Virus record (IMG/VR): IMGVR_UViG_3300010885_064105
Span: 62,001-122,362 of that record
Source of the DNA: an uncultured virus (IMG/VR IMGVR_UViG_3300010885_064105)
Lineage: Duplodnaviria; Heunggongvirae; Uroviricota; Caudoviricetes
Direction: 5' to 3' (one strand)
Length of the DNA stretch: 60,362 nucleotides
Within the stretch, counting starts at the first letter, position 1, and every line of letters begins with the position of its first letter. The notes below the pieces were generated by a model. The model saw only the letters and a list, made by a program, of their open reading frames with translations. It had not been told where the DNA came from and did not search any database. The position numbers and the translations under genes were made by a program. This document shows, in pieces, positions 1 to 60,362 of the stretch.

Positions 1-3000
1 TGGTTAGCTGCAAATTAGCATTTGGAACAGCTCCGGGAGGCACTGCTCCTCCAGTTCCATTGATTTCCTCCATTATCTTTTTTGCTTTCGCAAGAACGGT
101 ATCATCGGCATCTGAACTATAGCTATTTTTATCAAATCTTTTAGGTTCAAAAGCTATTTGATATATTAGCTCGTCTAAGACAATATCACTATCACTTTTG
201 CGATTATTATTTTCATCTAAGTTTAATTTTTGTTTTCGCCATAAGACTGAGGCTTTTTGTACTGTATCTTTTACCTTATCAAAGTTAGTATTTGCTTGGA
301 TATCTTCCAAAGCTTTTTCCCTAGACTGAGCATTAACCAACATAATATCAGAAGGATAAATATCCATTAAATTATCTATAGGCATGCCAAATTTATCCAT
401 AGGCTTCCCATCACCATTAACACCTATCCAAGAATTGCTTTCATTAGTACTTTGTGCTTTGTTTTCCATCCTATTAACATTTTTTCGTCTTAGTAATCCT
501 ACTAAACCTCCATTAGCAGAATAAATTACCCCTCCTTTGCTTTTATTGATGCTTTGTAATAGTGGTAGATTTTGTCTTGTTGCTTGAGCATTAACAACAA
601 ATTCTCCCGGAGTCAGCATCGCTGGCACTGTATCGGTACCACGAGGTTGATAGTTGACTAGTGTTCCTTGTGAAGCATATATCATGCCTCCTTTTTGTTT
701 CGCCTGTATTGGTCTAACATCTCCATCAATAACCTGTAATGATCCCATAGGTGTTGGTATACCAAACCGCGGATCTGTAGCGTATCCAACATTACCCTGA
801 TGAGCGTCTTTCCATTCGTACCCCTTTTCTCGTAAATATTTTTGCATTTCAGCACCGACATTGCCGGTTTGAAATTGTTTTTGAGCTTCTGGATCAAGCG
901 TTTGAGTTCTTTGTTGAAAGCCTACAGTATATGGTCCTATATTTTGTCTTCCTGTATATCCTGCTACGCCTGGAACATCGGAAGGTAAAGACAAAGCTTC
1001 TAAATCAGGAGACTTTAAAATATTTTGAACATCACGATTTTGTGTATATCCAAGTTTAAATACTTTTCCATTACCAGCATCAAAAACCATCGATTCTCTA
1101 CCAGATCCAACAAATTTCATAGAAGATGGATCTATACCAGCATCTCGCAGATATTTGTCTACTTCTTTTAACATTCCGGGTTTTGCATTTCTACCTGCTA
1201 ATAACGAACTGCCAGTATATCCTACCTGCCTATCTGAAAGTAATTTCTGTATATTTCCTTCAGTTACAGAATCTGGTTTCTTTGTCATAAATACTGGCAT
1301 CCGTGGATCTTCATCAGTTTGTTGCTTTACAAAAGGTTTTTTGATATACTCTAAAATTTTACCAAGAATACCTTTGGATGAGGAACTAGATGGTACAGCA
1401 GGCTGTGACACATTGGAGTTTGATGTGGTTCCTCCCAAACTAGATGATAAAGGAGCTAATTGTAGCTTTGGGTTTGATCCAGCATTAGTGGATTCGTTAC
1501 CAAAACTATCCTGATTTGATATTGGCTTAGGTCTAGACATACTGTTTGTAGACGCATTCTGAAGAGCATCTTTTGGCGACGAGACTCTGCGTCTTAAACC
1601 AGCATCAGTAGTAGCATTATCTAAAGTATCTCCAGTCCTAACCATTGGTCTAGTAACATTTGATGTTGTTAAATCATTAAGAGTATTAGGGTTAGAAGCT
1701 CCATAACCAGGAACAGGAATGTTCGGTCTTTGTCCAGTTAGTGGTGTTCGTGATCCTTTTACTCGTTGCATTAATCTAGGCTGCTGATGACCTGCTCCTC
1801 CGGTACCCGCCCAACCTTGCGCAATATTTTCGACCATTTGCCAAGCCATTCCAGCATTTTTATACCATTCAGGTAGATTTTCGTTCAAGCCGTACTCAAT
1901 TACTCTTTGTTGTCTTTCAGTTTCTGATTCTTTTCTTGTTCCAAACCAATAGGGAATGTCTTGAGGTGTCTGTTCCCAAACCTTACTATCGATAGCTCTC
2001 TGTGTGGTAGCACTAACTTTTTCTGGTGCTCCTATTGATGCTCCAGCTAATCCTGGTTTTGGCTTAACATCTGGCTTATATGGTTTATGTGGTTTTCTAA
2101 AATCTTGGGGCAAATCGAATAAAGTAGGCATTCTTTGTTTTGATGGATCAAATCCATCTTGAGCATAAACTACTCCGCCATTATTAAAAAAAGAAGGTGG
2201 GCGAGATGGGTTGATTCCTTCGATAACGTCTTGTAACCTATAGTTTTCCCCTTGAGCATTGCGCCATTGTGTAGTTAAAATCTCTTTTAGTTCTATTCCA
2301 AATAATGTATACCTAAGCTCACGATCTCTCCCGCCAAAACTTATTTCATCAAGGGTAAAACGATTAGCTGTAAATATTTGGTCTAAATAACGCTGTCTCT
2401 GCCTTATTCTTTGTTTAACTAGCTCTCTAGCAGCTATTTTTGACCTATCTGTTATATGACTGTCGATATATCTCTTACTCTCAACTATTTTTGCATCAAC
2501 GTCCAAGTCTTCATGAAACATATTATTATTAAAAATATCATACATATCTTTATGATTTATGATATCTCTAGCTGCTTTTAATCCAATACGACTTGTAAAT
2601 CTTTGTAAATCTCTATTATTTTCTAAAAAATCTCTATTATTAGGAAGACCTCCTTGTTGTAAATAAGCAATGCCTCCCTTGCTCTTATTTATGGTCTGTA
2701 ATAATGGAAGATTTGCACTAGTAGCCCGAGCATTAACTACGAATTCTCCTGGGGTCAACATTGCTGGAATAGTATCTGTTCCTTGTGGTTGATAATTTAC
2801 TAACTTCCCATTCGCAGCATAAACTATTCCCCCATGATTCAATCCATATGATGAACTTCTTGATAAATTATTTGAAAAATAATTAGGAATATTTGACAAA
2901 TAATTATCAGTAGGAATATTTTCTTGAATATCTCCTAATCCCATATCAATTTTATTATTTAATAAACTTATTTTATCGTTTAATATTTTGCCTTGTTTAT

Positions 3001-6000
3001 GATTTAATATAACGTTATTATTAATAGTATCGAGATTAGATTTAATCTTATCAGAATCTTTTACTTTACTTAAGATTTTAGGAACTAAAGATGCTACTGC
3101 TGAGATTTTAGATAGATCACTATTTGAGGAGCTATTGGATGATCCTATCAAATCTCCATTAGCAGCATATACAATTCCACCACTACTATAAGTTTTAGCT
3201 CCACTATTAATAGCATGTAGCAGTGGTAAATTTTGTTGGGTGGCCGCTCTATTGATAACAAACTCTCCGGGAGTCAACATTGCAGGAACAGTATCAGTTC
3301 CTCTGGGTTGGTAAGGGATAAGCATTCCTTTATTAGCATAAATTGGATTTTTACTAATATCTTTTAATCTATTTCTATACTCCTTCTCTTGATCTGCGGA
3401 TGGCTTTGATAAACGACCAGTTTCGCCGGAAGGTATCAGGGTGTTATACATATCAACGTGTCGAGCAAGAGTTGGATCAGGCACATCGTAATAGTCTTTA
3501 TACTGCCCACGCCATAACTTGTTATAAACATCTGGTTCAAAGTATTTCGCTTTAACGAGAAGTTGTTCTATTAAAGTATTTTTTGTTAATTCTTTTTTAG
3601 CTGATCTTTTTTTAGCGTTTGATTTTTGACTTAATGCTGCTGCTGTAGTTCTTTCTTTGTCTTCGCCTATTTCCTGAGAATTAAGCTCATTATTTAATTT
3701 ATATATTTTGTCTAAGGAGTCTTTGCTATTCGGATTATCAAACTTAGAAACTGGCTTATAGTCTTGCCATATGGTTTTAAATATGTCTTCTGGAATTCCT
3801 GACCTTTTAAGGGTCTTCTCGTAATTAATATCAGGGTTATGCAGCAGATCTTGAGGAGTAGCAAGACCTTGAGTATATGCCTTATTAACCACTCCTGGAA
3901 ATAGCAAAGAATCTTGCTTAATTTTAACCATAACATTACCAAGATTTTCCTCAACTTTGGGAGAGAGACCCCAATCACTATTATCCTTATTTAAGGAAGA
4001 CCCTATATTTGCTAAGATTGTTCTTTTATTTATCTTATCTAGCTCAGAAACCCCTGTGATTTTTCTAAGAGCATCTATCTGTGGTTGTATTACTTCTCTT
4101 TCTGAGAAGTGCGAAGCCTTAGAGAAAGAAACTGGGTATAATTCCTTAAAATCTTGTTTTAATAAATTTTTTACTGATGAGATGGTAGTTCTATCTATTT
4201 TATCATAGGCTAATTTCTGAGCGCCTCTAGGATCTCTTTGTGTTCCTAGTGTATCTCCTAGTTCTTTTGCTTCTCGATCTGTTTCTATATCAAGATATTC
4301 TAGTGGTTTACCAACCATATCTGAGAATTCATGTTGTTCGATATATCCGGTGTTGTCTTTATCAATATTTTTAAAATAGTCTTTTAGAGTTCTAGGTTTG
4401 AAATTATCTGTGGCATTTTTATCCCTAAGACCCAAGCCTTTTAATGCTGAAGAATAAGCTCCCATTAATGCGTCAAATGTGGAAGCCCCAAAAAATCTTT
4501 GCAGTTCGGGTTCTTTCTCAGGACGAAATTGATTCCATTCTTCAAAAGAGATTTTACCATCCCTATTAGTATCCCATAGTTCAATGCCACGAATAGCAGA
4601 GTTTCCACGGCCATTAGCCATCCTGGCCCTATTGGAAGTTTCTCTTCGCTCATCTGAAGTTTGCTCTCCGTTTGGTCCAGACCCAGGTATTGCAGAATTA
4701 TCTGCTGGCGTTAATGTTTTTACTTGTCCTGATCTTGATACGTTATTTTCTCTTTCTTCAAAATTTTCAGGAGTTCTGGTCTGGTCTTTATATACTAAGT
4801 TACGATCTCTTCTTGCCATATCTCCGGTAAAGTTAGTTTCTCCTTTTCTGACTGAAGTCTCAGATCCAGAAAATAATGATCTAGCTTTGATAAGATTATT
4901 AATACCTTGGATTCTAGCAGACTGAGCTAGTAGAGAATAAATAAGAGACTTGCTTTTACCCTCTTTGGTTTCTCCCTTTAATCCAGTCATAAAGGCTTCT
5001 GGACCATTCTTAATAAGGTCCAAAATAACACGCGGCCTCTCTGCATCAGCAGCATCCCATTCCTCACTAGCCTTTGGAACAGGTACCAAATCAGCTACTT
5101 TTTCAGATACTGTTTTTACATTATTTTCGAGCCAAGATACTAGATTTTCCGTATATGGGGTCTTTTTCTTAGCAAGAATATCTTTTACAACATCAGCAAC
5201 ATTAATTTCATCAAAATTCATATTGAGATGAGGAGGCATCGTGATTTGACGACCATCTTTACTTTCTGTTAACTCTTCTTGTCTTAGATTTACTCTGTTT
5301 TTTTGTTGCTGTCTCTGTTTTTTCCATTCGCTCACGGTGCTGTTTAGTAATGCTGCTGGTGACTCATAATGATTTCTATTTTTAAACTCTGGATTATTAT
5401 TTTTCCCCATAGGCTTCTGATCAGAAAGAATATCTCTTAGATTTTCTAGATCAGGAGTTAAATTTTTAACAACTCTTGCAGCAGATGATTTTGCCTGGAG
5501 CTTGGCTTTTGTTGTTGTCCATTTGACCAAATCTTTCGGCTGAAGGTCTCCTCCAACATCAGGATCTATTAATCCTAAAATTCCGTCCGTTTTTGAAAGA
5601 TGGCTAGTAAAATCAAATCCAGTAAGACGATTATCTTTATTATAATCTCTATATTTAAAACCTTTAACAAAATTATATGATAGACTTTGGAGACTCCTTA
5701 AATCATTAGCTTCTCTTATTTGAGTTAAGGTCTTATAAAAAGAAGCGTCGCTAAAAAAGCGCATACTATTATCATCGAAGCTTAAATTATTTAACGAAGT
5801 TAACCAGTCTGGCATCGTGGTTCTTAGGGTCAAATAGTCATATATACCAGAGTTAATCCTATATTTTTTATCAAGATCATCACCATTCTCAGGAGTTCTA
5901 TTTCCCGTTAATGGATTGATTGATCTATGAGAAAATTGTGCTTGGTCATCAGATAATTCAAACCTACCGTATGAAACATCATTTGGTTGTCCTCCCCTAC

Positions 6001-9000
6001 TAAGATAAGCCACTCCCCCACTACTTAATCCTTGAACTCCTCCATTATTAATAGACTTTAGTAGAGGTAAATTTTTAGCAGTTGATCTTGCGTTAACGAC
6101 AAATTCACCAGGAGTTAACATTGCCGGAACAGTATCCGTGCCCTTGGGAGCATAAGGAATTAAAGCCCCAGTAGATGCATATACTATGCCACCACTAGCT
6201 AAAGTTCTAGCAACAGTAGCTGTGGTTTTATATCCTTTTATATATCTATCTAATTTTCCAATATTTTTATGATAATTATATTCTCCTAGTATTCTTCTAT
6301 AATAAGAATATGCAGACTTATACTGTGAATTAATTCCTTTAGCTCCAGTTATTCTGGTTCTAAATGGGAATTTATCATTTTCTCTAGCCGTGTCACTAAC
6401 TTCACGTCCTGTAAATTTTTTCCCGTTATCTGGAACAGCATCTGGTCTTGTTTCTGTTATAGGAGCAAACTTTCGGCCAAATAAATCAAGTATAGAATCG
6501 TCTATTACTACAGATCTTTGAGTTCTCTTATTAGCATCTTCTGGAGTTTCGCCTTCTTTGGGCTCAGCGTCTTCATTAACTAAACTTGGTACTATATCAT
6601 TTTTATAGCCTTTACGAACAGCTTTCAAGGTATCTATAATATCTCCAAGTTTCTTATTTGAAGATTGTCCAGGTAGCGGCTTATCAAGTTTAAAGTTGAT
6701 TGTTCCAAATTTATCTAAATTAGTGATACTCATCAATTCATGCATACTCTCAATAGACTGTCTATAATTATCTATTAGATCGCCCTTTATAATATCTCCG
6801 AGAGGAATATTTTTATTTTTTCCGGTAACTAATCTAGAGTATGAATCATATGCTATTTCAGAAGATGTATATAATTTTTGACCAATATTATTAATTTGTG
6901 CGTCTAATTTAGCTTTTTCTTTGGGGTCTTTTGGTAAAGAAACTCTATTTCCACCAACTATGCCTGTGGTATCTCGCGAATCCAATGCTGTTGTTCGTTT
7001 GCCTTTTGTATAAATAGCTGATGTGGTAAATAGCTTCTTATCTGGAATTTCTGGATTCTTACCACTTTTAATTAAAGTATCTAAATATTCTTTATAACTA
7101 AGCTCATCCCAATATTTTGGTAGATTACCTACATCCTTAGGTTTCACAACTTGTGGTTTTGGTGGAGTAGTTTCAGCAGTTTTAGGTTCATCTTTATTGG
7201 GAGAAGCTGCCGCCTCTGCTTTATCTGCGACAGCAGGAACAGTCTGAGCTTCTGGCATATCATATGGTTGAGCTTTCTTTTGTTCTATTTTTCTATCTTT
7301 TATCATTCTAGCTATCATGATAGCAGTTTTTGTTAATCCATAAATAGTTTTAAATCCTGGTCTTCTAGGACGAACAGCAATATCATCTAGTTTATCTTTT
7401 AGTCGCTTAAAATCTGATGGGTCTATATCATATTTTTGTGCTATTTCATCCAGAATAGATTGTTTTTGTCTAGCAGCTGCTTCATTTAGTGGGTTTTTAC
7501 TAAGAATATCATATTCTTTATTAAAATATTCATCAAACATTTTATTAGCGTCTAGTTTACCAAAATCATCGCTAACATCTATTCCTAGTCTAGAAAAAGT
7601 TTCTTTAGCCTGCGACTGTGCAGCAATGTATATGGGTGAATTATCTGTTAGTTTTGTTAAAAGAGATGGATCAACATAGTCTGGACTAGATTTCAATAAA
7701 TCGTCAAAATGAAATTTAGCTGCTTGGTTTCGCACGTCTCCTGTTTTTTGTATGGCAGAGGCGATATCTCCGGCAGCCAATGAATCATATTTTCTTAATA
7801 TTCCTTTATTATAAGCCTCTCCAATTTTACTATTATATTCATCTCCAATAATTTTCATATTTTTTAATAAACTATCTATCTTGGCTTTGTTCTCAGCCTT
7901 CTCAGATTTTTTGCTTTTTGATTTGTTAACCTTCTTAGAGTTAGAAGCAGCTTCTTTACCTGTTGATTCAGCAAGATCATCAACTGTTTTTTCGATGGGT
8001 ATAGTATCATTACCTACTTGTATAAGTTTATTCAGCGAAGATCCGGATTTAATGGCTTCGTCTATTGCTTGTCTTGTTAATTTTTTCTTTACTAGTCCAC
8101 TTGCTGATTTTGTTATAAAATCATCAGCAAATCCACCCATTGCTATATCTGCTGCAAATCCTGTCCACTGACCTATTTCGTAAGATTCGGGATATTTTTC
8201 AATTTTTTTATTTATATCTTTTTTCCACGATGAAGGAAATCCATTGTATATCATTTCATTAATAACTTGTCCTATTTGATCTCCAACTATTGCTCCACCA
8301 ATAGTACCTCCTATTTGTGCTGCTGGAGTAAATGGCGCAGTGAGAGCAAATCCCACTCCTCCACCTGCCAAGCTTAATAATGCAGGTATAATTTGTTGTG
8401 CTACTCCATAACCAAAAGCCTTACTATTAAACGGTCCGACACCCAAGCGTAATTTATTATTATGTGCTTCGAGGTCATATGTTGCCTGACTAAAAGGATA
8501 ATTAGGATCTCCACTATAAAAGTTTTCTTCTAAAGTATTACGAGCTCCCCATTTGCTTTTTTGTTTACCAATCTTATTAGCTGCCTCATAAGTTTGAATA
8601 AATTGTATTTGTGATATCCTGTCTCCATTATTTAATTGGAACGACCCATTTAGTTTTTGTTTCTGAGGATTAATATTATTATATTTTTTCTGAGCATCAA
8701 GAGATAAATAATTATCAATATGACTATCATAGTCTGTGTTATATTCTTCTAATTCTTTCTTTGTTAATTTATTATCTGCTCCTTTCCTATAGTCTGCCAT
8801 ATATCTGAGAATACTATTTTTAGGCATCTCATTATCTTCTAAAATACTATTTTTATCAATATCTAAACTATCAAATATATTTGTATCTAAAGGCTTAAAA
8901 TGTTCTTTTACAGTTAAACCGCCACGAGCTAAATAAACAGGTCCCCCATTACTATATGCTTTAGCTCCACCATTATTAATAGCATGTAGTAGTGGCAAGT

Positions 9001-12000
9001 TACTTTGTGTTGCGGCTTTATTGATAACAAATTCACCGGGGGTCAGCATTGCTGGAACAGTATCAGTACCACGAGGCTGGAAATTGATGTGTTGACCTTC
9101 TTGAGCATATACTACGCCACCGGTAGCAAATCTTAACGGGTCTTTAGATGCATTTGGGTCTGTGACAGCTCGGGCCTCTGCATTTAAACCAGCTTCTCGT
9201 CGTTGAACAAACCACTTGTCTGTTGGTAAACTTCCATAACGAGAAGCAAAACCTAATGTAGTATGAGCAATATTACCCTTAGTATATGCATCTTGACCAT
9301 CCTGACCGCTAAAAGAATCTATAACTTGCTGAGTACGTTTAGCATTATCAGGATCAACATTCTTATCAAAAAAATAATCTTGACCTTCCCATGCTCCATT
9401 TCCACCATACCAATTATACAACGATGTCATATTCCCATATAAGAATCTTTGTGTATTAGGATCAAAATATGACATACCTACCTGATCTGTTGCATTGATC
9501 ATATCCGTAGTAAGTTTTTCAATAATGTCCTTACGAGTATCCTTACTTGGAAATTCATTATATGGATTAAATGCAATATTAACTAAATCATTATATTTTT
9601 CTGGTATGGCTTTATCTGCCGATACCAGACTTAGCGTACCATTAGCACCAACAGTTTTTATCTTGGCTCCTTCTAATTGCTGGCCTAAAATAGCCTTATA
9701 ATCCCCAGATAATGCCGTTGAAGAAATTCTACCAAATAATGATGCTCCTCCAAGAGATCTAAATAGATCTTCTGCATTCAAGTTTAATTTTTGAAACTGA
9801 CCTATCATTCGTGTATCACCACTGGCCAAACCTGTAAATGCCATAGCAGCACCAGATCCCAATGTGAATAATTCTTTTAGCTGCTGATAAATATTGGGAT
9901 TCCTTGTCATAGGAGCCAATTTGCTCAAATAGCCTCCAAAATTATTAAATATTCCACTAGTATATCCTGCTGCTTGTTGAGCTACGCCAGAATTTTTAAA
10001 TGGTTTTTGTATTATTCCACGGATACTGTTATATAGCCAATTTCCAGGTAATCCTGGAACTCTTTTTCTTCCAAAAACACCCAATGATAATCTAGCTAAA
10101 TTTTTAACAGCATCGGGTAATTTATTATCCTTAATAGTATCATCAGCTAATTGACCCTTGTCATCAATTTCTCCAACAGATTTTATTGCTGCATTGTCTC
10201 TGTCTGTAAATACTTTATCTGCTACTGTACTTAAATACTCCCCTATATTGAAAACATATGATTGTTTATTTGGTGGACTATCTTCAAATAATGGAATATT
10301 TTTTAGTATCGGATGATTGGTATGATCAATTAAAGAATCTAAATCAATACTATACTGAACACCTTTAAGGTTTTGTTTGAGTTGATCTCTTTGATTTCTG
10401 TCAATATTACCCTTAGCAAGGGTGGTGAAATCGGGAATTTTGTCAAGCTCAATATGAGACTTATCAAATATTTCATCCCCAGTTAATATTTTGTCTACAT
10501 AAGCTGTTGATTGGGCATATTTTTTAAATTGAGAATATGGACTGAGGGGATTTTTATTATTTGGAGTAATTAATAAAGCTTTATTTAAATTAGCTCCTAA
10601 ATTAAAACCATTAGGATCAGCTTTACTAGGATCTGTAGCAATTTGTGGCCCTGTATACTCTGTATACTGCATATGATACGGTAAGTCAACGTCTCCTATA
10701 GGATTAGGCAGCTTTAACTTATATGAACCAAAATCAGATACTGGCTTTGTGCTAATTCCATATTTTGTTTTTAATTGTTCAGCTTGATTATCTATAGCAG
10801 CTTGAATATCTTGAGATATTACTGATGGGTCTTCATTAGCTACCCATGGAAAAGTTTTCATTTTACCCATGTCAGCTACGTCATATATTCCAAATTCATA
10901 TCCTCTAGCCCATTTATAATCAGCGTCTGGTAAATTATTTAATCCTGCTCCTCCAACCATCAATTTTGGAAAAGTTGTCTTTATTTTATCTGCTTGTTGT
11001 TTACTGTTTAAAGATTTATCTAAAATAGGTTTATATTTACTATTTAAAACATGTAATAATGTTATATTATTTTCTTTATCTTCTGAAAGGGCACTAGGAT
11101 TAAAAAAGTTTAATTCATTGCCCGTTAATGATATTCCCTCAGCTCCACTATATAATATCTCTAATTTTTGTCTTAAATTACTAAGATTCGGATCTTCTGC
11201 CTTAAAAAGATTATTAAATACAGGATTTGTGGGGTCAGGATCAACCGATGTAAATGTCTGAGTTTGTTTAAGATCTTTAAGGTTTAATTCTTGAGTTTTA
11301 ATAATATTTTTAATATTATCTTTTTCTGTTATCCATGAATTATCTCCTGTCAATATTTTAATACGATCTTGCGCGCTAGAATCTGACATTTTAAGATCTG
11401 ATTTGATCTTGTAGTATCCCTGATCCTCATTAGATACGACGCTAACATCGGCATAATCAGATGCTAGTCTATATATTTTTAATACCTTAGCATGTTCTGT
11501 GCTCTCTTTATTCCAAGATAATGCTCCTAGAGTTTTATTTCTTGTTACAATCATACCTACTGGGAGATTAGATATAACATTGGGACTATAAAATTGATCA
11601 GAAATTAAAGATTCGGGAATATCTTTTATGTCATTGACTGCTGGCATACTTGATACTATTGTAGATGAATCTAAATCACTATTAATTAATTTTTGATTAA
11701 AACTATTTTTATATTCGATGAATTTATTTTTGGTAATATTTTTGGTGTCAAATGGCTTATCGACTACAGAGCCTAGGGGATCTAATAAGTGTGCACGAGG
11801 CCTATTAATGACACCATAGTTAAATACATCTTGATTATGTGCATTTTTTTCCACTAATATAGCTGGGGCCTCGCCTAAATATAAATTATTGATACCATCT
11901 TCGCTTTTAATCGAATCCAGGCTTGCTCTGCCACTAGAGGCAGTAGCCACGGGAGCCATAATCGTTTTAGGTTGAGCACCCCTAACAAATTTATCTGGTC

Positions 12001-15000
12001 CGGCATAGACAGATTTAACTTCTCTAAAAGCTGCTGATCTTGGGTCAATATATTTTTCTTTAGATTGAACTAGATCATCACTATTTTTTTTGTATTCTTC
12101 CTTAAAATTTTGACTAACATATCCACCAGAACTATAGTATCTAACAGCTCCACCACTACTATATTTATTACTATTAATGGCATTTAAAAGAGGCAAGTGG
12201 CTTTGAGTAGCTGCTCTATTAACCACAAATTCGCCAGGGGTTAACATTGCTGGCACAGTATCTGTACCTTGACTCTTAAAATCAATAGCACGTCCAGCAG
12301 CAGCGTATATGACACCTCCAGAGGCTTTACCCGCAGCAGGAGCAGCGCCTAGTGGTAGTTTACCATTGATTTGTTGTACTAAATTAACTAAATCTTTTAG
12401 TTCCGAACCTTCAAAATTTATCTTAACATCACTAAGAGCATTAGCCAAAGCTTTAGCTGATTGGTTTGCAATATCGCGAGCTAAATTAGAATCTAGTTGG
12501 GCCAATAAAGAATTAGCTCGTGCTTGTAAATTATTACCTTCTCTGTATTCTGCAATAGCTGCTTGAGTTGCTGGATCTAATTCTGGATTTCTAAGAGTAT
12601 TTAATATTTGCTGAAATACAGGAGATACTCCCATACCAGATTCTTGAAGCATACTCTCTAATACATTTGCCTTAATATTACCAGCCTGTTGATTATTTCC
12701 TAAAAATGGCAATATATCATTTAAGGCGCCTAGTGTTTCTTTACGCTCATTAACAAAAGCAGCTTGAGCAGCTTTCATAGCCTCCATCATACTTGCTCCA
12801 TTTTGTAAAGCCTCATAGTAGGCTCGTTGAGCACCAGTAGATCTGTTGATAGTATTTATCTGTCCATTAGCATTATTCTGCAATCTTTGAAAAGCACTAG
12901 AAAGACCATTTAATTCTTCGGGCGTACTAGTAACTAATTTTTCAATAAATGAGGCTCTTCCAGAAGATTTTTGTTGAGCTTCTTGAATTTTTTCCATAGC
13001 AGAAGCTGCAATATCGGTATTGTCAGCTAAGTATTTTAATGCATCAATATTTTCTCTTAAACCAATATTAGTATCTGATAAGTTTTTAGTGAATTTAATA
13101 AAGTCTGCTTGACCAGATAGTCCTCTTTCTCCTGCACTTCTTTGTTCAGCTTGTTGAACTACTCTGGTATTTTCTAGTTTATTTATGCTATCAAATATAT
13201 CATTAGGATTAGTAGCTCCTCCTGTTTTGGCTGATACTTTAGAGTTTACCATTGTTCTAGCATTTTCTAAGCTAATATTTTTACCCAAAGTTTTTGCCAA
13301 AGAAAGTTCAGAATCAGCAACTATATCAGTAGCTTTTCTTAGTCTTTGATTAGCAGAAATCTGTAGATCAATAGTTTTATTAATATTTTGAGTATATACA
13401 TTAAGGGCGTTTTGATAGTGTTCTAATGCTTTGATTGCTACTTCTTGTGCTCTCCTAGAACTATCAACTACCTTATTTAGCTGACCAAGTTTTTCGCTAA
13501 GCTGAGTATAATCTAGTTTTTCGTCTCCAGATTTCTTAAAGTCTTTAAGAACATTACCAACTTCTCCAGATAACTTTTCAACTAAGTCTGGAGGCAATGA
13601 CAAGTTAGCTAGTGCCTCTTTAACATCGCGACCAACAATGGATCCTAATGCTTCTTCTGTTATTCCAGGATTTTTATTAACAGATTTATTAATGGTGCTC
13701 ATTACAGTAGATTCTATCTTTTCTCCAACTCCTAATAATGAAACCATTTCTGGTGATCGTATGCCAAAAGATTCAGCAGCAACATTTCTGGAATTTGATA
13801 CTGTTTGATCAGAATATGCTCTTGGATTTTGTAAAGCGTTAATCGCAGTTAAAGCAATATTACCAACCTTGGCTTGACCTTGCAATGAATCTGATGCGAG
13901 ATCGATATCTTTGCTCATTTGTTCTAATGAGAAGCTGGCACGACCAATGCTTTGTTCCATATTTTGGAACATTCTCTCAAGAGATCTAGTATAAACATTT
14001 ATTGTATTGTCTAAAGACTTGAGTTGTTGTTGTCTTTCAATAACAGAAGCTTGTTGCCTAATGGTTTGTTCTGCATTTATAGCTATAATATTATTAATTC
14101 GTGCTTCTTTTTCAACATCACTAATGTTAGCATTATTTTTTATAGATAAAATTTCTTGTTCTACAGCAGCATTCGCCCTTGCTATAACTTCTGCTTGTTT
14201 TTTCCATGCTGGATCTTTAAATATATCTTCAACACTTGAACCGCTCTGAATCTTAGCTCCAATAAGATCAGTAGTAAGCTTAGAGGTTTCAGCAAAACTT
14301 TTAGAATTTTCTCTTGCTTTTTCAGGAATTAAAGACTGATATTCTTTACTTCGTCCTTTGTCTCCTCCACCAAAAAGATCAGTAGATCTAAAATATGCCA
14401 TTATTCCTTTCTTATCCAAAATCTCACTACGTTGAGATGCTGCTCCTTGATCAGCTGAGCCAAAAGCATCAAATAGATTAACCCAAAATGCCTTAGCAAG
14501 TTTATTATTAGCTTCTATACCAGCTTTAGCAGCTTCTCCTGCTTCTGCTAATTTAGAAGCTAACGATCTTTGGATATCTACATTCTTAATGTTAGTATTT
14601 AGTTTTTCAAATAATTGTTGACTATCACTAATAGCTGTTTCTAATTTCTTTTGCTGGAAATTTTTCTCAAATTCTATAGCAGCATTTCTGGCTTCTATAA
14701 AAGCTTGTCCAACAGAGGCCGCTAATGTAGCAAGAAGACCAAATCCTCCTAAAAGTTTAGACACTGCTGGACTAAGTCTGCTTCCTAGCATATCTTGCAA
14801 GCCGCCAACGAGCATGCCACCAGTAGCTAATCCTGTAACTCCGCCCTGAATAGCGCCCGCTGTGCTAGCATTTGAAGAGCTGGCACTAGCATTAATTTGC
14901 TGAGCAAGCAATGATCCTATTCCTTGTAGTCCAAAAGATAAGCCCAACATTCCTCCAAAATTACCTCGCTGATCACCGCCAGGAGCCTGTTGTCCCCTTT

Positions 15001-18000
15001 GTCTAGCTAATTTATTAACAATATCTTTTCTTGTACGAATTTCTTCTTCAACAGACTGGCTCATTTGTCTTTGCTGGGTTCTACTGGCAGTTGTATATGC
15101 AGTACTACTTCTTAACTGCTGTCTTAGTTGATCATCCATCTGTCTTAGTATACGAGGATCTCCCATACTTTGACGAACAAATCTTTGAGCATCATCTCCT
15201 GTTAAACCATTAGCTCTAAGATTAACTCCTGCTCTACTACTTGCTCTAGAATATGCTTGTCTATCAATAGCTCCAGCATTTTCCTGCAATCTGGTATTAA
15301 TATCTTCCTGACTCATACCTCTAGCTGCTAATCTATTTCTGGTATTTGTGCGTATTCTGTCTCTTTCTTCTTGAGCATTAGATTCTATGCTCTGTAATTG
15401 ATTTCCTGATAAGCCTCCTAAAGTACGTCTAGTTTGAATATCCTGCTGAGCTTGTCTACGAATATCTGCTAATTGATTTTCAGCCTGAGATATCTGTTCT
15501 GCACTAGCTCCGGCTAATCTGGCTCGTCGAATATCAGCTTCTGTTGCTCGTATAGCTTGTTGGTATGTTGCTTGTATGCCGCTCTGAATAATTCTAGCAG
15601 AATCACCTGATCTAACACCTAATTCTTGTAATACCGTAGCTAAATTTTCTAGTTGACCAGTAACATTATCTGTAACTCCAACTACTGATAATGCTCTAGC
15701 ATCGCTCATGCCGCTAATATTTGGTACTGCTCTAGGACTTCCTCCAAAAGCAAATCTTTGAACGGCTCCGCCCTTACTTAATCCTAAAGCTTTGGTAGCA
15801 GCTGCTCTTATAACAAATCCGCCCACAGGCAATCCTACAGGTCCTATGCTGTCGCTTGTTCCGCTACCGGGTCCCTTAAATAAACTAATTCCACCACCAG
15901 CAAATGACCTCATACCATTACGATCTGCTTGGTTCATTTCTCTTAATTTGTCATATCCTATATTTTTTGCTGTTTCTGGTGGTACAAAAGCTTCTCCATT
16001 GCTAACTAATGCTGGTACAGTATCCTGTGTGGATCCTCCTATTGCATATCCTCGCATTTTCTTGAACGCCTTTTGATCACTGCTAACCTCGTAATCTCTC
16101 AAAGTGCGTCCGTCTCTCCTTACCGCATCTGCCATTCTATTTTGAACATTTGATCGAGCAAGATCAACCCGATCCTGAACAACAGATGGTGGAGCTTTAT
16201 ATGGTTGTAGGGATGGAGGCATAGGTATTGAGCCTTCTCCATAACCACCAATTTGCCACTGTTCACCATAGCCACCAGGAGCAGGTATTTGCTTCATGAA
16301 CTGAGCTTCAGTAAAACCGGCTTTAATAATATCTTCTAGACTATACTTGAATCCTCCTCTTTGAATTAATTTAGGAGCAGGTACTAATCCAGCATCAGCA
16401 AATCTTCTAATGTTTCCACCATTTTTAAAACTTTTAACTTCAGCTTCTAGAAAATTTGGAGCACCCCAATCTGATCTCCATCCTAGTGGTCCAGTAGTAT
16501 CTAATACTCTATTGATTTTAAATCTAGAATTTCTTGGTAATAGATATTCTGCTTCCATATCATAAAGAGCACTCTTTCCTTTATTACCGGTTCTTTCTAA
16601 AACATTAGCACCCTTACCTGTTGGTCTTATGTGTAATACCCCTCCATTTGATCCAGCAAATCTTTTAGCACTATCATAGTTTATAGAAGTAGACAAAAAT
16701 GACGGAAAAGAAAAAGTCTTATTCATTAACTGAGATTTATAGTCTTTATTAGGATCTATATCTTGATCAATAATTTTTCTACGATTTTCTTTAAATCCAC
16801 TATAAAGTATTTTTGGCAAAGAATCAATCATTGAACTGTCAAGATCTTTTATCTGATTACTTTTAGTTTTGTCTGGTTTGTTTGAAATAACAGCAGAATG
16901 AAGATCTTTAGATCGCAATTGGTATTGTCTAAGACTATCTGTTGCTCCACCAGTTTCAAATTTTTGAATTATTCCACCGCTATTATAACCTCGAACTTTT
17001 AGATAATTAGTGATATTATCTTTTGCTGTTGATGGACCATTCAATGTTCTTTTGGCATCTGTTGGTATGTTTGGTTTTAGACCAAATAATGCTGCTCGTT
17101 TTCCTAATCCAAGCGGAAAGTCAATGCTCTTTCCTCCTGTTTCAGCAAATGCTGCCATTGCTCTTTTGTCTGAAAGAAGTCCTCTTAATGATTCTTGAAA
17201 TGCAAGACCAGCAGCAGTATCTTCACCCGGTTGATCTAACGGATTTCTGGCACTTTTATATCTAAATACTTTAATACCAGCTTCACCTTTAGCCTTTAGT
17301 GATTTAGATTTAAGTTCTGCTTCTTTTGTATTTTTTCCATTATCATCAACAAAAACTGATCCGGGAGGTAATTCCGCAGCTTTTAATTTTGCAATTGCAG
17401 ATTCGTTTAAATTATTACCACCAACCCCGGTAAATTGAGAACGAGGTATATTAAGATTTTGTCGTTTAAGGAAAGCTTGTAAAAGACCAACTGTGGAGGG
17501 TGGTCGCGCTGTTAGTACATTTACATATGGTGACAGCTGAGGCTTAACTAGCAATAAATCTCTTAATTTTTGACCAAGAGTGCTAAGTCTAGCTTTTTCT
17601 GATAATAATTGTCTACCTACCTGTCTCTTGTTGTTAAAAGACTGTAGATCAGGAAGATTATCAGCCCCAAATACTAATGTTTTGTCAAAGTCAGCATAAA
17701 GCGCTTTACCTAAACCTAGTTGACTAAGAATATCCGATACTAATAGTCTTTTAGCTCCTTTTTTAACAGATTTTCTAAAATCTTTACCATAAGCATCTAG
17801 ATCATCAATACCTATGCCAGCCTTATCCATTAATTTTTTACGAGGAACACCACCCATCACCTGAACAGTTGTGATGTTTTTAAGTTCTCCTTTATCTCCA
17901 ACAACCATATCAGTTGGCTTAAATGGAGAGCCGTACAAACCAGCAATACCAAATAGTAATCCTGCTGCTTGTTTCTGATTAGTAATTCCGAGACGTTGAT

Positions 18001-21000
18001 CTACTTCACCGTTTATTCTTCTGGTATAAGCTTTTAGAATCTCATCTTTTTTGCGTTGAATATCTGGTGTTGTATTTCGTTTACCAAGAATAGTCCTCAT
18101 CATTCCAACATCCATACCCTCTACTCTAACGGGGCCGGTCTGTCCAGTAGTAAGGCCTGTTATAATTTGAGAAGCTGTTAATTTAGCAGCATCGGACTCT
18201 GTTATTTTTTTAAACCGTTCTTTTTTTGTTCTTCTGACCATCTCTCCGGCCATGAATCGCTGAATAGATCCACCAGAAGCTAGTTGTTGAACATTAAGAC
18301 TAGCTTTTGATCTCATTAAAGAACTTCCGGGTCGAGCAGAACTTCGCTCTTCTTTTGCGCTTAAGATTTTGAATTTAGAGTTTGGTGGTAATATAAATTC
18401 TTTTTCTAAATCATAATCTGTACTAACTCGTTTATTAGTATTAATACCCTTTTTCTTGGGGTTGGTCAAAATACTCAAAAGTCCTTGACGAGCAAATTCC
18501 ATTGCTATAGAGCTATCTAAACTAGTAGATAAAAATCCAGGTAATGTAAATGATTTGCCAACCGATTTTGGTAGCTTATCGCCAACTTGATTTTTAATCA
18601 GATTGAGTCTATTTTCTCCAATACCAGAATATAATTGTTTTGGTAATTTATCTGTGGTTTGTTTTTTTAAATCTTTAACATTTTTTTGTTCTTCTTTAGT
18701 TAATGGAGTTCCAAGCATTAGACTTCTATTAAGTTTCATAGAAGTTGCTTTATATGTTGATATAGCGTCAGTACTTCCACCAATACCGAATTTTTGTATA
18801 GATCCACCATTATTACGTTCTAAACCAAGTTTATCAATTTTTAATAAACTCTTCTGAGCTCTTTCTTCTCTTCCTCTTTTTTGGCTTTCACTTGAGTTTG
18901 GAGTAAAGATTTTGTTTTTTAATCCAGGTCCCATTTCATATACAATTGTTGGACCCAATTGAATATTGTCGGGTTTCTGCTTCCTGGTTAAAGGAGATAT
19001 TTTTTCGTTATTACGACGCAATAAGTTATATCTTAATCGTTTGTTTAAAATAAATGCATCAGGAACTTGCTCGTAAGTAAATTTAGCTTCAACTGGAGGT
19101 AATCCGGGAGTCTTTGGTATAAAATCTAAAGGATAGTTGTTTTTGGGTGCTTTTTCATATTGTTTTCCCTCAAGAATATGTTGAAATAAAAACTCCTCAA
19201 AAGCTACGCCTTGAGCAGCATAGAACTCTCTACTCTTATCTTTGGCTGCTCTACTATTAATATAGCGTCTAAAATTCGCATTGTTTGCAACAGCTTCTTT
19301 TATTTCTGATTCCCCAATAACTCTTCTCTCTATATCGGAATTAACATTATCTTTGAGCTGAAAACCTCTAAGCATTTTCGGTGATTGTCTGTTTAATTTA
19401 TTTTTTCTTCCTGTTTTTTGTTTGCTGGTCTTGCTTGTTTCATTCTCGTAATAATCTATATAGTCTGAGATTCTATTTCCACTTTCTCCTGGAGACAGTG
19501 ATTTTAAAGCTGCAACCCCACCCTGATAATAATTTTTGGGGAATATAGATCCTCCACGACTCCTATTCAAAGAATGTAAATTACCAACTCCTATGCTTTG
19601 TGCTGCTGGCTTGCTCATCACAAACTCACCAGGAGTTAATTTTGCCGATACAGTATCACCATTTCCATATCCTGGTACTAATCCACCACTAGCAAAAGCA
19701 TATATACGACCACCTTCATTAGCTCTTCTGGCTCCTCCACCATTTCCTCTGATTCCTTGACTAAAACCACCTATATATTGAGTGGCCGCAGTGATTCCTT
19801 TAAATGCAGCAAACAGAGTTAATAATGGTAAAACTCCCTTAGTGGCATCAGCCACCTTTATTAAAGCGCTGGCTAAATCTAAACCAACTTTTACAATATT
19901 TTGAAAACTACTAGTATCTCCAATGCTACGAATAAGAGCAAGAAATTCTTCTCTCACTTTCTGAATCTGAATAGCTAAAGCTAATTGTCCTTTTGCCGCG
20001 TCGGTTGCTAATGATCCTTGGCCCTGTTGAGCAACCTTTAATGCGTCTTGAGCAGTTGCGAACTGTTGAATAAGTGGTAGCACCTTGCCGATCTGACGGA
20101 AGCCGCCCAATTCTTCAACTATCTGTGAGAATTTAAGATCTCGTGGATCTAATCTGCTTAGTCCTTCACTAAGTCTTTGAACCGCAATATAGGGACCTAC
20201 GAATTTACCTTCTAAATCAGTTAATGTAACTCCAAATTCTTGTAATGCTTCGATAGTTCCTGCTCTTTGAATTCTAGTAAAAATAGTTCTTAAACCAGTA
20301 GCAATAGTTTCTGCACTTTCACGAGTTGTAGCTCGGATACTGGTAAATACAGCAATAAATTCATTTAATGCTTCTGTGCCTGTGCTTACTCCTCTACTAG
20401 CAGCAGCAAACACACCACCAGTACGCTGAATAGCAGTAATAATATCACTAGCTTCAACAGCAAACTTAGCAGACACAGCATTAACACTACCTAGTGCCAT
20501 TTCTAATTGATTTGCTCCTATACCAAACTGTCTCATTAAAGCAATAGATCCTTCTACAGTTTGATTCATATCATCAAATGATGGAGCTAATGCACTAAGA
20601 GCCAAAGCTTTGAGCGCCGTAGCAGTATCTTTAGCCGTTAAACCAGCCTGTGCAAGAGTTACTGTGGTAGTTGTTAGCTCATTAGAAGAAACACCAAGTT
20701 TAGTAGATAAATCTGTAATAGTATTTGCCACATCAGCTAATTTATTTCTTGAATCACCAGTTACCTGAGATATGCGAGTCATTTGCAAATCAAAATCTAT
20801 AAAAGATTTAACACCCTGACTAACAGCATTTGTTAATCCATATATAACACTTGTAACAGTTGTAATAGCTGAAAATCTTCTAAATGCTAAGCCGGATTGA
20901 CGACCAAACTCTACCATTTCATTGGATGCTAGAGTAATGCTATTTCTAGTATTATTCGCAGCCCTGCTAACATTTCCAACATTTATAGCAGTATTATTAA

Positions 21001-21514
21001 TAGCCGATCCAGCAGCTGATGCACTTCTCATTGCAGCAGCTAAAGCATTGATGGCTCCTGTAGCATTGGTGGCTGAGGTTATTATCTGATTAAGATTAGC
21101 ATTTAATCCTCTTAAATTGTTACTATATGTTGTAACAGCAGTAGTATTGAATCTAACATTAACATTAGCATTAATTGATCCTAATTGTCTTCTGATGTCA
21201 GCCGCCATTGTTCTTATTGATGACTGATTGGCCCTAACGTTAATATTAGCACTAACCCCACTTAACTGTCTTCTTATATCTGATCCAATACTTCTTAATG
21301 ATGATGTATTGGCTTTGATCTTAACATCACATATTATATTAGACAGCTGACTTCTTATTACACTAGCAACATTACGGACAGATTGTCTAGTAACTACCGG
21401 AGTAATATCTGCGGATACAGATCCAATTTGCCTGCGAATATCCGCAACAACAGTCCTTATATTTGAAGGACCGCGCAAGTTGATTTCTGCTGTAAGATTA
21501 AATCCTTTGCTCAT
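1..21514 (-). CDS. Giant tape measure protein / multi-effector polyprotein (>7170 aa, 3' end beyond the left edge)
   Basis: ATG at 21514-21512 with AGGA SD at 21526-21523. Hand translation in this frame gives MSKGFNLTAEINLRGPSNIRTVVADIRRQIG... and ends ...GTGGAVPPGAVPNANLQLT at base 2, with no stop seen. The ORF track lists no minus-strand ORF in this frame, as expected for a frame with no stop in the window. It lies directly downstream of tube and chaperone-like genes. Confidence 0.93.
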   Translation of the reverse strand, partial: MSKGFNLTAEINLRGPSNIRTVVADIRRQIGSVSADITPVVTRQSVRNVASVIRSQLSNIICDVKIKANTSSLRSIGSDIRRQLSGVSANINVRANQSSIRTMAADIRRQLGSINANVNVRFNTTAVTTYSNNLRGLNANLNQIITSATNATGAINALAAAMRSASAAGSAINNTAINVGNVSRAANNTRNSITLASNEMVEFGRQSGLAFRRFSAITTVTSVIYGLTNAVSQGVKSFIDFDLQMTRISQVTGDSRNKLADVANTITDLSTKLGVSSNELTTTTVTLAQAGLTAKDTATALKALALSALAPSFDDMNQTVEGSIALMRQFGIGANQLEMALGSVNAVSAKFAVEASDIITAIQRTGGVFAAASRGVSTGTEALNEFIAVFTSIRATTRESAETIATGLRTIFTRIQRAGTIEALQEFGVTLTDLEGKFVGPYIAVQRLSEGLSRLDPRDLKFSQIVEELGGFRQIGKVLPLIQQFATAQDALKVAQQGQGSLATDAAKGQLALAIQIQKVREEFLALIRSIGDTSSFQNIVKVGLDLASALIKVADATKGVLPLLTLFAAFKGITAATQYIGGFSQGIRGNGGGARRANEGGRIYAFASGGLVPGYGNGDTVSAKLTPGEFVMSKPAAQSIGVGNLHSLNRSRGGSIFPKNYYQGGVAALKSLSPGESGNRISDYIDYYENETSKTSKQKTGRKNKLNRQSPKMLRGFQLKDNVNSDIERRVIGESEIKEAVANNANFRRYINSRAAKDKSREFYAAQGVAFEEFLFQHILEGKQYEKAPKNNYPLDFIPKTPGLPPVEAKFTYEQVPDAFILNKRLRYNLLRRNNEKISPLTRKQKPDNIQLGPTIVYEMGPGLKNKIFTPNSSESQKRGREERAQKSLLKIDKLGLERNNGGSIQKFGIGGSTDAISTYKATSMKLNRSLMLGTPLTKEEQKNVKDLKKQTTDKLPKQLYSGIGENRLNLIKNQVGDKLPKSVGKSFTLPGFLSTSLDSSIAMEFARQGLLSILTNPKKKGINTNKRVSTDYDLEKEFILPPNSKFKILSAKEERSSARPGSSLMRSKASLNVQQLASGGSIQRFMAGEMVRRTKKERFKKITESDAAKLTASQIITGLTTGQTGPVRVEGMDVGMMRTILGKRNTTPDIQRKKDEILKAYTRRINGEVDQRLGITNQKQAAGLLFGIAGLYGSPFKPTDMVVGDKGELKNITTVQVMGGVPRKKLMDKAGIGIDDLDAYGKDFRKSVKKGAKRLLVSDILSQLGLGKALYADFDKTLVFGADNLPDLQSFNNKRQVGRQLLSEKARLSTLGQKLRDLLLVKPQLSPYVNVLTARPPSTVGLLQAFLKRQNLNIPRSQFTGVGGNNLNESAIAKLKAAELPPGSVFVDDNGKNTKEAELKSKSLKAKGEAGIKVFRYKSARNPLDQPGEDTAAGLAFQESLRGLLSDKRAMAAFAETGGKSIDFPLGLGKRAALFGLKPNIPTDAKRTLNGPSTAKDNITNYLKVRGYNSGGIIQKFETGGATDSLRQYQLRSKDLHSAVISNKPDKTKSNQIKDLDSSMIDSLPKILYSGFKENRRKIIDQDIDPNKDYKSQLMNKTFSFPSFLSTSINYDSAKRFAGSNGGVLHIRPTGKGANVLERTGNKGKSALYDMEAEYLLPRNSRFKINRVLDTTGPLGWRSDWGAPNFLEAEVKSFKNGGNIRRFADAGLVPAPKLIQRGGFKYSLEDIIKAGFTEAQFMKQIPAPGGYGEQWQIGGYGEGSIPMPPSLQPYKAPPSVVQDRVDLARSNVQNRMADAVRRDGRTLRDYEVSSDQKAFKKMRGYAIGGSTQDTVPALVSNGEAFVPPETAKNIGYDKLREMNQADRNGMRSFAGGGISLFKGPGSGTSDSIGPVGLPVGGFVIRAAATKALGLSKGGAVQRFAFGGSPRAVPNISGMSDARALSVVGVTDNVTGQLENLATVLQELGVRSGDSARIIQSGIQATYQQAIRATEADIRRARLAGASAEQISQAENQLADIRRQAQQDIQTRRTLGGLSGNQLQSIESNAQEERDRIRTNTRNRLAARGMSQEDINTRLQENAGAIDRQAYSRASSRAGVNLRANGLTGDDAQRFVRQSMGDPRILRQMDDQLRQQLRSSTAYTTASRTQQRQMSQSVEEEIRTRKDIVNKLARQRGQQAPGGDQRGNFGGMLGLSFGLQGIGSLLAQQINASASSSNASTAGAIQGGVTGLATGGMLVGGLQDMLGSRLSPAVSKLLGGFGLLATLAASVGQAFIEARNAAIEFEKNFQQKKLETAISDSQQLFEKLNTNIKNVDIQRSLASKLAEAGEAAKAGIEANNKLAKAFWVNLFDAFGSADQGAASQRSEILDKKGIMAYFRSTDLFGGGDKGRSKEYQSLIPEKARENSKSFAETSKLTTDLIGAKIQSGSSVEDIFKDPAWKKQAEVIARANAAVEQEILSIKNNANISDVEKEARINNIIAINAEQTIRQQASVIERQQQLKSLDNTINVYTRSLERMFQNMEQSIGRASFSLEQMSKDIDLASDSLQGQAKVGNIALTAINALQNPRAYSDQTVSNSRNVAAESFGIRSPEMVSLLGVGEKIESTVMSTINKSVNKNPGITEEALGSIVGRDVKEALANLSLPPDLVEKLSGEVGNVLKDFKKSGDEKLDYTQLSEKLGQLNKVVDSSRRAQEVAIKALEHYQNALNVYTQNINKTIDLQISANQRLRKATDIVADSELSLAKTLGKNISLENARTMVNSKVSAKTGGATNPNDIFDSINKLENTRVVQQAEQRSAGERGLSGQADFIKFTKNLSDTNIGLRENIDALKYLADNTDIAASAMEKIQEAQQKSSGRASFIEKLVTSTPEELNGLSSAFQRLQNNANGQINTINRSTGAQRAYYEALQNGASMMEAMKAAQAAFVNERKETLGALNDILPFLGNNQQAGNIKANVLESMLQESGMGVSPVFQQILNTLRNPELDPATQAAIAEYREGNNLQARANSLLAQLDSNLARDIANQSAKALANALSDVKINFEGSELKDLVNLVQQINGKLPLGAAPAAGKASGGVIYAAAGRAIDFKSQGTDTVPAMLTPGEFVVNRAATQSHLPLLNAINSNKYSSGGAVRYYSSGGYVSQNFKEEYKKNSDDLVQSKEKYIDPRSAAFREVKSVYAGPDKFVRGAQPKTIMAPVATASSGRASLDSIKSEDGINNLYLGEAPAILVEKNAHNQDVFNYGVINRPRAHLLDPLGSVVDKPFDTKNITKNKFIEYKNSFNQKLINSDLDSSTIVSSMPAVNDIKDIPESLISDQFYSPNVISNLPVGMIVTRNKTLGALSWNKESTEHAKVLKIYRLASDYADVSVVSNEDQGYYKIKSDLKMSDSSAQDRIKILTGDNSWITEKDNIKNIIKTQELNLKDLKQTQTFTSVDPDPTNPVFNNLFKAEDPNLSNLRQKLEILYSGAEGISLTGNELNFFNPSALSEDKENNITLLHVLNSKYKPILDKSLNSKQQADKIKTTFPKLMVGGAGLNNLPDADYKWARGYEFGIYDVADMGKMKTFPWVANEDPSVISQDIQAAIDNQAEQLKTKYGISTKPVSDFGSYKLKLPNPIGDVDLPYHMQYTEYTGPQIATDPSKADPNGFNLGANLNKALLITPNNKNPLSPYSQFKKYAQSTAYVDKILTGDEIFDKSHIELDKIPDFTTLAKGNIDRNQRDQLKQNLKGVQYSIDLDSLIDHTNHPILKNIPLFEDSPPNKQSYVFNIGEYLSTVADKVFTDRDNAAIKSVGEIDDKGQLADDTIKDNKLPDAVKNLARLSLGVFGRKRVPGLPGNWLYNSIRGIIQKPFKNSGVAQQAAGYTSGIFNNFGGYLSKLAPMTRNPNIYQQLKELFTLGSGAAMAFTGLASGDTRMIGQFQKLNLNAEDLFRSLGGASLFGRISSTALSGDYKAILGQQLEGAKIKTVGANGTLSLVSADKAIPEKYNDLVNIAFNPYNEFPSKDTRKDIIEKLTTDMINATDQVGMSYFDPNTQRFLYGNMTSLYNWYGGNGAWEGQDYFFDKNVDPDNAKRTQQVIDSFSGQDGQDAYTKGNIAHTTLGFASRYGSLPTDKWFVQRREAGLNAEARAVTDPNASKDPLRFATGGVVYAQEGQHINFQPRGTDTVPAMLTPGEFVINKAATQSNLPLLHAINNGGAKAYSNGGPVYLARGGLTVKEHFKPLDTNIFDSLDIDKNSILEDNEMPKNSILRYMADYRKGADNKLTKKELEEYNTDYDSHIDNYLSLDAQKKYNNINPQKQKLNGSFQLNNGDRISQIQFIQTYEAANKIGKQKSKWGARNTLEENFYSGDPNYPFSQATYDLEAHNNKLRLGVGPFNSKAFGYGVAQQIIPALLSLAGGGVGFALTAPFTPAAQIGGTIGGAIVGDQIGQVINEMIYNGFPSSWKKDINKKIEKYPESYEIGQWTGFAADIAMGGFADDFITKSASGLVKKKLTRQAIDEAIKSGSSLNKLIQVGNDTIPIEKTVDDLAESTGKEAASNSKKVNKSKSKKSEKAENKAKIDSLLKNMKIIGDEYNSKIGEAYNKGILRKYDSLAAGDIASAIQKTGDVRNQAAKFHFDDLLKSSPDYVDPSLLTKLTDNSPIYIAAQSQAKETFSRLGIDVSDDFGKLDANKMFDEYFNKEYDILSKNPLNEAAARQKQSILDEIAQKYDIDPSDFKRLKDKLDDIAVRPRRPGFKTIYGLTKTAIMIARMIKDRKIEQKKAQPYDMPEAQTVPAVADKAEAAASPNKDEPKTAETTPPKPQVVKPKDVGNLPKYWDELSYKEYLDTLIKSGKNPEIPDKKLFTTSAIYTKGKRTTALDSRDTTGIVGGNRVSLPKDPKEKAKLDAQINNIGQKLYTSSEIAYDSYSRLVTGKNKNIPLGDIIKGDLIDNYRQSIESMHELMSITNLDKFGTINFKLDKPLPGQSSNKKLGDIIDTLKAVRKGYKNDIVPSLVNEDAEPKEGETPEDANKRTQRSVVIDDSILDLFGRKFAPITETRPDAVPDNGKKFTGREVSDTARENDKFPFRTRITGAKGINSQYKSAYSYYRRILGEYNYHKNIGKLDRYIKGYKTTATVARTLASGGIVYASTGALIPYAPKGTDTVPAMLTPGEFVVNARSTAKNLPLLKSINNGGVQGLSSGGVAYLSRGGQPNDVSYGRFELSDDQAQFSHRSINPLTGNRTPENGDDLDKKYRINSGIYDYLTLRTTMPDWLTSLNNLSFDDNSMRFFSDASFYKTLTQIREANDLRSLQSLSYNFVKGFKYRDYNKDNRLTGFDFTSHLSKTDGILGLIDPDVGGDLQPKDLVKWTTTKAKLQAKSSAARVVKNLTPDLENLRDILSDQKPMGKNNNPEFKNRNHYESPAALLNSTVSEWKKQRQQQKNRVNLRQEELTESKDGRQITMPPHLNMNFDEINVADVVKDILAKKKTPYTENLVSWLENNVKTVSEKVADLVPVPKASEEWDAADAERPRVILDLIKNGPEAFMTGLKGETKEGKSKSLIYSLLAQSARIQGINNLIKARSLFSGSETSVRKGETNFTGDMARRDRNLVYKDQTRTPENFEERENNVSRSGQVKTLTPADNSAIPGSGPNGEQTSDERRETSNRARMANGRGNSAIRGIELWDTNRDGKISFEEWNQFRPEKEPELQRFFGASTFDALMGAYSSALKGLGLRDKNATDNFKPRTLKDYFKNIDKDNTGYIEQHEFSDMVGKPLEYLDIETDREAKELGDTLGTQRDPRGAQKLAYDKIDRTTISSVKNLLKQDFKELYPVSFSKASHFSEREVIQPQIDALRKITGVSELDKINKRTILANIGSSLNKDNSDWGLSPKVEENLGNVMVKIKQDSLLFPGVVNKAYTQGLATPQDLLHNPDINYEKTLKRSGIPEDIFKTIWQDYKPVSKFDNPNSKDSLDKIYKLNNELNSQEIGEDKERTTAAALSQKSNAKKRSAKKELTKNTLIEQLLVKAKYFEPDVYNKLWRGQYKDYYDVPDPTLARHVDMYNTLIPSGETGRLSKPSADQEKEYRNRLKDISKNPIYANKGMLIPYQPRGTDTVPAMLTPGEFVINRAATQQNLPLLHAINSGAKTYSSGGIVYAANGDLIGSSNSSSNSDLSKISAVASLVPKILSKVKDSDKIKSNLDTINNNVILNHKQGKILNDKISLLNNKIDMGLGDIQENIPTDNYLSNIPNYFSNNLSRSSSYGLNHGGIVYAANGKLVNYQPQGTDTIPAMLTPGEFVVNARATSANLPLLQTINKSKGGIAYLQQGGLPNNRDFLENNRDLQRFTSRIGLKAARDIINHKDMYDIFNNNMFHEDLDVDAKIVESKRYIDSHITDRSKIAARELVKQRIRQRQRYLDQIFTANRFTLDEISFGGRDRELRYTLFGIELKEILTTQWRNAQGENYRLQDVIEGINPSRPPSFFNNGGVVYAQDGFDPSKQRMPTLFDLPQDFRKPHKPYKPDVKPKPGLAGASIGAPEKVSATTQRAIDSKVWEQTPQDIPYWFGTRKESETERQQRVIEYGLNENLPEWYKNAGMAWQMVENIAQGWAGTGGAGHQQPRLMQRVKGSRTPLTGQRPNIPVPGYGASNPNTLNDLTTSNVTRPMVRTGDTLDNATTDAGLRRRVSSPKDALQNASTNSMSRPKPISNQDSFGNESTNAGSNPKLQLAPLSSSLGGTTSNSNVSQPAVPSSSSSKGILGKILEYIKKPFVKQQTDEDPRMPVFMTKKPDSVTEGNIQKLLSDRQVGYTGSSLLAGRNAKPGMLKEVDKYLRDAGIDPSSMKFVGSGRESMVFDAGNGKVFKLGYTQNRDVQNILKSPDLEALSLPSDVPGVAGYTGRQNIGPYTVGFQQRTQTLDPEAQKQFQTGNVGAEMQKYLREKGYEWKDAHQGNVGYATDPRFGIPTPMGSLQVIDGDVRPIQAKQKGGMIYASQGTLVNYQPRGTDTVPAMLTPGEFVVNAQATRQNLPLLQSINKSKGGVIYSANGGLVGLLRRKNVNRMENKAQSTNESNSWIGVNGDGKPMDKFGMPIDNLMDIYPSDIMLVNAQSREKALEDIQANTNFDKVKDTVQKASVLWRKQKLNLDENNNRKSDSDIVLDELIYQIAFEPKRFDKNSYSSDADDTVLAKAKKIMEEINGTGGAVPPGAVPNANLQLT
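506..700 (-). repeat. Long linker module, copy 8
   Basis: KGGMIYASQGTLVNYQPRGTDTVPAMLTPGEFVVNAQATRQNLPLLQSINKSKGGVIYSANGG. Confidence 0.92.
705..1150 (-). other. Protein-kinase-like (PKL fold) domain within the tape measure polyprotein
   Basis: Motifs in the expected order: Gly loop FVGSGRESMVF, beta3 Lys KVFKL, catalytic loop WKDAHQGNVG, Mg-binding LQVIDGD. Confidence 0.8.
2648..2845 (-). repeat. Long linker module, copy 7
   Basis: HGGIVYAANGKLVNYQPQGTDTIPAMLTPGEFVVNARATSANLPLLQTINKSKGGIAYLQQGG. Confidence 0.92.
3155..3345 (-). repeat. Long linker module, copy 6
   Basis: IYANKGMLIPYQPRGTDTVPAMLTPGEFVINRAATQQNLPLLHAINSGAKTYSSGGIVYAANG. Confidence 0.92.
4322..4590 (-). other. Two canonical EF-hand Ca2+-binding loops within the polyprotein
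   Basis: LWDTNRDGKISFEEW (about 4535-4580) and FKNIDKDNTGYIEQHEF (about 4325-4375), both matching DxD/NxD/TGxIxxxE. Confidence 0.8.
5993..6205 (-). repeat. Long linker module, copy 5
   Basis: LASGGIVYASTGALIPYAPKGTDTVPAMLTPGEFVVNARSTAKNLPLLKSINNGGVQGLSSGGVAYLSRGG. Confidence 0.92.
8918..9135 (-). repeat. Long linker module, copy 4
   Basis: RFATGGVVYAQEGQHINFQPRGTDTVPAMLTPGEFVINKAATQSNLPLLHAINNGGAKAYSNGGPVYLARGG. Confidence 0.92.
12123..12330 (-). repeat. Long linker module, copy 3
   Basis: KASGGVIYAAAGRAIDFKSQGTDTVPAMLTPGEFVVNRAATQSHLPLLNAINSNKYSSGGAVRYYSSGG. Confidence 0.92.
12350..15740 (-). other. Second helical tape-measure-like segment with a hydrophobic, TM-like stretch
   Basis: Ala/Gln/Leu/Ser-rich, coiled-coil-like sequence. 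Gly-rich hydrophobic block at about 14710-14965 (FGGMLGLSFGLQGIGSLLAQ...GGVTGLATGGMLVGGL...LLGGFGLLATLAASVG) is typical of TMP membrane segments. Confidence 0.7.
15742..16052 (-). repeat. Long linker module, copy 2 (divergent, doubled)
   Basis: GYAIGGSTQDTVPALVSNGEAFV...RSFAGGGISLFKGPGSGTSDSIGPVGLPVGGFVIRAAATKALGLSKGGAVQRFAFGG. Confidence 0.8.
16430..16945 (-). other. ADP-ribosyltransferase-like domain 2 (VIP2/C3/Alt-like R-S-E class)
   Basis: LPKILYSG...FSFPSFLSTSINYDSAKRFAG...GGVLHI...DMEAEYLLPRNSRFKINRV: STS motif and ExE-x-LLPR motif. The usual beta1 Arg is Ser. Confidence 0.85.
16990..17230 (-). other. Possible PD-(D/E)xK nuclease-like domain 2
   Basis: AGLAFQESL...SIDFP...IPTDAKRT resembles helix1 GxxFE, PD and (D/E)xK motifs; degenerate. 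Confidence 0.45.
17260..17710 (-). other. HAD-superfamily phosphatase domain
   Basis: Motif I LYADFDKTL, motif II VLTAR, motif III Lys (AKLK), motif IV VFVDDN, all in order. Confidence 0.85.
18290..18775 (-). other. ADP-ribosyltransferase-like domain 1
   Basis: DAISTYKATSMKLNRSL...LPKQLYSG...GKSFTLPGFLSTSLDSSIAMEFA...DLEKEFILPPNSKFKIL. Confidence 0.85.
18900..19400 (-). other. PD-(D/E)xK (restriction-endonuclease-fold) nuclease-like domain 1
   Basis: QGVAFEEFLF...NYPLDFI...PVEAKFT. Confidence 0.6.
19515..19720 (-). repeat. Long linker module, copy 1
   Basis: NEGGRIYAFASGGLVPGYGNGDTVSAKLTPGEFVMSKPAAQSIGVGNLHSLNRSRGGSIFPKNYYQGG. Confidence 0.85.
19760..20900 (-). other. Tape measure core domain (TP901/PhageMin_Tail-like)
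   Basis: FIDFDLQMTRISQVTG...LSTKLGVSSNEL...LAQAGL...VNAVSAKFAVEASDIITAIQRTG...RESAETIATGLRTIFTRI...LQEFGV. Confidence 0.9.
21140..21463 (-). repeat. Four tandem 27-aa repeats at the TMP N-terminus
   Basis: NIRTVVADIRRQIGSVSADITPVVTRQ / SVRNVASVIRSQLSNIICDVKIKANTS / SLRSIGSDIRRQLSGVSANINVRANQS / SIRTMAADIRRQLGSINANVNVRFNTT. Confidence 0.85.
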
Positions 21515-21526
21515 ATTTTAAGTCCT

Positions 21527-21567
21527 AAAAAAAGAACACCATGCAAGCTAAATGCCGCATGGTGCTC
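21527..21567 (-). terminator. Intrinsic terminator-like hairpin
   Basis: Minus strand reads GAGCACCATGC, 12-nt loop, GCATGGTGTTC, then TTTTTTT: 11-bp stem with one G-U pair. Confidence 0.75.
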
Positions 21568-21600
21568 AAGGTTATAAAACCAATATTAATTATTAAGAAA

Positions 21601-22491
21601 TCACTCTGCTTTAGGAGTTTCTGGAGTTGCTTCTGGTACAGTTGTGGTTTTGTTGGTATCATCAGTTTTATTCTCTTCCGTAACTGGTTTTTCTTTTTCC
21701 AAAACAACTGGTTTTCCTTCATCGTCTAGGAATGGTTCTGAATCTACAACATAATCTCCATCAACGTCCACCCTATTTCCATACTTATCGACATAATTAC
21801 CCTGCTCATCAATATATCGTCCTCGTTCATCAATAAGCTTTCCGTCAACATCAACTAGTCTGCCCTTCTTATCAATTAAACGAAGTTTTTCATCAACAAA
21901 CTTATACTTATGCAAAAACTTATTTTCTGGCAAGCCTTTTTCAAAGTTATTATCCAATCCATAAACCATATTAGCCAATTTTTGAGCACCCAATAAAGAC
22001 ACAGGATCATCTGACTTATTTAGGTAATCTTCCAAATTCTTAAAATAAGGCTCATTAGTATCTTTATACACCACGCAAGCTGATACTAAATAGTTAAATC
22101 TGGCATTATCTGCTTGACCTTCTGCGCTATGATTATCTAAACTGGTTCTTACACTAATGAGATCTCTTATTTCTGATCTAATCTCTTTCATTTGTAGAGC
22201 TAGTTTCTTAGCGTCGCTCAGACTAAAACCACCCTTAGCAAGTCTTTTTTCTCCGTCTAGTAATTCCTGTTGCAGAGATGTGAACTTGGCCTGTTTTTCA
22301 TTATTCCATAAGCCCTGTTCTTCTAGAAGATCATCCATTTTAGCTCGTACTATGCTCTTACTCTTGATAGCATCAGTAAAAGCCTGATTGTATGCCTTTT
22401 GAGCTTCTCTTTGGTCATTTAAAGAGGGAGAACGAACAACATAATGATTTTCAACGCCATCTACAACAACACTAAAATTTTCTGTTTTCAT
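21601..22491 (-). CDS. Putative tail assembly chaperone (296 aa)
   Basis: Directly upstream of the TMP; helical N-half; C-terminal 7-residue xDxxGxx repeats (IDKKGRL VDVDGKL IDERGRY IDEQGNY VDKYGNR VDVDGDY). Function is inferred from synteny only. Confidence 0.55.
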   Translation of the reverse strand: MKTENFSVVVDGVENHYVVRSPSLNDQREAQKAYNQAFTDAIKSKSIVRAKMDDLLEEQGLWNNEKQAKFTSLQQELLDGEKRLAKGGFSLSDAKKLALQMKEIRSEIRDLISVRTSLDNHSAEGQADNARFNYLVSACVVYKDTNEPYFKNLEDYLNKSDDPVSLLGAQKLANMVYGLDNNFEKGLPENKFLHKYKFVDEKLRLIDKKGRLVDVDGKLIDERGRYIDEQGNYVDKYGNRVDVDGDYVVDSEPFLDDEGKPVVLEKEKPVTEENKTDDTNKTTTVPEATPETPKAE

Positions 22492-22508
22492 ATTGATATC
22501 CTTTTCCT

Positions 22509-22835
22509 TTATTTATGATTTTCATGATTATTATTATTATTATTATTATTATTTTTATTCACTTTAAAAGTATAGTGGTAGTTACTCTTAAAAACTCCAC
22601 CATAGCGATTAAAATCAATATCCAAATTTCTTATTTGTTTGTTTCCATGATTTAATATATCGTTTCTTGTAAAATCCCAAATATCGGCAAACTTTTCTTC
22701 TTCCTCTGTGAGTTCTCCATCTTTATTATGTCCCCACAAAAATCCAAAATTTTGTTCTATTCTTGCAAGAGTACCTATCATTGTGGTCTCGATTCTACGT
22801 TCCATATAAAATTTTAGTCGCTCTGGTTCATACAT
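22509..22835 (-). CDS. Hypothetical protein with C-terminal poly-Asn
   Basis: 108-aa ORF tightly packed in the operon; (AAT)9 at 22527-22553. Confidence 0.75.
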   Translation of the reverse strand: MYEPERLKFYMERRIETTMIGTLARIEQNFGFLWGHNKDGELTEEEEKFADIWDFTRNDILNHGNKQIRNLDIDFNRYGGVFKSNYHYTFKVNKNNNNNNNNNHENHK

Positions 22836-22838
22836 AAA

Positions 22839-23873
22839 TTATCTTCCTTTACTCTGAAGTTGTTGCATAATTCTTTGTTTAACATCCGGCAATTCTCCGT
22901 CCCTTACTCTTCCTTTTGACATAACAGTATCAACTTTGGTTTTTATAATACCCAAAGAGTCCTGAGCATTTAGTCCCAAAATATCTTCTGCTTGATCCTT
23001 ATTTCCAGCCATCAAGAATATTTCGCTAGAGTTCTTAATTTTTCCTGACAACATACTATCTACACCCTTTTCTTTCTTTTGTAGATCATTTTTTTGTTTT
23101 TGAAACATCATCCAACCATCCAAAGCATCGTCATCATTAATAATATCATCCTGTGGACATTCTGGATGCTCATATATTTTATCATACATACAAGAGATAT
23201 TAATCAAACTTTTTTGTTCTTCTGACCAATCCCTAATAGGACTATCTATAACATTTGTTTTATTATTACTCCAATAATTTTTCCAATAATCACATCGTGC
23301 TATCATTTTATATGTTGTTACATCTATCATATTTTTAGAAATTACAGATATAATATTATTAAAATTTACATAATCAATATTATTTTTTTTAAATACTAAA
23401 TCATTACTTTTATTATACAATGTATTACTAATAATAAATTCATGCCTAATATTATCACAATAGTTTTCTAATGTTAAAAAATCTAAACTATGTTGTTTTG
23501 AGTATATGTTTTCAATATCATTTTTAAGATTAGATATGCGAGTTTTTATTTTAGATCTTTTAGTAATATCAAAATAGTTTTTAAATAAATCTATCTTAGC
23601 ATTCTCTAAGCTTTTTTCAATTTTTTGCAATATTTTTTTACTATCATAGTACAGAATATTTAATTCTATTAATAAATTATCTATATCTTCAGCTAACCAA
23701 AAATTTTCATTATATAAATTATCTTCGTATGTTGAAGCATATAGAAAATCTGCTTCCATCTTAATATCTAAAGATGATTTCCTAAGCTCATAATAATTAC
23801 TATCAAGAAAAAATATTAATTTACCTGATAGTATTCTATGCACTAATTTTTCAGTATTCCTGGATTCATTCAC
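22839..23873 (-). CDS. Hypothetical protein, possibly tail assembly chaperone-related
   Basis: 344-aa ORF, GTG start overlapping the upstream TGA; lies between tube and TMP genes. Confidence 0.7.
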   Translation of the reverse strand: MNESRNTEKLVHRILSGKLIFFLDSNYYELRKSSLDIKMEADFLYASTYEDNLYNENFWLAEDIDNLLIELNILYYDSKKILQKIEKSLENAKIDLFKNYFDITKRSKIKTRISNLKNDIENIYSKQHSLDFLTLENYCDNIRHEFIISNTLYNKSNDLVFKKNNIDYVNFNNIISVISKNMIDVTTYKMIARCDYWKNYWSNNKTNVIDSPIRDWSEEQKSLINISCMYDKIYEHPECPQDDIINDDDALDGWMMFQKQKNDLQKKEKGVDSMLSGKIKNSSEIFLMAGNKDQAEDILGLNAQDSLGIIKTKVDTVMSKGRVRDGELPDVKQRIMQQLQSKGR

Positions 23874-24022
23874 ATTATGCTATCTTTAGAAATAATAGAA
23901 GCCTGCAAGCTAGAAAGATCCTTTTGTTGATCTTCTAGTTTTTTTTGCAGGCTTTCTATAATTTTTTGACTCTGTACAAGATCCAGATACATTTTGCCAA
24001 TTACAGCAAATATATCATCCAT
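23870..24022 (-). CDS. Small coiled-coil protein (50 aa), not in the ORF track
   Basis: GAGGA SD, then MDDIFAVIGKMYLDLVQSQKIIESLQKKLEDQQKDLSSLQASIISKDSIM*. Its TGA overlaps the next GTG (GTGA). Confidence 0.75.
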   Translation of the reverse strand: MDDIFAVIGKMYLDLVQSQKIIESLQKKLEDQQKDLSSLQASIISKDSIM

Positions 24023-24046
24023 ATTATTTATCCTCTTAATTATATA

Positions 24047-25069
24047 TTAATAGTCCGTACCCGGTACTGGTAGACCAGCTTCAACAGTATCGCTAAATGT
24101 ACTACCTGGTGAGCCTGTTGGTGGAGTATAATCAAAATCATTATAGGTTCTATAACTATAAGTGATTGTAGCATTTCCGCCACCGGTATCCCCACCAGTA
24201 AAATTAACTGTTGTTAGTTTGTTCTTACTTCCAAGATCGATTATTGTACCATCACAAAGAGCAATCTTAATTGCTTTATTAGTTAAAGCTTTGGTATTAC
24301 TACAAGATGAACTACTACTTGTTGCTCCTACCATATCTCCAGTGTTAGCCGTTACTTCAATTTCTGTTGAAATTTCAACAGGAAATTTTATATAACGATA
24401 GTAAGGAGTTTTACTGCCTAATTCACGAATTTGTTCACGACCAAGGTTCATGCTAACCTTTACGCTATTAATCTTGGAACCTGCTGGAATACCTCCGCCA
24501 TCTCCAATTGGTAGCACTGTTGTGTCCTTATTCCATAAGCCACGACGTAGTATGCCAAGTCCAGTTGCTGTTGGCAAGGTGGGCTGTGTGGATCCGGGGA
24601 GTGATGTTAACCATTCTTTGTCGTTACTAACTAGTGTAACTTCTTCTGTAAAATTACCTTCTGTTGGAAAGTTGTAGCTAACAGAAGAGAGATAGGCAGG
24701 ATTGCATTGTACACTAGCTAATGGTGTTCCTGTTGCACTATCGTTGGTATCTGGGTATAGACTAAGTCTGACACCACATCGATTATTAGCTAAAGAAACA
24801 AGCTTTCCAGAGCCCATTGACATAGCATAAATAGTTTGTTGACTATCTAATACTTTGTTTAGTGTAATTTCTACTTCTGGAATTTCTTCATAATTATCAT
24901 ATAATTCTAACTGACCAAGCTGATAAACTGGTTCAAGATTGAAATTGGTATTCATTCCAACACTTTGCAAACCTTGAACAGTATCGAAATCTGGATTTTT
25001 AGCTACTTTTGTACCAGATGGTCCAGCAATTTGTACTGATTGAACAGCATAGAATAAACGATTGGCCAT
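24047..25069 (-). CDS. Major tail tube protein (putative)
   Basis: Beta-rich, Thr/Ser/Gly-rich 340 aa; tube-like motifs VQGLQSVGMNTNFNLEPVYQLG and INSVKVSMNLGREQIRELG; strong SD; position between terminator-like gene and TMP. Confidence 0.7.
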   Translation of the reverse strand: MANRLFYAVQSVQIAGPSGTKVAKNPDFDTVQGLQSVGMNTNFNLEPVYQLGQLELYDNYEEIPEVEITLNKVLDSQQTIYAMSMGSGKLVSLANNRCGVRLSLYPDTNDSATGTPLASVQCNPAYLSSVSYNFPTEGNFTEEVTLVSNDKEWLTSLPGSTQPTLPTATGLGILRRGLWNKDTTVLPIGDGGGIPAGSKINSVKVSMNLGREQIRELGSKTPYYRYIKFPVEISTEIEVTANTGDMVGATSSSSSCSNTKALTNKAIKIALCDGTIIDLGSKNKLTTVNFTGGDTGGGNATITYSYRTYNDFDYTPPTGSPGSTFSDTVEAGLPVPGTDY

Positions 25070-25093
25070 GTTAGTGCTCCCTGTCGAATATGA

Positions 25094-26056
25094 TTATAAA
25101 ATAACTTCTGCGGTTAATCTTAATGTACACCAATATAAATTTTTATTTACGGTTTCCATGTCCAAAAGTGAAATTTCTTTGAAAAAGCATTTATTCCAGA
25201 AAAAATTAGAATCATTAACTAAATTAGTATAGTTTTTACCATTAATATTTAAGCTTCCTTTATGATCTAATGAGTTAACTCCACTTTTGACCACTTTTGA
25301 GATATCATATAATTTAATAACTTTTTCTTTTTGAAATCTAATAATATCAGTAATTTTAATTTGATCTTTATAGTTTTCAGCAAAAACATGCAATAAAATA
25401 TCTTGATCAACAGCAAAATCATGTGCTCCAATTTGCCATGGTTTTGAATAGCTTCTAGCGATTGGCTCTATTATTATGCATGGCATTTGAACTCTGTGAT
25501 TGGATGATATCTGGTAGTCTCCTTTATTCTTAAGATTAATGTCTGGAGAAGGAGAGAAGGATCTGCTCTGTAGTTCTGTCAGAAACTCGTTGGAGCCTCC
25601 TTTTAAAACTTGGCACCAGCGGTATGAATATTCTAATTTGACTGTGGTCGAGGATGCTAGGGGCTTATTGAATATTATCTGACCTAATGGGTAGTTAATA
25701 TTATAGCCAATTGACCCTGATCCTGTTGGGGCTGGATAAAATGTACTTGAGACCATAACGCCAGAAATTTGAGTCGGAGATGTTCCATTATAAGATACTC
25801 CGGTTTCCCAAACCCACTCTTTTTTGGGAGATTGCCATACTTGACCGGAAGAATATCCTGGTTGATCACTACTCTTAAGATCACTAAAATTTCCTCCAAA
25901 TAATCCACTATTTGGTATATGAACATTGATAAATCCTCCAATATTCAGAAATCCCCAGTCTAAAAAAGTCTTTAAATTTTCTTCTAGTTGATTGATTAAC
26001 TGATGATCATTTAGAGATTCTATATTATTAAATTTTGTATAATCTTCACAACTCAT
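25094..26056 (-). CDS. Putative tail terminator / completion protein
   Basis: C-terminal MPCIIIEP...VDQDILLHVFAENYKDQIKITDII pattern; immediately upstream of the tube gene. Confidence 0.5.
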   Translation of the reverse strand: MSCEDYTKFNNIESLNDHQLINQLEENLKTFLDWGFLNIGGFINVHIPNSGLFGGNFSDLKSSDQPGYSSGQVWQSPKKEWVWETGVSYNGTSPTQISGVMVSSTFYPAPTGSGSIGYNINYPLGQIIFNKPLASSTTVKLEYSYRWCQVLKGGSNEFLTELQSRSFSPSPDINLKNKGDYQISSNHRVQMPCIIIEPIARSYSKPWQIGAHDFAVDQDILLHVFAENYKDQIKITDIIRFQKEKVIKLYDISKVVKSGVNSLDHKGSLNINGKNYTNLVNDSNFFWNKCFFKEISLLDMETVNKNLYWCTLRLTAEVIL

Positions 26057-26709
26057 ATATTATTCTCTATTTCTTTTTGTATAAGATCTGGTATGATAAT
26101 ATCTAATCTAGTTAGTGCTCGTGATATCCAGTTATTATTCTTGGTCCCAGCAAATTCTGGTGGTACTCTCCAGTTTTCTTTAGAGCTTACCATGATAGCC
26201 ATTCCTGTTCTTGAATTTGCATTTGGTCCCATTTGTACTTTATAATTTTTAATTATAATTTGTCCACCATATAGTAGTAGCCACTCTAACCATGGTAATA
26301 GCGCCCCACTCTTTGAGTCTTTTACTACTGAGCCTGCTAAATTTAATACATCACTATAATCATCTTTTATCATATTAATACTAAAACCACCTTTCAGACC
26401 ATTACCAGAGATAACTATTGGAATAGTTTCTATATTAATATTATTAGCCCAAGCATCAACTACGGAATTAACTGAATTAGCAGCATCTGGTATTCCAAAT
26501 TCATATCTCAATTTACCATTAACAAGAGATCCATACTCAGGCTCTGCCATAATAGCGTTTTTAACATGAGTTGGGATAGTATTCCTTAAGTTATTGAGAG
26601 CTTTACCGAAGGCGTTATTCAATATTTCTTTTATTGTATATAATATCATATTAGATATTTCACTATCTGATTCTAATAATTTTAAATTTATATTCATGCT
26701 CTTGACCAC
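26053..26709 (-). CDS. Putative neck / tail completion protein
   Basis: 218 aa; LPWLEWLL and GTKNNNWISRAL resemble HK97 gp10-like C-terminal patterns; synteny. True start may be the MNINL Met. Confidence 0.45.
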   Translation of the reverse strand: MVKSMNINLKLLESDSEISNMILYTIKEILNNAFGKALNNLRNTIPTHVKNAIMAEPEYGSLVNGKLRYEFGIPDAANSVNSVVDAWANNINIETIPIVISGNGLKGGFSINMIKDDYSDVLNLAGSVVKDSKSGALLPWLEWLLLYGGQIIIKNYKVQMGPNANSRTGMAIMVSSKENWRVPPEFAGTKNNNWISRALTRLDIIIPDLIQKEIENNI

Positions 26710-27221
26710 ATAGATATTATATATTTGTTATTCCCTAATCCACACGGAGTTGGATCCCCTGCCAAAGAATAGGTATAGCTAGTATAAGACTGTATATTAG
26801 TATCCATAGTCATATATTGGGCATTCCTAATTTTAGGCAATAACTCAATTTTACATAATGTTTGAACCATGCCATCTTGAATCTTAACAGCTTTAGAATC
26901 CCAATTTAACCAATATTTACTATCAAAAATTACTGCTAAATATATTATTTCTGATTTAGACTTTTCAATTTTTCCATATCCATTGCAAATTGAGCAAATG
27001 CTATTCTCTGGAAAAGGAGCCGGTCCAGTTGAGTTATAAATATTTAATGACCTATTATTAATAGGATCAAATAAACAGTTATTACAAAAAGAATCATTAG
27101 GAGTATCATAAAAAACAGAACATGGTACCGTTAAAGAGTTGTCTGCTAATATAGCATCAATAGCTTGATTATATAAATTTTTAAAATCAGCATTAATAAT
27201 ATTACTAAATATATTAGTCAT
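26694..27221 (-). CDS. Putative head closure / neck protein with CxxC pairs
   Basis: CNNC and CSICNGYG Zn-knuckle-like motifs; position in the neck module. Confidence 0.5.
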   Translation of the reverse strand: MTNIFSNIINADFKNLYNQAIDAILADNSLTVPCSVFYDTPNDSFCNNCLFDPINNRSLNIYNSTGPAPFPENSICSICNGYGKIEKSKSEIIYLAVIFDSKYWLNWDSKAVKIQDGMVQTLCKIELLPKIRNAQYMTMDTNIQSYTSYTYSLAGDPTPCGLGNNKYIISMWSRA

Positions 27222-27234
27222 TTTTACTCCATAT

Positions 27235-28230
27235 TTACCATGAATTATGAACTGATCTATGCCATAGATTTACACCCACACATAAATACATATATGAAGC
27301 GTCCCAACAAAGATCTCCAGGATTACCAGAATCTCTTGAAGATAATGGAGTTCTTCTGTCTATGTTGGTAATTATTGGATAATCAAATTTCCATGAATTG
27401 GTTGTGTTGTTAAATGTCCATCCTAATTTATCAAGATCAACTATTTGGTCTATACTATGATAATGTCCGCTCACAGCATAATTTCCGGTAGGTTGAGGAA
27501 CGTATCTTAGTGCTCCTGTTATATCAGTATAATTTAAGTTAACGGTGCCACTTCTATTATTAAAACTTAAAACTCCACTATTTCCTAATGAACTAATAAT
27601 TAATGTATTTGTATAGTCATCAATATTAACATTGGTATAACCACTACCGGTTATATTTAGAAATTCATTTGTAGTATAGTTTAATACTCTTCCATCTCCT
27701 ACACTTATTCTTAAATTATGATTATGATTAGGAGCAGCATAGTTACCTGTAGGTTGTTTATTGTCAAGAATTTCCTGTAAACCACCAACATCTCCGATAA
27801 GATGAGTATGCCCTATTAAGCTATATCTGCCAGTAATTTGTGGAACATAACCTAATGCATTAATAACATTAGATCTTGTAACATAAGACAAACCAGCCTG
27901 AGTATTAAATGATAGTGTTTTTGTGCTATCATCATAAGATAATACAGTATCACCCGAAGCCCTAATATTTAACATTTCATTGTTTGATAAATTGATGCCC
28001 ACTCTTTGATCATAACCATCACCAATTTTCAAATTGATCGTTGGAAAAGATAGTGAAGATGGGTGGATTCTAATATAGTCTAATCCTGACCAAGCTGTTA
28101 TTCCATCTCCAATTTTAAGTCTCAAAGAGTCCGTTTCATATCCTGCCTCTCCAATATCTAATATAGGATTAATATTATTCCACTCATTTGATAAAGATCT
28201 TCTAAGTTTTATTCGAGTATAGTCACTCAT
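27235..28230 (-). CDS. Fibre protein with Mtd/hyaluronidase-type N-terminal domain
   Basis: RIKLRR...W...NPIL..GE.GYETD..RLKIGDG...W..L.Y; HTH..DV.GLQ..LD.KQ fibre repeats; internal duplication. Confidence 0.8.
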   Translation of the reverse strand: MSDYTRIKLRRSLSNEWNNINPILDIGEAGYETDSLRLKIGDGITAWSGLDYIRIHPSSLSFPTINLKIGDGYDQRVGINLSNNEMLNIRASGDTVLSYDDSTKTLSFNTQAGLSYVTRSNVINALGYVPQITGRYSLIGHTHLIGDVGGLQEILDNKQPTGNYAAPNHNHNLRISVGDGRVLNYTTNEFLNITGSGYTNVNIDDYTNTLIISSLGNSGVLSFNNRSGTVNLNYTDITGALRYVPQPTGNYAVSGHYHSIDQIVDLDKLGWTFNNTTNSWKFDYPIITNIDRRTPLSSRDSGNPGDLCWDASYMYLCVGVNLWHRSVHNSW

Positions 28231-30584
28231 AATTTTTTAACCCCAAAAATCATTCCCGTAATTTGAGGTACTGTCCAATTTTGTTGAGTAGCAGGATTAT
28301 GATTAGCGTAGTATTGATATGTTTGATAAGCTGTTTTCTTAACTAAATGTTCAGGGCCAATTGTAACATAGTCATCTCTTTGAGTTTTAAACTGTCCTGT
28401 TGGAGGAGTAAAATTAGAATTATATCTAGCCAAACCAAGAGAAATTCTATAATCATCTAAATAACCCGCTTTCCCTATCGTAAGCAATGAAGGTATAACA
28501 CTGTATCCATCATTATTATTAAATAAACTTATTAATCTATTTTGACTACAATTACTCGATAATATATGAAGACTATTTGTAAATACTCCAGTATTCTCGC
28601 ATCCACCATCCCCATATGTTCTATAAACAGTATGATTAACTCCTGATTGTCCATCAAGATAGCATATAAGATGATCACTAGAATCTCTTGTTATCGCAAT
28701 ATGATGCCATGTCCCGGTTGTTGCATTACTTGGAAAGTATAAAACTTTTGTTGAACGACCCAAACCATAAAATGTAATTCCACTAATATTCATTAAAAAA
28801 TTATAGTTAAAAAATTGAACAGTATTAGTTGGTACTGATGTTGTTGATTTATCAAATAAAGCAATATTATTTGATTCATTAGTAAAATAAACCCAACACT
28901 CTATTGTGAACGGATTTGTTTCAAAGTCTGGATGAGAGCAATAAATATATGAATTATTATCTGGAAAACGTAAACTACTATTACCAAATTTAGCAGTAGC
29001 TGATGACAGTGAAACATCTCCATGTGTTGCTAATGACTTAGGACTATCAGAACTATCTATGATTGAATTATCGTTGTGTAGTAGCAATGAGACATATCCT
29101 GAATATGGGTCGCTAGCTACTCCACCATAAAATACATTAATAAATTTAGTATCTAAATAATTTTTCTTAGCAACATTATATACTTTCATTCCGCCTACAG
29201 CATCATTAAGTCCGTATCTCCATAGAGAATATGTATCAAAGCTAATATAATAATTTGAATTAGTTGGTTGAATAACAGAAAGAGCTATAGCATCTATATT
29301 TCCACTATTTACTGTTTCTATTTTTCCTATATCTCCATCAAATATAGCCAAAGCTTTTCTGTGACTATTGCTTGGTGTACTAGTCCAATCTTTTAATCCA
29401 TCCGATCTTAATCCAGCTCCATCATTTAAATTATTTGTAACACCAGGAGTTAATGGTAATACTTTGGATGTTGGACCAAGCCAAAAAGAAGGCTTATCAA
29501 CATTATCTATTAAAGTGATATCGTCTAATAGCCAAACTTGTCCATGCATATAGTATCTACTTTTTGTGTCTTCATATAACATTGGATAAACGCCACCATA
29601 ACTATTGAAATCACCAAGACTCATATTTTGCAATATAGATGACGAATATGTCCTATTATAGAATCTGATATTATTAAATTTAAACCCACTAATTGGCAAA
29701 CTAATTTCCCAATCTAATCTTTCTAATTCAGGATCATCATTTACAACAGACAGATCGACTCCTTCTGCTTTAATGCTTAAATATGATTGAGAAATATCAG
29801 AATCATCTATTAAAAATTCTGAATGAGTCCATCTAGAGACAAAAGAGGCACCATCATAATTTCCTATTCCATATCTAGCCTCATAATTACTGGCAGCAGT
29901 ATCTGCTATTGTTAATATTTTATTACCAGTAGAAAATAAAGAAGCCACTCTATATCTATCAAGAGATGATGATATGTCTAAATCAAAATATCCCAAAATC
30001 TGATTATTTTGTTCAATTTCTAATGCCATTGTGGTTTTTTCATTATTTAAAACATTTAAGGCATTTCCTGTAATTTTTACAATATTAACTGATAAACAAG
30101 AAATATCTCCACTACAAAAAGAAAATAATTTATGTCTATGAGGATAGCTCGAATAGTCAGTACTACTAGTTTCTAAACCTAATGACCTAAAACCAAAATA
30201 TGTTTGATCTCCGCTCGGTAAAGGAAATCCACTAAGTTTTAAATAGGTAGGAAATTCAACTGATGAAGGATTTTCTATTTGAATATTAGTTATTGCTAAA
30301 AATCCTGGAGGACTACCTAATCCAGGATAAGGGTTTCCTTGACGATAAACGCCTCTATTATCATAATTTGGAATATAAACAGCACTTGGAAGTATTCCAT
30401 TATTTGGAGAAGAATATTTATATACAGCATCAAAAATTGGACTTTGTTGAAATAAATAACTAGTCGGGGCACATCCTCCAAAACTATACTTAGGATATTG
30501 TTTAAATTGAGTAGACCAATAATTATTGTCTAATTTATTTAGAATTACTCCTTTTTCAAAACCTTCAAAAAATAAAGTAGACAT
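28227..30584 (-). CDS. Virion protein with C-terminal LamG/concanavalin A-like domain
   Basis: VSLLLH...AKFGNSSLRF...FTIECWVY...WHHIAITR...GYLDDYRIS.GLARY.SNFTPP. Confidence 0.8.
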   Translation of the reverse strand: MSTLFFEGFEKGVILNKLDNNYWSTQFKQYPKYSFGGCAPTSYLFQQSPIFDAVYKYSSPNNGILPSAVYIPNYDNRGVYRQGNPYPGLGSPPGFLAITNIQIENPSSVEFPTYLKLSGFPLPSGDQTYFGFRSLGLETSSTDYSSYPHRHKLFSFCSGDISCLSVNIVKITGNALNVLNNEKTTMALEIEQNNQILGYFDLDISSSLDRYRVASLFSTGNKILTIADTAASNYEARYGIGNYDGASFVSRWTHSEFLIDDSDISQSYLSIKAEGVDLSVVNDDPELERLDWEISLPISGFKFNNIRFYNRTYSSSILQNMSLGDFNSYGGVYPMLYEDTKSRYYMHGQVWLLDDITLIDNVDKPSFWLGPTSKVLPLTPGVTNNLNDGAGLRSDGLKDWTSTPSNSHRKALAIFDGDIGKIETVNSGNIDAIALSVIQPTNSNYYISFDTYSLWRYGLNDAVGGMKVYNVAKKNYLDTKFINVFYGGVASDPYSGYVSLLLHNDNSIIDSSDSPKSLATHGDVSLSSATAKFGNSSLRFPDNNSYIYCSHPDFETNPFTIECWVYFTNESNNIALFDKSTTSVPTNTVQFFNYNFLMNISGITFYGLGRSTKVLYFPSNATTGTWHHIAITRDSSDHLICYLDGQSGVNHTVYRTYGDGGCENTGVFTNSLHILSSNCSQNRLISLFNNNDGYSVIPSLLTIGKAGYLDDYRISLGLARYNSNFTPPTGQFKTQRDDYVTIGPEHLVKKTAYQTYQYYANHNPATQQNWTVPQITGMIFGVKKL

Positions 30585-30647
30585 ATTATCTCCTAGATAG
30601 ACTAAGTTTAATAAATAAAATGGCCATTACATAGTCCTAATATACTA

Positions 30648-30654
30648 ATACACC
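30648..30654 (-). promoter_or_regulatory. GGTGTAT promoter-like motif
   Basis: CGGTGTATTAGTATAT about 64 nt upstream of the 30584 start; same motif at 47094, 47112 and 55681. Confidence 0.5.
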
Positions 30655-30724
30655 GAGTAAAAAAGTTGAAATATTCTTGTCATTATAGCCTATTTATTAC
30701 TAATTAAGTATGAAATTAAGATTA

Positions 30725-32554
30725 CTAAATAATCGTAGCAGTAAGGGTAGGACCGGCACCAGTAACACTGCCGTATGAACTCCAAAATCCATCGTCCCCT
30801 GACGGAGGGCTGCCACTTGCGCCACCAGACGTATATCCATTAAATTCTCCATAAAAATCTGACCCTAATGTGTCAGAAATCATCCAAACTTGATACCCAA
30901 ATGCCTGAGTCCAATATAAATATCTTGATTGGCCCGCAATGCGATAGTAGTTAGAAGTTACCCCACCATATACAGTGGTTCCAGCAAGAACATATGTCCC
31001 ATTGTATGATGGGTCAGATGCTCCGGTTACCAAATAGGCTGGCGTGGACGGAGCGGTTGTTGTTGTTGTTGGTTCTGCCGTGGTGGTTGTTGTTGGCTCT
31101 GCCGTGGTGGTTGTTGTTGGCTCTGCCGTGGTGGTTGTTGTTGGCTCTGCCGTGGTGGTTGTTATTGGTTCGGCTGTTGTTGTAGTAGTTGTATCTGTTG
31201 GTTCGGCTGTTGTTGTGGTAGTTGTAGTGGTGGCTGTGGAATAAATAGAATCAAGATCAGAACAATTATAAATAGCATTATATTTTGATGGAATAAAATT
31301 AGAACGATATTTAGCAGACTGAGAAATTATGAGCTGGTCGATATATCCTGAAAAACCGTCTGTGGATCTTGTTTCTGCCCAAGCATAATTTATATCTGCT
31401 CCTATAGAAATAAACATATCTGACACGTTGGGGATTGTATTAGTAGTGATAATATTACCAACATTATTGCCATTGATAAACATTTTCATTCTGCTATTGG
31501 ACCGACAGACAGCTATGTGTGTCCAAGAACCAGTTGGAAAATTTACATTTGTTGCTGTTATTAAGTTGGGCTCATATCGGTATTCTCCATTATTATACCA
31601 ATCTAAATTAAAATGAAAATATAAATTATTAGATTCTCGGCGTAAATATATAGAACTATAGTTATTGCTAAAATCAGTAGGCTTGATAGAGAATAGGGTG
31701 TCTCTACGAATGCTAGTTGATGGTTTTATAAACATCTCTATTGTAAAATCTTTACTAAAAGGCCAATTAATATGCTGCCCAGATCCTGCTATAAGTCGTG
31801 GGAATTCTGATGTTACTGGATCAGGGTTACCGTCTAAATAAAGACTAGCTCCACCATATTTATAGTCATCGACAGATATTATTGCTTGATCAATTTTTTG
31901 TATGTTTATATCATAGCATGATTTATTTTTTTCTAGATCATTATCAAATGGTAAAAATAATATTAATTTATTATATGAGTTATCTCCTCCAGATGGGGTT
32001 ATAGTGTTACTATAGCCATAATCTCCTGTTCCTATTGAATTAACTGCTGCCACCCTAAATTGATAACCAACATTATTAAATAGCCCTGTTATTTGTATAT
32101 TTGTAGTAGTATTTATACTATCCGGATATGTGCTCCATATAGAATTTCCTGTAGAATACTGTATAATATAGTCTGTTAGTGGAGATCTATTATTATATGG
32201 ACTTTGCCAAAATAAATAGACTGATGAGTCCTCATCATAGCCACTTATACCAATAACCATATCGGGTGGCTCTGGCGGAGGATTATAAGACAATAAATCA
32301 CAAGACAGATATGAGTATTGCAGTAACAAAGATGGGAGACTGTATGATAAAATATCTGTAGCAAGATAGCTGTTGGTTATAGTTTCTGGTTGCTCAATAT
32401 AGGTTAATATATCAGAACTTAGATATGTTATTTGGGCAGTTTTTGTAGGAGGATTGTATGTTAAGAGATCCTGAGAAACATAAGTGTGATATAGCCTGTA
32501 TATTTCTGAATCTTTAGATGGAATTGGAAATCCAAAAAATGGAGGTAAAATCAT
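30725..32554 (-). CDS. FN3 + LamG + Thr-rich stalk virion/adhesin protein
   Basis: FN3 (W.SP.NN.SP.TDYIIQYS...YQFRVAAVNSIGTG), LamG (DFTIEMFIKP...WTHIAVCR...FSGYIDQL), TTTTTAEP repeats. Confidence 0.85.
   Translation of the reverse strand: MILPPFFGFPIPSKDSEIYRLYHTYVSQDLLTYNPPTKTAQITYLSSDILTYIEQPETITNSYLATDILSYSLPSLLLQYSYLSCDLLSYNPPPEPPDMVIGISGYDEDSSVYLFWQSPYNNRSPLTDYIIQYSTGNSIWSTYPDSINTTTNIQITGLFNNVGYQFRVAAVNSIGTGDYGYSNTITPSGGDNSYNKLILFLPFDNDLEKNKSCYDINIQKIDQAIISVDDYKYGGASLYLDGNPDPVTSEFPRLIAGSGQHINWPFSKDFTIEMFIKPSTSIRRDTLFSIKPTDFSNNYSSIYLRRESNNLYFHFNLDWYNNGEYRYEPNLITATNVNFPTGSWTHIAVCRSNSRMKMFINGNNVGNIITTNTIPNVSDMFISIGADINYAWAETRSTDGFSGYIDQLIISQSAKYRSNFIPSKYNAIYNCSDLDSIYSTATTTTTTTTAEPTDTTTTTTAEPITTTTAEPTTTTTAEPTTTTTAEPTTTTTAEPTTTTTAPSTPAYLVTGASDPSYNGTYVLAGTTVYGGVTSNYYRIAGQSRYLYWTQAFGYQVWMISDTLGSDFYGEFNGYTSGGASGSPPSGDDGFWSSYGSVTGAGPTLTATII
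31052..31235 (-). repeat. Coding tandem repeat, about 24-bp unit (TTTTTAEP)
   Basis: ggctctgccgtggtggttgttgtt repeated, with degenerate flanking copies. Confidence 0.9.
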
Positions 32555-33702
32555 TAATTTCCTCCTTCTGCGTCCGTCGTATCTCCAGATAGTATTATTT
32601 TATCATCAGATACCTTAACTAAGGTTGCGACTGAGTATCTTCCGACTAGTTTATTATGATTAAGCCTATTTACAATCTGTGTTCCTGATAATCTAACCTG
32701 TCCCGATCCTATTTGCGAAACTAAACAATTAAAACCGACATTTAAATTATTGTTAAAGCTAACATTAATTGCCGTAGGATTATTAAAGCTAATAACTTTT
32801 CCATTATCTGACTGATTAATAACATATGAATTCCCGGTTCTTTCATTAACAAAAGCTGAAAATCTTGTTAATTGACCATCCCCTAATGTTTGAGTTCCAG
32901 TAAAACTATTTCCACCATTAAGTTTTGCGAATTCTTCATAATCATATGACACTACGCTACCCAGCTGTAAAGTTAGTCTCATAGCTTCTGGACTAGCGTC
33001 ATTAATAAGACTTTTACCTAAAGCTGATATTTCTGTAGTTCCATACTCATCAAGACCAGTACCTACTATAAGACTATTGCCATAAACTGGAACTTGTGAT
33101 AGTCTATCGAGTCTCTGACTATATGGCTGTATATCTAATCCAATTTCTAGTCCAGAAGTACTAATGCTTAACTGGTTTAAATCTTGGTCATTATATTGCA
33201 AATTAATATGATCCCCAGCCTGCAATAAGCTAGCAACTCTATCATCAACACTTTCATTAAAGTCAGTTATATTTTGTGATATGTGAGTATGATTTTTATT
33301 AGCATAATCTTGATTAATAATACTAGAGGATATTTTAATGGTTTTTGTGAGTGGGTAAAATACAACCTCTGTTCCTCCATCACCTTCTATATTAAGGGTT
33401 TCATTTTCTTTGATATCAAAATTACCAACTAATAGTTTTGTTAAACCACTACCTGGAATTCCCTGTAAGCCTCGCAAGCCAGAAGGCCCTATTGGCCCAG
33501 GAGGCCCTATCTCTCCCCTAATTCCCTGGAAACCTTGCAATCCCTGCAAGCCCCTCTCAATATGAACAACCCCAATAGTATTATCAAAACCATCATTGAT
33601 TATTAGATTTGTAGTAATAACATTTTTAGTATCGGATCCTGGTATAGACTGATTAATAACTAAATATTTTGGTGCTGGATTAGTAATATTGATTGTTGCC
33701 AT
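32554..33702 (-). CDS. Collagen-repeat fibre protein
   Basis: GLQGLQGFQGIRGEIGPPGPIGPSGLRGLQGIPG; HTHISQNITDFNE fibre repeat; common fibre C-terminal domain (Y.I...DNGKVI.FN...GFNC.V.QIG.GQV). Confidence 0.8.
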   Translation of the reverse strand: MATINITNPAPKYLVINQSIPGSDTKNVITTNLIINDGFDNTIGVVHIERGLQGLQGFQGIRGEIGPPGPIGPSGLRGLQGIPGSGLTKLLVGNFDIKENETLNIEGDGGTEVVFYPLTKTIKISSSIINQDYANKNHTHISQNITDFNESVDDRVASLLQAGDHINLQYNDQDLNQLSISTSGLEIGLDIQPYSQRLDRLSQVPVYGNSLIVGTGLDEYGTTEISALGKSLINDASPEAMRLTLQLGSVVSYDYEEFAKLNGGNSFTGTQTLGDGQLTRFSAFVNERTGNSYVINQSDNGKVISFNNPTAINVSFNNNLNVGFNCLVSQIGSGQVRLSGTQIVNRLNHNKLVGRYSVATLVKVSDDKIILSGDTTDAEGGN

Positions 33703-33707
33703 AGTTA

Positions 33708-36700
33708 TTAACCGTTATTAAAAATAATAGTTTTGGTATCAAAGCCAGTATCATCAAAAAGTTTAAGCTCAAATGATGTATCGTATCTCCAATTATAATT
33801 ATTATTACTAGCAATTGTAATATTCCATCTATCATTTATTTCGTCGTATGAATCTTTCATAAACATAGGATCTAGGGCTCTAGAAAAATTACATATTTGA
33901 TTATTTACCATAACTTCTGGAGTATAATTCTGTATTGGCCTATTGCCTCCGTCAACACTAAATGTTAATGTCCAAGATCCATTATTATTTGGTATACTAT
34001 AATTATTAGTTAGTAAAATTTTAATAGGTTTATTAATATATAAATTATATACTGATGAATATTTTTTAGGAGACAGATCTGTTCCTTGGAATACTGGCAA
34101 CCCAGTATTTTCACAAGTGACTATTTTATATCTATAATCTTTATATAGCCCCGTAGGAATACCAGATAAATTAAATGTCCAGTATCCTTCTTTAGAAAAA
34201 TTTAAACTACTAATATTAATTTGATTATGATAATTTTTATATATGTCTATGTTACTATTAATTACTAAATTATTTGAAAATGTTGAGTCAGAACCGCTAT
34301 AAGAGATTATTGCCGATGTAGAGTCATATTCAGCTACTGTCATTAGACCATTTAATGGATAAATATTATTTAGTGTGCTAGTAGAGCCAGAAACAATATC
34401 CACGCTATCTCCTGTAGACAAGGGTAGATTTTTATGTTTTATAGCAATAGTGTCAGACGTTATTCCTGTAATGCTAGATAAGAATGAGAAGGTTGCTATT
34501 CCATTTATTATCTGTTGAGAACCAGGTCTAGAATAAGGTATTAATAAAGTATTGTCAATAATATTACCACTAGTTAATGTTATGTTTTGTGTAGGTATAT
34601 CTGTATTGCTAAAACTAATTGATATTGCATCCCCGACGGATATATTATAAGGATTATCAGATAATTCTGATTTAATATACTGGTAATTTATATTTGATGA
34701 TCCAGAATGACTGTAAACTATATTACGAGCATTAGAGACTCTTCTCTGAATAAGACCAGAAATGAAGGGAGCATACTGCTGAGTTGACCAATTCTCATTA
34801 AAAGGAACATATCCTCCTACTGCCACCCCATTATATCCACTGATAGATTGACCGCTAACACAATAAATGTTTTGAATACCTCCTATCACAACAGGAGGAA
34901 AGCTATTTTGAGTAATAGTTTCATTTTTTGTACCGGCTTTATGTATCCAAAAGTATTCATTTTCGGCATATCTAATAGCGCCAACATCATATGTTGGAAA
35001 TACTGATGGATTATTATTAATAAATAATGAAAAAACAGTACCAGTACTTTCTGTATGATTAAAAGAAATTGCTTGATTACTTGTAACAAAACTATTAGCA
35101 TATACAGAATTACTAATTATATTTTTAAGACGATAATTAATATTTACGTCTCTTTTATTTGCCAATAAATTTCTTTCATCTTGATTATTTCCATAGACAC
35201 AACGGCTTCCCACGTAATATTGTTGACCATTGTATGCAAAATATGCTTCTGAAGCTGGGGCTGGGTCTGTTAATTCAACAATCGGAGCTGGTAGCATTAT
35301 TCCACTAATTCTTAAATAGCCAGTTTGCCAACAATCAGAAGTTTTTATTGTATATATATTATTATCAGTATCTTGAACATAATTATTATTAAGTCTTAAA
35401 ATATTCATTCCTAATAAAGGAGGAGAGTTATTATTTTGTGCAGAGTATGGGACTCCTGATGGAATTTGTACTTTAACACTAGGATACATTCTGCCAAAAA
35501 GACCATAACCTCCTTCATTAAGTATACTTTTTGATAGAAAACTACCGCAGCCTAATAGTGAATTAGTCGTTGTTATATCCACATTTCCTATAAATTTTTG
35601 TAAATCTGACGTTCCAAAATTTGTAGTTCTTTCTTGAACTAATCTACCGACTCCAGTAGATAAAGTAGATAAACCATTAGGATTTATTGTTATAAAGTAT
35701 TGTGAATTCTGATAAGATAAATTATATTTACCATTAAATGAATTACTTGGATTATTATCAAATTCTATATAAACTGGTTTAGCTGTATTAATATTATTTC
35801 CTAAAGGATTAATAAATACTCTGAAATCAAAACTTTGGAAATCTCCACCACTATAAGAAAAAGAAGTAATTGGACATTGATTGTGTGGTAAAATAGTGTC
35901 ACATTGTAGCGCATAATTTGCTGCTGGTGGCCAGTAAACATATTCAATATTAGGATATGAACGATAACCTATAGGAGCGCTACCTAGTTCTGGCCTATCG
36001 TTTAAAGTTCTTGCATCTCTTCTAGGAGTATAAATTGGTTTTTCACTATCAAAATAAACAGGAAGCTCAACAGGAGAAGGAGGATTAGGTGCTGAAATAT
36101 CCATGAATTTAATAATTTTTTGAGCCGACTTACCTCTAGCATCATATACTGTCAATATTAATTTTTCATTATATTCCCCTCCATTTGCAAAAGTTCTAGG
36201 ATTACCTTGTATGGTAAGTAATCCGCTACCAAGATTACTCCATGGTCTTTTAGGATTGCCTCCTGGAAAAGTAATTGTATATGATAGTCCAGAAGGCAAT
36301 AAATTATATGAGCCCGTAGAAACTACTGTCCATCCAGTAATTCCGGTTGGTATTGAACACAACTCTCGACCTGTTGTTCCAAATCTATATGATAAACTTA
36401 TTGGACTATTACACAATGGAGATAATTGATTTGTTTCTGAGGCAGTGCCTACTGTGATGATCTGTGGCCCTGGATGATCAAACCCTCCCTCATTCAATGA
36501 CTTATATTTAATATATCCGTTTATAGTATCATAACCAAATGAGATATTTTGAATTGTATCAGTATCTATTGCAGAGATGCTAAAAGACTTAAGTCCTTCT
36601 ATTCCACATAGTGGGAATCCGGTAAAAGAAAAATTCCATGACTTATCAGAGGGATTCCATACCCTAGACTCTAAACATCCATTTTGTAGTTCTAAAGGTC

Positions 36701-39700
36701 TTTGCGGATAGTACCCTGAGCATACTGTAGGTAAGCCAGACAATAATATTGTTGGTGGAAAATTTGGATTTTCTAAACCATATAATGTTTTGAAAGTAAT
36801 TCTCCAAGGAGAGCCCTCATTCGCCATATAATATGGTTTATTTACTCCAGTGATCATGATTGGTAAACCGGGTAAAGTGAAACTATCTAATTCTATTAAA
36901 TTTAACTTTCCAATAGCATATATTTTATCATCAGATATACCCTTGCATTGTACTATTAAAGAAGATATCTGGTTATCAGTTAAAGAATTATTAATATTAT
37001 TAAAACTAATATTAGCATCCCATTTGCTATAAATAGGAGCTCCATAATATGATAATTCATACAATGATAAATTATTATCATATTTTTTATTGATTAGACT
37101 TAATGAAATATCGTTATTTTTAAGACTTGGTGGGATATTAATAATAATATCTTCATTCATAGAAGCTTGTTTGATATCGAATACGGTTTGGTAAGACTCA
37201 TTTGGTATACTATAAGTTATTGATTGTAAATTAGTTAAGTATTTATTTTGCGTAAAAGTTAGATTAACATTGTCAGATACCGTATTGATAGAGTCTTCAA
37301 CAAAAATTTTAATATTTTTTATACCTAGATTTTCTACCATCCTAGCGAAAGAATCAGAACGGCCTGTGGCAATAATTTTCCATCTTTTGCCTATATTATC
37401 ATATTCATAATCAATATTATATTCTAAGGGTTGTGTCTGATATGAACCATTATTAGGCAAATTAGATAATTTTACAGATGGATGCAGATCCTGTCTGTCG
37501 GCATAGATACCTCCTAGAACATAAAACTGTAAGAACCACGTATCTTGTTTATCGAAAGATAGTGGTTGAGGCATTGTATATCTATCTATAGATAAATTTT
37601 TATAAAGAGTTATATTAAGAAGTCTTGTAAAAGAGTATTCTATCCATTCTTCCTCATCATTATTAGGGCTGGGTTGAGATAAAGATATACTAATTGATTT
37701 ATTCGGATAATATCCTTCGAGACCAACAAGATTTACTGTAATTTTAAATCTATTATAAAAACTATTGTGTTCTATATTAATATTTCTAGAATATCCTTCA
37801 TCTCCATTTAAATTGACCCTAATATTTGTTTTGCTTTGATTTATAGCATCAATATAAAAAGCAAAAGATGATGAATTATTATCATTATCTACATTTAAGT
37901 ATATGTTATCAGACAGCCCGATAGGATCAAGAGAATATTCTGGTTTAATTTCATTCATTGGTAGAATCTTAATCATACCAGTTTGTGAAGCCAAGTCTTC
38001 TCCTGTCACATAATCTTTAACAGTAAGGACTGTATTAAAAGTTCCAGTAACAGACCCGGCGTATCCATAAAGATTTTTAGTACCATTGCTATTATCAAAT
38101 ATCTCATTATTAATACTAAAACTTGGACCAGGATAATTAGACATAACTATCAAGGCTGGGTCTGGTAAATCTTTAATGTCATAATTTACTGACCATGGAA
38201 TAGGACTATTTACATAAGAGTATATTGTTTTGGGAATATTAATAATTGGTACTTTGAATACATTTAGTAAGAAATTTTTATCAATACTACCAGTTTCATC
38301 TGAAATAGTAACTACAAATTCTCTATTTTCTTTAATATAGGTTTGAATATCATCAATAATTATATTTATAGTCCATATTTTATTATATGAGTCATATGAT
38401 ATAGTATTTGTATCTATAAAGTATGAACTAAGTCCATATATATTTATTTTTGGAGCCGAAGATAATAGAGGCTGCGACCATTTTTGAGATCCATCTTTTG
38501 TTTTTATCTTTAAATAAATTGGTCCTTCATCTGTAGTTTTAATGTTTATGATATTATCATTTAGTTTTAGATATGATAAACCATAATTCATAGAATATTC
38601 AATATCAAGAATATTAATTTTATCAGGATTAAGGTATAAAAGTTGGGATACCGTTTGCTGTGAAGAATCAAACGAAATATTATATCCACTATAAGCTATA
38701 CTAGTAGGATTATTAAAATGAACCAAATGCTTCCATCTTTTTGACATCAAATTAAAAGAATTAATTTTTGAATCTATCAGATTAACAGATAGAGACGGTA
38801 AGGAATCTGTTGTTACAGAAGCATTGGATTCGGAAACTAAGAAAGAATTATCTATATTAGGATTTAAATTAGATTTAATATTGTATTCGCTATCAATTAT
38901 ATAAACCAATCCACTTCTGCCAATATAACTAGAATTGTAAGGAATATTGATAGTAATGTTATAAGAATCAACTTTATCATTAATATAATAGGATCCGTTT
39001 AATTCTGGCGCCCCATCAGAAAAATCGAAATAATATTTTTTATTTGATATGCCCCAAGGTCTGACATATCCATCAACAAAGTCTGTATCAATACTACTGG
39101 GCTGCTTGCCTATTAGGGATCGATTTGTAAGATCCGGGATGCTATCAAAATTAGTAGTACTAAAACCTTTTATATTTAAACACATGGTGCCAGAAGAACA
39201 CTGCGAGTAATTACCTTGTATAGAGAATACTCCTGTTAATGGAGATACTACAGTTTTCCCATAAGGATCTTTAGGCCAGTTAGCCGTATAACCTCCATAG
39301 GTATGATGATATAAATTATTGTAATAAGGAATAGAGCATAATCCTGAAACTGCTCCTATATAAGATAGATTGCCACTACTTGGTAATTCTTGATCAGCTT
39401 TTATTCCAAAACAGTATGGGTAAAAACTGTTTGGTTGTATTTTTAAACCATTAACTGGAATACCAGAGATTAATGTATTATTATCTAAAGTTGATGTTAT
39501 TTTAGCGTATCTGCTAACTTCTGACTCAGAAAAATTACTACTATTATTTAGTGTTAAAAGTTTAATTTGATCATTGGTATTGACATAAGACCTTGGAGTA
39601 GATAAGTTATTTATAGTTAATTTATTGCCATTAAAAAATACTCTATTATTTAATTTACGATGCTCTTGATTCTCTAAACAAATTTTTTGGTCTAAGGTAA

Positions 39701-42700
39701 TAATTGGTTTAAAATAAAATCTTGCATCAGTATAATCAGAATTTATAGTATTGATGGAATTTAAAAGCTCTAATCTTTTTCCAATATTTATAGAATTAAA
39801 TACAGAATAAGCATTTAGCGACAAAGAAGAAAGAACTCTATCTCCACTAGTTTTAATTGATGTTATAGTAATAATTTCTTTGGGAAATCCTGTAACAGTA
39901 ACATTTATAGATGATGAGGTGTTTGAGCTGAATAGTGTTGTTGTTGTATTATCATTATTTAGCTTTACTATCCCTAATATTTCTCCACTAACAGAACTAA
40001 ATTGTCCACTTAAATTAATTTCTTGATAATCATAGCCTAAACATAATAAATTTATACTAGCAATATTAAAATTATGTAATAGGCCATTAGAAGATATGAA
40101 GTATGGATTATTTATTGTTCCACTGCCTTCATAGCTAAATGCTGGGCTATCCATATAAGAAATATTCAGAGGAGCATAGTTATATTCATTATAATTTACA
40201 GCAATACCTGTTGCTGGCCAAAATGAACCACTAGCAAAAACAGACATTACATAACCAGAGTATACTGTAGATGGAAAAGAACCGTTATAGGCTATATGAT
40301 TACCACTTCTTGGTATAGTCCCATCAAAATAAAAACCTTGTGTAAAATTTAATAATTTGGAATTTGGAACAAAACTTCTGCTAGAAGAACCTAGAAAACT
40401 ATTAATATCTATAATTTTTTCAGATGGCCATATAGCAGAACCTCCGTAGTCTAGATCATAAATTTTGTAGTCATTGTGAATAAAGGTAGAATTAAATCCA
40501 AACCCATTAGTGGTATATGAAGCATTTATTGCTTGTTCAAAATAATCTGGCCTATTATTTTCTTTTAATAAGTAATTCTTATCATCTTTAACATAAATAC
40601 TATTTCCTTTAATATCTATTATATCGAATAAATTATTTTTAGGTTGTCTATTAGCATTATTTTCTATAGTATTTAAAAATTTAACTGGAATCTGATTAAT
40701 TATAATATTATCTAATATTTTATATTCATGATTTTTTTCAACATTTATTAGAACAGAGCCAGCTGAATCTGGCTGTATATTGGGGAAAAAATATCCATTA
40801 TCAATTTTAAATTGTTTTACGCCTAAGTCACTTATAATTGGATACCACTGATTTTTAGGCTTTATTCCGTTATTTGTTGATAAAAAGTTTAAATATATAC
40901 TATCTTCATTATTCTCAAAATTTAGGTCCTCTGGACTATTTATAGATATAGAACTATAGCCAGCATCTGTATAAAAAGAAACAAGACCTGTTGAATAGTG
41001 ACCAGTAATATTTATATATTCGTTGGTTTCTGTATCAAATCCTTTAATATTATTATTTTTTGATAAGATAATTGGACATCTTTCTGAAGATAAATAATTA
41101 CTAGTAAAAGACTTTAATCCATTTATATAGTATGATCCAGAATTATTGATTGGTGTATTAAAAATACCTAAAATATTGTCTGAAAATATAATATTTGTAT
41201 CTAAAAGAAGATTATATCCGCTAGTAAAACATATTAGTCCTGTAGATGAACTACTCATGTTTATGAAATTTCTATTCAGAAAAATACCTGTACTAGTTAC
41301 TTTTGTAGCATAATAATTATCATCCCACTCTGGCATATCACTAAAAATTTGATTACCACTAAAAACAATATTTGTATAATTTATACTTGGCTCATTAAAA
41401 AGTAAAAAATTACTATTATAAGATATGGTAGCACTAAAATTTACAGGAGATAAAATTCCCGTTACTGTTTTGTTTGATTGACTACCAATACCGCTAACTA
41501 TTATATCTTGATTTAGCAAATAATTTATATTTCCAGATATTGTTATGGTAGGATAACTATATGAAGTAGAAGAGCACTCAGTTAAAGTGTTAGAGCCAGA
41601 GTGTGATCGACCGATAAAATTATTAGATGCTGTTTGAAATATTATATATGGATTATATCCGCCATCTGTTGATAATTTACCTACATTAGTATCATATGAT
41701 GTATTTTTAGGAACAGATATATTAGATAGATTTATATTATTTATATTAAATGATTGGATAGGGTCTGTGATATAATTTAATGAAGATATTGAATTATCTG
41801 TAATCTTAAGATTAAAATTGTCAGAAATTAATAAATTTTCTCCTGTAGATTTAACTAAAATATTTAATGTTCCAGAATTTTGCATTAATGGTATTCCACT
41901 AAATGTTTGGATACCGGTATTAAAAATTAACCATGTTGGTAAAGGTCTACCATCCGATAAACCAATACTATAAATAGAAGTTTCAGCTGGGAAAGTGTTA
42001 TTAGGAATAGTAAATTCAAATAATTCATTTATTATAGCATTTTGATCGGGAATATAATTTCTAACATGATTTCTTTTTTCTATTGGATCTATATCGATAG
42101 TAAAATATTTTTCATAATTTCTACCAGACATATCTGACGTTTTAATTCGAATTTTATAAGAGTCTTTGTGATATATATCACGGACTCTTGGAAAAATTGT
42201 GTATGCTAAATTAGAATTTTCATCACACATTAAAGATACTGGGGGGCCACCTGAAGACTCACTGAAATTAAATGAGTATAAATTACTATTAATTTCTTCT
42301 ATATTAATTGGAAAATAAGTAATATCTGGATTTATTCCTGATGGCAATCTAGAAACATCAGAATTAACCTCTTGAGAAGGATAAAATATATACCCTGTAC
42401 CGCTGCCAATATTTCTTGATGCTAGAAAATAGCAACTGTTTTCTTGTAAATCATAACTAATATCTATTCCAGTATTTTTAAATTTTAAATAACTATATAG
42501 GCCAGATTTATAAATCTCAAAAAGATTATTATCATCATCTCCGTATCCACAGATAAAATCATAAGAAAATGGAACAGATGGTGTCTCTACTGGCTCTAGA
42601 TTTTTGTTATAAATAGATATTCTACTATTACCATTCGTTGACGGCTCTCTAATATAAATACCATCATATCTATGATATCTTGTTTGATCTCTTGAGTATG

Positions 42701-45700
42701 TTCCTGAAATATTTTTATGTGATACCAAAGACACAGTACCGCTATTATTAGAGGCAGGAGTTATGGAGCAAATATTATCTATAAAAATATTATTTGGTAA
42801 ACCTGTAACTTTCATAGAATATGTCGGCAGATTGCAATATGTCGATGGATATGCTCCTGAGATGATTGTCACTGACTGTTGTCCATAACCAGAAATATTA
42901 ATATGTATGATCCTTGATGAGTCAAAGACATGCTTTGTGTAGCTTATAAGCTCTAGCGAGGCTAACGTATTGATAGATTGTCCGAATAGAGTTAATCCAG
43001 TAAACGGAGAATCAAGAGTTATAGAACTATTCGTCTTGGTGATAATTTTACCAGTCTGGGGAGCTATATGAGAATACTCTGCTCCATAAGGATTGTATTT
43101 TATATACATGCCAGTATGTAAAATATTTATGATATCTTGGGGGATATTATATATGTCTGGTGAGTTTGTATATATATATCCAGTATTAATTTGTATTTTA
43201 TTTTTAAAATCTATATCAGATAATATTTTTGGATCTAAAATAATTTCATTATTTGTTAATCTACCAGTCCAAGAAGTTTCTTTAATGGTAAAATTTGTAT
43301 TATCTATTATTTGATTAACTTCATATGATCTAGATGAAGGATTGTGTTCTGTAGCAGAAAGGAATGAGACCTTGGCTATGGACCCCGACACCATACCGTG
43401 AAAATATGATTTAATTGTAATCTCTGGGTTTCCAGAATTTTGATAAAACCAACCATAGTTTATCGGTTTAGAAATATTTAATTCTAAACTACCATCATGT
43501 GTTTTTTTATATGTTCCATCACATGTTATGTACTGTGGTATATATTTATATAAAGTTTGTGTATTATAAGCTTTTAAAGTTGGTGATTTTATATTAGGAT
43601 CTGTTACATCTAAATTTTGAATAAAATTATTATTATCTAATCTAAAATGATAGTAATATCTTCTTTTTTGAGAGTCATTATAAATTTCATTTTTCTTATG
43701 ATCTTTAAGAACTGATGTAATGTTAGTTATAAAAGAGGGGTTTTCTGGATTTCTAAAAGTGGAATTTTTTATTATTCCGCTCTCAAATTTGAATAAAGCA
43801 GCACCTGTTCCAGCTGCTTTGTTCATTAGTAATTCTAAAGTGTATGCTAGTGTTTTATTTTTAGGGATATTAATTATTGGGCTCATGTTAGTCCAGGAAC
43901 CATCAGTATTAACTCCGCTTATCCCAAGAGCGATAGTAGAATACTGTCCTTGAGCAATAGACAGTCCGTTGTTATCAAATTCTCTGAAAGAACCCAAACT
44001 TAATTGATTACTAGACCATGTATAACCATAGTTTCCAGCTGCTATAGAATTGTCTGCTAAACTTTGAGATTGAGAATTTAGAGCTATGCTATTATTACCA
44101 CTAACTAAGTTATAGGACCCAACAGCTAATGAATTATTACCTAGTATTTTATTATTTGATCCTATTAGTGTGGATCTATTGGCGCTATATAATCCAGTAT
44201 TATCTTGTCCAACTGAAAAATTAAAATTATTTGTAACTTTTACTATTTGTCCAGTTTGTTGAATTGCCGAATCACTAATGGTTCTGCTGGGATTATTTGT
44301 TCTATTATCGAATTTAGGTATAAATCCTACTGTGCCCTCTAGATTATTAAACTCAACTTTTTCATAATCAAAAAGCCCAGTCATATTAAAAGCATTATTA
44401 TAGTAATCTAAATTTTTTCCATGTAATAAATCAACATTAAGATTCTCAACCATTCCAGTATTAGAACCAACATTGAATGGAGGATAACTTTGTGGAATAA
44501 TAGTAAGCTGTCCTCTAACCGTTAAAGGTTGGGCAAAAGTTTTATTCCCACTTATTGTTTGATCAGAAAAAGAACTAACATACAAGCTATCCGCTACAGA
44601 CCTCAGAAGAACTATATTCATATCTCCAGTAATATTTCCTACAACATAAATTGAATTAGCATTTCCACCATCTACTTCGTTATTAAAATTATTCCCACTA
44701 CCAGCATCAATTAGTCCTGTTGCTCCAATATTTGTTATCAGTCGTAATTCTCTTTCTGCTGGATAGTATGCCAATATTCCTGTTTGTTTTGTCATCCCTC
44801 CATACATAAAGCTAAAACCTCTTGGTTCGCTTGGTAATATATAAGGAGAATTTGTTGCAAGTAGTGGTAGGTTATCATTTATCGTTAATTCATCACCATT
44901 AAGATTAACAGAGCCATTAACATCAAGAGGCCCATAGATTATGTCTCCTGTTGAAGATACTGGTCTGTATCCTAGTGAATTAACTATATCTCCATAATTA
45001 ATATCTTGACCATTTATTACTATTCCTTTATCATTAACTTGTACTTTACTATATAAACCAGGAGTTGATTGTACTGGCAAACTATTGGTATTCAAAATTC
45101 CTGTAGAGTTAGCAAGATCTAAATAATACGATCCCTGTTGACCATCTAATAAATCAGCATCAAGACCAGAATCTATTCCGTCATTACCAGCATGCCAAGG
45201 AGTATAAGTTAATATGTTAACAATATCTGTTTCTGTGAGATTTGATCCTGAGACAATTCTTCCTTTGATATCGGTAGTAACTTTGCTATAGGTTCCAGGA
45301 ATACCAGTACTTGATAATGATATAGAATTAGTTTCTACTAGAATATCAGAAGAACCCCCAATATTAAGAACCACAGAACCTGATGGTAAAGAGGTTAATC
45401 CTCCTCCTATTAATCCTGATCCAGCAACTATATCTATGGTTGTTCCACTAAGCAGTATTCTTCCTGTAGCGAGCGGGAAGGATGATATTTTGAACCCATC
45501 GAAATACAACAATCTATTAGTATTAAATAATTGATTATTAGTACCTCCTTTATCTATGGGGACTATTCCATCTATTGAACCTAAGTTTAGTTCTACTTTT
45601 CTAACTATGGTATCATCAATTATTAAAGTATTTTGATCATCTATAGTTAGTCCTGCTCCAGTATTAATACCTATCTTAGCATTGTTATTGTCAAGATTAA

Positions 45701-46088
45701 CATATAAACCAGAGTCTGCTATTATTCCAGTTAAATTACTATTATTACTAACACCATTTAAAATATCTTGTATACTATAATTAGAGCTAGTTAATTTATT
45801 TCCATCATAATAAATTACTGATCCACTACTAAAAACGGAATTATTAGTTCCGCCACTATTTATAGGTAATATATCAAATATGATACCATCTTTACCGGGA
45901 TCGCCCTTTGGACCAACTGCGCCAATATTTCCTTGTAATCCTCTTTCAATAGATACTAAATTAATCTTATTATTTCGAGTATCTGATATGACTACATTGG
46001 TAGTCATTAGACTTTCTGAGTCCTTTTGTTGTGTTACTATTAAATATTTAAGAGGCTGTATATTTTCTTCTACTCTAACAATACTCAT
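33708..46088 (-). CDS. Giant fibre/adhesin-like virion protein (4126 aa)
   Basis: Short collagen; fibre motifs (PIxxGGT, GTYSKVTTDIKGRI, LDADLLDG, DQTISGNKTF); YadA-like head repeats (NSLAVG/NSIAL/NSIAAG); cadherin/He_PIG-like Ig domains (IPDQ...LPTWLIFN...TFSGIP). Confidence 0.8.
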   Translation of the reverse strand: MSIVRVEENIQPLKYLIVTQQKDSESLMTTNVVISDTRNNKINLVSIERGLQGNIGAVGPKGDPGKDGIIFDILPINSGGTNNSVFSSGSVIYYDGNKLTSSNYSIQDILNGVSNNSNLTGIIADSGLYVNLDNNNAKIGINTGAGLTIDDQNTLIIDDTIVRKVELNLGSIDGIVPIDKGGTNNQLFNTNRLLYFDGFKISSFPLATGRILLSGTTIDIVAGSGLIGGGLTSLPSGSVVLNIGGSSDILVETNSISLSSTGIPGTYSKVTTDIKGRIVSGSNLTETDIVNILTYTPWHAGNDGIDSGLDADLLDGQQGSYYLDLANSTGILNTNSLPVQSTPGLYSKVQVNDKGIVINGQDINYGDIVNSLGYRPVSSTGDIIYGPLDVNGSVNLNGDELTINDNLPLLATNSPYILPSEPRGFSFMYGGMTKQTGILAYYPAERELRLITNIGATGLIDAGSGNNFNNEVDGGNANSIYVVGNITGDMNIVLLRSVADSLYVSSFSDQTISGNKTFAQPLTVRGQLTIIPQSYPPFNVGSNTGMVENLNVDLLHGKNLDYYNNAFNMTGLFDYEKVEFNNLEGTVGFIPKFDNRTNNPSRTISDSAIQQTGQIVKVTNNFNFSVGQDNTGLYSANRSTLIGSNNKILGNNSLAVGSYNLVSGNNSIALNSQSQSLADNSIAAGNYGYTWSSNQLSLGSFREFDNNGLSIAQGQYSTIALGISGVNTDGSWTNMSPIINIPKNKTLAYTLELLMNKAAGTGAALFKFESGIIKNSTFRNPENPSFITNITSVLKDHKKNEIYNDSQKRRYYYHFRLDNNNFIQNLDVTDPNIKSPTLKAYNTQTLYKYIPQYITCDGTYKKTHDGSLELNISKPINYGWFYQNSGNPEITIKSYFHGMVSGSIAKVSFLSATEHNPSSRSYEVNQIIDNTNFTIKETSWTGRLTNNEIILDPKILSDIDFKNKIQINTGYIYTNSPDIYNIPQDIINILHTGMYIKYNPYGAEYSHIAPQTGKIITKTNSSITLDSPFTGLTLFGQSINTLASLELISYTKHVFDSSRIIHINISGYGQQSVTIISGAYPSTYCNLPTYSMKVTGLPNNIFIDNICSITPASNNSGTVSLVSHKNISGTYSRDQTRYHRYDGIYIREPSTNGNSRISIYNKNLEPVETPSVPFSYDFICGYGDDDNNLFEIYKSGLYSYLKFKNTGIDISYDLQENSCYFLASRNIGSGTGYIFYPSQEVNSDVSRLPSGINPDITYFPINIEEINSNLYSFNFSESSGGPPVSLMCDENSNLAYTIFPRVRDIYHKDSYKIRIKTSDMSGRNYEKYFTIDIDPIEKRNHVRNYIPDQNAIINELFEFTIPNNTFPAETSIYSIGLSDGRPLPTWLIFNTGIQTFSGIPLMQNSGTLNILVKSTGENLLISDNFNLKITDNSISSLNYITDPIQSFNINNINLSNISVPKNTSYDTNVGKLSTDGGYNPYIIFQTASNNFIGRSHSGSNTLTECSSTSYSYPTITISGNINYLLNQDIIVSGIGSQSNKTVTGILSPVNFSATISYNSNFLLFNEPSINYTNIVFSGNQIFSDMPEWDDNYYATKVTSTGIFLNRNFINMSSSSTGLICFTSGYNLLLDTNIIFSDNILGIFNTPINNSGSYYINGLKSFTSNYLSSERCPIILSKNNNIKGFDTETNEYINITGHYSTGLVSFYTDAGYSSISINSPEDLNFENNEDSIYLNFLSTNNGIKPKNQWYPIISDLGVKQFKIDNGYFFPNIQPDSAGSVLINVEKNHEYKILDNIIINQIPVKFLNTIENNANRQPKNNLFDIIDIKGNSIYVKDDKNYLLKENNRPDYFEQAINASYTTNGFGFNSTFIHNDYKIYDLDYGGSAIWPSEKIIDINSFLGSSSRSFVPNSKLLNFTQGFYFDGTIPRSGNHIAYNGSFPSTVYSGYVMSVFASGSFWPATGIAVNYNEYNYAPLNISYMDSPAFSYEGSGTINNPYFISSNGLLHNFNIASINLLCLGYDYQEINLSGQFSSVSGEILGIVKLNNDNTTTTLFSSNTSSSINVTVTGFPKEIITITSIKTSGDRVLSSLSLNAYSVFNSINIGKRLELLNSINTINSDYTDARFYFKPIITLDQKICLENQEHRKLNNRVFFNGNKLTINNLSTPRSYVNTNDQIKLLTLNNSSNFSESEVSRYAKITSTLDNNTLISGIPVNGLKIQPNSFYPYCFGIKADQELPSSGNLSYIGAVSGLCSIPYYNNLYHHTYGGYTANWPKDPYGKTVVSPLTGVFSIQGNYSQCSSGTMCLNIKGFSTTNFDSIPDLTNRSLIGKQPSSIDTDFVDGYVRPWGISNKKYYFDFSDGAPELNGSYYINDKVDSYNITINIPYNSSYIGRSGLVYIIDSEYNIKSNLNPNIDNSFLVSESNASVTTDSLPSLSVNLIDSKINSFNLMSKRWKHLVHFNNPTSIAYSGYNISFDSSQQTVSQLLYLNPDKINILDIEYSMNYGLSYLKLNDNIINIKTTDEGPIYLKIKTKDGSQKWSQPLLSSAPKINIYGLSSYFIDTNTISYDSYNKIWTINIIIDDIQTYIKENREFVVTISDETGSIDKNFLLNVFKVPIINIPKTIYSYVNSPIPWSVNYDIKDLPDPALIVMSNYPGPSFSINNEIFDNSNGTKNLYGYAGSVTGTFNTVLTVKDYVTGEDLASQTGMIKILPMNEIKPEYSLDPIGLSDNIYLNVDNDNNSSSFAFYIDAINQSKTNIRVNLNGDEGYSRNINIEHNSFYNRFKITVNLVGLEGYYPNKSISISLSQPSPNNDEEEWIEYSFTRLLNITLYKNLSIDRYTMPQPLSFDKQDTWFLQFYVLGGIYADRQDLHPSVKLSNLPNNGSYQTQPLEYNIDYEYDNIGKRWKIIATGRSDSFARMVENLGIKNIKIFVEDSINTVSDNVNLTFTQNKYLTNLQSITYSIPNESYQTVFDIKQASMNEDIIINIPPSLKNNDISLSLINKKYDNNLSLYELSYYGAPIYSKWDANISFNNINNSLTDNQISSLIVQCKGISDDKIYAIGKLNLIELDSFTLPGLPIMITGVNKPYYMANEGSPWRITFKTLYGLENPNFPPTILLSGLPTVCSGYYPQRPLELQNGCLESRVWNPSDKSWNFSFTGFPLCGIEGLKSFSISAIDTDTIQNISFGYDTINGYIKYKSLNEGGFDHPGPQIITVGTASETNQLSPLCNSPISLSYRFGTTGRELCSIPTGITGWTVVSTGSYNLLPSGLSYTITFPGGNPKRPWSNLGSGLLTIQGNPRTFANGGEYNEKLILTVYDARGKSAQKIIKFMDISAPNPPSPVELPVYFDSEKPIYTPRRDARTLNDRPELGSAPIGYRSYPNIEYVYWPPAANYALQCDTILPHNQCPITSFSYSGGDFQSFDFRVFINPLGNNINTAKPVYIEFDNNPSNSFNGKYNLSYQNSQYFITINPNGLSTLSTGVGRLVQERTTNFGTSDLQKFIGNVDITTTNSLLGCGSFLSKSILNEGGYGLFGRMYPSVKVQIPSGVPYSAQNNNSPPLLGMNILRLNNNYVQDTDNNIYTIKTSDCWQTGYLRISGIMLPAPIVELTDPAPASEAYFAYNGQQYYVGSRCVYGNNQDERNLLANKRDVNINYRLKNIISNSVYANSFVTSNQAISFNHTESTGTVFSLFINNNPSVFPTYDVGAIRYAENEYFWIHKAGTKNETITQNSFPPVVIGGIQNIYCVSGQSISGYNGVAVGGYVPFNENWSTQQYAPFISGLIQRRVSNARNIVYSHSGSSNINYQYIKSELSDNPYNISVGDAISISFSNTDIPTQNITLTSGNIIDNTLLIPYSRPGSQQIINGIATFSFLSSITGITSDTIAIKHKNLPLSTGDSVDIVSGSTSTLNNIYPLNGLMTVAEYDSTSAIISYSGSDSTFSNNLVINSNIDIYKNYHNQINISSLNFSKEGYWTFNLSGIPTGLYKDYRYKIVTCENTGLPVFQGTDLSPKKYSSVYNLYINKPIKILLTNNYSIPNNNGSWTLTFSVDGGNRPIQNYTPEVMVNNQICNFSRALDPMFMKDSYDEINDRWNITIASNNNYNWRYDTSFELKLFDDTGFDTKTIIFNNG

Positions 46089-46528
46089 GTGTTACATGTT
46101 CCACAGTCATTTTGAATATTAGTATCGCAAATGAAAGCGTCGCTTCCTGGTACATTCCTTGACACCAGCGATACTGATCCTTGTAAAATTCTAAAAACTT
46201 TCTTACCTCCACCAGAATATAAATCATTTGGTTCTTGAAGCTCAAAATCATAACGAGCAGTACCAAAAGAATAAGAAGCAGTAACAGAAGCTGGTATTCT
46301 TAATATTATTTTTCCTAGTTTTGGGTCTATCACAAATGAATAATCACTGGTTTGAGTATTTGTGATGAAGGTTCTGATAATAGGGTTATTTGTCTGATCC
46401 TCTATCCATCGTATTCTAGCACACCAGTTAGTAATATCAATAGGTATTTGAGCATCATCTTTATATTCAAAAGCGATAACAAATGCCGTTCCTTTTTCTA
46501 TACTAAAATTATATTCAGCAGCTGGCAT
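46085..46528 (-). CDS. Fibre-attachment / BppU-N-like Ig-fold structural protein
   Basis: YNFSIEKGT.F...Y.D....PIDIT.W.AR...G.IIL.IPA..TA......YDFEL...RILQG pattern of phage adaptor domains. Confidence 0.6.
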   Translation of the reverse strand: MPAAEYNFSIEKGTAFVIAFEYKDDAQIPIDITNWCARIRWIEDQTNNPIIRTFITNTQTSDYSFVIDPKLGKIILRIPASVTASYSFGTARYDFELQEPNDLYSGGGKKVFRILQGSVSLVSRNVPGSDAFICDTNIQNDCGTCNT

Positions 46529-46543
46529 AAAAACCTTCCTTTG

Positions 46544-47059
46544 TCATGAATAAAAATATCTTGAGCGATAGTCGTGATTTTGTAAATAGCGAGGATTAAA
46601 TTTATTCCCAACAAAAGGACCAAGAATAGCAGCAATAGCACTAGCATCTTTAACATTCCAATTGGCTACCAAATCGCCATATACTGCACAAGGACCGCTC
46701 TCTAAAATGGTTCTCCAGGCAGCTGTTTGCCCAGCAACTTGTAAATTAGCTGGACCTAGCGCAGCTTTTATTCCTTCAGTAGCGGCTTTTGTTCTATATG
46801 TACTTTGATCTATTATGCAAGCGGACTTTAATGAGACCAAGCTAATAAAAATATCATCTTTATTTTCTGTTGGGTCGGGTGTAATATTTGGACTTACAAC
46901 ATCCACAGAATATTGATTATCTAATGTTACATCAATCTGAACGTATTTAGCTGCTACTGTTATAGCTTGAATTAGTCTGTCGTCGCTATAAACCGGCTGA
47001 TCTGACCAATCATTGACCAGAGTACGTACAATAATTGGTATTTCTGTTTGCCAACTCAT
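46544..47059 (-). CDS. Putative head-tail adaptor
   Basis: IVRTLVND...YSDDRL N-terminus typical of helical adaptor proteins; 171 aa. Confidence 0.55.
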   Translation of the reverse strand: MSWQTEIPIIVRTLVNDWSDQPVYSDDRLIQAITVAAKYVQIDVTLDNQYSVDVVSPNITPDPTENKDDIFISLVSLKSACIIDQSTYRTKAATEGIKAALGPANLQVAGQTAAWRTILESGPCAVYGDLVANWNVKDASAIAAILGPFVGNKFNPRYLQNHDYRSRYFYS

Positions 47060-47093
47060 ATTTTGATCCTTTTATGTAAGAGATTATATTATA

Positions 47094-47118
47094 ATACACC
47101 TTATAGGTATTGGTGTAT
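47094..47118. promoter_or_regulatory. Back-to-back GGTGTAT motifs in a divergent intergenic region
   Basis: ATACACC (47094-47100), 11 nt, GGTGTAT (47112-47118); each copy faces one of the two divergent genes. Confidence 0.55.
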
Positions 47119-47214
47119 GATTTTAAATTAAATGGCCAATAATAAATTCTCTGTGGACAGGTCTCTTTCTATTCTTATTATATTCCATAAACCAAATAAG
47201 CGAATAGGAAAAAC

Positions 47215-47754
47215 ATGCCCATAGAATTGTCTCTCAAACAAATTTGCTCAATTTATGCTACCGATAAAAATTGTCTTCATTGTTATGTGGATGAAATTTA
47301 TGAAGAATTATTTAAAGAATTTCGATACTCAGCCAATAAGGTTCTAGAAATTGGGGCCTATAATGGTGCTAGTATAATGATGTGGAAAGATTATTTTACT
47401 AAAGCTGAAATTTTTACTATAGATAATGTGCCATGTCATCAAATAACTGGACGAGAACGAATTCATTCTTTTCTTGGAGATGCCTATAGCTATGAGGCTC
47501 TAAAAGATTTACCAAATGATTTTGATATTATAATTGAGGATGGATCTCATAAAATTGAGGATATGAGTTTTGTGGTTGTTGAATATGTTAAAAAACTGAA
47601 ACCAAATGGAATATTAATAATAGAAGATATTCCAGATTTTAACTGGACCAATATTTTAAAGAATCTAATACCAGACAATTATAAGGTTGAGATAAAAGAT
47701 CTTAGAAGAGTTCGTGGTCGTTATGACGATATTGCTATGATTATTAGGTCTTAG
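47215..47754 (+). CDS. Class I SAM-dependent methyltransferase (sugar O-methyltransferase-like)
   Basis: TDK...H.Y...YE, VLEIG...GAS..MW, FDIIIEDGSH, LKPNGILIIED; AGGA SD; the only credible plus-strand gene. Confidence 0.85.
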   Translation: MPIELSLKQICSIYATDKNCLHCYVDEIYEELFKEFRYSANKVLEIGAYNGASIMMWKDYFTKAEIFTIDNVPCHQITGRERIHSFLGDAYSYEALKDLPNDFDIIIEDGSHKIEDMSFVVVEYVKKLKPNGILIIEDIPDFNWTNILKNLIPDNYKVEIKDLRRVRGRYDDIAMIIRS

Positions 47755-48187
47755 GATACTTGGCTTTAACCGAGGCTATTTTAAGTTGCATATCTAAAAA
47801 GGCTTGTGAAGTCATGCCCTTCCACATAGCATCTAGTTGATCTCCTAATGATGGATATTCATTCCTTCGTAAAGCATAATAGTCAGGAATAGATGGTTTG
47901 ACTATTTCTTCTTTACTAATAGGAACTTCCATAGACTCTCCGGTCATAGGATCAGGAATAGTTCTTGTTTTTGGTTCTAGCTCTGTCCAAGCTAATTCTT
48001 TCTGGTTGATGTCGTTAAGAATAGATTGTTGAGCAGACTGAAGGAATGTGTCTATATTCTCTATATTATTGGGAATAAATATTTGCCAATTATAAGTGGT
48101 CTCGTTGTGTTTAACTTCTATATAGGCTAGGGCCCTATTTTCATCTGGTAAGTTAGATGCTAATCCTACTAAATTAATACTAGACAT
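47744..48187 (-). CDS. Fibre-associated / assembly protein
   Basis: C-terminal YYALRRNEYPSLGDQLDAMW...VKAKYPK motif common next to phage fibre genes. Likely start is MSSINL at 48187 (GGAG SD) rather than 48229. Confidence 0.65.
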   Translation of the reverse strand: MSSINLVGLASNLPDENRALAYIEVKHNETTYNWQIFIPNNIENIDTFLQSAQQSILNDINQKELAWTELEPKTRTIPDPMTGESMEVPISKEEIVKPSIPDYYALRRNEYPSLGDQLDAMWKGMTSQAFLDMQLKIASVKAKYPKT

Positions 48188-49013
48188 TTTCTGTCTCCTT
48201 ATGATTGGAACCCTTTGGTAGTCTTTCATGCCATCTCTTATCCAAGTAAGAGCGATCAGCTTCTGTTAATACTCCATTTACTGGAATATTAGTATGATAG
48301 TTTGTGAGGTCAACGTCTGGGTGGGCAGTATATTTTCCACTAGCTAAGTCGATATGTAAACATTGAACATTTGTATCTACTAGTATTGGAGTTCCCCTCC
48401 TATGAATTCGATGCATAAAGAAATTATCTTCTCCAATAAAAGGAATATCTTCGGCAACCCCGTTAGCAATACAACAGAATGGAAGCTCCGGCTCTTCCTC
48501 TTTCATCTGCTTCAAAATCTCAACAGGAATAAGCATAGCATCCATACCACACATGTGAGCCTTGAGCAATTGTCCTGGATCAACATTAGGAACAATTATC
48601 CAATTTTTTTCTTTGGTCATAATCATAGCATCACCAAGTTTAATATAATAAACTCCAACTACTATTGAACCTGGATTTTCTTCTGCTGTTTTATGGAGTG
48701 TCTTAAATGCATGATATGGAACTACCGTATCTTCTCCTATAAAAAACATATATTTAGCATTGCTCTCTAATACTTGCTCTATTAAATAGTTTCGAGCAAC
48801 GTCCACCTTTTCTCCATAGACATCACAAAAGCCATGGGAAAATCCATGAAGATCAACATGCTCTTCGCCCAAGCCTTGGCGACCATTAAATTTCTGTGCT
48901 GGCTCTTCATTCTCGCATCGTCGTGGTTGAGCAATAACTACGTAAGGGGCAATATTTTTAGAGGTTTCCACAATATCTCTAAGAGTTTCCATTATCTTAT
49001 CTTTACTATACAT
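48180..49013 (-). CDS. GT-A fold (GT2-like) glycosyltransferase
   Basis: VDVARNYLI...YMFFIGEDT...GMDAMLI...GEDNFF...VDTNVQCLH; the DxD position reads GED. Confidence 0.7.
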   Translation of the reverse strand: MYSKDKIMETLRDIVETSKNIAPYVVIAQPRRCENEEPAQKFNGRQGLGEEHVDLHGFSHGFCDVYGEKVDVARNYLIEQVLESNAKYMFFIGEDTVVPYHAFKTLHKTAEENPGSIVVGVYYIKLGDAMIMTKEKNWIIVPNVDPGQLLKAHMCGMDAMLIPVEILKQMKEEEPELPFCCIANGVAEDIPFIGEDNFFMHRIHRRGTPILVDTNVQCLHIDLASGKYTAHPDVDLTNYHTNIPVNGVLTEADRSYLDKRWHERLPKGSNHKETENV

Positions 49014-49084
49014 AATCTTAAGTTTCCTGATGAATAATAAATTCCTATTGATATATAATACAAGCTATCTTCGATTTAGGCAAG

Positions 49085-50215
49085 TTAAAATTTGTTGAAA
49101 AAAGGGCTTAGGGCAATATTTTTAAAATCAAAACCGGATAGTGTGGATATCTTTTGCCCTCTGTTTGCAGTGTATGGCACAAAATGAATGTCTCCGTTGG
49201 GTGCCAAGACTCCGCCCCAATATGCACTACTAGCAGTATAACCTAAACTATAAGTGCTTACCACTCCGCTACTACTTATTTTTTGTCCTCTGTTTGCACC
49301 GTATGGCACAAAATGAATATCTCCGTTGGGAGCTAAAACTCCGCCAGCATATGCACTACTAGCAGTATAAACTAAACTATAAGTGCTAACAACTCCATTA
49401 ATATCTATTTTTTGTCCTCTGTTTGCACCGTATGGCACAAAATGAATATCTCCGTTGGGGGCTAAAACTCCGCCAACATATGCACTACTAGCAGTATAAA
49501 CTAGACTATAAGTAATAACTACTCCGCTACTACTTATTTTTTGTCCTCTGTTTGCACTGGTTGGCACAAAATGAATGTCTCCATTGGGAGCTAAAACACC
49601 GCCCCAATATGCACCACTAACAGAGGTATAAACTAAACTATAAGTGCTTACCACTCCGCTACTACTTATTTTTTGTCCTCTGTCTGCAACGTATGGCACA
49701 AAATGAATGTCTCCATTGGGAGCTAAAACTCCGCCAGCATATGCACTACTAGCAGTATAAACTAAACTATAAGTGCTTACCACTCCGCTACTACTTATTT
49801 TTTGTCCTCTGTTTGCAACGTATGGCACAAAATGAATATCTCCGTTGGGAGCTAAAACTCCGCCAACATATGGACTACTAGCAGTAGCAGTATAAACTAA
49901 ACTATAAGTGCTTACCACTCCGCTACTATCTATTTTCTGTCCTCTGTTTGCAGAGTTTGGCACAAAATGAATGTCGCCATTGGGGGCTAAAACTCCGCCA
50001 ACATATGCACCAACAGTATAAACTAAACTATAAGTGCTCACAATGGTATTATTAAAAACTTGACTACCAGTAGTTGATTCGTCAAGTATCACTTTCATCT
50101 TGTTCCACGCCACAAGACCAGTATCAATAGAGCTATTGTCGCTAGATGGAACTGTTCCATTAACAAGACTTTGAACTTCTGAAATGAATGATGGTGAATT
50201 TAATCTTGTGCTCAT
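49085..50215 (-). CDS. 7-bladed beta-propeller repeat protein, paralog C
   Basis: Seven ~43-aa repeats YxGGVLAPNGDIHFVPxxANRGQKIxSSGVVSTYSLVYT, nearly identical at DNA level. Confidence 0.85.
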   Translation of the reverse strand: MSTRLNSPSFISEVQSLVNGTVPSSDNSSIDTGLVAWNKMKVILDESTTGSQVFNNTIVSTYSLVYTVGAYVGGVLAPNGDIHFVPNSANRGQKIDSSGVVSTYSLVYTATASSPYVGGVLAPNGDIHFVPYVANRGQKISSSGVVSTYSLVYTASSAYAGGVLAPNGDIHFVPYVADRGQKISSSGVVSTYSLVYTSVSGAYWGGVLAPNGDIHFVPTSANRGQKISSSGVVITYSLVYTASSAYVGGVLAPNGDIHFVPYGANRGQKIDINGVVSTYSLVYTASSAYAGGVLAPNGDIHFVPYGANRGQKISSSGVVSTYSLGYTASSAYWGGVLAPNGDIHFVPYTANRGQKISTLSGFDFKNIALSPFFNKF

Positions 50216-50216
50216 A

Positions 50217-51344
50217 TTAGAACTTATTTAAAAAGGGTGAACAACAAACTCCAATATTTAATGGTTTGGCTGGAAGGGTGGAGATTTTTTGACCAACAGC
50301 AGCTTGAAATAGAATAAAATGAATGTCTCCGTTAGAGGATAGGACTCCTCCTTGATATGGTAAGCCGGTATAAATTAAACTATAAGTACTTACTACTCCA
50401 CTAGTGTTAATTTTTTGTCCTACTCTTGCGGAAGATGGCACGAAATGAATATCTCCGTTATGAGTTAAAACCCCGCCAGAGTAAGAACCGCCGGTATAAA
50501 CTAAACTATAAGTGCTAACAACTCCTGATAAGCTAATTTTTTGTCCCACAGCCCCAATATTGGGAACAAAATGAATGTCTCCATTGGTAGCAAGCACTCC
50601 TCCTTGATATGCTCCGCTTGGGTTTGTATAAATTAAACTATATGTACTAACAGTTCCAGAGCTACTTACTTTTTGTCCTCTGTTTGCGCTGTATGGTACG
50701 AAGTGTATATCTCCGTTTGGAGCCAATACCCCTCCAATATAAGCACTTGCTGTTGTATAAATTAAACTATATGTACTTACAACTCCAGAGCTACTGATTT
50801 TTTGCCCTCTGTCTGCTGACCTAGGAATTAAATATATATCTCCATTGGAAGCAAGAACACCTCCTGCATATGATAAAGCTGAGGTGTAAATTAAACTATA
50901 AGTGCTAACAACTCCGTTTATATCAATTTTCTGTCCTCTGTCGGCGCTTTGCGCAATAAAATGAATATCTCCATTCGATGCCAAAACACCACCATAGTAA
51001 GCACCACCAGTATAAACTAAACTATAAGTACTAACCACTCCGCTACTATTTATTTTTTGCCCTCTGTCTGCAGACCTTGGCACAAAATGTATATCTCCAT
51101 TTGGTGCTAAAACTCCACCATTATATACTCCACCTCCAGCTCCTGTATAAACCAAACTATAAGTGCTAACTATTCCTTGACTAAATGCTGTTCCATTATT
51201 CTGAGATTTTTCCAACAGTGTTTTAAATTGATTCCAAGCAACCAAATCACTGCTAATACTACTGTTATCACAATTAGGAATAGCTCCCCTTACTTTGTTT
51301 TTAACTTCGGTCTGCCATGTTGGTGATATGTCGTATATTGCCAT
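50217..51344 (-). CDS. 7-bladed beta-propeller repeat protein, paralog B
   Basis: Same repeat x7; C-terminus CCSPFLNKF. Confidence 0.85.
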   Translation of the reverse strand: MAIYDISPTWQTEVKNKVRGAIPNCDNSSISSDLVAWNQFKTLLEKSQNNGTAFSQGIVSTYSLVYTGAGGGVYNGGVLAPNGDIHFVPRSADRGQKINSSGVVSTYSLVYTGGAYYGGVLASNGDIHFIAQSADRGQKIDINGVVSTYSLIYTSALSYAGGVLASNGDIYLIPRSADRGQKISSSGVVSTYSLIYTTASAYIGGVLAPNGDIHFVPYSANRGQKVSSSGTVSTYSLIYTNPSGAYQGGVLATNGDIHFVPNIGAVGQKISLSGVVSTYSLVYTGGSYSGGVLTHNGDIHFVPSSARVGQKINTSGVVSTYSLIYTGLPYQGGVLSSNGDIHFILFQAAVGQKISTLPAKPLNIGVCCSPFLNKF

Positions 51345-51347
51345 GAT

Positions 51348-52484
51348 TTAAGATTTGTTTAAGAAAGGTGAACAACAAGTGCCAATGTCAAAAGGAAGAG
51401 CGGCTGTGGTGGATATTTTTTGACCAACAGCACCATTTAATGAAAAGAAATTAATATCAGCGTTTGTAGATAAAACACCACCAGAGTACCCACCAGTTGA
51501 CAATGTATAAATTAGACTATATGTACTTACTACACCTGTAGAGCTTATTTTTTGACCTCTATTGGCAAATCTAGGTATAAAATAAATATCTCCATTTGGC
51601 GATAAAACACCTCCAGAATATGCAAATGTGGTCGTATAAATCAAACTATATGTGCTTACCGCTCCATTTGTATTTATTTTTTGTCCTACAGTCGCAGAAT
51701 ATGGAACGAAATTAATATTTCCATTGCTATCTAAAACACCACCATTATATCCGTTAGTAACAGAATATACTAAACTATATGTGCTTACAACTCCGCTACT
51801 ACTGATTTTTTGTCCTACGCTCGCTGCAAAAGGGACAAAATATATGTCTCCGTTGGGAGCCAAAACCCCTCCATTATAAGCATTAGTTACGGTATAAATT
51901 AAACTATATGTACTAATAACATTACTACTATTTATCTTTTGTCCTACAGTAGCATTAAAAGGTATAAAATGAATATCACCATTAGCTCCAACAACACCTC
52001 CTGTGTACGCTCCTATAGAGGTTGTGTAAATCAAGCTGTATGTGCTTACCACTCCATTTTTATCTATTTTTTGTCCTCTATTAGCAAAATATGGAACAAA
52101 ATGAACTTCTCCAGCAGAAGATAAAACTCCTCCTGAGTAAGCTGTTCCTGCGGTATAAACTAAACTATATGTGCTTACCGCTCCATTTTTATCTATTTTT
52201 TGTCCTCTATTAGCACTACAAGGCACAAAATTAATATCCCCATTAGGAGCAAGTACTCCACCGATATAAGCTGTTCCTGCGGTATAAATTAAGTTGTAGG
52301 TACTTACTATAGGATTGCTAAAAATACTACCAGCAGTAACGCTTTTGTTCAAAAGACTTTTGAAGTTATTCCAAGAATTTAAAAAAGAATCTATGCTGCC
52401 ATCGTCACCAGAGGGTAAAAAACCATTGGCTGCTTTTTGAACATTTTCTGCAAATTTTGAAGATATAATATTTACATCTGGCAT
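51348..52484 (-). CDS. 7-bladed beta-propeller repeat protein, paralog A
   Basis: Same repeat x7; C-terminus CCSPFLNKS. Confidence 0.85.
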   Translation of the reverse strand: MPDVNIISSKFAENVQKAANGFLPSGDDGSIDSFLNSWNNFKSLLNKSVTAGSIFSNPIVSTYNLIYTAGTAYIGGVLAPNGDINFVPCSANRGQKIDKNGAVSTYSLVYTAGTAYSGGVLSSAGEVHFVPYFANRGQKIDKNGVVSTYSLIYTTSIGAYTGGVVGANGDIHFIPFNATVGQKINSSNVISTYSLIYTVTNAYNGGVLAPNGDIYFVPFAASVGQKISSSGVVSTYSLVYSVTNGYNGGVLDSNGNINFVPYSATVGQKINTNGAVSTYSLIYTTTFAYSGGVLSPNGDIYFIPRFANRGQKISSTGVVSTYSLIYTLSTGGYSGGVLSTNADINFFSLNGAVGQKISTTAALPFDIGTCCSPFLNKS

Positions 52485-52487
52485 ATA

Positions 52488-55400
52488 TTATGTTCCTATT
52501 ACAGACACTCTGTATTGGTTGGTAGTTGGAGCAGAAACAAATATCACATTCAAGCTATTTGCATTTACATATACTATATCTGGATAAACATAGTAGTTTG
52601 TAGTTGTATCTCTAATAACAACATATGTATCATTTGCTGTATTTAAATTATGTGTGACTGCGTATGTAGTGTTTGTTCCGTCGCCTATGAGGACTGAGTA
52701 TGTGGATGCTGATCCTCTGGTGCCTTGCACACCCTGAGTACCTTGTAAGCCTTGAACTCCCTGACTTCCCGTAGTTCCCTGACTACCAACGGTACCTTGA
52801 ACGCCTTGTAAGCCTTGAACGCCCTGTACACCTTGTGTTCCTTGTAAGCCTTGAGTGCCTTGAGATCCTTGCACTCCTTGTAGACCTTGAGTTCCTTGCA
52901 CTCCTTGTGAACCTTGAGTACCTTGAACGCCTTGAGTGCCTTGAACGCCTTGAGTACCTTGAACGCCACGAACACCTGCGAGTGTTATCGTCCAGGATGT
53001 TGCTATGGTTGTGCCCAGATTATAATCAGCGGCGATAGCAAATGATGTGCCACCAGTAATTGTTACTATGCCTTCAAATAAATTAGACGCTGTGTTTATT
53101 GCACGAACACGATTTCCAGTTGCGAATGCTCCTTGGGCATTTGTTGTTAAAGTAATTGTGCCAGTAGAGGCTGGCGTTGCGGATGTTGTTGACGTTATTC
53201 CTGAATATCCAAGTCCTATTGTGCCTTGGACGCCTTGAGTGCCTTGAACGCCTTGTAAGCCCTGAACACCCTGAGTACCTTGTAAACCTTGAACGCCCTG
53301 AGTACCTTGAACGCCTTGGACGCCCTGTAAGCCTTGGATACCTTGGGTGCCTTGGGTGCCTTGGGTGCCTTGTACTCCTTGCAAACCTTGAACTCCCTGA
53401 GTACCCTGCACACCCTGTAAGCCTTGAATGCCCTGGGTTCCTTGTGTCCCTTGTAATCCTTGGACTCCTTGACTGCCTGTGCTGCCAACGGCGCCTTGAC
53501 TTCCCACGGCACCTTGAGTTCCTTGAGTGCCTTGCAGACCTTGAACGCCTTGAACACCTTGAACACCTTGAGTTCCTTGTAAACCTTGTGTTCCCTGCGA
53601 GCCTTGAGTACCTTGAACACCTTGAGTGCCTTGGTTGCCAGTTCTGTCAAATCGTATCCATGCTGTTCCTCCATTTGAGTATGAATTTAAACCTGATAAC
53701 CAAGAAACAGGAATGGAATACCATGTTGTATTATTAGTAGGTGTGCCTGTTACCGTAAATTGCTGGGGTCCAGAACCAAAAACATTAGATAATGTAATTA
53801 CAGCTTTGCTAGTGGGATCATTTGAAGAACCTAATATAGATAAAACTCCATTGCGATTAGTGCTTGTGGCGTCAGTTAGTGAAATAGAAATAATAGTAAC
53901 AGAGGTTAGTGTCGCACTATTATATTTAATATTCCCAGCACCCGGATCCGAAACTGTGGTATCAGTGGAAAATACCCAATTTAATCCAGCACTAGCTCCG
54001 ATTGTTCCTTGAGTTCCTTGTAGTCCTTGCGCTCCTTGTAAACCTTGAACGCCTTGTAAGCCTTGAACTCCTTGACTACCTTGACTGCCGGTAATGCCAA
54101 CGGTGCCTTGACTTCCCACGGTACCCTGACTACCAACTGTACCTTGCGTACCTTGAGAACCTTGAATATCCTGCGCAAGTCCATTTATATTAGCAAAACT
54201 TTCTACACTAGTTGCTCCGACTGTAGATCCTATTGATGCTGTGACAAAAACACCATTACCATAGACTAAAGCAGTAAAAGAAGTTTGGCCGCTAATAATA
54301 GTCCTAGATGTCCAATTAATACCGTCAGGACTTATCGCCCCAGTGTCTGAAATAGAATTTAGAGCAACAAAAGTTCCATTTCCGTAAGAAACATACCAAT
54401 CGCCACTAGCAGGAAGAGTTCTCTGAGTCCATGTGACTCCATCTGGACTCGTTGCTGCAATGTTTGAAGAAGACTTAGAAACAGCTACAAAGGTGCCGTT
54501 TCCATAGGTAACAGAACACCAACCAGCACTCGTTGGGAGAGTTGTTTGATTCCATGTAATACCATCATAGCTAGTGGCTACTTTGTTTGAAGAATTAGCA
54601 ACTGCAACAAAAACACCATTGCCATATGTGATTGAAATCCAAACGGAACTACTAGGCATAGTTCTTTGAGTCCACGTAATTCCATCTATGCTAGTCGCAC
54701 AAACACTTGACGAGTCTATGACAATAAAAACACCATTTCCATAGGCAATATCCAGCCAATTAGTACTAACAGGAAGAGTTCTCTGGGTCCATGTGACTCC
54801 ATCTGGACTTGTTGCTGCAATGTCCGTGAAGTTACCGATGGCAACAAAATTGCCATTTCCATATGCTACACTTTTCCAAAAAGTGCTAGCTGGCATGGTT
54901 CTTTGAATCCAAGTAAGCCCATCAGTGCTGGTTGCTGCTGCGGTGCCGTTGCCTGTGACAAGAAAGGTTTTATTGCCGTAGGCAGCACCGTACCATGAAG
55001 AACTTGTAGGAAAAGTTGTTTGAGTCCAGTTGGAATAACTATTTGATATGTCTGACGAGCTTAAAGTAACAACGCCAGTTTTGCCAGCAACACTTTGAAC
55101 TAAATTTGTGGCCCCAGAACCTTGGGTTCCTTGTATGCCTTGAACACCCTGAGTTCCTTGTGTCCCTTGTAATCCCTGGCCTCCTTGAGTACCTTGACTG
55201 CCGGTACTGCCAACGATGCCTTGACTTCCCACGGTACCCTGACTACCAACGGTACCTTGAACTCCTTGAGTACCTTGTCGGCCTTGAACACCTTGAACTC
55301 CTTGACTACCTTGACTGCCGATGGTGCCTTGACTACCTTGGAGCAATATATTACTTATCAATGATCTATTAATTAAACCACTAGTTTGAATCAGTAAATA

Positions 55401-55637
55401 ATCACTATTCTGAGGATTAGCTATAGTACCAAGAGAAGGTAAAGATAAATTATTAAATTGTCCACTATTTGCTATAATTAATCCACTAATATTAGTATTA
55501 CCAATAATATCTAGTTGACCACTTGGTGTATTAGTATTAATGCCTACTTTATTATCTGTAGAAATAAATATGGTCTCTTTAGTGCCAGACGCGCTAATAG
55601 ATTGACCTAATTGAGCATTATTATAATTTATTGTCAT
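52488..55637 (-). CDS. Collagen-like fibre with an embedded 7-repeat beta-propeller
   Basis: Four (G-X-Q)n blocks; seven W..[VI][AT]YGNG.FV repeats with S.DG.TW Asp-box-like motifs; N-terminal [16 protein letters not shown]-terminal VTHNLNT. Confidence 0.85.
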
Positions 55638-55680
55638 AGGTATATTAATAATCCTAGGTAGATATTATGACTATCAAAAT

Positions 55681-55687
55681 ATACACC
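55681..55687 (-). promoter_or_regulatory. GGTGTAT promoter-like motif
   Basis: CGGTGTATATTTTGATAG about 44 nt upstream of the 55637 start. Confidence 0.5.
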
Positions 55688-55717
55688 GTGCTGGATCTTA
55701 GTATTAAAAGAGTAAAT

Positions 55718-57046
55718 TTATGAAATTTTTCTAAAAATAAAACAATTTTCTGACGTTTGAATATTAGATAAGCATTCATTAACAGCTTTTTTAACGCCAG
55801 GAAAGTAATCAATATCTCCAAGATAATAATCATGTCCTGCTAAAATACCACCAGCTTTAATTTTAGGTAACCATGCTTCTATATCTTTTTTAACATCTTC
55901 ATATTCATGAGAAGCGTCAATAAAAACGAAATCTAAGGATTGATCTTTGAATCTATGAACTGCCTCCAAAGAACTCATTCTAAAGTCTTTGTAATATTTT
56001 TGTAATGGTTGCATATTATTAGTAAAAATATCATATAATTTTTCTAACTCTTTATTGTGTTGATGTTCTAGGCTTCCCTCCCAGGTATCTATACAATAAA
56101 ACTCAATATTTTTTTTAGAGTTAGCAATTTCAACAGCCATAAAAGCAGAAGATTTACCTTTCCAGCTGCCAACTTCGACAAAAGTGCTTCCAGAAGGGAA
56201 TTGATCAACTATAGATCTGTATAAATTAGGATAACTAAACCAATCCTCTCCAAATTGACTTTGTTGATAAATATGTTGAATTTGTAGTGTAGACATTATT
56301 TGTTTAATAGTAAAATTAACTCCTACATTTTTCCACCAATGCATAATATGGTTATATGAATCCCAATGATATTCTCCTTGTCCATTAATTGCTGTAAAGT
56401 CTATTCCAAAATATGTTGATTCAACATTTTTAACATCTTCTACTAATAATGGAATATTATATACAACTCCTAAATTAGCGAAAAGAATGTTTTCAACTAT
56501 TGGAATAAGATTGGTATTGTATATATCTAAATTAAATTCATTGTCGCTAACGTAATAATGATCTATAATTTTTTTGGCATATTCTCTTTTGATTAAATAT
56601 GCTGCTGCTCCCCAATCGTGAACATCTCTTAATCTAAATGTTATGTCTGGATAATTAGGTCTAATCCAAGCTAACTGGATACACTCCCAGTCTTGTGGTA
56701 GATTATTAACAAACTCATCCCAAGTAAAAGACCAATATTGTACAGGTTCTAGGGAGAGATCATCTTCACAAAAGAAAGCATAGTCTTCATTGGTTGAATC
56801 ATACCAGCTTTTGATTGCTTTTATGTGGGAAGTTGTGGGGCCTTTGCTATTCTCATGAAGATCTTTTACATATGACCCATTTAAAACTACATTATCATAC
56901 TCTTGATATCTTTTATAGATGTGTGGAGTAAAGTTTGTGATATTATATTGTTTAAATTGTTGAATTAAATTTGATCTTCTTTTTTTCGACTCCTCTATGC
57001 TAATATAATTGACCGTTGGAAAATTAGCTAAGGCTATTAGATTTCT
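55718..57046 (-). CDS. GT25-like glycosyltransferase fused in frame to a Methyltransf_24-like methyltransferase; no canonical start
   Basis: The frame of track ORF 55718..56344 stays open up to 57079: LANFPTVNYISIEESKKRR...SHIKAIKSW...FFCEDD...DWECIQL...AAYLIKREYAKK, then FVEVGSWKGKS...DFVFIDASHEY...GGILAGHDY. Confidence 0.8.
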   Translation of the reverse strand, partial: RNLIALANFPTVNYISIEESKKRRSNLIQQFKQYNITNFTPHIYKRYQEYDNVVLNGSYVKDLHENSKGPTTSHIKAIKSWYDSTNEDYAFFCEDDLSLEPVQYWSFTWDEFVNNLPQDWECIQLAWIRPNYPDITFRLRDVHDWGAAAYLIKREYAKKIIDHYYVSDNEFNLDIYNTNLIPIVENILFANLGVVYNIPLLVEDVKNVESTYFGIDFTAINGQGEYHWDSYNHIMHWWKNVGVNFTIKQIMSTLQIQHIYQQSQFGEDWFSYPNLYRSIVDQFPSGSTFVEVGSWKGKSSAFMAVEIANSKKNIEFYCIDTWEGSLEHQHNKELEKLYDIFTNNMQPLQKYYKDFRMSSLEAVHRFKDQSLDFVFIDASHEYEDVKKDIEAWLPKIKAGGILAGHDYYLGDIDYFPGVKKAVNECLSNIQTSENCFIFRKIS

Positions 57047-58284
57047 TTTTTTTTTAAGAACATAAGATCTTTGATCACATTAATATCTTGAGCAGGATAC
57101 GATTTGAATTCGTTAAGTACCTCTGCGTCTATGAGGTCTTTATGAACCCACCAATCTTCAAATGTACAATCACTATGAGGTGATATATCATTAAATACAA
57201 GAGTATAACCAACACTTTCTAAATACCTTCTAGATTTTTCTCGATATATTTTACTCATATCTACATAATGATCATGTTCGTAAGTAATAACTCTAAATTT
57301 GTACTTATTAAATGGTATTAATAATAGTGCTTCAAATGTATTTTTAGATGGTTCTATATCTAGTTGTAGATAGTCGATAATATTAGAAGAGAAAGTTTCA
57401 GACAATAGTTTATCGTAATCTACTGCTAAAGCATCTCCATTTATAACTCTATTTTTTCTTTCATGGATATGTTGTGAGGCTAACTCTCCATTTAGTTCTA
57501 TTCCAACCCCGGTCCAGTTAAAGTTTTGTTCAAGCAATGCTGTATTACTATTGTGGAAAGCGTGGGCTGATCCTATTTCCAGATAGGTTCCGTTAGTTTT
57601 ACCTTGCAAAGCAGCTAAGATGAATAGATCCTGACATACCTGAGAAAAGTTCTTTTCTATATTTTCTGAGCCTGGAAATTTAAATCTTAATAGATCATGC
57701 TGGGATTGGTCGTATCTGGTAATAGCTTCGGACTCTGGACCTGATCCTAGTGTAGATAAGTTTTGTTGAATTAGATGCTTATAAATGTCGTTAAGTTTAT
57801 CCTTATAATCATTCATTAAAACTCGCAATAGTTTTCTAGCTTCTCTGGGTTTACCGCACCACCATGAAGCTACTGCTTTTTGAAAAACCAAAAAATATTC
57901 GCCCTCATAGCCCACATCAAGATTGTCTGATGGCTCTTCTAATGCTAGTCCTATACAAGCATAAGTATAAGAATCCATCCATTGTAGTCTATGTTCATGT
58001 AATTGACTCAAAAAGAAATATGCTTCTCTTCTTGAAGGATATATAGCAATTGCTTGTTTTAATAGATTTTCACAAGTATGGTCTCTATTGCCGATTTGTT
58101 TGTAACATAAAAAGGTACGTAAAATACATTTATATCTCAGTAATTGATTATTTGTAAATTCTGCACATTTAATATAGAATCCTGATGCTGGAGCATAATG
58201 TTTCTGATCCTCATACCATTTTGCTAGCTCAAAAATTGCTATATCATTAGTGTGATCATTAATATAATTATCTAGTAATTTCAT
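57037..58284 (-). CDS. TPR-like region + FkbM-like methyltransferase
   Basis: Helical TPR-like N-half (AIAIYPSRREAYFFLS); FSQVCQD.F...NGTYLEIG...SNTALLE...W.G..IE...IDYLQLDIE...VITYEH...FEDWWV. Confidence 0.8.
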   Translation of the reverse strand: MKLLDNYINDHTNDIAIFELAKWYEDQKHYAPASGFYIKCAEFTNNQLLRYKCILRTFLCYKQIGNRDHTCENLLKQAIAIYPSRREAYFFLSQLHEHRLQWMDSYTYACIGLALEEPSDNLDVGYEGEYFLVFQKAVASWWCGKPREARKLLRVLMNDYKDKLNDIYKHLIQQNLSTLGSGPESEAITRYDQSQHDLLRFKFPGSENIEKNFSQVCQDLFILAALQGKTNGTYLEIGSAHAFHNSNTALLEQNFNWTGVGIELNGELASQHIHERKNRVINGDALAVDYDKLLSETFSSNIIDYLQLDIEPSKNTFEALLLIPFNKYKFRVITYEHDHYVDMSKIYREKSRRYLESVGYTLVFNDISPHSDCTFEDWWVHKDLIDAEVLNEFKSYPAQDINVIKDLMFLKKKEI

Positions 58285-59258
58285 ATATTCAACATCTTCT
58301 TAATTATATGTTTTGGAGCTTCTAATAAATATGCTGCATTATCTTGTACTCCAAAAGTCATCAATAAACTATCATTATAGTCACATAGGCCACAACAAAA
58401 TTCAACCTCACATCCTGTAAAGCTAAATGGTTCTGAAATTTTAACTATATGAAAATCTTGATTCCATAATACCAATCTATGTTTGTATGATACATTCTTT
58501 CTTCCTGCTTCACTCTTAAATAAATAAGTTTCATGAGTTAATGCTAAGTAATGATCTTCAAAAGGAATAACCTGAGATCCACCTCTTAAATCAGCAGCTT
58601 TTAGATCTTGGTATTCTGTTAATATTACAGTTTCGCAAATGCCTGTAACCGGATCAAATTTAGCTACTTCTGTAGGGTTTGTCCATTTTACATAATGATA
58701 TGGCTTGTCCAGAATGGGCATCCAGTTTTTCTCACAGTAACTACTATTATTTCCTGGCGCTGGAATTCTTTGTCTTTTAATTTCAACACTTTTATTATTT
58801 TTGATTAAAATTTCTGATAATTCCATTCGTCCTTCGCCATTAGTAGTAGTGTCCCTTCGTACTCCAGAAAGAAAAAATTTATTATCCCATTCTACTATTC
58901 TACAATCTTCTAATCCTACAAATTCCCACAAAGGTTTTTCATCTAACAAAGACGTATCTACAATGCTATGAGATTCTATTTCTAGTTTTTCATTTAAATT
59001 ACACAATATATTGTATGTTGTTAATGTAATATCGTTTTCTGGATGTAAATAGCATAGAGGTCCCCATATGTGCTCATTAACCCCATTCTCTGCATGATAT
59101 AAAACATAATTGATATTGCGTAAATTAACAATTAATTGATTATCTTTGTTTCTAAAAATAGAAGGATTGGTTAGAGAAGTTCCTATCATTGATGAAGAAG
59201 GAACTACTAAAGGATGGATTGATCCACCTTGTTCTAATATGGATTTGACGATATTCAT
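58281..59258 (-). CDS. GH130-like / five-bladed propeller glycan-active enzyme
   Basis: NPSI, GLEDCRI, EKNWMP, LRGGSQ, VEFCCGL, FGVQDN motifs. Confidence 0.65.
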   Translation of the reverse strand: MNIVKSILEQGGSIHPLVVPSSSMIGTSLTNPSIFRNKDNQLIVNLRNINYVLYHAENGVNEHIWGPLCYLHPENDITLTTYNILCNLNEKLEIESHSIVDTSLLDEKPLWEFVGLEDCRIVEWDNKFFLSGVRRDTTTNGEGRMELSEILIKNNKSVEIKRQRIPAPGNNSSYCEKNWMPILDKPYHYVKWTNPTEVAKFDPVTGICETVILTEYQDLKAADLRGGSQVIPFEDHYLALTHETYLFKSEAGRKNVSYKHRLVLWNQDFHIVKISEPFSFTGCEVEFCCGLCDYNDSLLMTFGVQDNAAYLLEAPKHIIKKMLNI

Positions 59259-59438
59259 TTTGTCCTATTCTATTTCCTAAGATACTTCTATCTATAGTTA
59301 GAGAAAATATTTTTATTTAAGTCAAGGATTTTTAAATTAACTGATGTATTATTAGATTTGCTAATGCTAATAGTTTAAGTTAGTATTGAGTTGTTATATG
59401 ATAGTGATATATTTATTTTTTATTAAATAGTCATTATA

Positions 59439-60020
59439 CTATACGCTGGATTGTAAACTTTCCCAAAGTGAGATGTCAGCGGCGTAAATATCACCCACCC
59501 GAGCTTCCTGCTCTGGCGTGAGAACAGGCTTGTCGGAGACGCCGTTTATTTTCTCCAATTTGACCGTCAGGCCAAGATAGTTTGCCATGCCTTGCAAGTC
59601 GGGAAACTTAAAAAGCTGGCTATCGGGCTGCGCAAATTGCGATATAGGCGTGAGGTGATGCCAGCTTGTACCCGCCGTGTATTCAAGCCACAGACGATCT
59701 GTAGACGCTGGTTGTTCGCCAAGATCATGAAACCAATACAGCCAGCAGAAAGCCTGTTCTGCGGTAATATTAAGTTTCCCCAGCAGCGAACAGAACCGTT
59801 CTAGCGGGTTACGTACCATCACCGCGCAGCCGGGCGGCAGTGTTGTTCCAATCCCGTAATCATTAAGCCGATGTCCTTGACCATCAACAACCGGATGATC
59901 CGGCACGCGGTCTGGGTGAAACTGCTTCAAAGCCATCAATCCAATTGATGATGTACCACTTCGTGATGTAAAATTAAAACTCTTACCATTAGGCAAATTG
60001 TACCATATTTTCCATTTCAT
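59439..60020 (-). CDS. Sulfotransferase (Sulfotransfer_2 / HNK-1-like)
   Basis: 5'-PSB-like SRSGTSSI, 3'-PB VRNPLERFCS, HLTPISQF, IYAADISLW. Likely start MKWKIW at 60020 (ATGA overlap with the upstream stop). Confidence 0.7.
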   Translation of the reverse strand: MKWKIWYNLPNGKSFNFTSRSGTSSIGLMALKQFHPDRVPDHPVVDGQGHRLNDYGIGTTLPPGCAVMVRNPLERFCSLLGKLNITAEQAFCWLYWFHDLGEQPASTDRLWLEYTAGTSWHHLTPISQFAQPDSQLFKFPDLQGMANYLGLTVKLEKINGVSDKPVLTPEQEARVGDIYAADISLWESLQSSV

Positions 60021-60361
60021 TTTGTGACTCCTTGTTGCCAATCTTGACTCGGAGGAAAATCAAGATTCCAACCGACGCTCACCCGCCAGCATTTTGAAAA
60101 AACAGCGTGCCACTCGGGGCATTTGAATGTACGAATATTCCATCCCGGCTTATCCCAATCCACTACCGTCTTGCCGTCTCTGAACCACAACATTCCGCTT
60201 TTTCCGTTCTCACTCCAAGCAGCATACATGCGCCTCCCTGGCCAATCTCCATTGGTGTGCCAGTCCATATAGCCTCCTGGAGGGTATATCATTCTACCAC
60301 TAATTCTACATGACGTTGTTTTGTAAGCATCAATACCAAGATCAAAATTATGATTACAACC
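60017..60361 (-). CDS. 2OG-Fe(II) oxygenase / cupin-like protein, 5' end probably outside the window
   Basis: YPPGGYMDWHTN...WHAV...RVSVG; the frame stays open from 60292 to the right edge. Confidence 0.6.
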   Translation of the reverse strand, partial: GCNHNFDLGIDAYKTTSCRISGRMIYPPGGYMDWHTNGDWPGRRMYAAWSENGKSGMLWFRDGKTVVDWDKPGWNIRTFKCPEWHAVFSKCWRVSVGWNLDFPPSQDWQQGVTK

Positions 60362-60362
60362 A

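Follow-up and report, generated by a model that had tools for sequence, protein, structure and literature searches.

A giant tape measure protein of an uncultured tailed phage with ten junction modules and exchangeable cassettes

The window analysed here, a stretch of 60,362 nucleotides, carries the first 7,171 codons of a single ~23-kb (23.4 kb) gene whose 7,794-residue product is a tail tape measure protein (TMP); the phage is tailed, uncultured and has a genome of 161.5 kb. In its architecture, of which we are highly confident, a canonical TMP core and backbone is followed by exchangeable cassettes joined by a repeated module and by a conserved C-terminal piece. Profile comparison identifies the module with an element found once in ordinary TMPs such as lambda gpH. 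The best explanation overall, to which we give slightly less than an even chance, is a modular TMP that would be processed at its module joints.

Results

The gene and its product

The protein, identical to P0001 of our representative library, is of the TP901/PhageMin_Tail type: besides the Pfam core domain (Table 1), it matches TIGR01760 in NCBIfam (aa 224-535, E 1e-23) and eight TMP PHROGs, and it has the hydrophobic or Gly-rich segments of such proteins at aa 560-578, 2250-2273 and 4374-4396. Only segments S0 and S2 have a ruler-like composition (Pro 1.2-1.8%), the remaining segments containing 4.5-6.8% Pro and 6-9% aromatics. The same frame of 7,794/7,795 codons is present in both the 122-kb record and the 161.5-kb record, which CheckV rates 100% complete. 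Tail-fibre, collagen-like and baseplate-like matches occur in the neighbourhood of the gene; the genes directly flanking it on both sides gave no match, and neither a tube nor a sheath gene was recognised. The phage also encodes a UvsX-like recombinase.

Table 1. Features of the tape measure gene in the window
Feature	Position	Strand	Residues	Evidence or remark
Giant tape measure gene	2..21514	-	1-7171	ORF; continues beyond left edge
TMP core domain PhageMin_Tail	20108..20722	-	265-469	Pfam PF10145 E 1.4e-21
Module 1, diverged type	19496..19744	-	591-673	profile; right after hydrophobic stretch aa 560-578
GG element NNGGSIQKFGIGG, left bracket of ART1	18776..18814	-	901-913	motif; P0002 alignment breaks at aa 928
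ADP-ribosyltransferase-like domain 1 (ART1)	18275..18775	-	914-1080	PF03496 E 4.7e-8, above cut-off; phrog_3895
GG element ASGGSIQRFMAG, right bracket of ART1	18245..18280	-	1079-1090	motif; P0002 alignment resumes at aa 1080
GG element NSGGIIQKFETGG, left bracket of ART2	16946..16984	-	1511-1523	motif; weak partial module-profile match
ADP-ribosyltransferase-like domain 2 (ART2)	16427..16945	-	1524-1696	PF03496 E 8.2e-9
GG element KNGGNIRRFADAG, right bracket of ART2	16388..16426	-	1697-1709	motif
Module 2, diverged type	15842..16111	-	1802-1891	profile
GG element SKGGAVQRFAFGG	15740..15778	-	1913-1925	motif
Backbone segment S2, ruler-like, conserved	12344..15739	-		low Pro, few aromatics; hydrophobic stretch aa 2250-2273; segment family 1 in 121/150 relatives
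Module 3	12113..12343	-	3058-3134	profile
Module 4	8894..9130	-	4129-4207	profile; end of collinear backbone common to relatives
Cassette S4	6221..8893	-	4208-5098	missing in relatives P0003, P0006, L012; hydrophobic stretch aa 4374-4396
Module 5	5969..6220	-	5099-5182	profile
EF-hand pair within cassette S5	4313..4573	-	5648-5734	PF00036 E 1.9e-9, PF13202 E 6.8e-8
Module 6	3137..3361	-	6052-6126	profile
Module 7	2627..2857	-	6220-6296	profile
GG element FFNNGGVVYAQDG	2144..2185	-	6444-6457	motif
Cassette part S7c, kinase-like lead	722..1414	-	6701-6931	language-model neighbour only
Module 8	485..721	-	6932-7010	profile

A junction module present in ten copies

The first-pass annotation of the window had claimed eight long modules, and all eight lie where it placed them, in one ORF on the minus strand, which it had not given. 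A profile adds two more in the full protein, beyond the window, at aa 7323-7398 and 7608-7685. The i-Evalues of the ten (7e-24 to 9e-39) are circular, since the profile was made from these very copies; independent support comes from searches of the representatives and of the complete 161.5-kb record. Six-frame searches recovered ten out of ten in the 122-kb copy and again ten out of ten in the complete record, always in the TMP frame, so that the search for other proteins of the genome bearing the same tag, as the annotation had proposed, returned none from either record.

Each module spans about 75 residues. It opens with a GG-hydrophobic-aromatic strand, continues through a PA..GEFV core that includes a short helix, and closes with another GG strand. 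The 15-residue core is identical or nearly so in six of the in-window copies, the two N-proximal copies being diverged. The AlphaFold2 predictions were uninformative as to the fold (mean pLDDT 51 and 60) and confident only over core and helix (pLDDT 73-78). A conserved unit of this length, with some 17 invariant or near-invariant positions in the alignment, far exceeds what a protease site needs, which suggests binding or folding. A suspected resemblance to the nucleophile strand of the S24/S26 (LexA/signal peptidase) enzymes was not borne out: none of eight copies matched Peptidase_S24 or S26 at E<=10, and no conserved Lys partner is seen in the copies.

Short GG elements at domain boundaries

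The annotation had described a grammar of two tiers, long modules and short spacers. Both lengths exist, but the tiers are not separate: a long module always consists of a core between two GG elements, so that the two are one element with and without the core. The five spacers it had listed are all in place, on the minus strand and inside the TMP ORF. Four bracket the two ART domains, which bears out their assignment to domain boundaries, and the fifth is at aa 6444-6457; additional stand-alone elements occur at aa 1898, 1915 and 7306. Two of the spacers (aa 1506-1524 and 6442-6459) weakly and partially match the trailing part of the module profile. The general GG pattern is found 22 times in the TMP, as against a mean of 0.72 (maximum 5) over 1000 shuffles, and a stricter pattern seven times against 0.34 by chance; the latter has no match in the remaining ORFs of the genome of at least 150 aa, which total 31,803 residues.

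GG elements flank both ART domains on either side, and likewise each module core and each cassette; the bracketing of the ART domains resembles that by cleavage sites in polyproteins. Where long alignments to relatives end inside the protein, they do so within 15 aa of an element in 570 of 932 cases, the elements making up 17.9% of the protein, although these ends come from non-independent matches and only 38 of 145 endpoint clusters are near elements.

Cassettes and their exchange among relatives

The exchangeable cassettes lie between the N-side core and backbone and the conserved C-terminal piece, and beyond the ART and EF-hand domains their content is mostly without recognised identity. 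For S7c, the Atlas neighbour carries PF18762 Kinase-PolyVal on 80% of its members (score 0.92); S7c has no Pfam match at E<=1 and no PDB sequence match.

The annotation had described a related motif as common in TMPs, normally at low copy, which is borne out, and had proposed counting the module per TMP. The module occurs in 77 of 50,697 cultured phage records, in one place each, whereas the best 150 module-bearing representatives (935-7,872 aa) have 3-10 copies by our profile. In those listed cultured-phage records that carry annotation, the site always lies in a tape measure gene; three listed records are unannotated, and some RefSeq twins call the same gene endolysin. A lambda-type version of the element is found in 994 cultured phage records at 996 places. 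Gram-negative phage TMPs have a single copy 60-70 aa from the C-terminus, and actinophages and Kikimora have theirs 280-450 aa from the end. The proteins of 3,000-7,900 aa with 3-10 modules form a large metagenomic class, apparently undescribed so far, whose members have conserved ends in common and, between these, a variable series of cassettes bounded by modules.

In 113 of the best 150 representatives the first module lies within aa 400-600, and in 129 of them a distance of 50-200 aa separates the end of the last module from the C-terminus; copy number rises with protein length (r = 0.66), with a median of one per 810 aa. Cutting these proteins at their modules yields 879 segments in 224 families, of which 153 are singletons. 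Families 0, 1 and 2 are present in 123, 121 and 109 of the 150 proteins and the C-terminal family 3 in 73, the singletons lying between conserved families. Cassette order differs between relatives, and cassettes are highly variable even between close ones. In all 12 related loci the gene forms one unbroken ORF, without a split at any module.

Correspondence with lambda gpH and T5 pb2

In hhalign, the module matches lambda gpH 732-784 over 51 columns (probability 78%, E 1.8e-5), a moderate match that spans the leading ATGG, the PA..GEFV core, the L..L helix and the trailing ATGGYV; the Atlas neighbour with Tape_meas_lam_C on 18% of its members (score 0.81) is a lead only. The two proteins share a hydrophobic, Gly-rich stretch just upstream of the element (at module 1 here) and a similar placement, since the lambda element ends 69 aa from the C-terminus and our last module, the sole one of the ten at the canonical position, 109 aa from it. 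However, gpH has one copy near its C-terminus instead of ten, has no cargo cassettes, and has Lys-Tyr at the Asp-Thr of the core, which makes a conserved self-cleaving nucleophile unlikely; moreover, the matched region is outside the Pfam Tape_meas_lam_C domain (gpH 627-701).

Lambda gpH is cut to gpH* at a position known only within ~20 residues, and the TMP reaches the inner-membrane permease during injection. Our computed fragment masses put the cut near residues 710-730, roughly 10-20 residues upstream of the module.

T5 pb2 is cut after R1127 to give pb2* and pb2C, the latter carrying a muralytic motif. The context of the cut, FVPR|AEGGMMYPG, has a GGMMY element two residues beyond it; pb2 has no other strict GG-hydrophobic-hydrophobic-Y/F element, and one in 20,000 shuffles placed one there, for a pattern that was chosen after inspection of the data. 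The whole module has no significant match in pb2 (hhalign probability 0.6%). A functional C-terminal piece is released from the T5 TMP just after a hydrophobic stretch, but by one cut and as one domain, rather than from a string of cassettes.

Discussion

Why a tape measure protein should carry ten copies of an element that others carry once can be explained in several ways. We consider it plausible, at somewhat below even probability, that modules and GG elements act as joints at which a polyprotein-like TMP is processed, or at least hinged. The cargo cassettes would leave the tail together with the TMP at infection, and processing at the joints, perhaps the same that yields lambda gpH* and T5 pb2*, would separate them from the ruler and from one another. 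The cleaving agent could be a phage serine protease, HExxH cassettes embedded in the TMPs of relatives, or a host enzyme. A search beyond the TMP gene, suggested by the annotation, turned up a subtilase, a trypsin-like protease and a ClpP-like head protease in the complete genome; subtilase or trypsin matches above cut-off occur in three of nine relatives' records and are absent from a 92%-complete record. HExxH is present in 50 of 150 relatives, as against 2 of 150 after shuffling, and 13 HExxH-bearing relatives gave no Pfam peptidase at E<=0.5. The 7,794-aa TMP itself has no HExxH, no peptidase Pfam match and a single Cys. The annotation had read the GG elements as protease sites or as packaging or ejection signals. 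Indirect support for processing comes from the homology to the gpH region beside the lambda cut, from the T5 cut next to its GGMMY element, from the bracketing of the ART domains and from the proteases of the complete genome; the size of the conserved unit, the unsplit gene in related loci and the patchy occurrence of the proteases in relatives speak against it.

It is also possible, if rather doubtful, that the modules are uncleaved structural joints of an intact TMP, whose motif and helix become ordered only on binding a conserved partner such as the tail-tube lumen, an assembly chaperone or sister chains. Such joints would keep a long, cargo-laden TMP in register and allow the tube to polymerise across cassettes that are no ruler. 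The length of the conserved unit and its many invariant positions, the confident prediction over core and helix alone, as befits a binding motif, the location of the Gram-negative phage copy near the tube start, the unsplit gene in all 12 loci and the correlation of copy number with length all fit this idea. However, the actinophage and Kikimora copies are much farther from the end, and neither the short GG elements on both sides of small enzymatic domains nor the coincidences with the known cuts in T5 and lambda are explained by it. Structural joints and processing are compatible, as one module can both dock and be cut.

Alternatively, the whole protein might be the ruler of an unusually long tail, with the cargo as mere filler. 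At ~1.5 angstrom per residue for a helical TMP, such a tail would exceed 1 micrometre if the protein were fully helical. The protein is a bona fide TMP, and Gordonia phages pair very long TMP genes, of 9 kbp, with very long tails, of 500 nm. A pure ruler is nonetheless improbable, given that only S0 and S2 have the composition of one, that enzyme and EF-hand domains are recognisable, and that cassettes vary so much between close relatives.

The annotation had further suggested that modules serve as recombination handles, and that cargo swaps in relatives be checked for breaks within them. The junctions of cassette indels indeed lie inside a module and leave one hybrid module: that of L012, for instance, matches module 4 on its left side and module 5 on its right, with the switch inside the core. 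Clean chimeras were seen in 6 of 104 evaluated cassette event classes, every switch being within a module, a position that is partly a consequence of how cassettes are defined. Cassette gain and loss thus leaves hybrid modules, which places crossovers inside them. This part of the suggestion holds, but a DNA homology patch does not: third-codon identity under identical residues is 0.50 between copies, against 0.49 expected from codon usage, stretches of exact nucleotide identity have a median length of 9 nt and reach 21 nt at most, and copies differ at ~29% of nucleotides. Since synonymous sites are randomised between copies, selection keeps the peptide and not the DNA, and the module peptide is under strong purifying selection. 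Hybrid modules at cassette indels, alignment ends clustering at elements (570/932), variable cassette order and the UvsX-like recombinase would suit modules kept mainly as homology patches for cassette exchange between phages. Besides the synonymous sites and the effect of the cassette definition, the near-invariant amino-acid core across copies and relatives, and its conservation in single-copy TMPs, where cassette exchange is impossible, make this very improbable. An artefact of assembly or gene calling, in which repeats collapse or chain unrelated pieces, might be suspected from the metagenomic source and repeated content, but it is scarcely credible with the same frame in both records, copies too diverged in nucleotides for an assembler to confuse and an architecture common to ten further loci and 149 representatives.

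Processing at module joints can be extended to the claim that giant modular TMPs are phage-injected effector polyproteins, a string of swappable cassettes loaded into the tail tube and freed at the GG and module joints by cleavage of the gpH*/pb2* type; we regard this stronger version as unlikely. If true, TMP cleavage would have its long-missing determinant in the module, and tailed phages would possess a widespread, previously unrecognised route of protein delivery with a logic like that of multi-effector toxins. MARTX-type toxins have conserved terminal regions and a variable central run of effectors that is exchanged by recombination, the domains being released by cleavage; they are bacterial, secreted proteins whose cysteine protease domain is internal and whose linker sites are short. 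Conserved ends and swappable central domains are common to both, but there is no homology, and the TMP has only its single Cys.

Closer in content are the polyvalent proteins of phages and conjugative elements (Iyer et al., 2017, PMC5512222), giant polypeptides with several effector-type domains, believed to be delivered into the host along with the DNA. The TMP likewise has several such domains (two ADPrib_exo_Tox domains and an EF-hand pair), and ART domains and the enrichment of HExxH in relatives are further likenesses, to which the kinase-like lead to Kinase-PolyVal may add another. However, the system described there is without a repeated junction module, and its embedded metallopeptidase is missing from our TMP; the main text of that paper does not mention tape measure proteins. 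Great length and embedded enzymatic domains are precedented among TMPs, and it is the cassette system with its ten junction modules that sets this one apart. The 9-kbp TMP genes of Gordonia phages were called 'among the largest' in 2016; the 23.4-kb gene is ~2.6 times as long.

A joint module repeated along a giant tape measure protein

That the 7,794-aa protein is a mosaic, cargo-carrying tape measure protein (TMP) whose parts are separated by a universal joint module is well supported. Pfam and NCBIfam matches mark the N-terminal part as a canonical tape measure protein, and several TMP PHROGs also match the protein. The eight long modules and five short spacers listed by the first-pass annotation are all present where it placed them, and two additional long modules lie beyond the window edge, making ten in the protein. 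In aligned copies the module starts with a GG-x-[IV]-Y-A strand, followed about 12 residues past this strand by a core, GTDTVPAMLTPGEFVVN..AT..NLPLL..IN, and it ends after the core with a second GG-x-x-Y...GG strand. The short spacers consist of the GG strand alone, two of them matching, weakly and in part, the trailing end of the module profile. Thus, the proposed two-tier grammar of long modules and spacers is real, but it is read here as one element with or without a core. The general GG-element pattern occurs 22 times in the protein, compared with a mean of 0.72 in shuffled sequences, a frequency far beyond chance. When the tag was sought elsewhere in the genome, the module was absent outside this TMP from both genome records, and a stricter GG pattern gave no match in the genome's other ORFs of at least 150 aa (31,803 residues).

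The window covers bases 62001-122362 of a 122,362-bp record. The full ORF measures 23,385 nt in this record, and the same frame is present in a 161,520-bp record of the phage (CheckV completeness 100%). The 122-kb record is a truncated copy of this 161.5-kb genome; the roughly 39 kb that it lacks carry the head protease, rIIA/rIIB, a sigma factor and a clamp loader.

Coordinates of the TMP gene, its domains and other features (G000, the 122,362-bp record; G001, the longer record of the same phage; locus coordinates in brackets)
Feature	Location	Strand	Remarks	Match
Giant TMP ORF	window 2-21514	minus	open at the window's left edge	
PhageMin_Tail	aa 265-469		N-terminal part of TMP	Pfam, E 1.4e-21
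TIGR01760	aa 224-535		N-terminal part of TMP	NCBIfam
Three or four tandem ~30-aa repeats	aa 20-125, window ~21140-21457		extreme N-terminus of TMP	
ART1, ADP-ribosyltransferase-like	aa 914-1080			
ART2, ADP-ribosyltransferase-like	aa 1524-1696			
Second giant ORF, 4,126 aa	window 33708-46088	minus	upstream of TMP gene	
Three paralogous ORFs, ~375 aa	window 49085-52484		after the collagen-like fibre gene	weak, glycosyltransferase PHROGs
Collagen-like tail fibre protein, 1,049 aa	window 52488-55637	minus		PHROGs, E 3e-88
DNA polymerase, apparently split	G000:C1 25659-30069 (L008:6659-11069)		outside window	
Subtilase (Peptidase_S8) and adjacent trypsin-like protease	G001:C1 ~145,000-146,700 (L024:14529-16192)		outside window	E 4e-54; E 5.5e-21

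Pfam otherwise recognises two ADP-ribosyltransferase-like domains and an EF-hand pair in the protein and leaves the remainder unrecognised; the first of the two transferase-like domains has no match among PDB sequences. A kinase reading of aa 6701-6931 found no support in Pfam (E<=1) or among PDB sequences. Segments between modules differ in composition, S0 and S2 being ruler-like (1.2-1.8% proline) and others globular-like (4.5-6.8% proline, 6-9% aromatics). Cysteine is almost wholly avoided, with one in 7,794 residues and at most two in 148 of 150 family members, as might be expected if the protein has to remain unfolded or pass through an oxidising compartment. The N-terminal tandem repeats, of the type ..DIRRQ[IL]G...A[ND]I.., were spotted by eye in the translation.

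A family with conserved ends and a variable middle

The first-pass annotation had suggested counting modules across phage databases with a profile. Built from the eight in-window copies and run over 1.84 billion representative proteins, such a profile gave 16,014 matches at E<=0.001; 796 of them reach E<=1e-30, a threshold estimated to require more than one module copy. The best 150 of the 16,014 are 935-7,872 aa long (at least 3,000 aa in 129 and at least 7,000 aa in 4) and hold 3 to 10 copies by local profile (median density, one per 810 aa); among these 150 our protein has the highest copy count and is second in length. In 113 of them the first module falls at aa 400-600 and in 129 the last ends 50-200 aa before the C-terminus, while the spacing between modules is bimodal, near 200-400 and 1000-1300 aa. 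Cutting the 150 proteins at their modules yielded 879 segments that fall by single linkage into 224 families, 153 of them singletons. Of the 150 proteins, 123 contain family 0 (the TMP core), 121 contain family 1, 109 family 2 and 73 family 3, which is the C-terminal one. The order of families is 0-2-1-4-13-22-37-38-23-10-3 in our protein, 0-2-1-4-71-37-23-39-10-3 in its relative P0002 and 0-2-1-4-22-9-30-10-3 in P0003; the ends are therefore conserved and the middle is variable, with the same cassette found at differing ordinal positions. Each of twelve related IMG/VR loci (about nine distinct) encodes one unbroken ORF, of 3,704 to >6,391 aa, and in none of the twelve is the gene split at a module.

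Among cultured phages, 77 of 50,697 records match one module by tblastn, at a single place in each. In all annotated records among those listed, the match lies under the tape measure gene (three of the listed records are unannotated), and some RefSeq twins label the module-bearing gene endolysin. In three Gram-negative or cyanobacterial phages 60-70 aa separate the end of the copy from the C-terminus, compared with a distance of 280-450 aa for two actinophages and a Brevundimonas jumbo phage. Neither Pfam nor NCBIfam holds a model for the module. Backbone segment S2 has no match in the 50,697 cultured phage records, and genome contigs of bacteria and archaea gave none either; we therefore regard the lineage as uncultured and infer no host. 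Our TMP is a variant on known kinds, namely TMPs and polyvalent proteins; no description of the large multi-module class to which it belongs was found in the literature searched, and a search for module peptide strings returned no relevant paper among the matches listed.

The module and the cleavage of tape measure proteins

A language-model neighbour of the module pointed to the lambda tape measure, gpH, and in a profile comparison the module aligns to gpH residues 732-784 of 853 with the same anatomy (probability 78%, E 1.8e-5). The lambda-type version occurs at 996 places in 994 cultured phage records. The Ur-lambda paper places the cleaved form, gpH*, at about residues 1-710, gives both the cut site and its catalyst as unknown, and describes residues ~690-817 as unresolved. 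From masses computed from the sequence, a C-terminal fragment of 13-14.6 kDa corresponds to a cut between 710 and 730, which falls in a Gly-rich run directly upstream of the module. For the T5 tape measure pb2, the T5 paper puts the cut 'after R1127', where the sequence reads FVPR/AEGGMMYPG (slash, cut). Apart from its GGMMY, at residues 1130-1134, pb2 (1,219 residues) has no strict GG-hydrophobic-hydrophobic-Y/F element, and one of 20,000 shuffles placed such an element at the cut, for a pattern chosen after seeing the data. Compared with the whole module, pb2 gave no significant match. Going by these sequences and both papers, the module with its GG element would adjoin the lambda cut, and a GG element the mapped T5 cut. 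The module is a concrete, testable candidate for how the lambda and T5 tape measures are cut.

Processing at the joints is the mechanism that we prefer, if tentatively and at somewhat less than an even chance. For the module AlphaFold2 yielded no usable fold: mean pLDDT was 51.2 from 8 sequences and 60.1 from 54, and values of 73-78 were confined to the core and a short helix. Rather than an autonomous domain, the module seems to be a motif for binding or processing. Among solved structures only the phage Douge TMP (8zdo) is matched, weakly and in two copies (E 5e-4); 8zdo models only residues 1658-1699, so that no solved structure covers the homologous stretch. The main rival, that the modules are structural joints that are never cleaved, is compatible with their being processing sites, and we hold it to be a little less likely. 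An S24/S26 peptidase identity of the module was without HMM support.

Candidate proteases

No protease was seen in the 122-kb record. The suggested search of the rest of the genome was productive, since the extra 39 kb encode a ClpP-like head-maturation protease. They also hold adjacent subtilase and trypsin-like genes, an unusual pair for a phage, which are adjacent also in the related records G003 and G006. Both exceed the cut-off together in three of nine relatives' records searched, and neither is present in the record of a 92%-complete relative; three further relatives (G007-G009, loci L017-L019) have only a sub-threshold trypsin-like match of 16.5 bits in a 1,165-aa open frame that is identical in all three.

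Our protein has no HExxH motif. Of the best 150 of the 16,014 matches, 50 carry the motif, set in conserved helix-like contexts, whereas shuffled sequences have it in 2 of 150. In relatives P0002-P0150 it lies mostly between modules 1 and 2, and 30 of its 63 occurrences are in the slot held by the ADP-ribosyltransferase-like domains in our protein. It is possible that these segments are embedded zincin peptidase cassettes; no Pfam peptidase was found at E<=0.5 in the 13 HExxH-bearing proteins tested. A paper on polyvalent proteins (PMC5512222) ties embedded metallopeptidases to self-processing and nowhere in its main text mentions tape measures.

Cassette exchange at the joints

Compared with P0002, our protein is 95% identical up to aa 928, loses similarity across ART1, regains it at aa 1080 on a short element and loses it again at aa 4199, inside module 4. 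Across alignments of at least 200 aa to 148 relatives, 570 of 932 internal alignment ends lie at most 15 aa from an element, elements making up 17.9% of the protein, although these ends are not independent, the conserved modules themselves lengthen alignments, and counting endpoint clusters instead lowers the figure to 38 of 145. The relative L012 lacks our cassette S4, and its single module there matches our module 4 in its left part and our module 5 in its right part, the informative sites switching within the core. The first-pass annotation had asked whether cargo swaps break within modules. They do in all six clean chimeras, a position partly a consequence of how cassettes are defined; of 109 event classes 104 were evaluated, and 98 of these were too diverged to read.

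The module copies are nevertheless old, and it is selection on the peptide that maintains them. Where the eight well-conserved copies share a residue, third codon positions agree at a rate of 0.50, while codon usage alone predicts 0.49, and the longest exact nucleotide run between copies is 21 nt (median 9 nt). The idea of modules as recombination handles thus holds in that cassette exchange uses them, but it does not explain their conservation, exchange being only a by-product.

TMPs are usually treated as rulers with an occasional wall-degrading domain. If the cassettes are delivered cargo, tailed phages would possess a modular route to inject enzymes ahead of their DNA, the function of most such cargo being unknown.

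Other features of the genome

Major capsid protein, portal and terminase were not recognised by PHROGs in the ORFs scanned. The second giant ORF has only a weak tail-fibre PHROG match (E 7.7e-4). The two polymerase ORFs, one matching the N-terminal and the other the C-terminal part of a single PHROG, flank an exonuclease-subunit-like ORF, and the replication arm holds several HNH or homing endonuclease genes.

Follow-up and report, generated by a model that had tools for sequence, protein, structure and literature searches.

A length-variable poly-A tract at a domain boundary of a predicted glycosyltransferase-methyltransferase gene in large freshwater phages

Introduction

Which protein does a phage make from a gene whose two halves lie in different reading frames on either side of a run of ten adenines, and what sets the choice? 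We considered this question for a window of 60,362 nt from an uncultured virus record (G000), which contains tail and baseplate genes, RNR, DnaB, primase and PhoH, as well as a split DNA polymerase III alpha and several glycosyltransferases. Sequencing runs in which the stretch occurs are annotated as freshwater, as aquatic or simply as metagenome. The family that shares this junction consists of large freshwater phages, and a scan of prokaryote genome contigs found no relative that would point to a host. Among the phages in which the tract is conserved, methyltransferase identity spans 64–70% and GC content 32–57%.

Results

The junction lies on the minus strand, where the upstream open reading frame (58284-57037) encodes 415 aa and ends in ATG TTC TTA AAA AAA AAA GAA ATC TAA. 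The A10 tract (57046..57055, minus strand), a predicted slippage site, is formed by the last base of a Leu codon and three AAA Lys codons, and the zero-frame TAA stop (57037..57039, minus strand) follows two codons past it. A second frame at -1 to the first is open from stop to stop for 453 aa (57079-55718, minus strand), with its first ATG, GTG or TTG at 56344. An earlier note on this DNA had described both the run and the start-less frame, and re-reading the sequence bore this out. The window genome carries an out-of-frame, short-product allele. A change from A10 to A11 or A8 would restore the frame between the halves, and a -1 step or A11 would give a product of 413 + 442 = 855 aa, as counted from coordinates. 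This arrangement exceeds chance. In the 122,362-nt contig, every other homopolymer is shorter than A10, A/T runs of at least 9 occur twice and runs of 8 occur 26 times, and the start-less head of 245 codons is unique to the downstream frame among the 80 open reading frames kept in G000 (next longest, 35).

The short product (57037..58284, minus strand) combines a TPR region (approximately residues 1-180) with a Rossmann-type methyltransferase-like domain (approximately residues 189-407), and its predicted structure has a pLDDT of 95. The TPR region falls below the Pfam cut-off and is clear by fold (Z up to 17.2). The methyltransferase-like domain had no Pfam hit; it may be a class I methyltransferase domain, tentatively of the FkbM-like type. 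The fold-match listing of the upstream model was occupied by TPR matches, and the Rossmann-type domain matched Bud23 weakly in Foldseek (TM 0.61 by target, E 9e-5). A PDB sequence search with the upstream profile returned TPR proteins only, and an NCBIfam search gave nothing above cut-off. The S-SCSM2R homologue of the TPR-methyltransferase is 45% identical.

In the -1 frame, a GT25-like GT-A glycosyltransferase domain (56297..57046, minus strand) is followed by a Methyltransf_24 class I SAM methyltransferase domain that ends at the TAA at 55720-55718 (55718..56296, minus strand), and the structure model of this downstream half has a pLDDT of 91. The earlier claim of a complete GT25-like domain held by PHROG family (phrog_2835, E 3.8e-42), by homologues (30–34% identity to GT25 proteins of cyanophages S-SM2, ACG-2014f and DSL-LC03) and by fold (mimivirus R655, Z 17.4, rmsd 3.0, 190 aligned; ColGalT1 complex, Z 14.6), but not by Pfam, where PF01755 stayed below its cut-off (15.9 bits against 24, E 0.012). 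The acidic metal-binding motif E91-D92-D93 is invariant in a 40-sequence alignment, and all invariant columns of that alignment are present in the window's downstream half. The Methyltransf_24 assignment was well above cut-off (79.1 bits against 26.3), with a Rossmann fold matching Mycobacterium MeT1 (Z 20.1).

Directly upstream, a 325-aa gene (58281..59258, minus strand) with a weak match to GH130, mannoside phosphorylase-like (E 0.038, below cut-off), is coupled to the TPR-methyltransferase gene through an ATGA stop/start overlap, and an open reading frame of 325–330 aa occupies this position in 20 of the 20 loci listed. The downstream neighbour is a collagen-like tail-fibre gene (52488..55637, minus strand), a possible substrate. 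Collagen repeats flank just 3 of the 20 loci, and we rejected the fibre as a conserved partner of the junction. The RNA polymerase beta gene (PF00562) was absent from all five records searched, and a sigma-70 region 2 domain was present in two of them, which makes use of the host RNA polymerase likely.

Contigs from other sources bridge the run in the same state. A contig from another study (X2) spans 55500-58469 without a gap and differs there by 38 substitutions, and two X3 contigs, one X5 contig and one X6 contig also cross the run with 0 gaps. The X6 contig comes from a third study, at depth 60, and differs at 27 positions in 221 nt; X5 belongs to the same study as X2, and X1 is possibly the source of the window itself. 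Among the matches listed, the X3, X5 and X6 contigs had no change inside the run, and no assembled contig compared had an indel at the run at the consensus level. The 415-aa protein is identical on three contigs from two sources. All six bridging contigs of the window's clade (X1, X2, X3 twice, X5 and X6) are in the -1 state, which is kept across contigs from two further studies and up to 12% divergence. In three divergent contigs (X3, X5 and X6), TAATA is replaced by CAGCA with the -1 relation kept; the zero-frame TAA is CAG in these relatives, and their stop is a TAG three codons later. Read in the -1 frame, about half of the codon changes after the run were synonymous (5/4, 6/6 and 6/5 synonymous/non-synonymous), whereas the same changes read in frame 0 gave 1/8, 1/11 and 1/10.

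Among the matches listed by scans of viral and metagenome contigs, 13 distinct loci have this junction after removal of duplicates. We excluded re-fetches (L001/L006/L103/L116, which equal the window, L079/L124, L080/L120, L077/L117 and L115), L130, whose junction is the same as that of L118, and loci with other domain orders. In 13/13 loci the junction carries nine or more consecutive A's; eight of these loci are in frame, three at -1 and two at +1. The in-frame loci encode one protein of ~850 aa with the order TPR-MTase-GT25-MTase; six of them carry A9 (L008, L078, L118, L122, L123 and L125), one A10 (L119) and one A17 (L121). At -1 are the window (A10), L003 (A13) and L010 (A9, in a genome of 57% GC), and at +1 are L002 (A11) and L007 (A9), the latter with the downstream module deleted and a scar left. 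The module is also deleted, with a scar, in run X4. The tract is missing from the stand-alone relatives L009, L011 and L012 and from three loci in which the order is circularly permuted to GT-MTase-TPR-MTase (L081, L082 and L126).

These loci show slippage at the DNA level, as tract length and frame differ between near-identical genomes in which both halves are intact. L119 (A10), L002 (A11) and L003 (A13) occupy all three frames at an upstream-half dS of 0.03–0.06. Purifying selection acts on the downstream half even when it is out of frame: in L002 and L003, neither of which is in frame, its 435 codons contain no stops and differ by 56 synonymous and 31 non-synonymous changes (dN/dS 0.11). 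For most cross-clade pairs, dN/dS was set aside because dS was saturated.

Protein relatives repeat this pattern on a larger scale. The ~855-aa four-domain protein that the earlier note had predicted exists fused in relatives, with 55 distinct fused proteins, 51 of which have KKK at the joint. Among 157 short proteins, 35 end in a KKK/KKR tail and 122 do not. A comparison of fused against split homologues found both forms: of 18 clusters looked up, six were mixed fused and truncated, six fused only, five truncated only and one tract-less, and the truncated forms in the mixed clusters end in KKK/KKR tails. Fused and short tips are interleaved in the tree. Tract-less fusions (P0022 and P0025) and tract-less short proteins also exist. 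In at least eight cases, headless GT25-methyltransferase proteins and their truncated partners have longest contigs of equal size, a circumstantial sign that the downstream half has been kept. Some short proteins ending in MLKKK, MVKKR or MIKKR, ends that would imply alleles of A8 or shorter, have an intact downstream half.

The window's own cluster is more uniform. No fused protein occurs among the 16 of its 36 members listed, and nine of the ten tract-bearing upstream proteins listed are of the -1 type. Two proteins in it are alike up to the tract and end in K6-GIQQP (34 contigs) and K7-ESSSLS (one contig); judged from the protein, these tails would correspond to tracts of ~A19 and ~A21. All three members of the P0145 clade are short. 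The window's cluster holds both halves despite there being no sequence shared between them. Elsewhere the halves share a cluster where a fused member links them, as in the P0138 cluster, while P0145 and P0342 fall into separate clusters; an in-frame member is therefore likely among the unlisted members of the window's cluster.

Retention of the tract despite a genome-wide depletion of such runs indicates that it is kept by selection. In 78 genes of G000, the two junction genes excluded, we found one coding-strand run of at least nine A's against 8.1 ± 2.1 expected from 200 synonymous-codon shuffles, none of which was as low as the observed value; G000 thus avoids these runs. None of the other five KKK motifs in G000 is all-AAA. 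Across seven genomes, runs of at least nine A's numbered 15 in 323 kb, 7 in 251, 4 in 230, 4 in 188, 1 in 24, 1 in 14 and 6 in 162 kb; the junction run was among them in each genome and was the longest in G001, G002 and G008. In the GC-rich L010, AAA makes up 12 of 73 Lys codons, yet the junction reads AAA AAA AAA. In the AT-rich genomes, AAA accounts for 71–87% of Lys codons, and, given KKK, nine or more A's in a row are likely at each locus taken singly (P 0.40–0.72); the product of these probabilities over eight loci is 0.011, and the loci are non-independent.

Discussion

We lean towards reading the A10 run as a poly-A contingency locus of variable length that selects, strain by strain, between the short enzyme and the ~855-aa enzyme and that is probably leaky. 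The tract would divide a stand-alone TPR-methyltransferase from an add-on GT25-methyltransferase module, and its length would set which of the two products a given strain makes. Replication slippage may flip the tract reversibly inside populations, and host RNA polymerase that adds an A on the run may let out-of-frame alleles such as the window's yield a minor share of full-length protein. Judging from domain identity, the add-on module, joined to a putatively TPR-guided methyltransferase, could extend and O-methylate a glycan on a virion protein or on the host surface, such that the switch would vary surface or substrate modification. The earlier note had suggested phase-variable switching of glycosylation; the tract-length polymorphism supports the switching, while the glycosylation is read from domain identity only.

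The locus shares two features with contingency loci: a simple repeat inside an open reading frame sets the frame by its length, and genomes that are nearly identical differ in both tract length and frame. Each form also occurs alone in nature, as tract-less short proteins, tract-less fusions and deletions, which suits an optional switch. The persistent -1 state in the window's clade and the uniformly short P0145 clade fit a recoded gene better than free flipping.

The main rival is programmed transcriptional slippage of the tssM/Thermus dnaX type, in which slippage itself is selected, each allele makes both proteins because host RNA polymerase gains or loses A's on the run, and changes in DNA length are a tolerated side effect that alters the ratio alone. 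We regard it as possible but rather doubtful as the whole explanation. The floor of nine A's in all loci, with six of eight in-frame loci at exactly A9, coincides with the run length that excerpts of PMC5009743 give for efficient slippage by bacterial RNA polymerase, and tssM is known in and out of frame with 15–25% slippage (excerpts of PMC4256274). As expected under this mechanism, the A run is conserved at nine or more and the alternative frame is intact under purifying selection. The -1 state that lasts across 12% divergence, the far higher share of synonymous changes after the run in the -1 frame than in frame 0, and the likely use of host polymerase point the same way. Conversely, the putative alleles of A8 or shorter, some with an intact downstream half, lie below the efficient length, and tracts of 13–21 A's together with module deletions argue that no fixed ratio is needed.

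Switching and transcriptional slippage are mutually compatible. Three frames among siblings, the A13–21 expansions, the A8 alleles deduced from protein ends and the dispensability of either form suggest switching over slippage. The two might also act together as a two-level dial, in which DNA polymerase resets the tract heritably and host RNA polymerase reads it out stochastically, tuning the ratio of two- to four-domain protein. This is a tentative proposal; if true, lineages would tune a virion or host glycan instead of switching a gene off.

An improbable alternative is that the tract has no function, the Lys-Lys-Lys linker being a mutational hot spot at which the module is repeatedly broken and is being lost. 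The deletions with scars in L007 and X4, the many stand-alone short proteins without a KKK/KKR tail and the predominance of AAA in AT-rich genomes are consistent with this. However, a single synonymous AAG in Lys codon 1 or 2 would end the liability, and the other KKK motifs of G000 are never written all-AAA; the GC-rich L010 retains the tract, the downstream half is constrained and stop-free in out-of-frame strains, and 51 of 55 fusions keep KKK. These observations argue against decay.

Programmed -1 ribosomal frameshifting on A_AAA_AAA of the dnaX type, a form of the programmed frameshift raised in the earlier note, is very unlikely. The slippery heptamer is present in the zero frame, although as A_AAA_AAA and not the strong A_AAA_AAG; the -1 state is that of three of the five out-of-frame loci and of most of the window's clade, and the majority state would still be -1 at the deduced A19. 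Nevertheless, the region 3' of the run is without structure (-7.6 kcal/mol, z 0.38), which leaves no hairpin, the upstream SD-like motif is not conserved across aligned loci, and A_AAA_AAA is far weaker than A_AAA_AAG in E. coli (excerpts of PMC5009743). The +1 alleles, as in L002, which make up two of five out-of-frame loci, are beyond rescue by a -1 shift, and frameshifting would not account for in-frame alleles also having nine or more A's.

We give a similarly slim chance to the downstream half being a separate gene re-initiated near the upstream stop, from ATA in the window (57035..57037, minus strand) and from GTG or ATG in other strains. TAATA resembles the TAATG/ATGA coupling of the same operon, X5 and X6 (P0243 and P0245) have GTG in place of the GTC at 57013-57011, the first beta-strand of the downstream model is predicted to begin at this Val (57013-57011), and a Met stands right after the tract in some split lineages (P0342, P0343, P0346 and P0347). 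No start codon is common to all, however. The ATA that the earlier note had proposed as a coupled start is not conserved, being GCA in three divergent contigs (X3, X5 and X6), and X3 record 2 has GCA and still GTC. L002 and L010 have no ATG, GTG or TTG within 20 codons of the domain start, the same post-tract Met is also found in fused P0311 and L119, and the tract itself would be unexplained. A homopolymer sequencing or assembly error, which the earlier note had listed and which would fit a break at the longest homopolymer in evidence made of contigs, has a negligible chance given the gap-free bridging contigs X2, X3, X5 and X6 from other studies in the same frame and the identical 415-aa protein from two sources.

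Parts of this system have counterparts in the literature. Cyanophage glycosyltransferase clusters (excerpts of PMC12801897) and mimivirus collagen glycosyltransferases (PMC9546862) have been described. The four-domain order was found in no cultured phage match, and our literature search, which was not exhaustive, found no paper on the junction of this phage family. The length variation also explains why gene callers render this gene variously, as a product of 850 aa, one of 415 aa or a methyltransferase without a head.

Like Citrobacter rodentium tssM1 (A11), Yersinia pseudotuberculosis tssM3 and Thermus thermophilus dnaX, the junction has a run of at least nine A's just before a stop, short and long protein variants, and in-frame and out-of-frame orthologues (excerpts of PMC4256274 and PMC5009743). 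Those excerpts treat the tssM/dnaX tract as fixed in the DNA, whereas the junction tract is polymorphic among close strains, and they describe tssM1 as requiring both forms and their ratio, whereas either form is dispensable among the junction relatives. As a clonable locus, the junction offers a means of telling replication slippage from transcriptional slippage.

Phage contingency loci have been described recently, mainly in laboratory phages and as ON/null switches. According to excerpts of Gomez, Barrick and Waters (PMC12633550), the A9 tract of T2 agt has been measured to act as a reversible contingency locus and T4 rIIA is another contingency locus, and polyG tracts are switching loci in Campylobacter Fletchervirus (Sorensen 2021, as cited in excerpts of PMC11868660 and PMC12633550). 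The junction resembles these in being a homopolymer in a phage open reading frame whose change by one base shifts the frame, and resembles T2 agt further in being a poly-A run inside a glycosyltransferase gene. It differs in that the shift, placed between two domains, yields not a null allele but a whole protein that is itself found alone, and in that the tract is conserved across phages, with all three frames occurring as the consensus in wild populations. Poly-A slippage itself is known; what is new here is a poly-A slippage locus at a domain boundary that is conserved family-wide. Data on the scale of populations, from uncultured large phages, here point to a tract maintained by selection over long divergence that would swap domain architecture without killing the gene.

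Possible length variation and a possible start codon at the poly-A tract

An ATG located one or two codons 5' of the poly-A tract (window 57063-57061) was invariant at the loci sharing this junction (13 out of 13). Because this codon is in the zero frame and precedes the run, it provides no rescue of out-of-frame alleles. In in-frame alleles, it could act as a start for the GT25-MTase module alone.

The short proteins P0200-P0202, P0208-P0210, and P0337 formed a distinct clade, for which no fused form was seen. These proteins end in either DIMLKKK or DIMLKKKNN on identical bodies, which suggests that tract length also varies in this clade.

Gene content around the junction and elsewhere in the phage

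The GT25-MTase module was entirely deleted in a close relative (95% at the amino acid level), as seen at locus L007:5660-5740 and in sequencing run X4 (joint 55718-57043), where the remaining scar fuses the first codons 3' of the A9 tract to the final methyltransferase codons. An isolated Methyltransf_24 gene is present on the plus strand (window 47215-47754), and a protein start resembling it was found after the fused gene in the related locus L122. Next after the collagen-like fibre gene are three tandem paralogues of ~376 aa each (window 49085-52484), composed of ~46-aa repeats with a GGVLAPNGDIHFVP motif, which are likely beta-propellers. Two very large ORFs encode about 7,800 aa (window 2-21514; 60130-83517 of the full virus record, G000) and 4,126 aa (window 33708-46088). 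DNA polymerase III alpha is encoded in two separate parts, and the two genes flank one for a 3'-5' exonuclease (G000:C1 25620-30069, locus L134).

Other phages carry the same four domains in a circularly permuted order, GT25-MT24-TPR-MTase (~850 aa; loci L081, L082, and L126; proteins P0012-P0020). The permuted loci have no run of at least nine A, and further domain shuffles are numerous.
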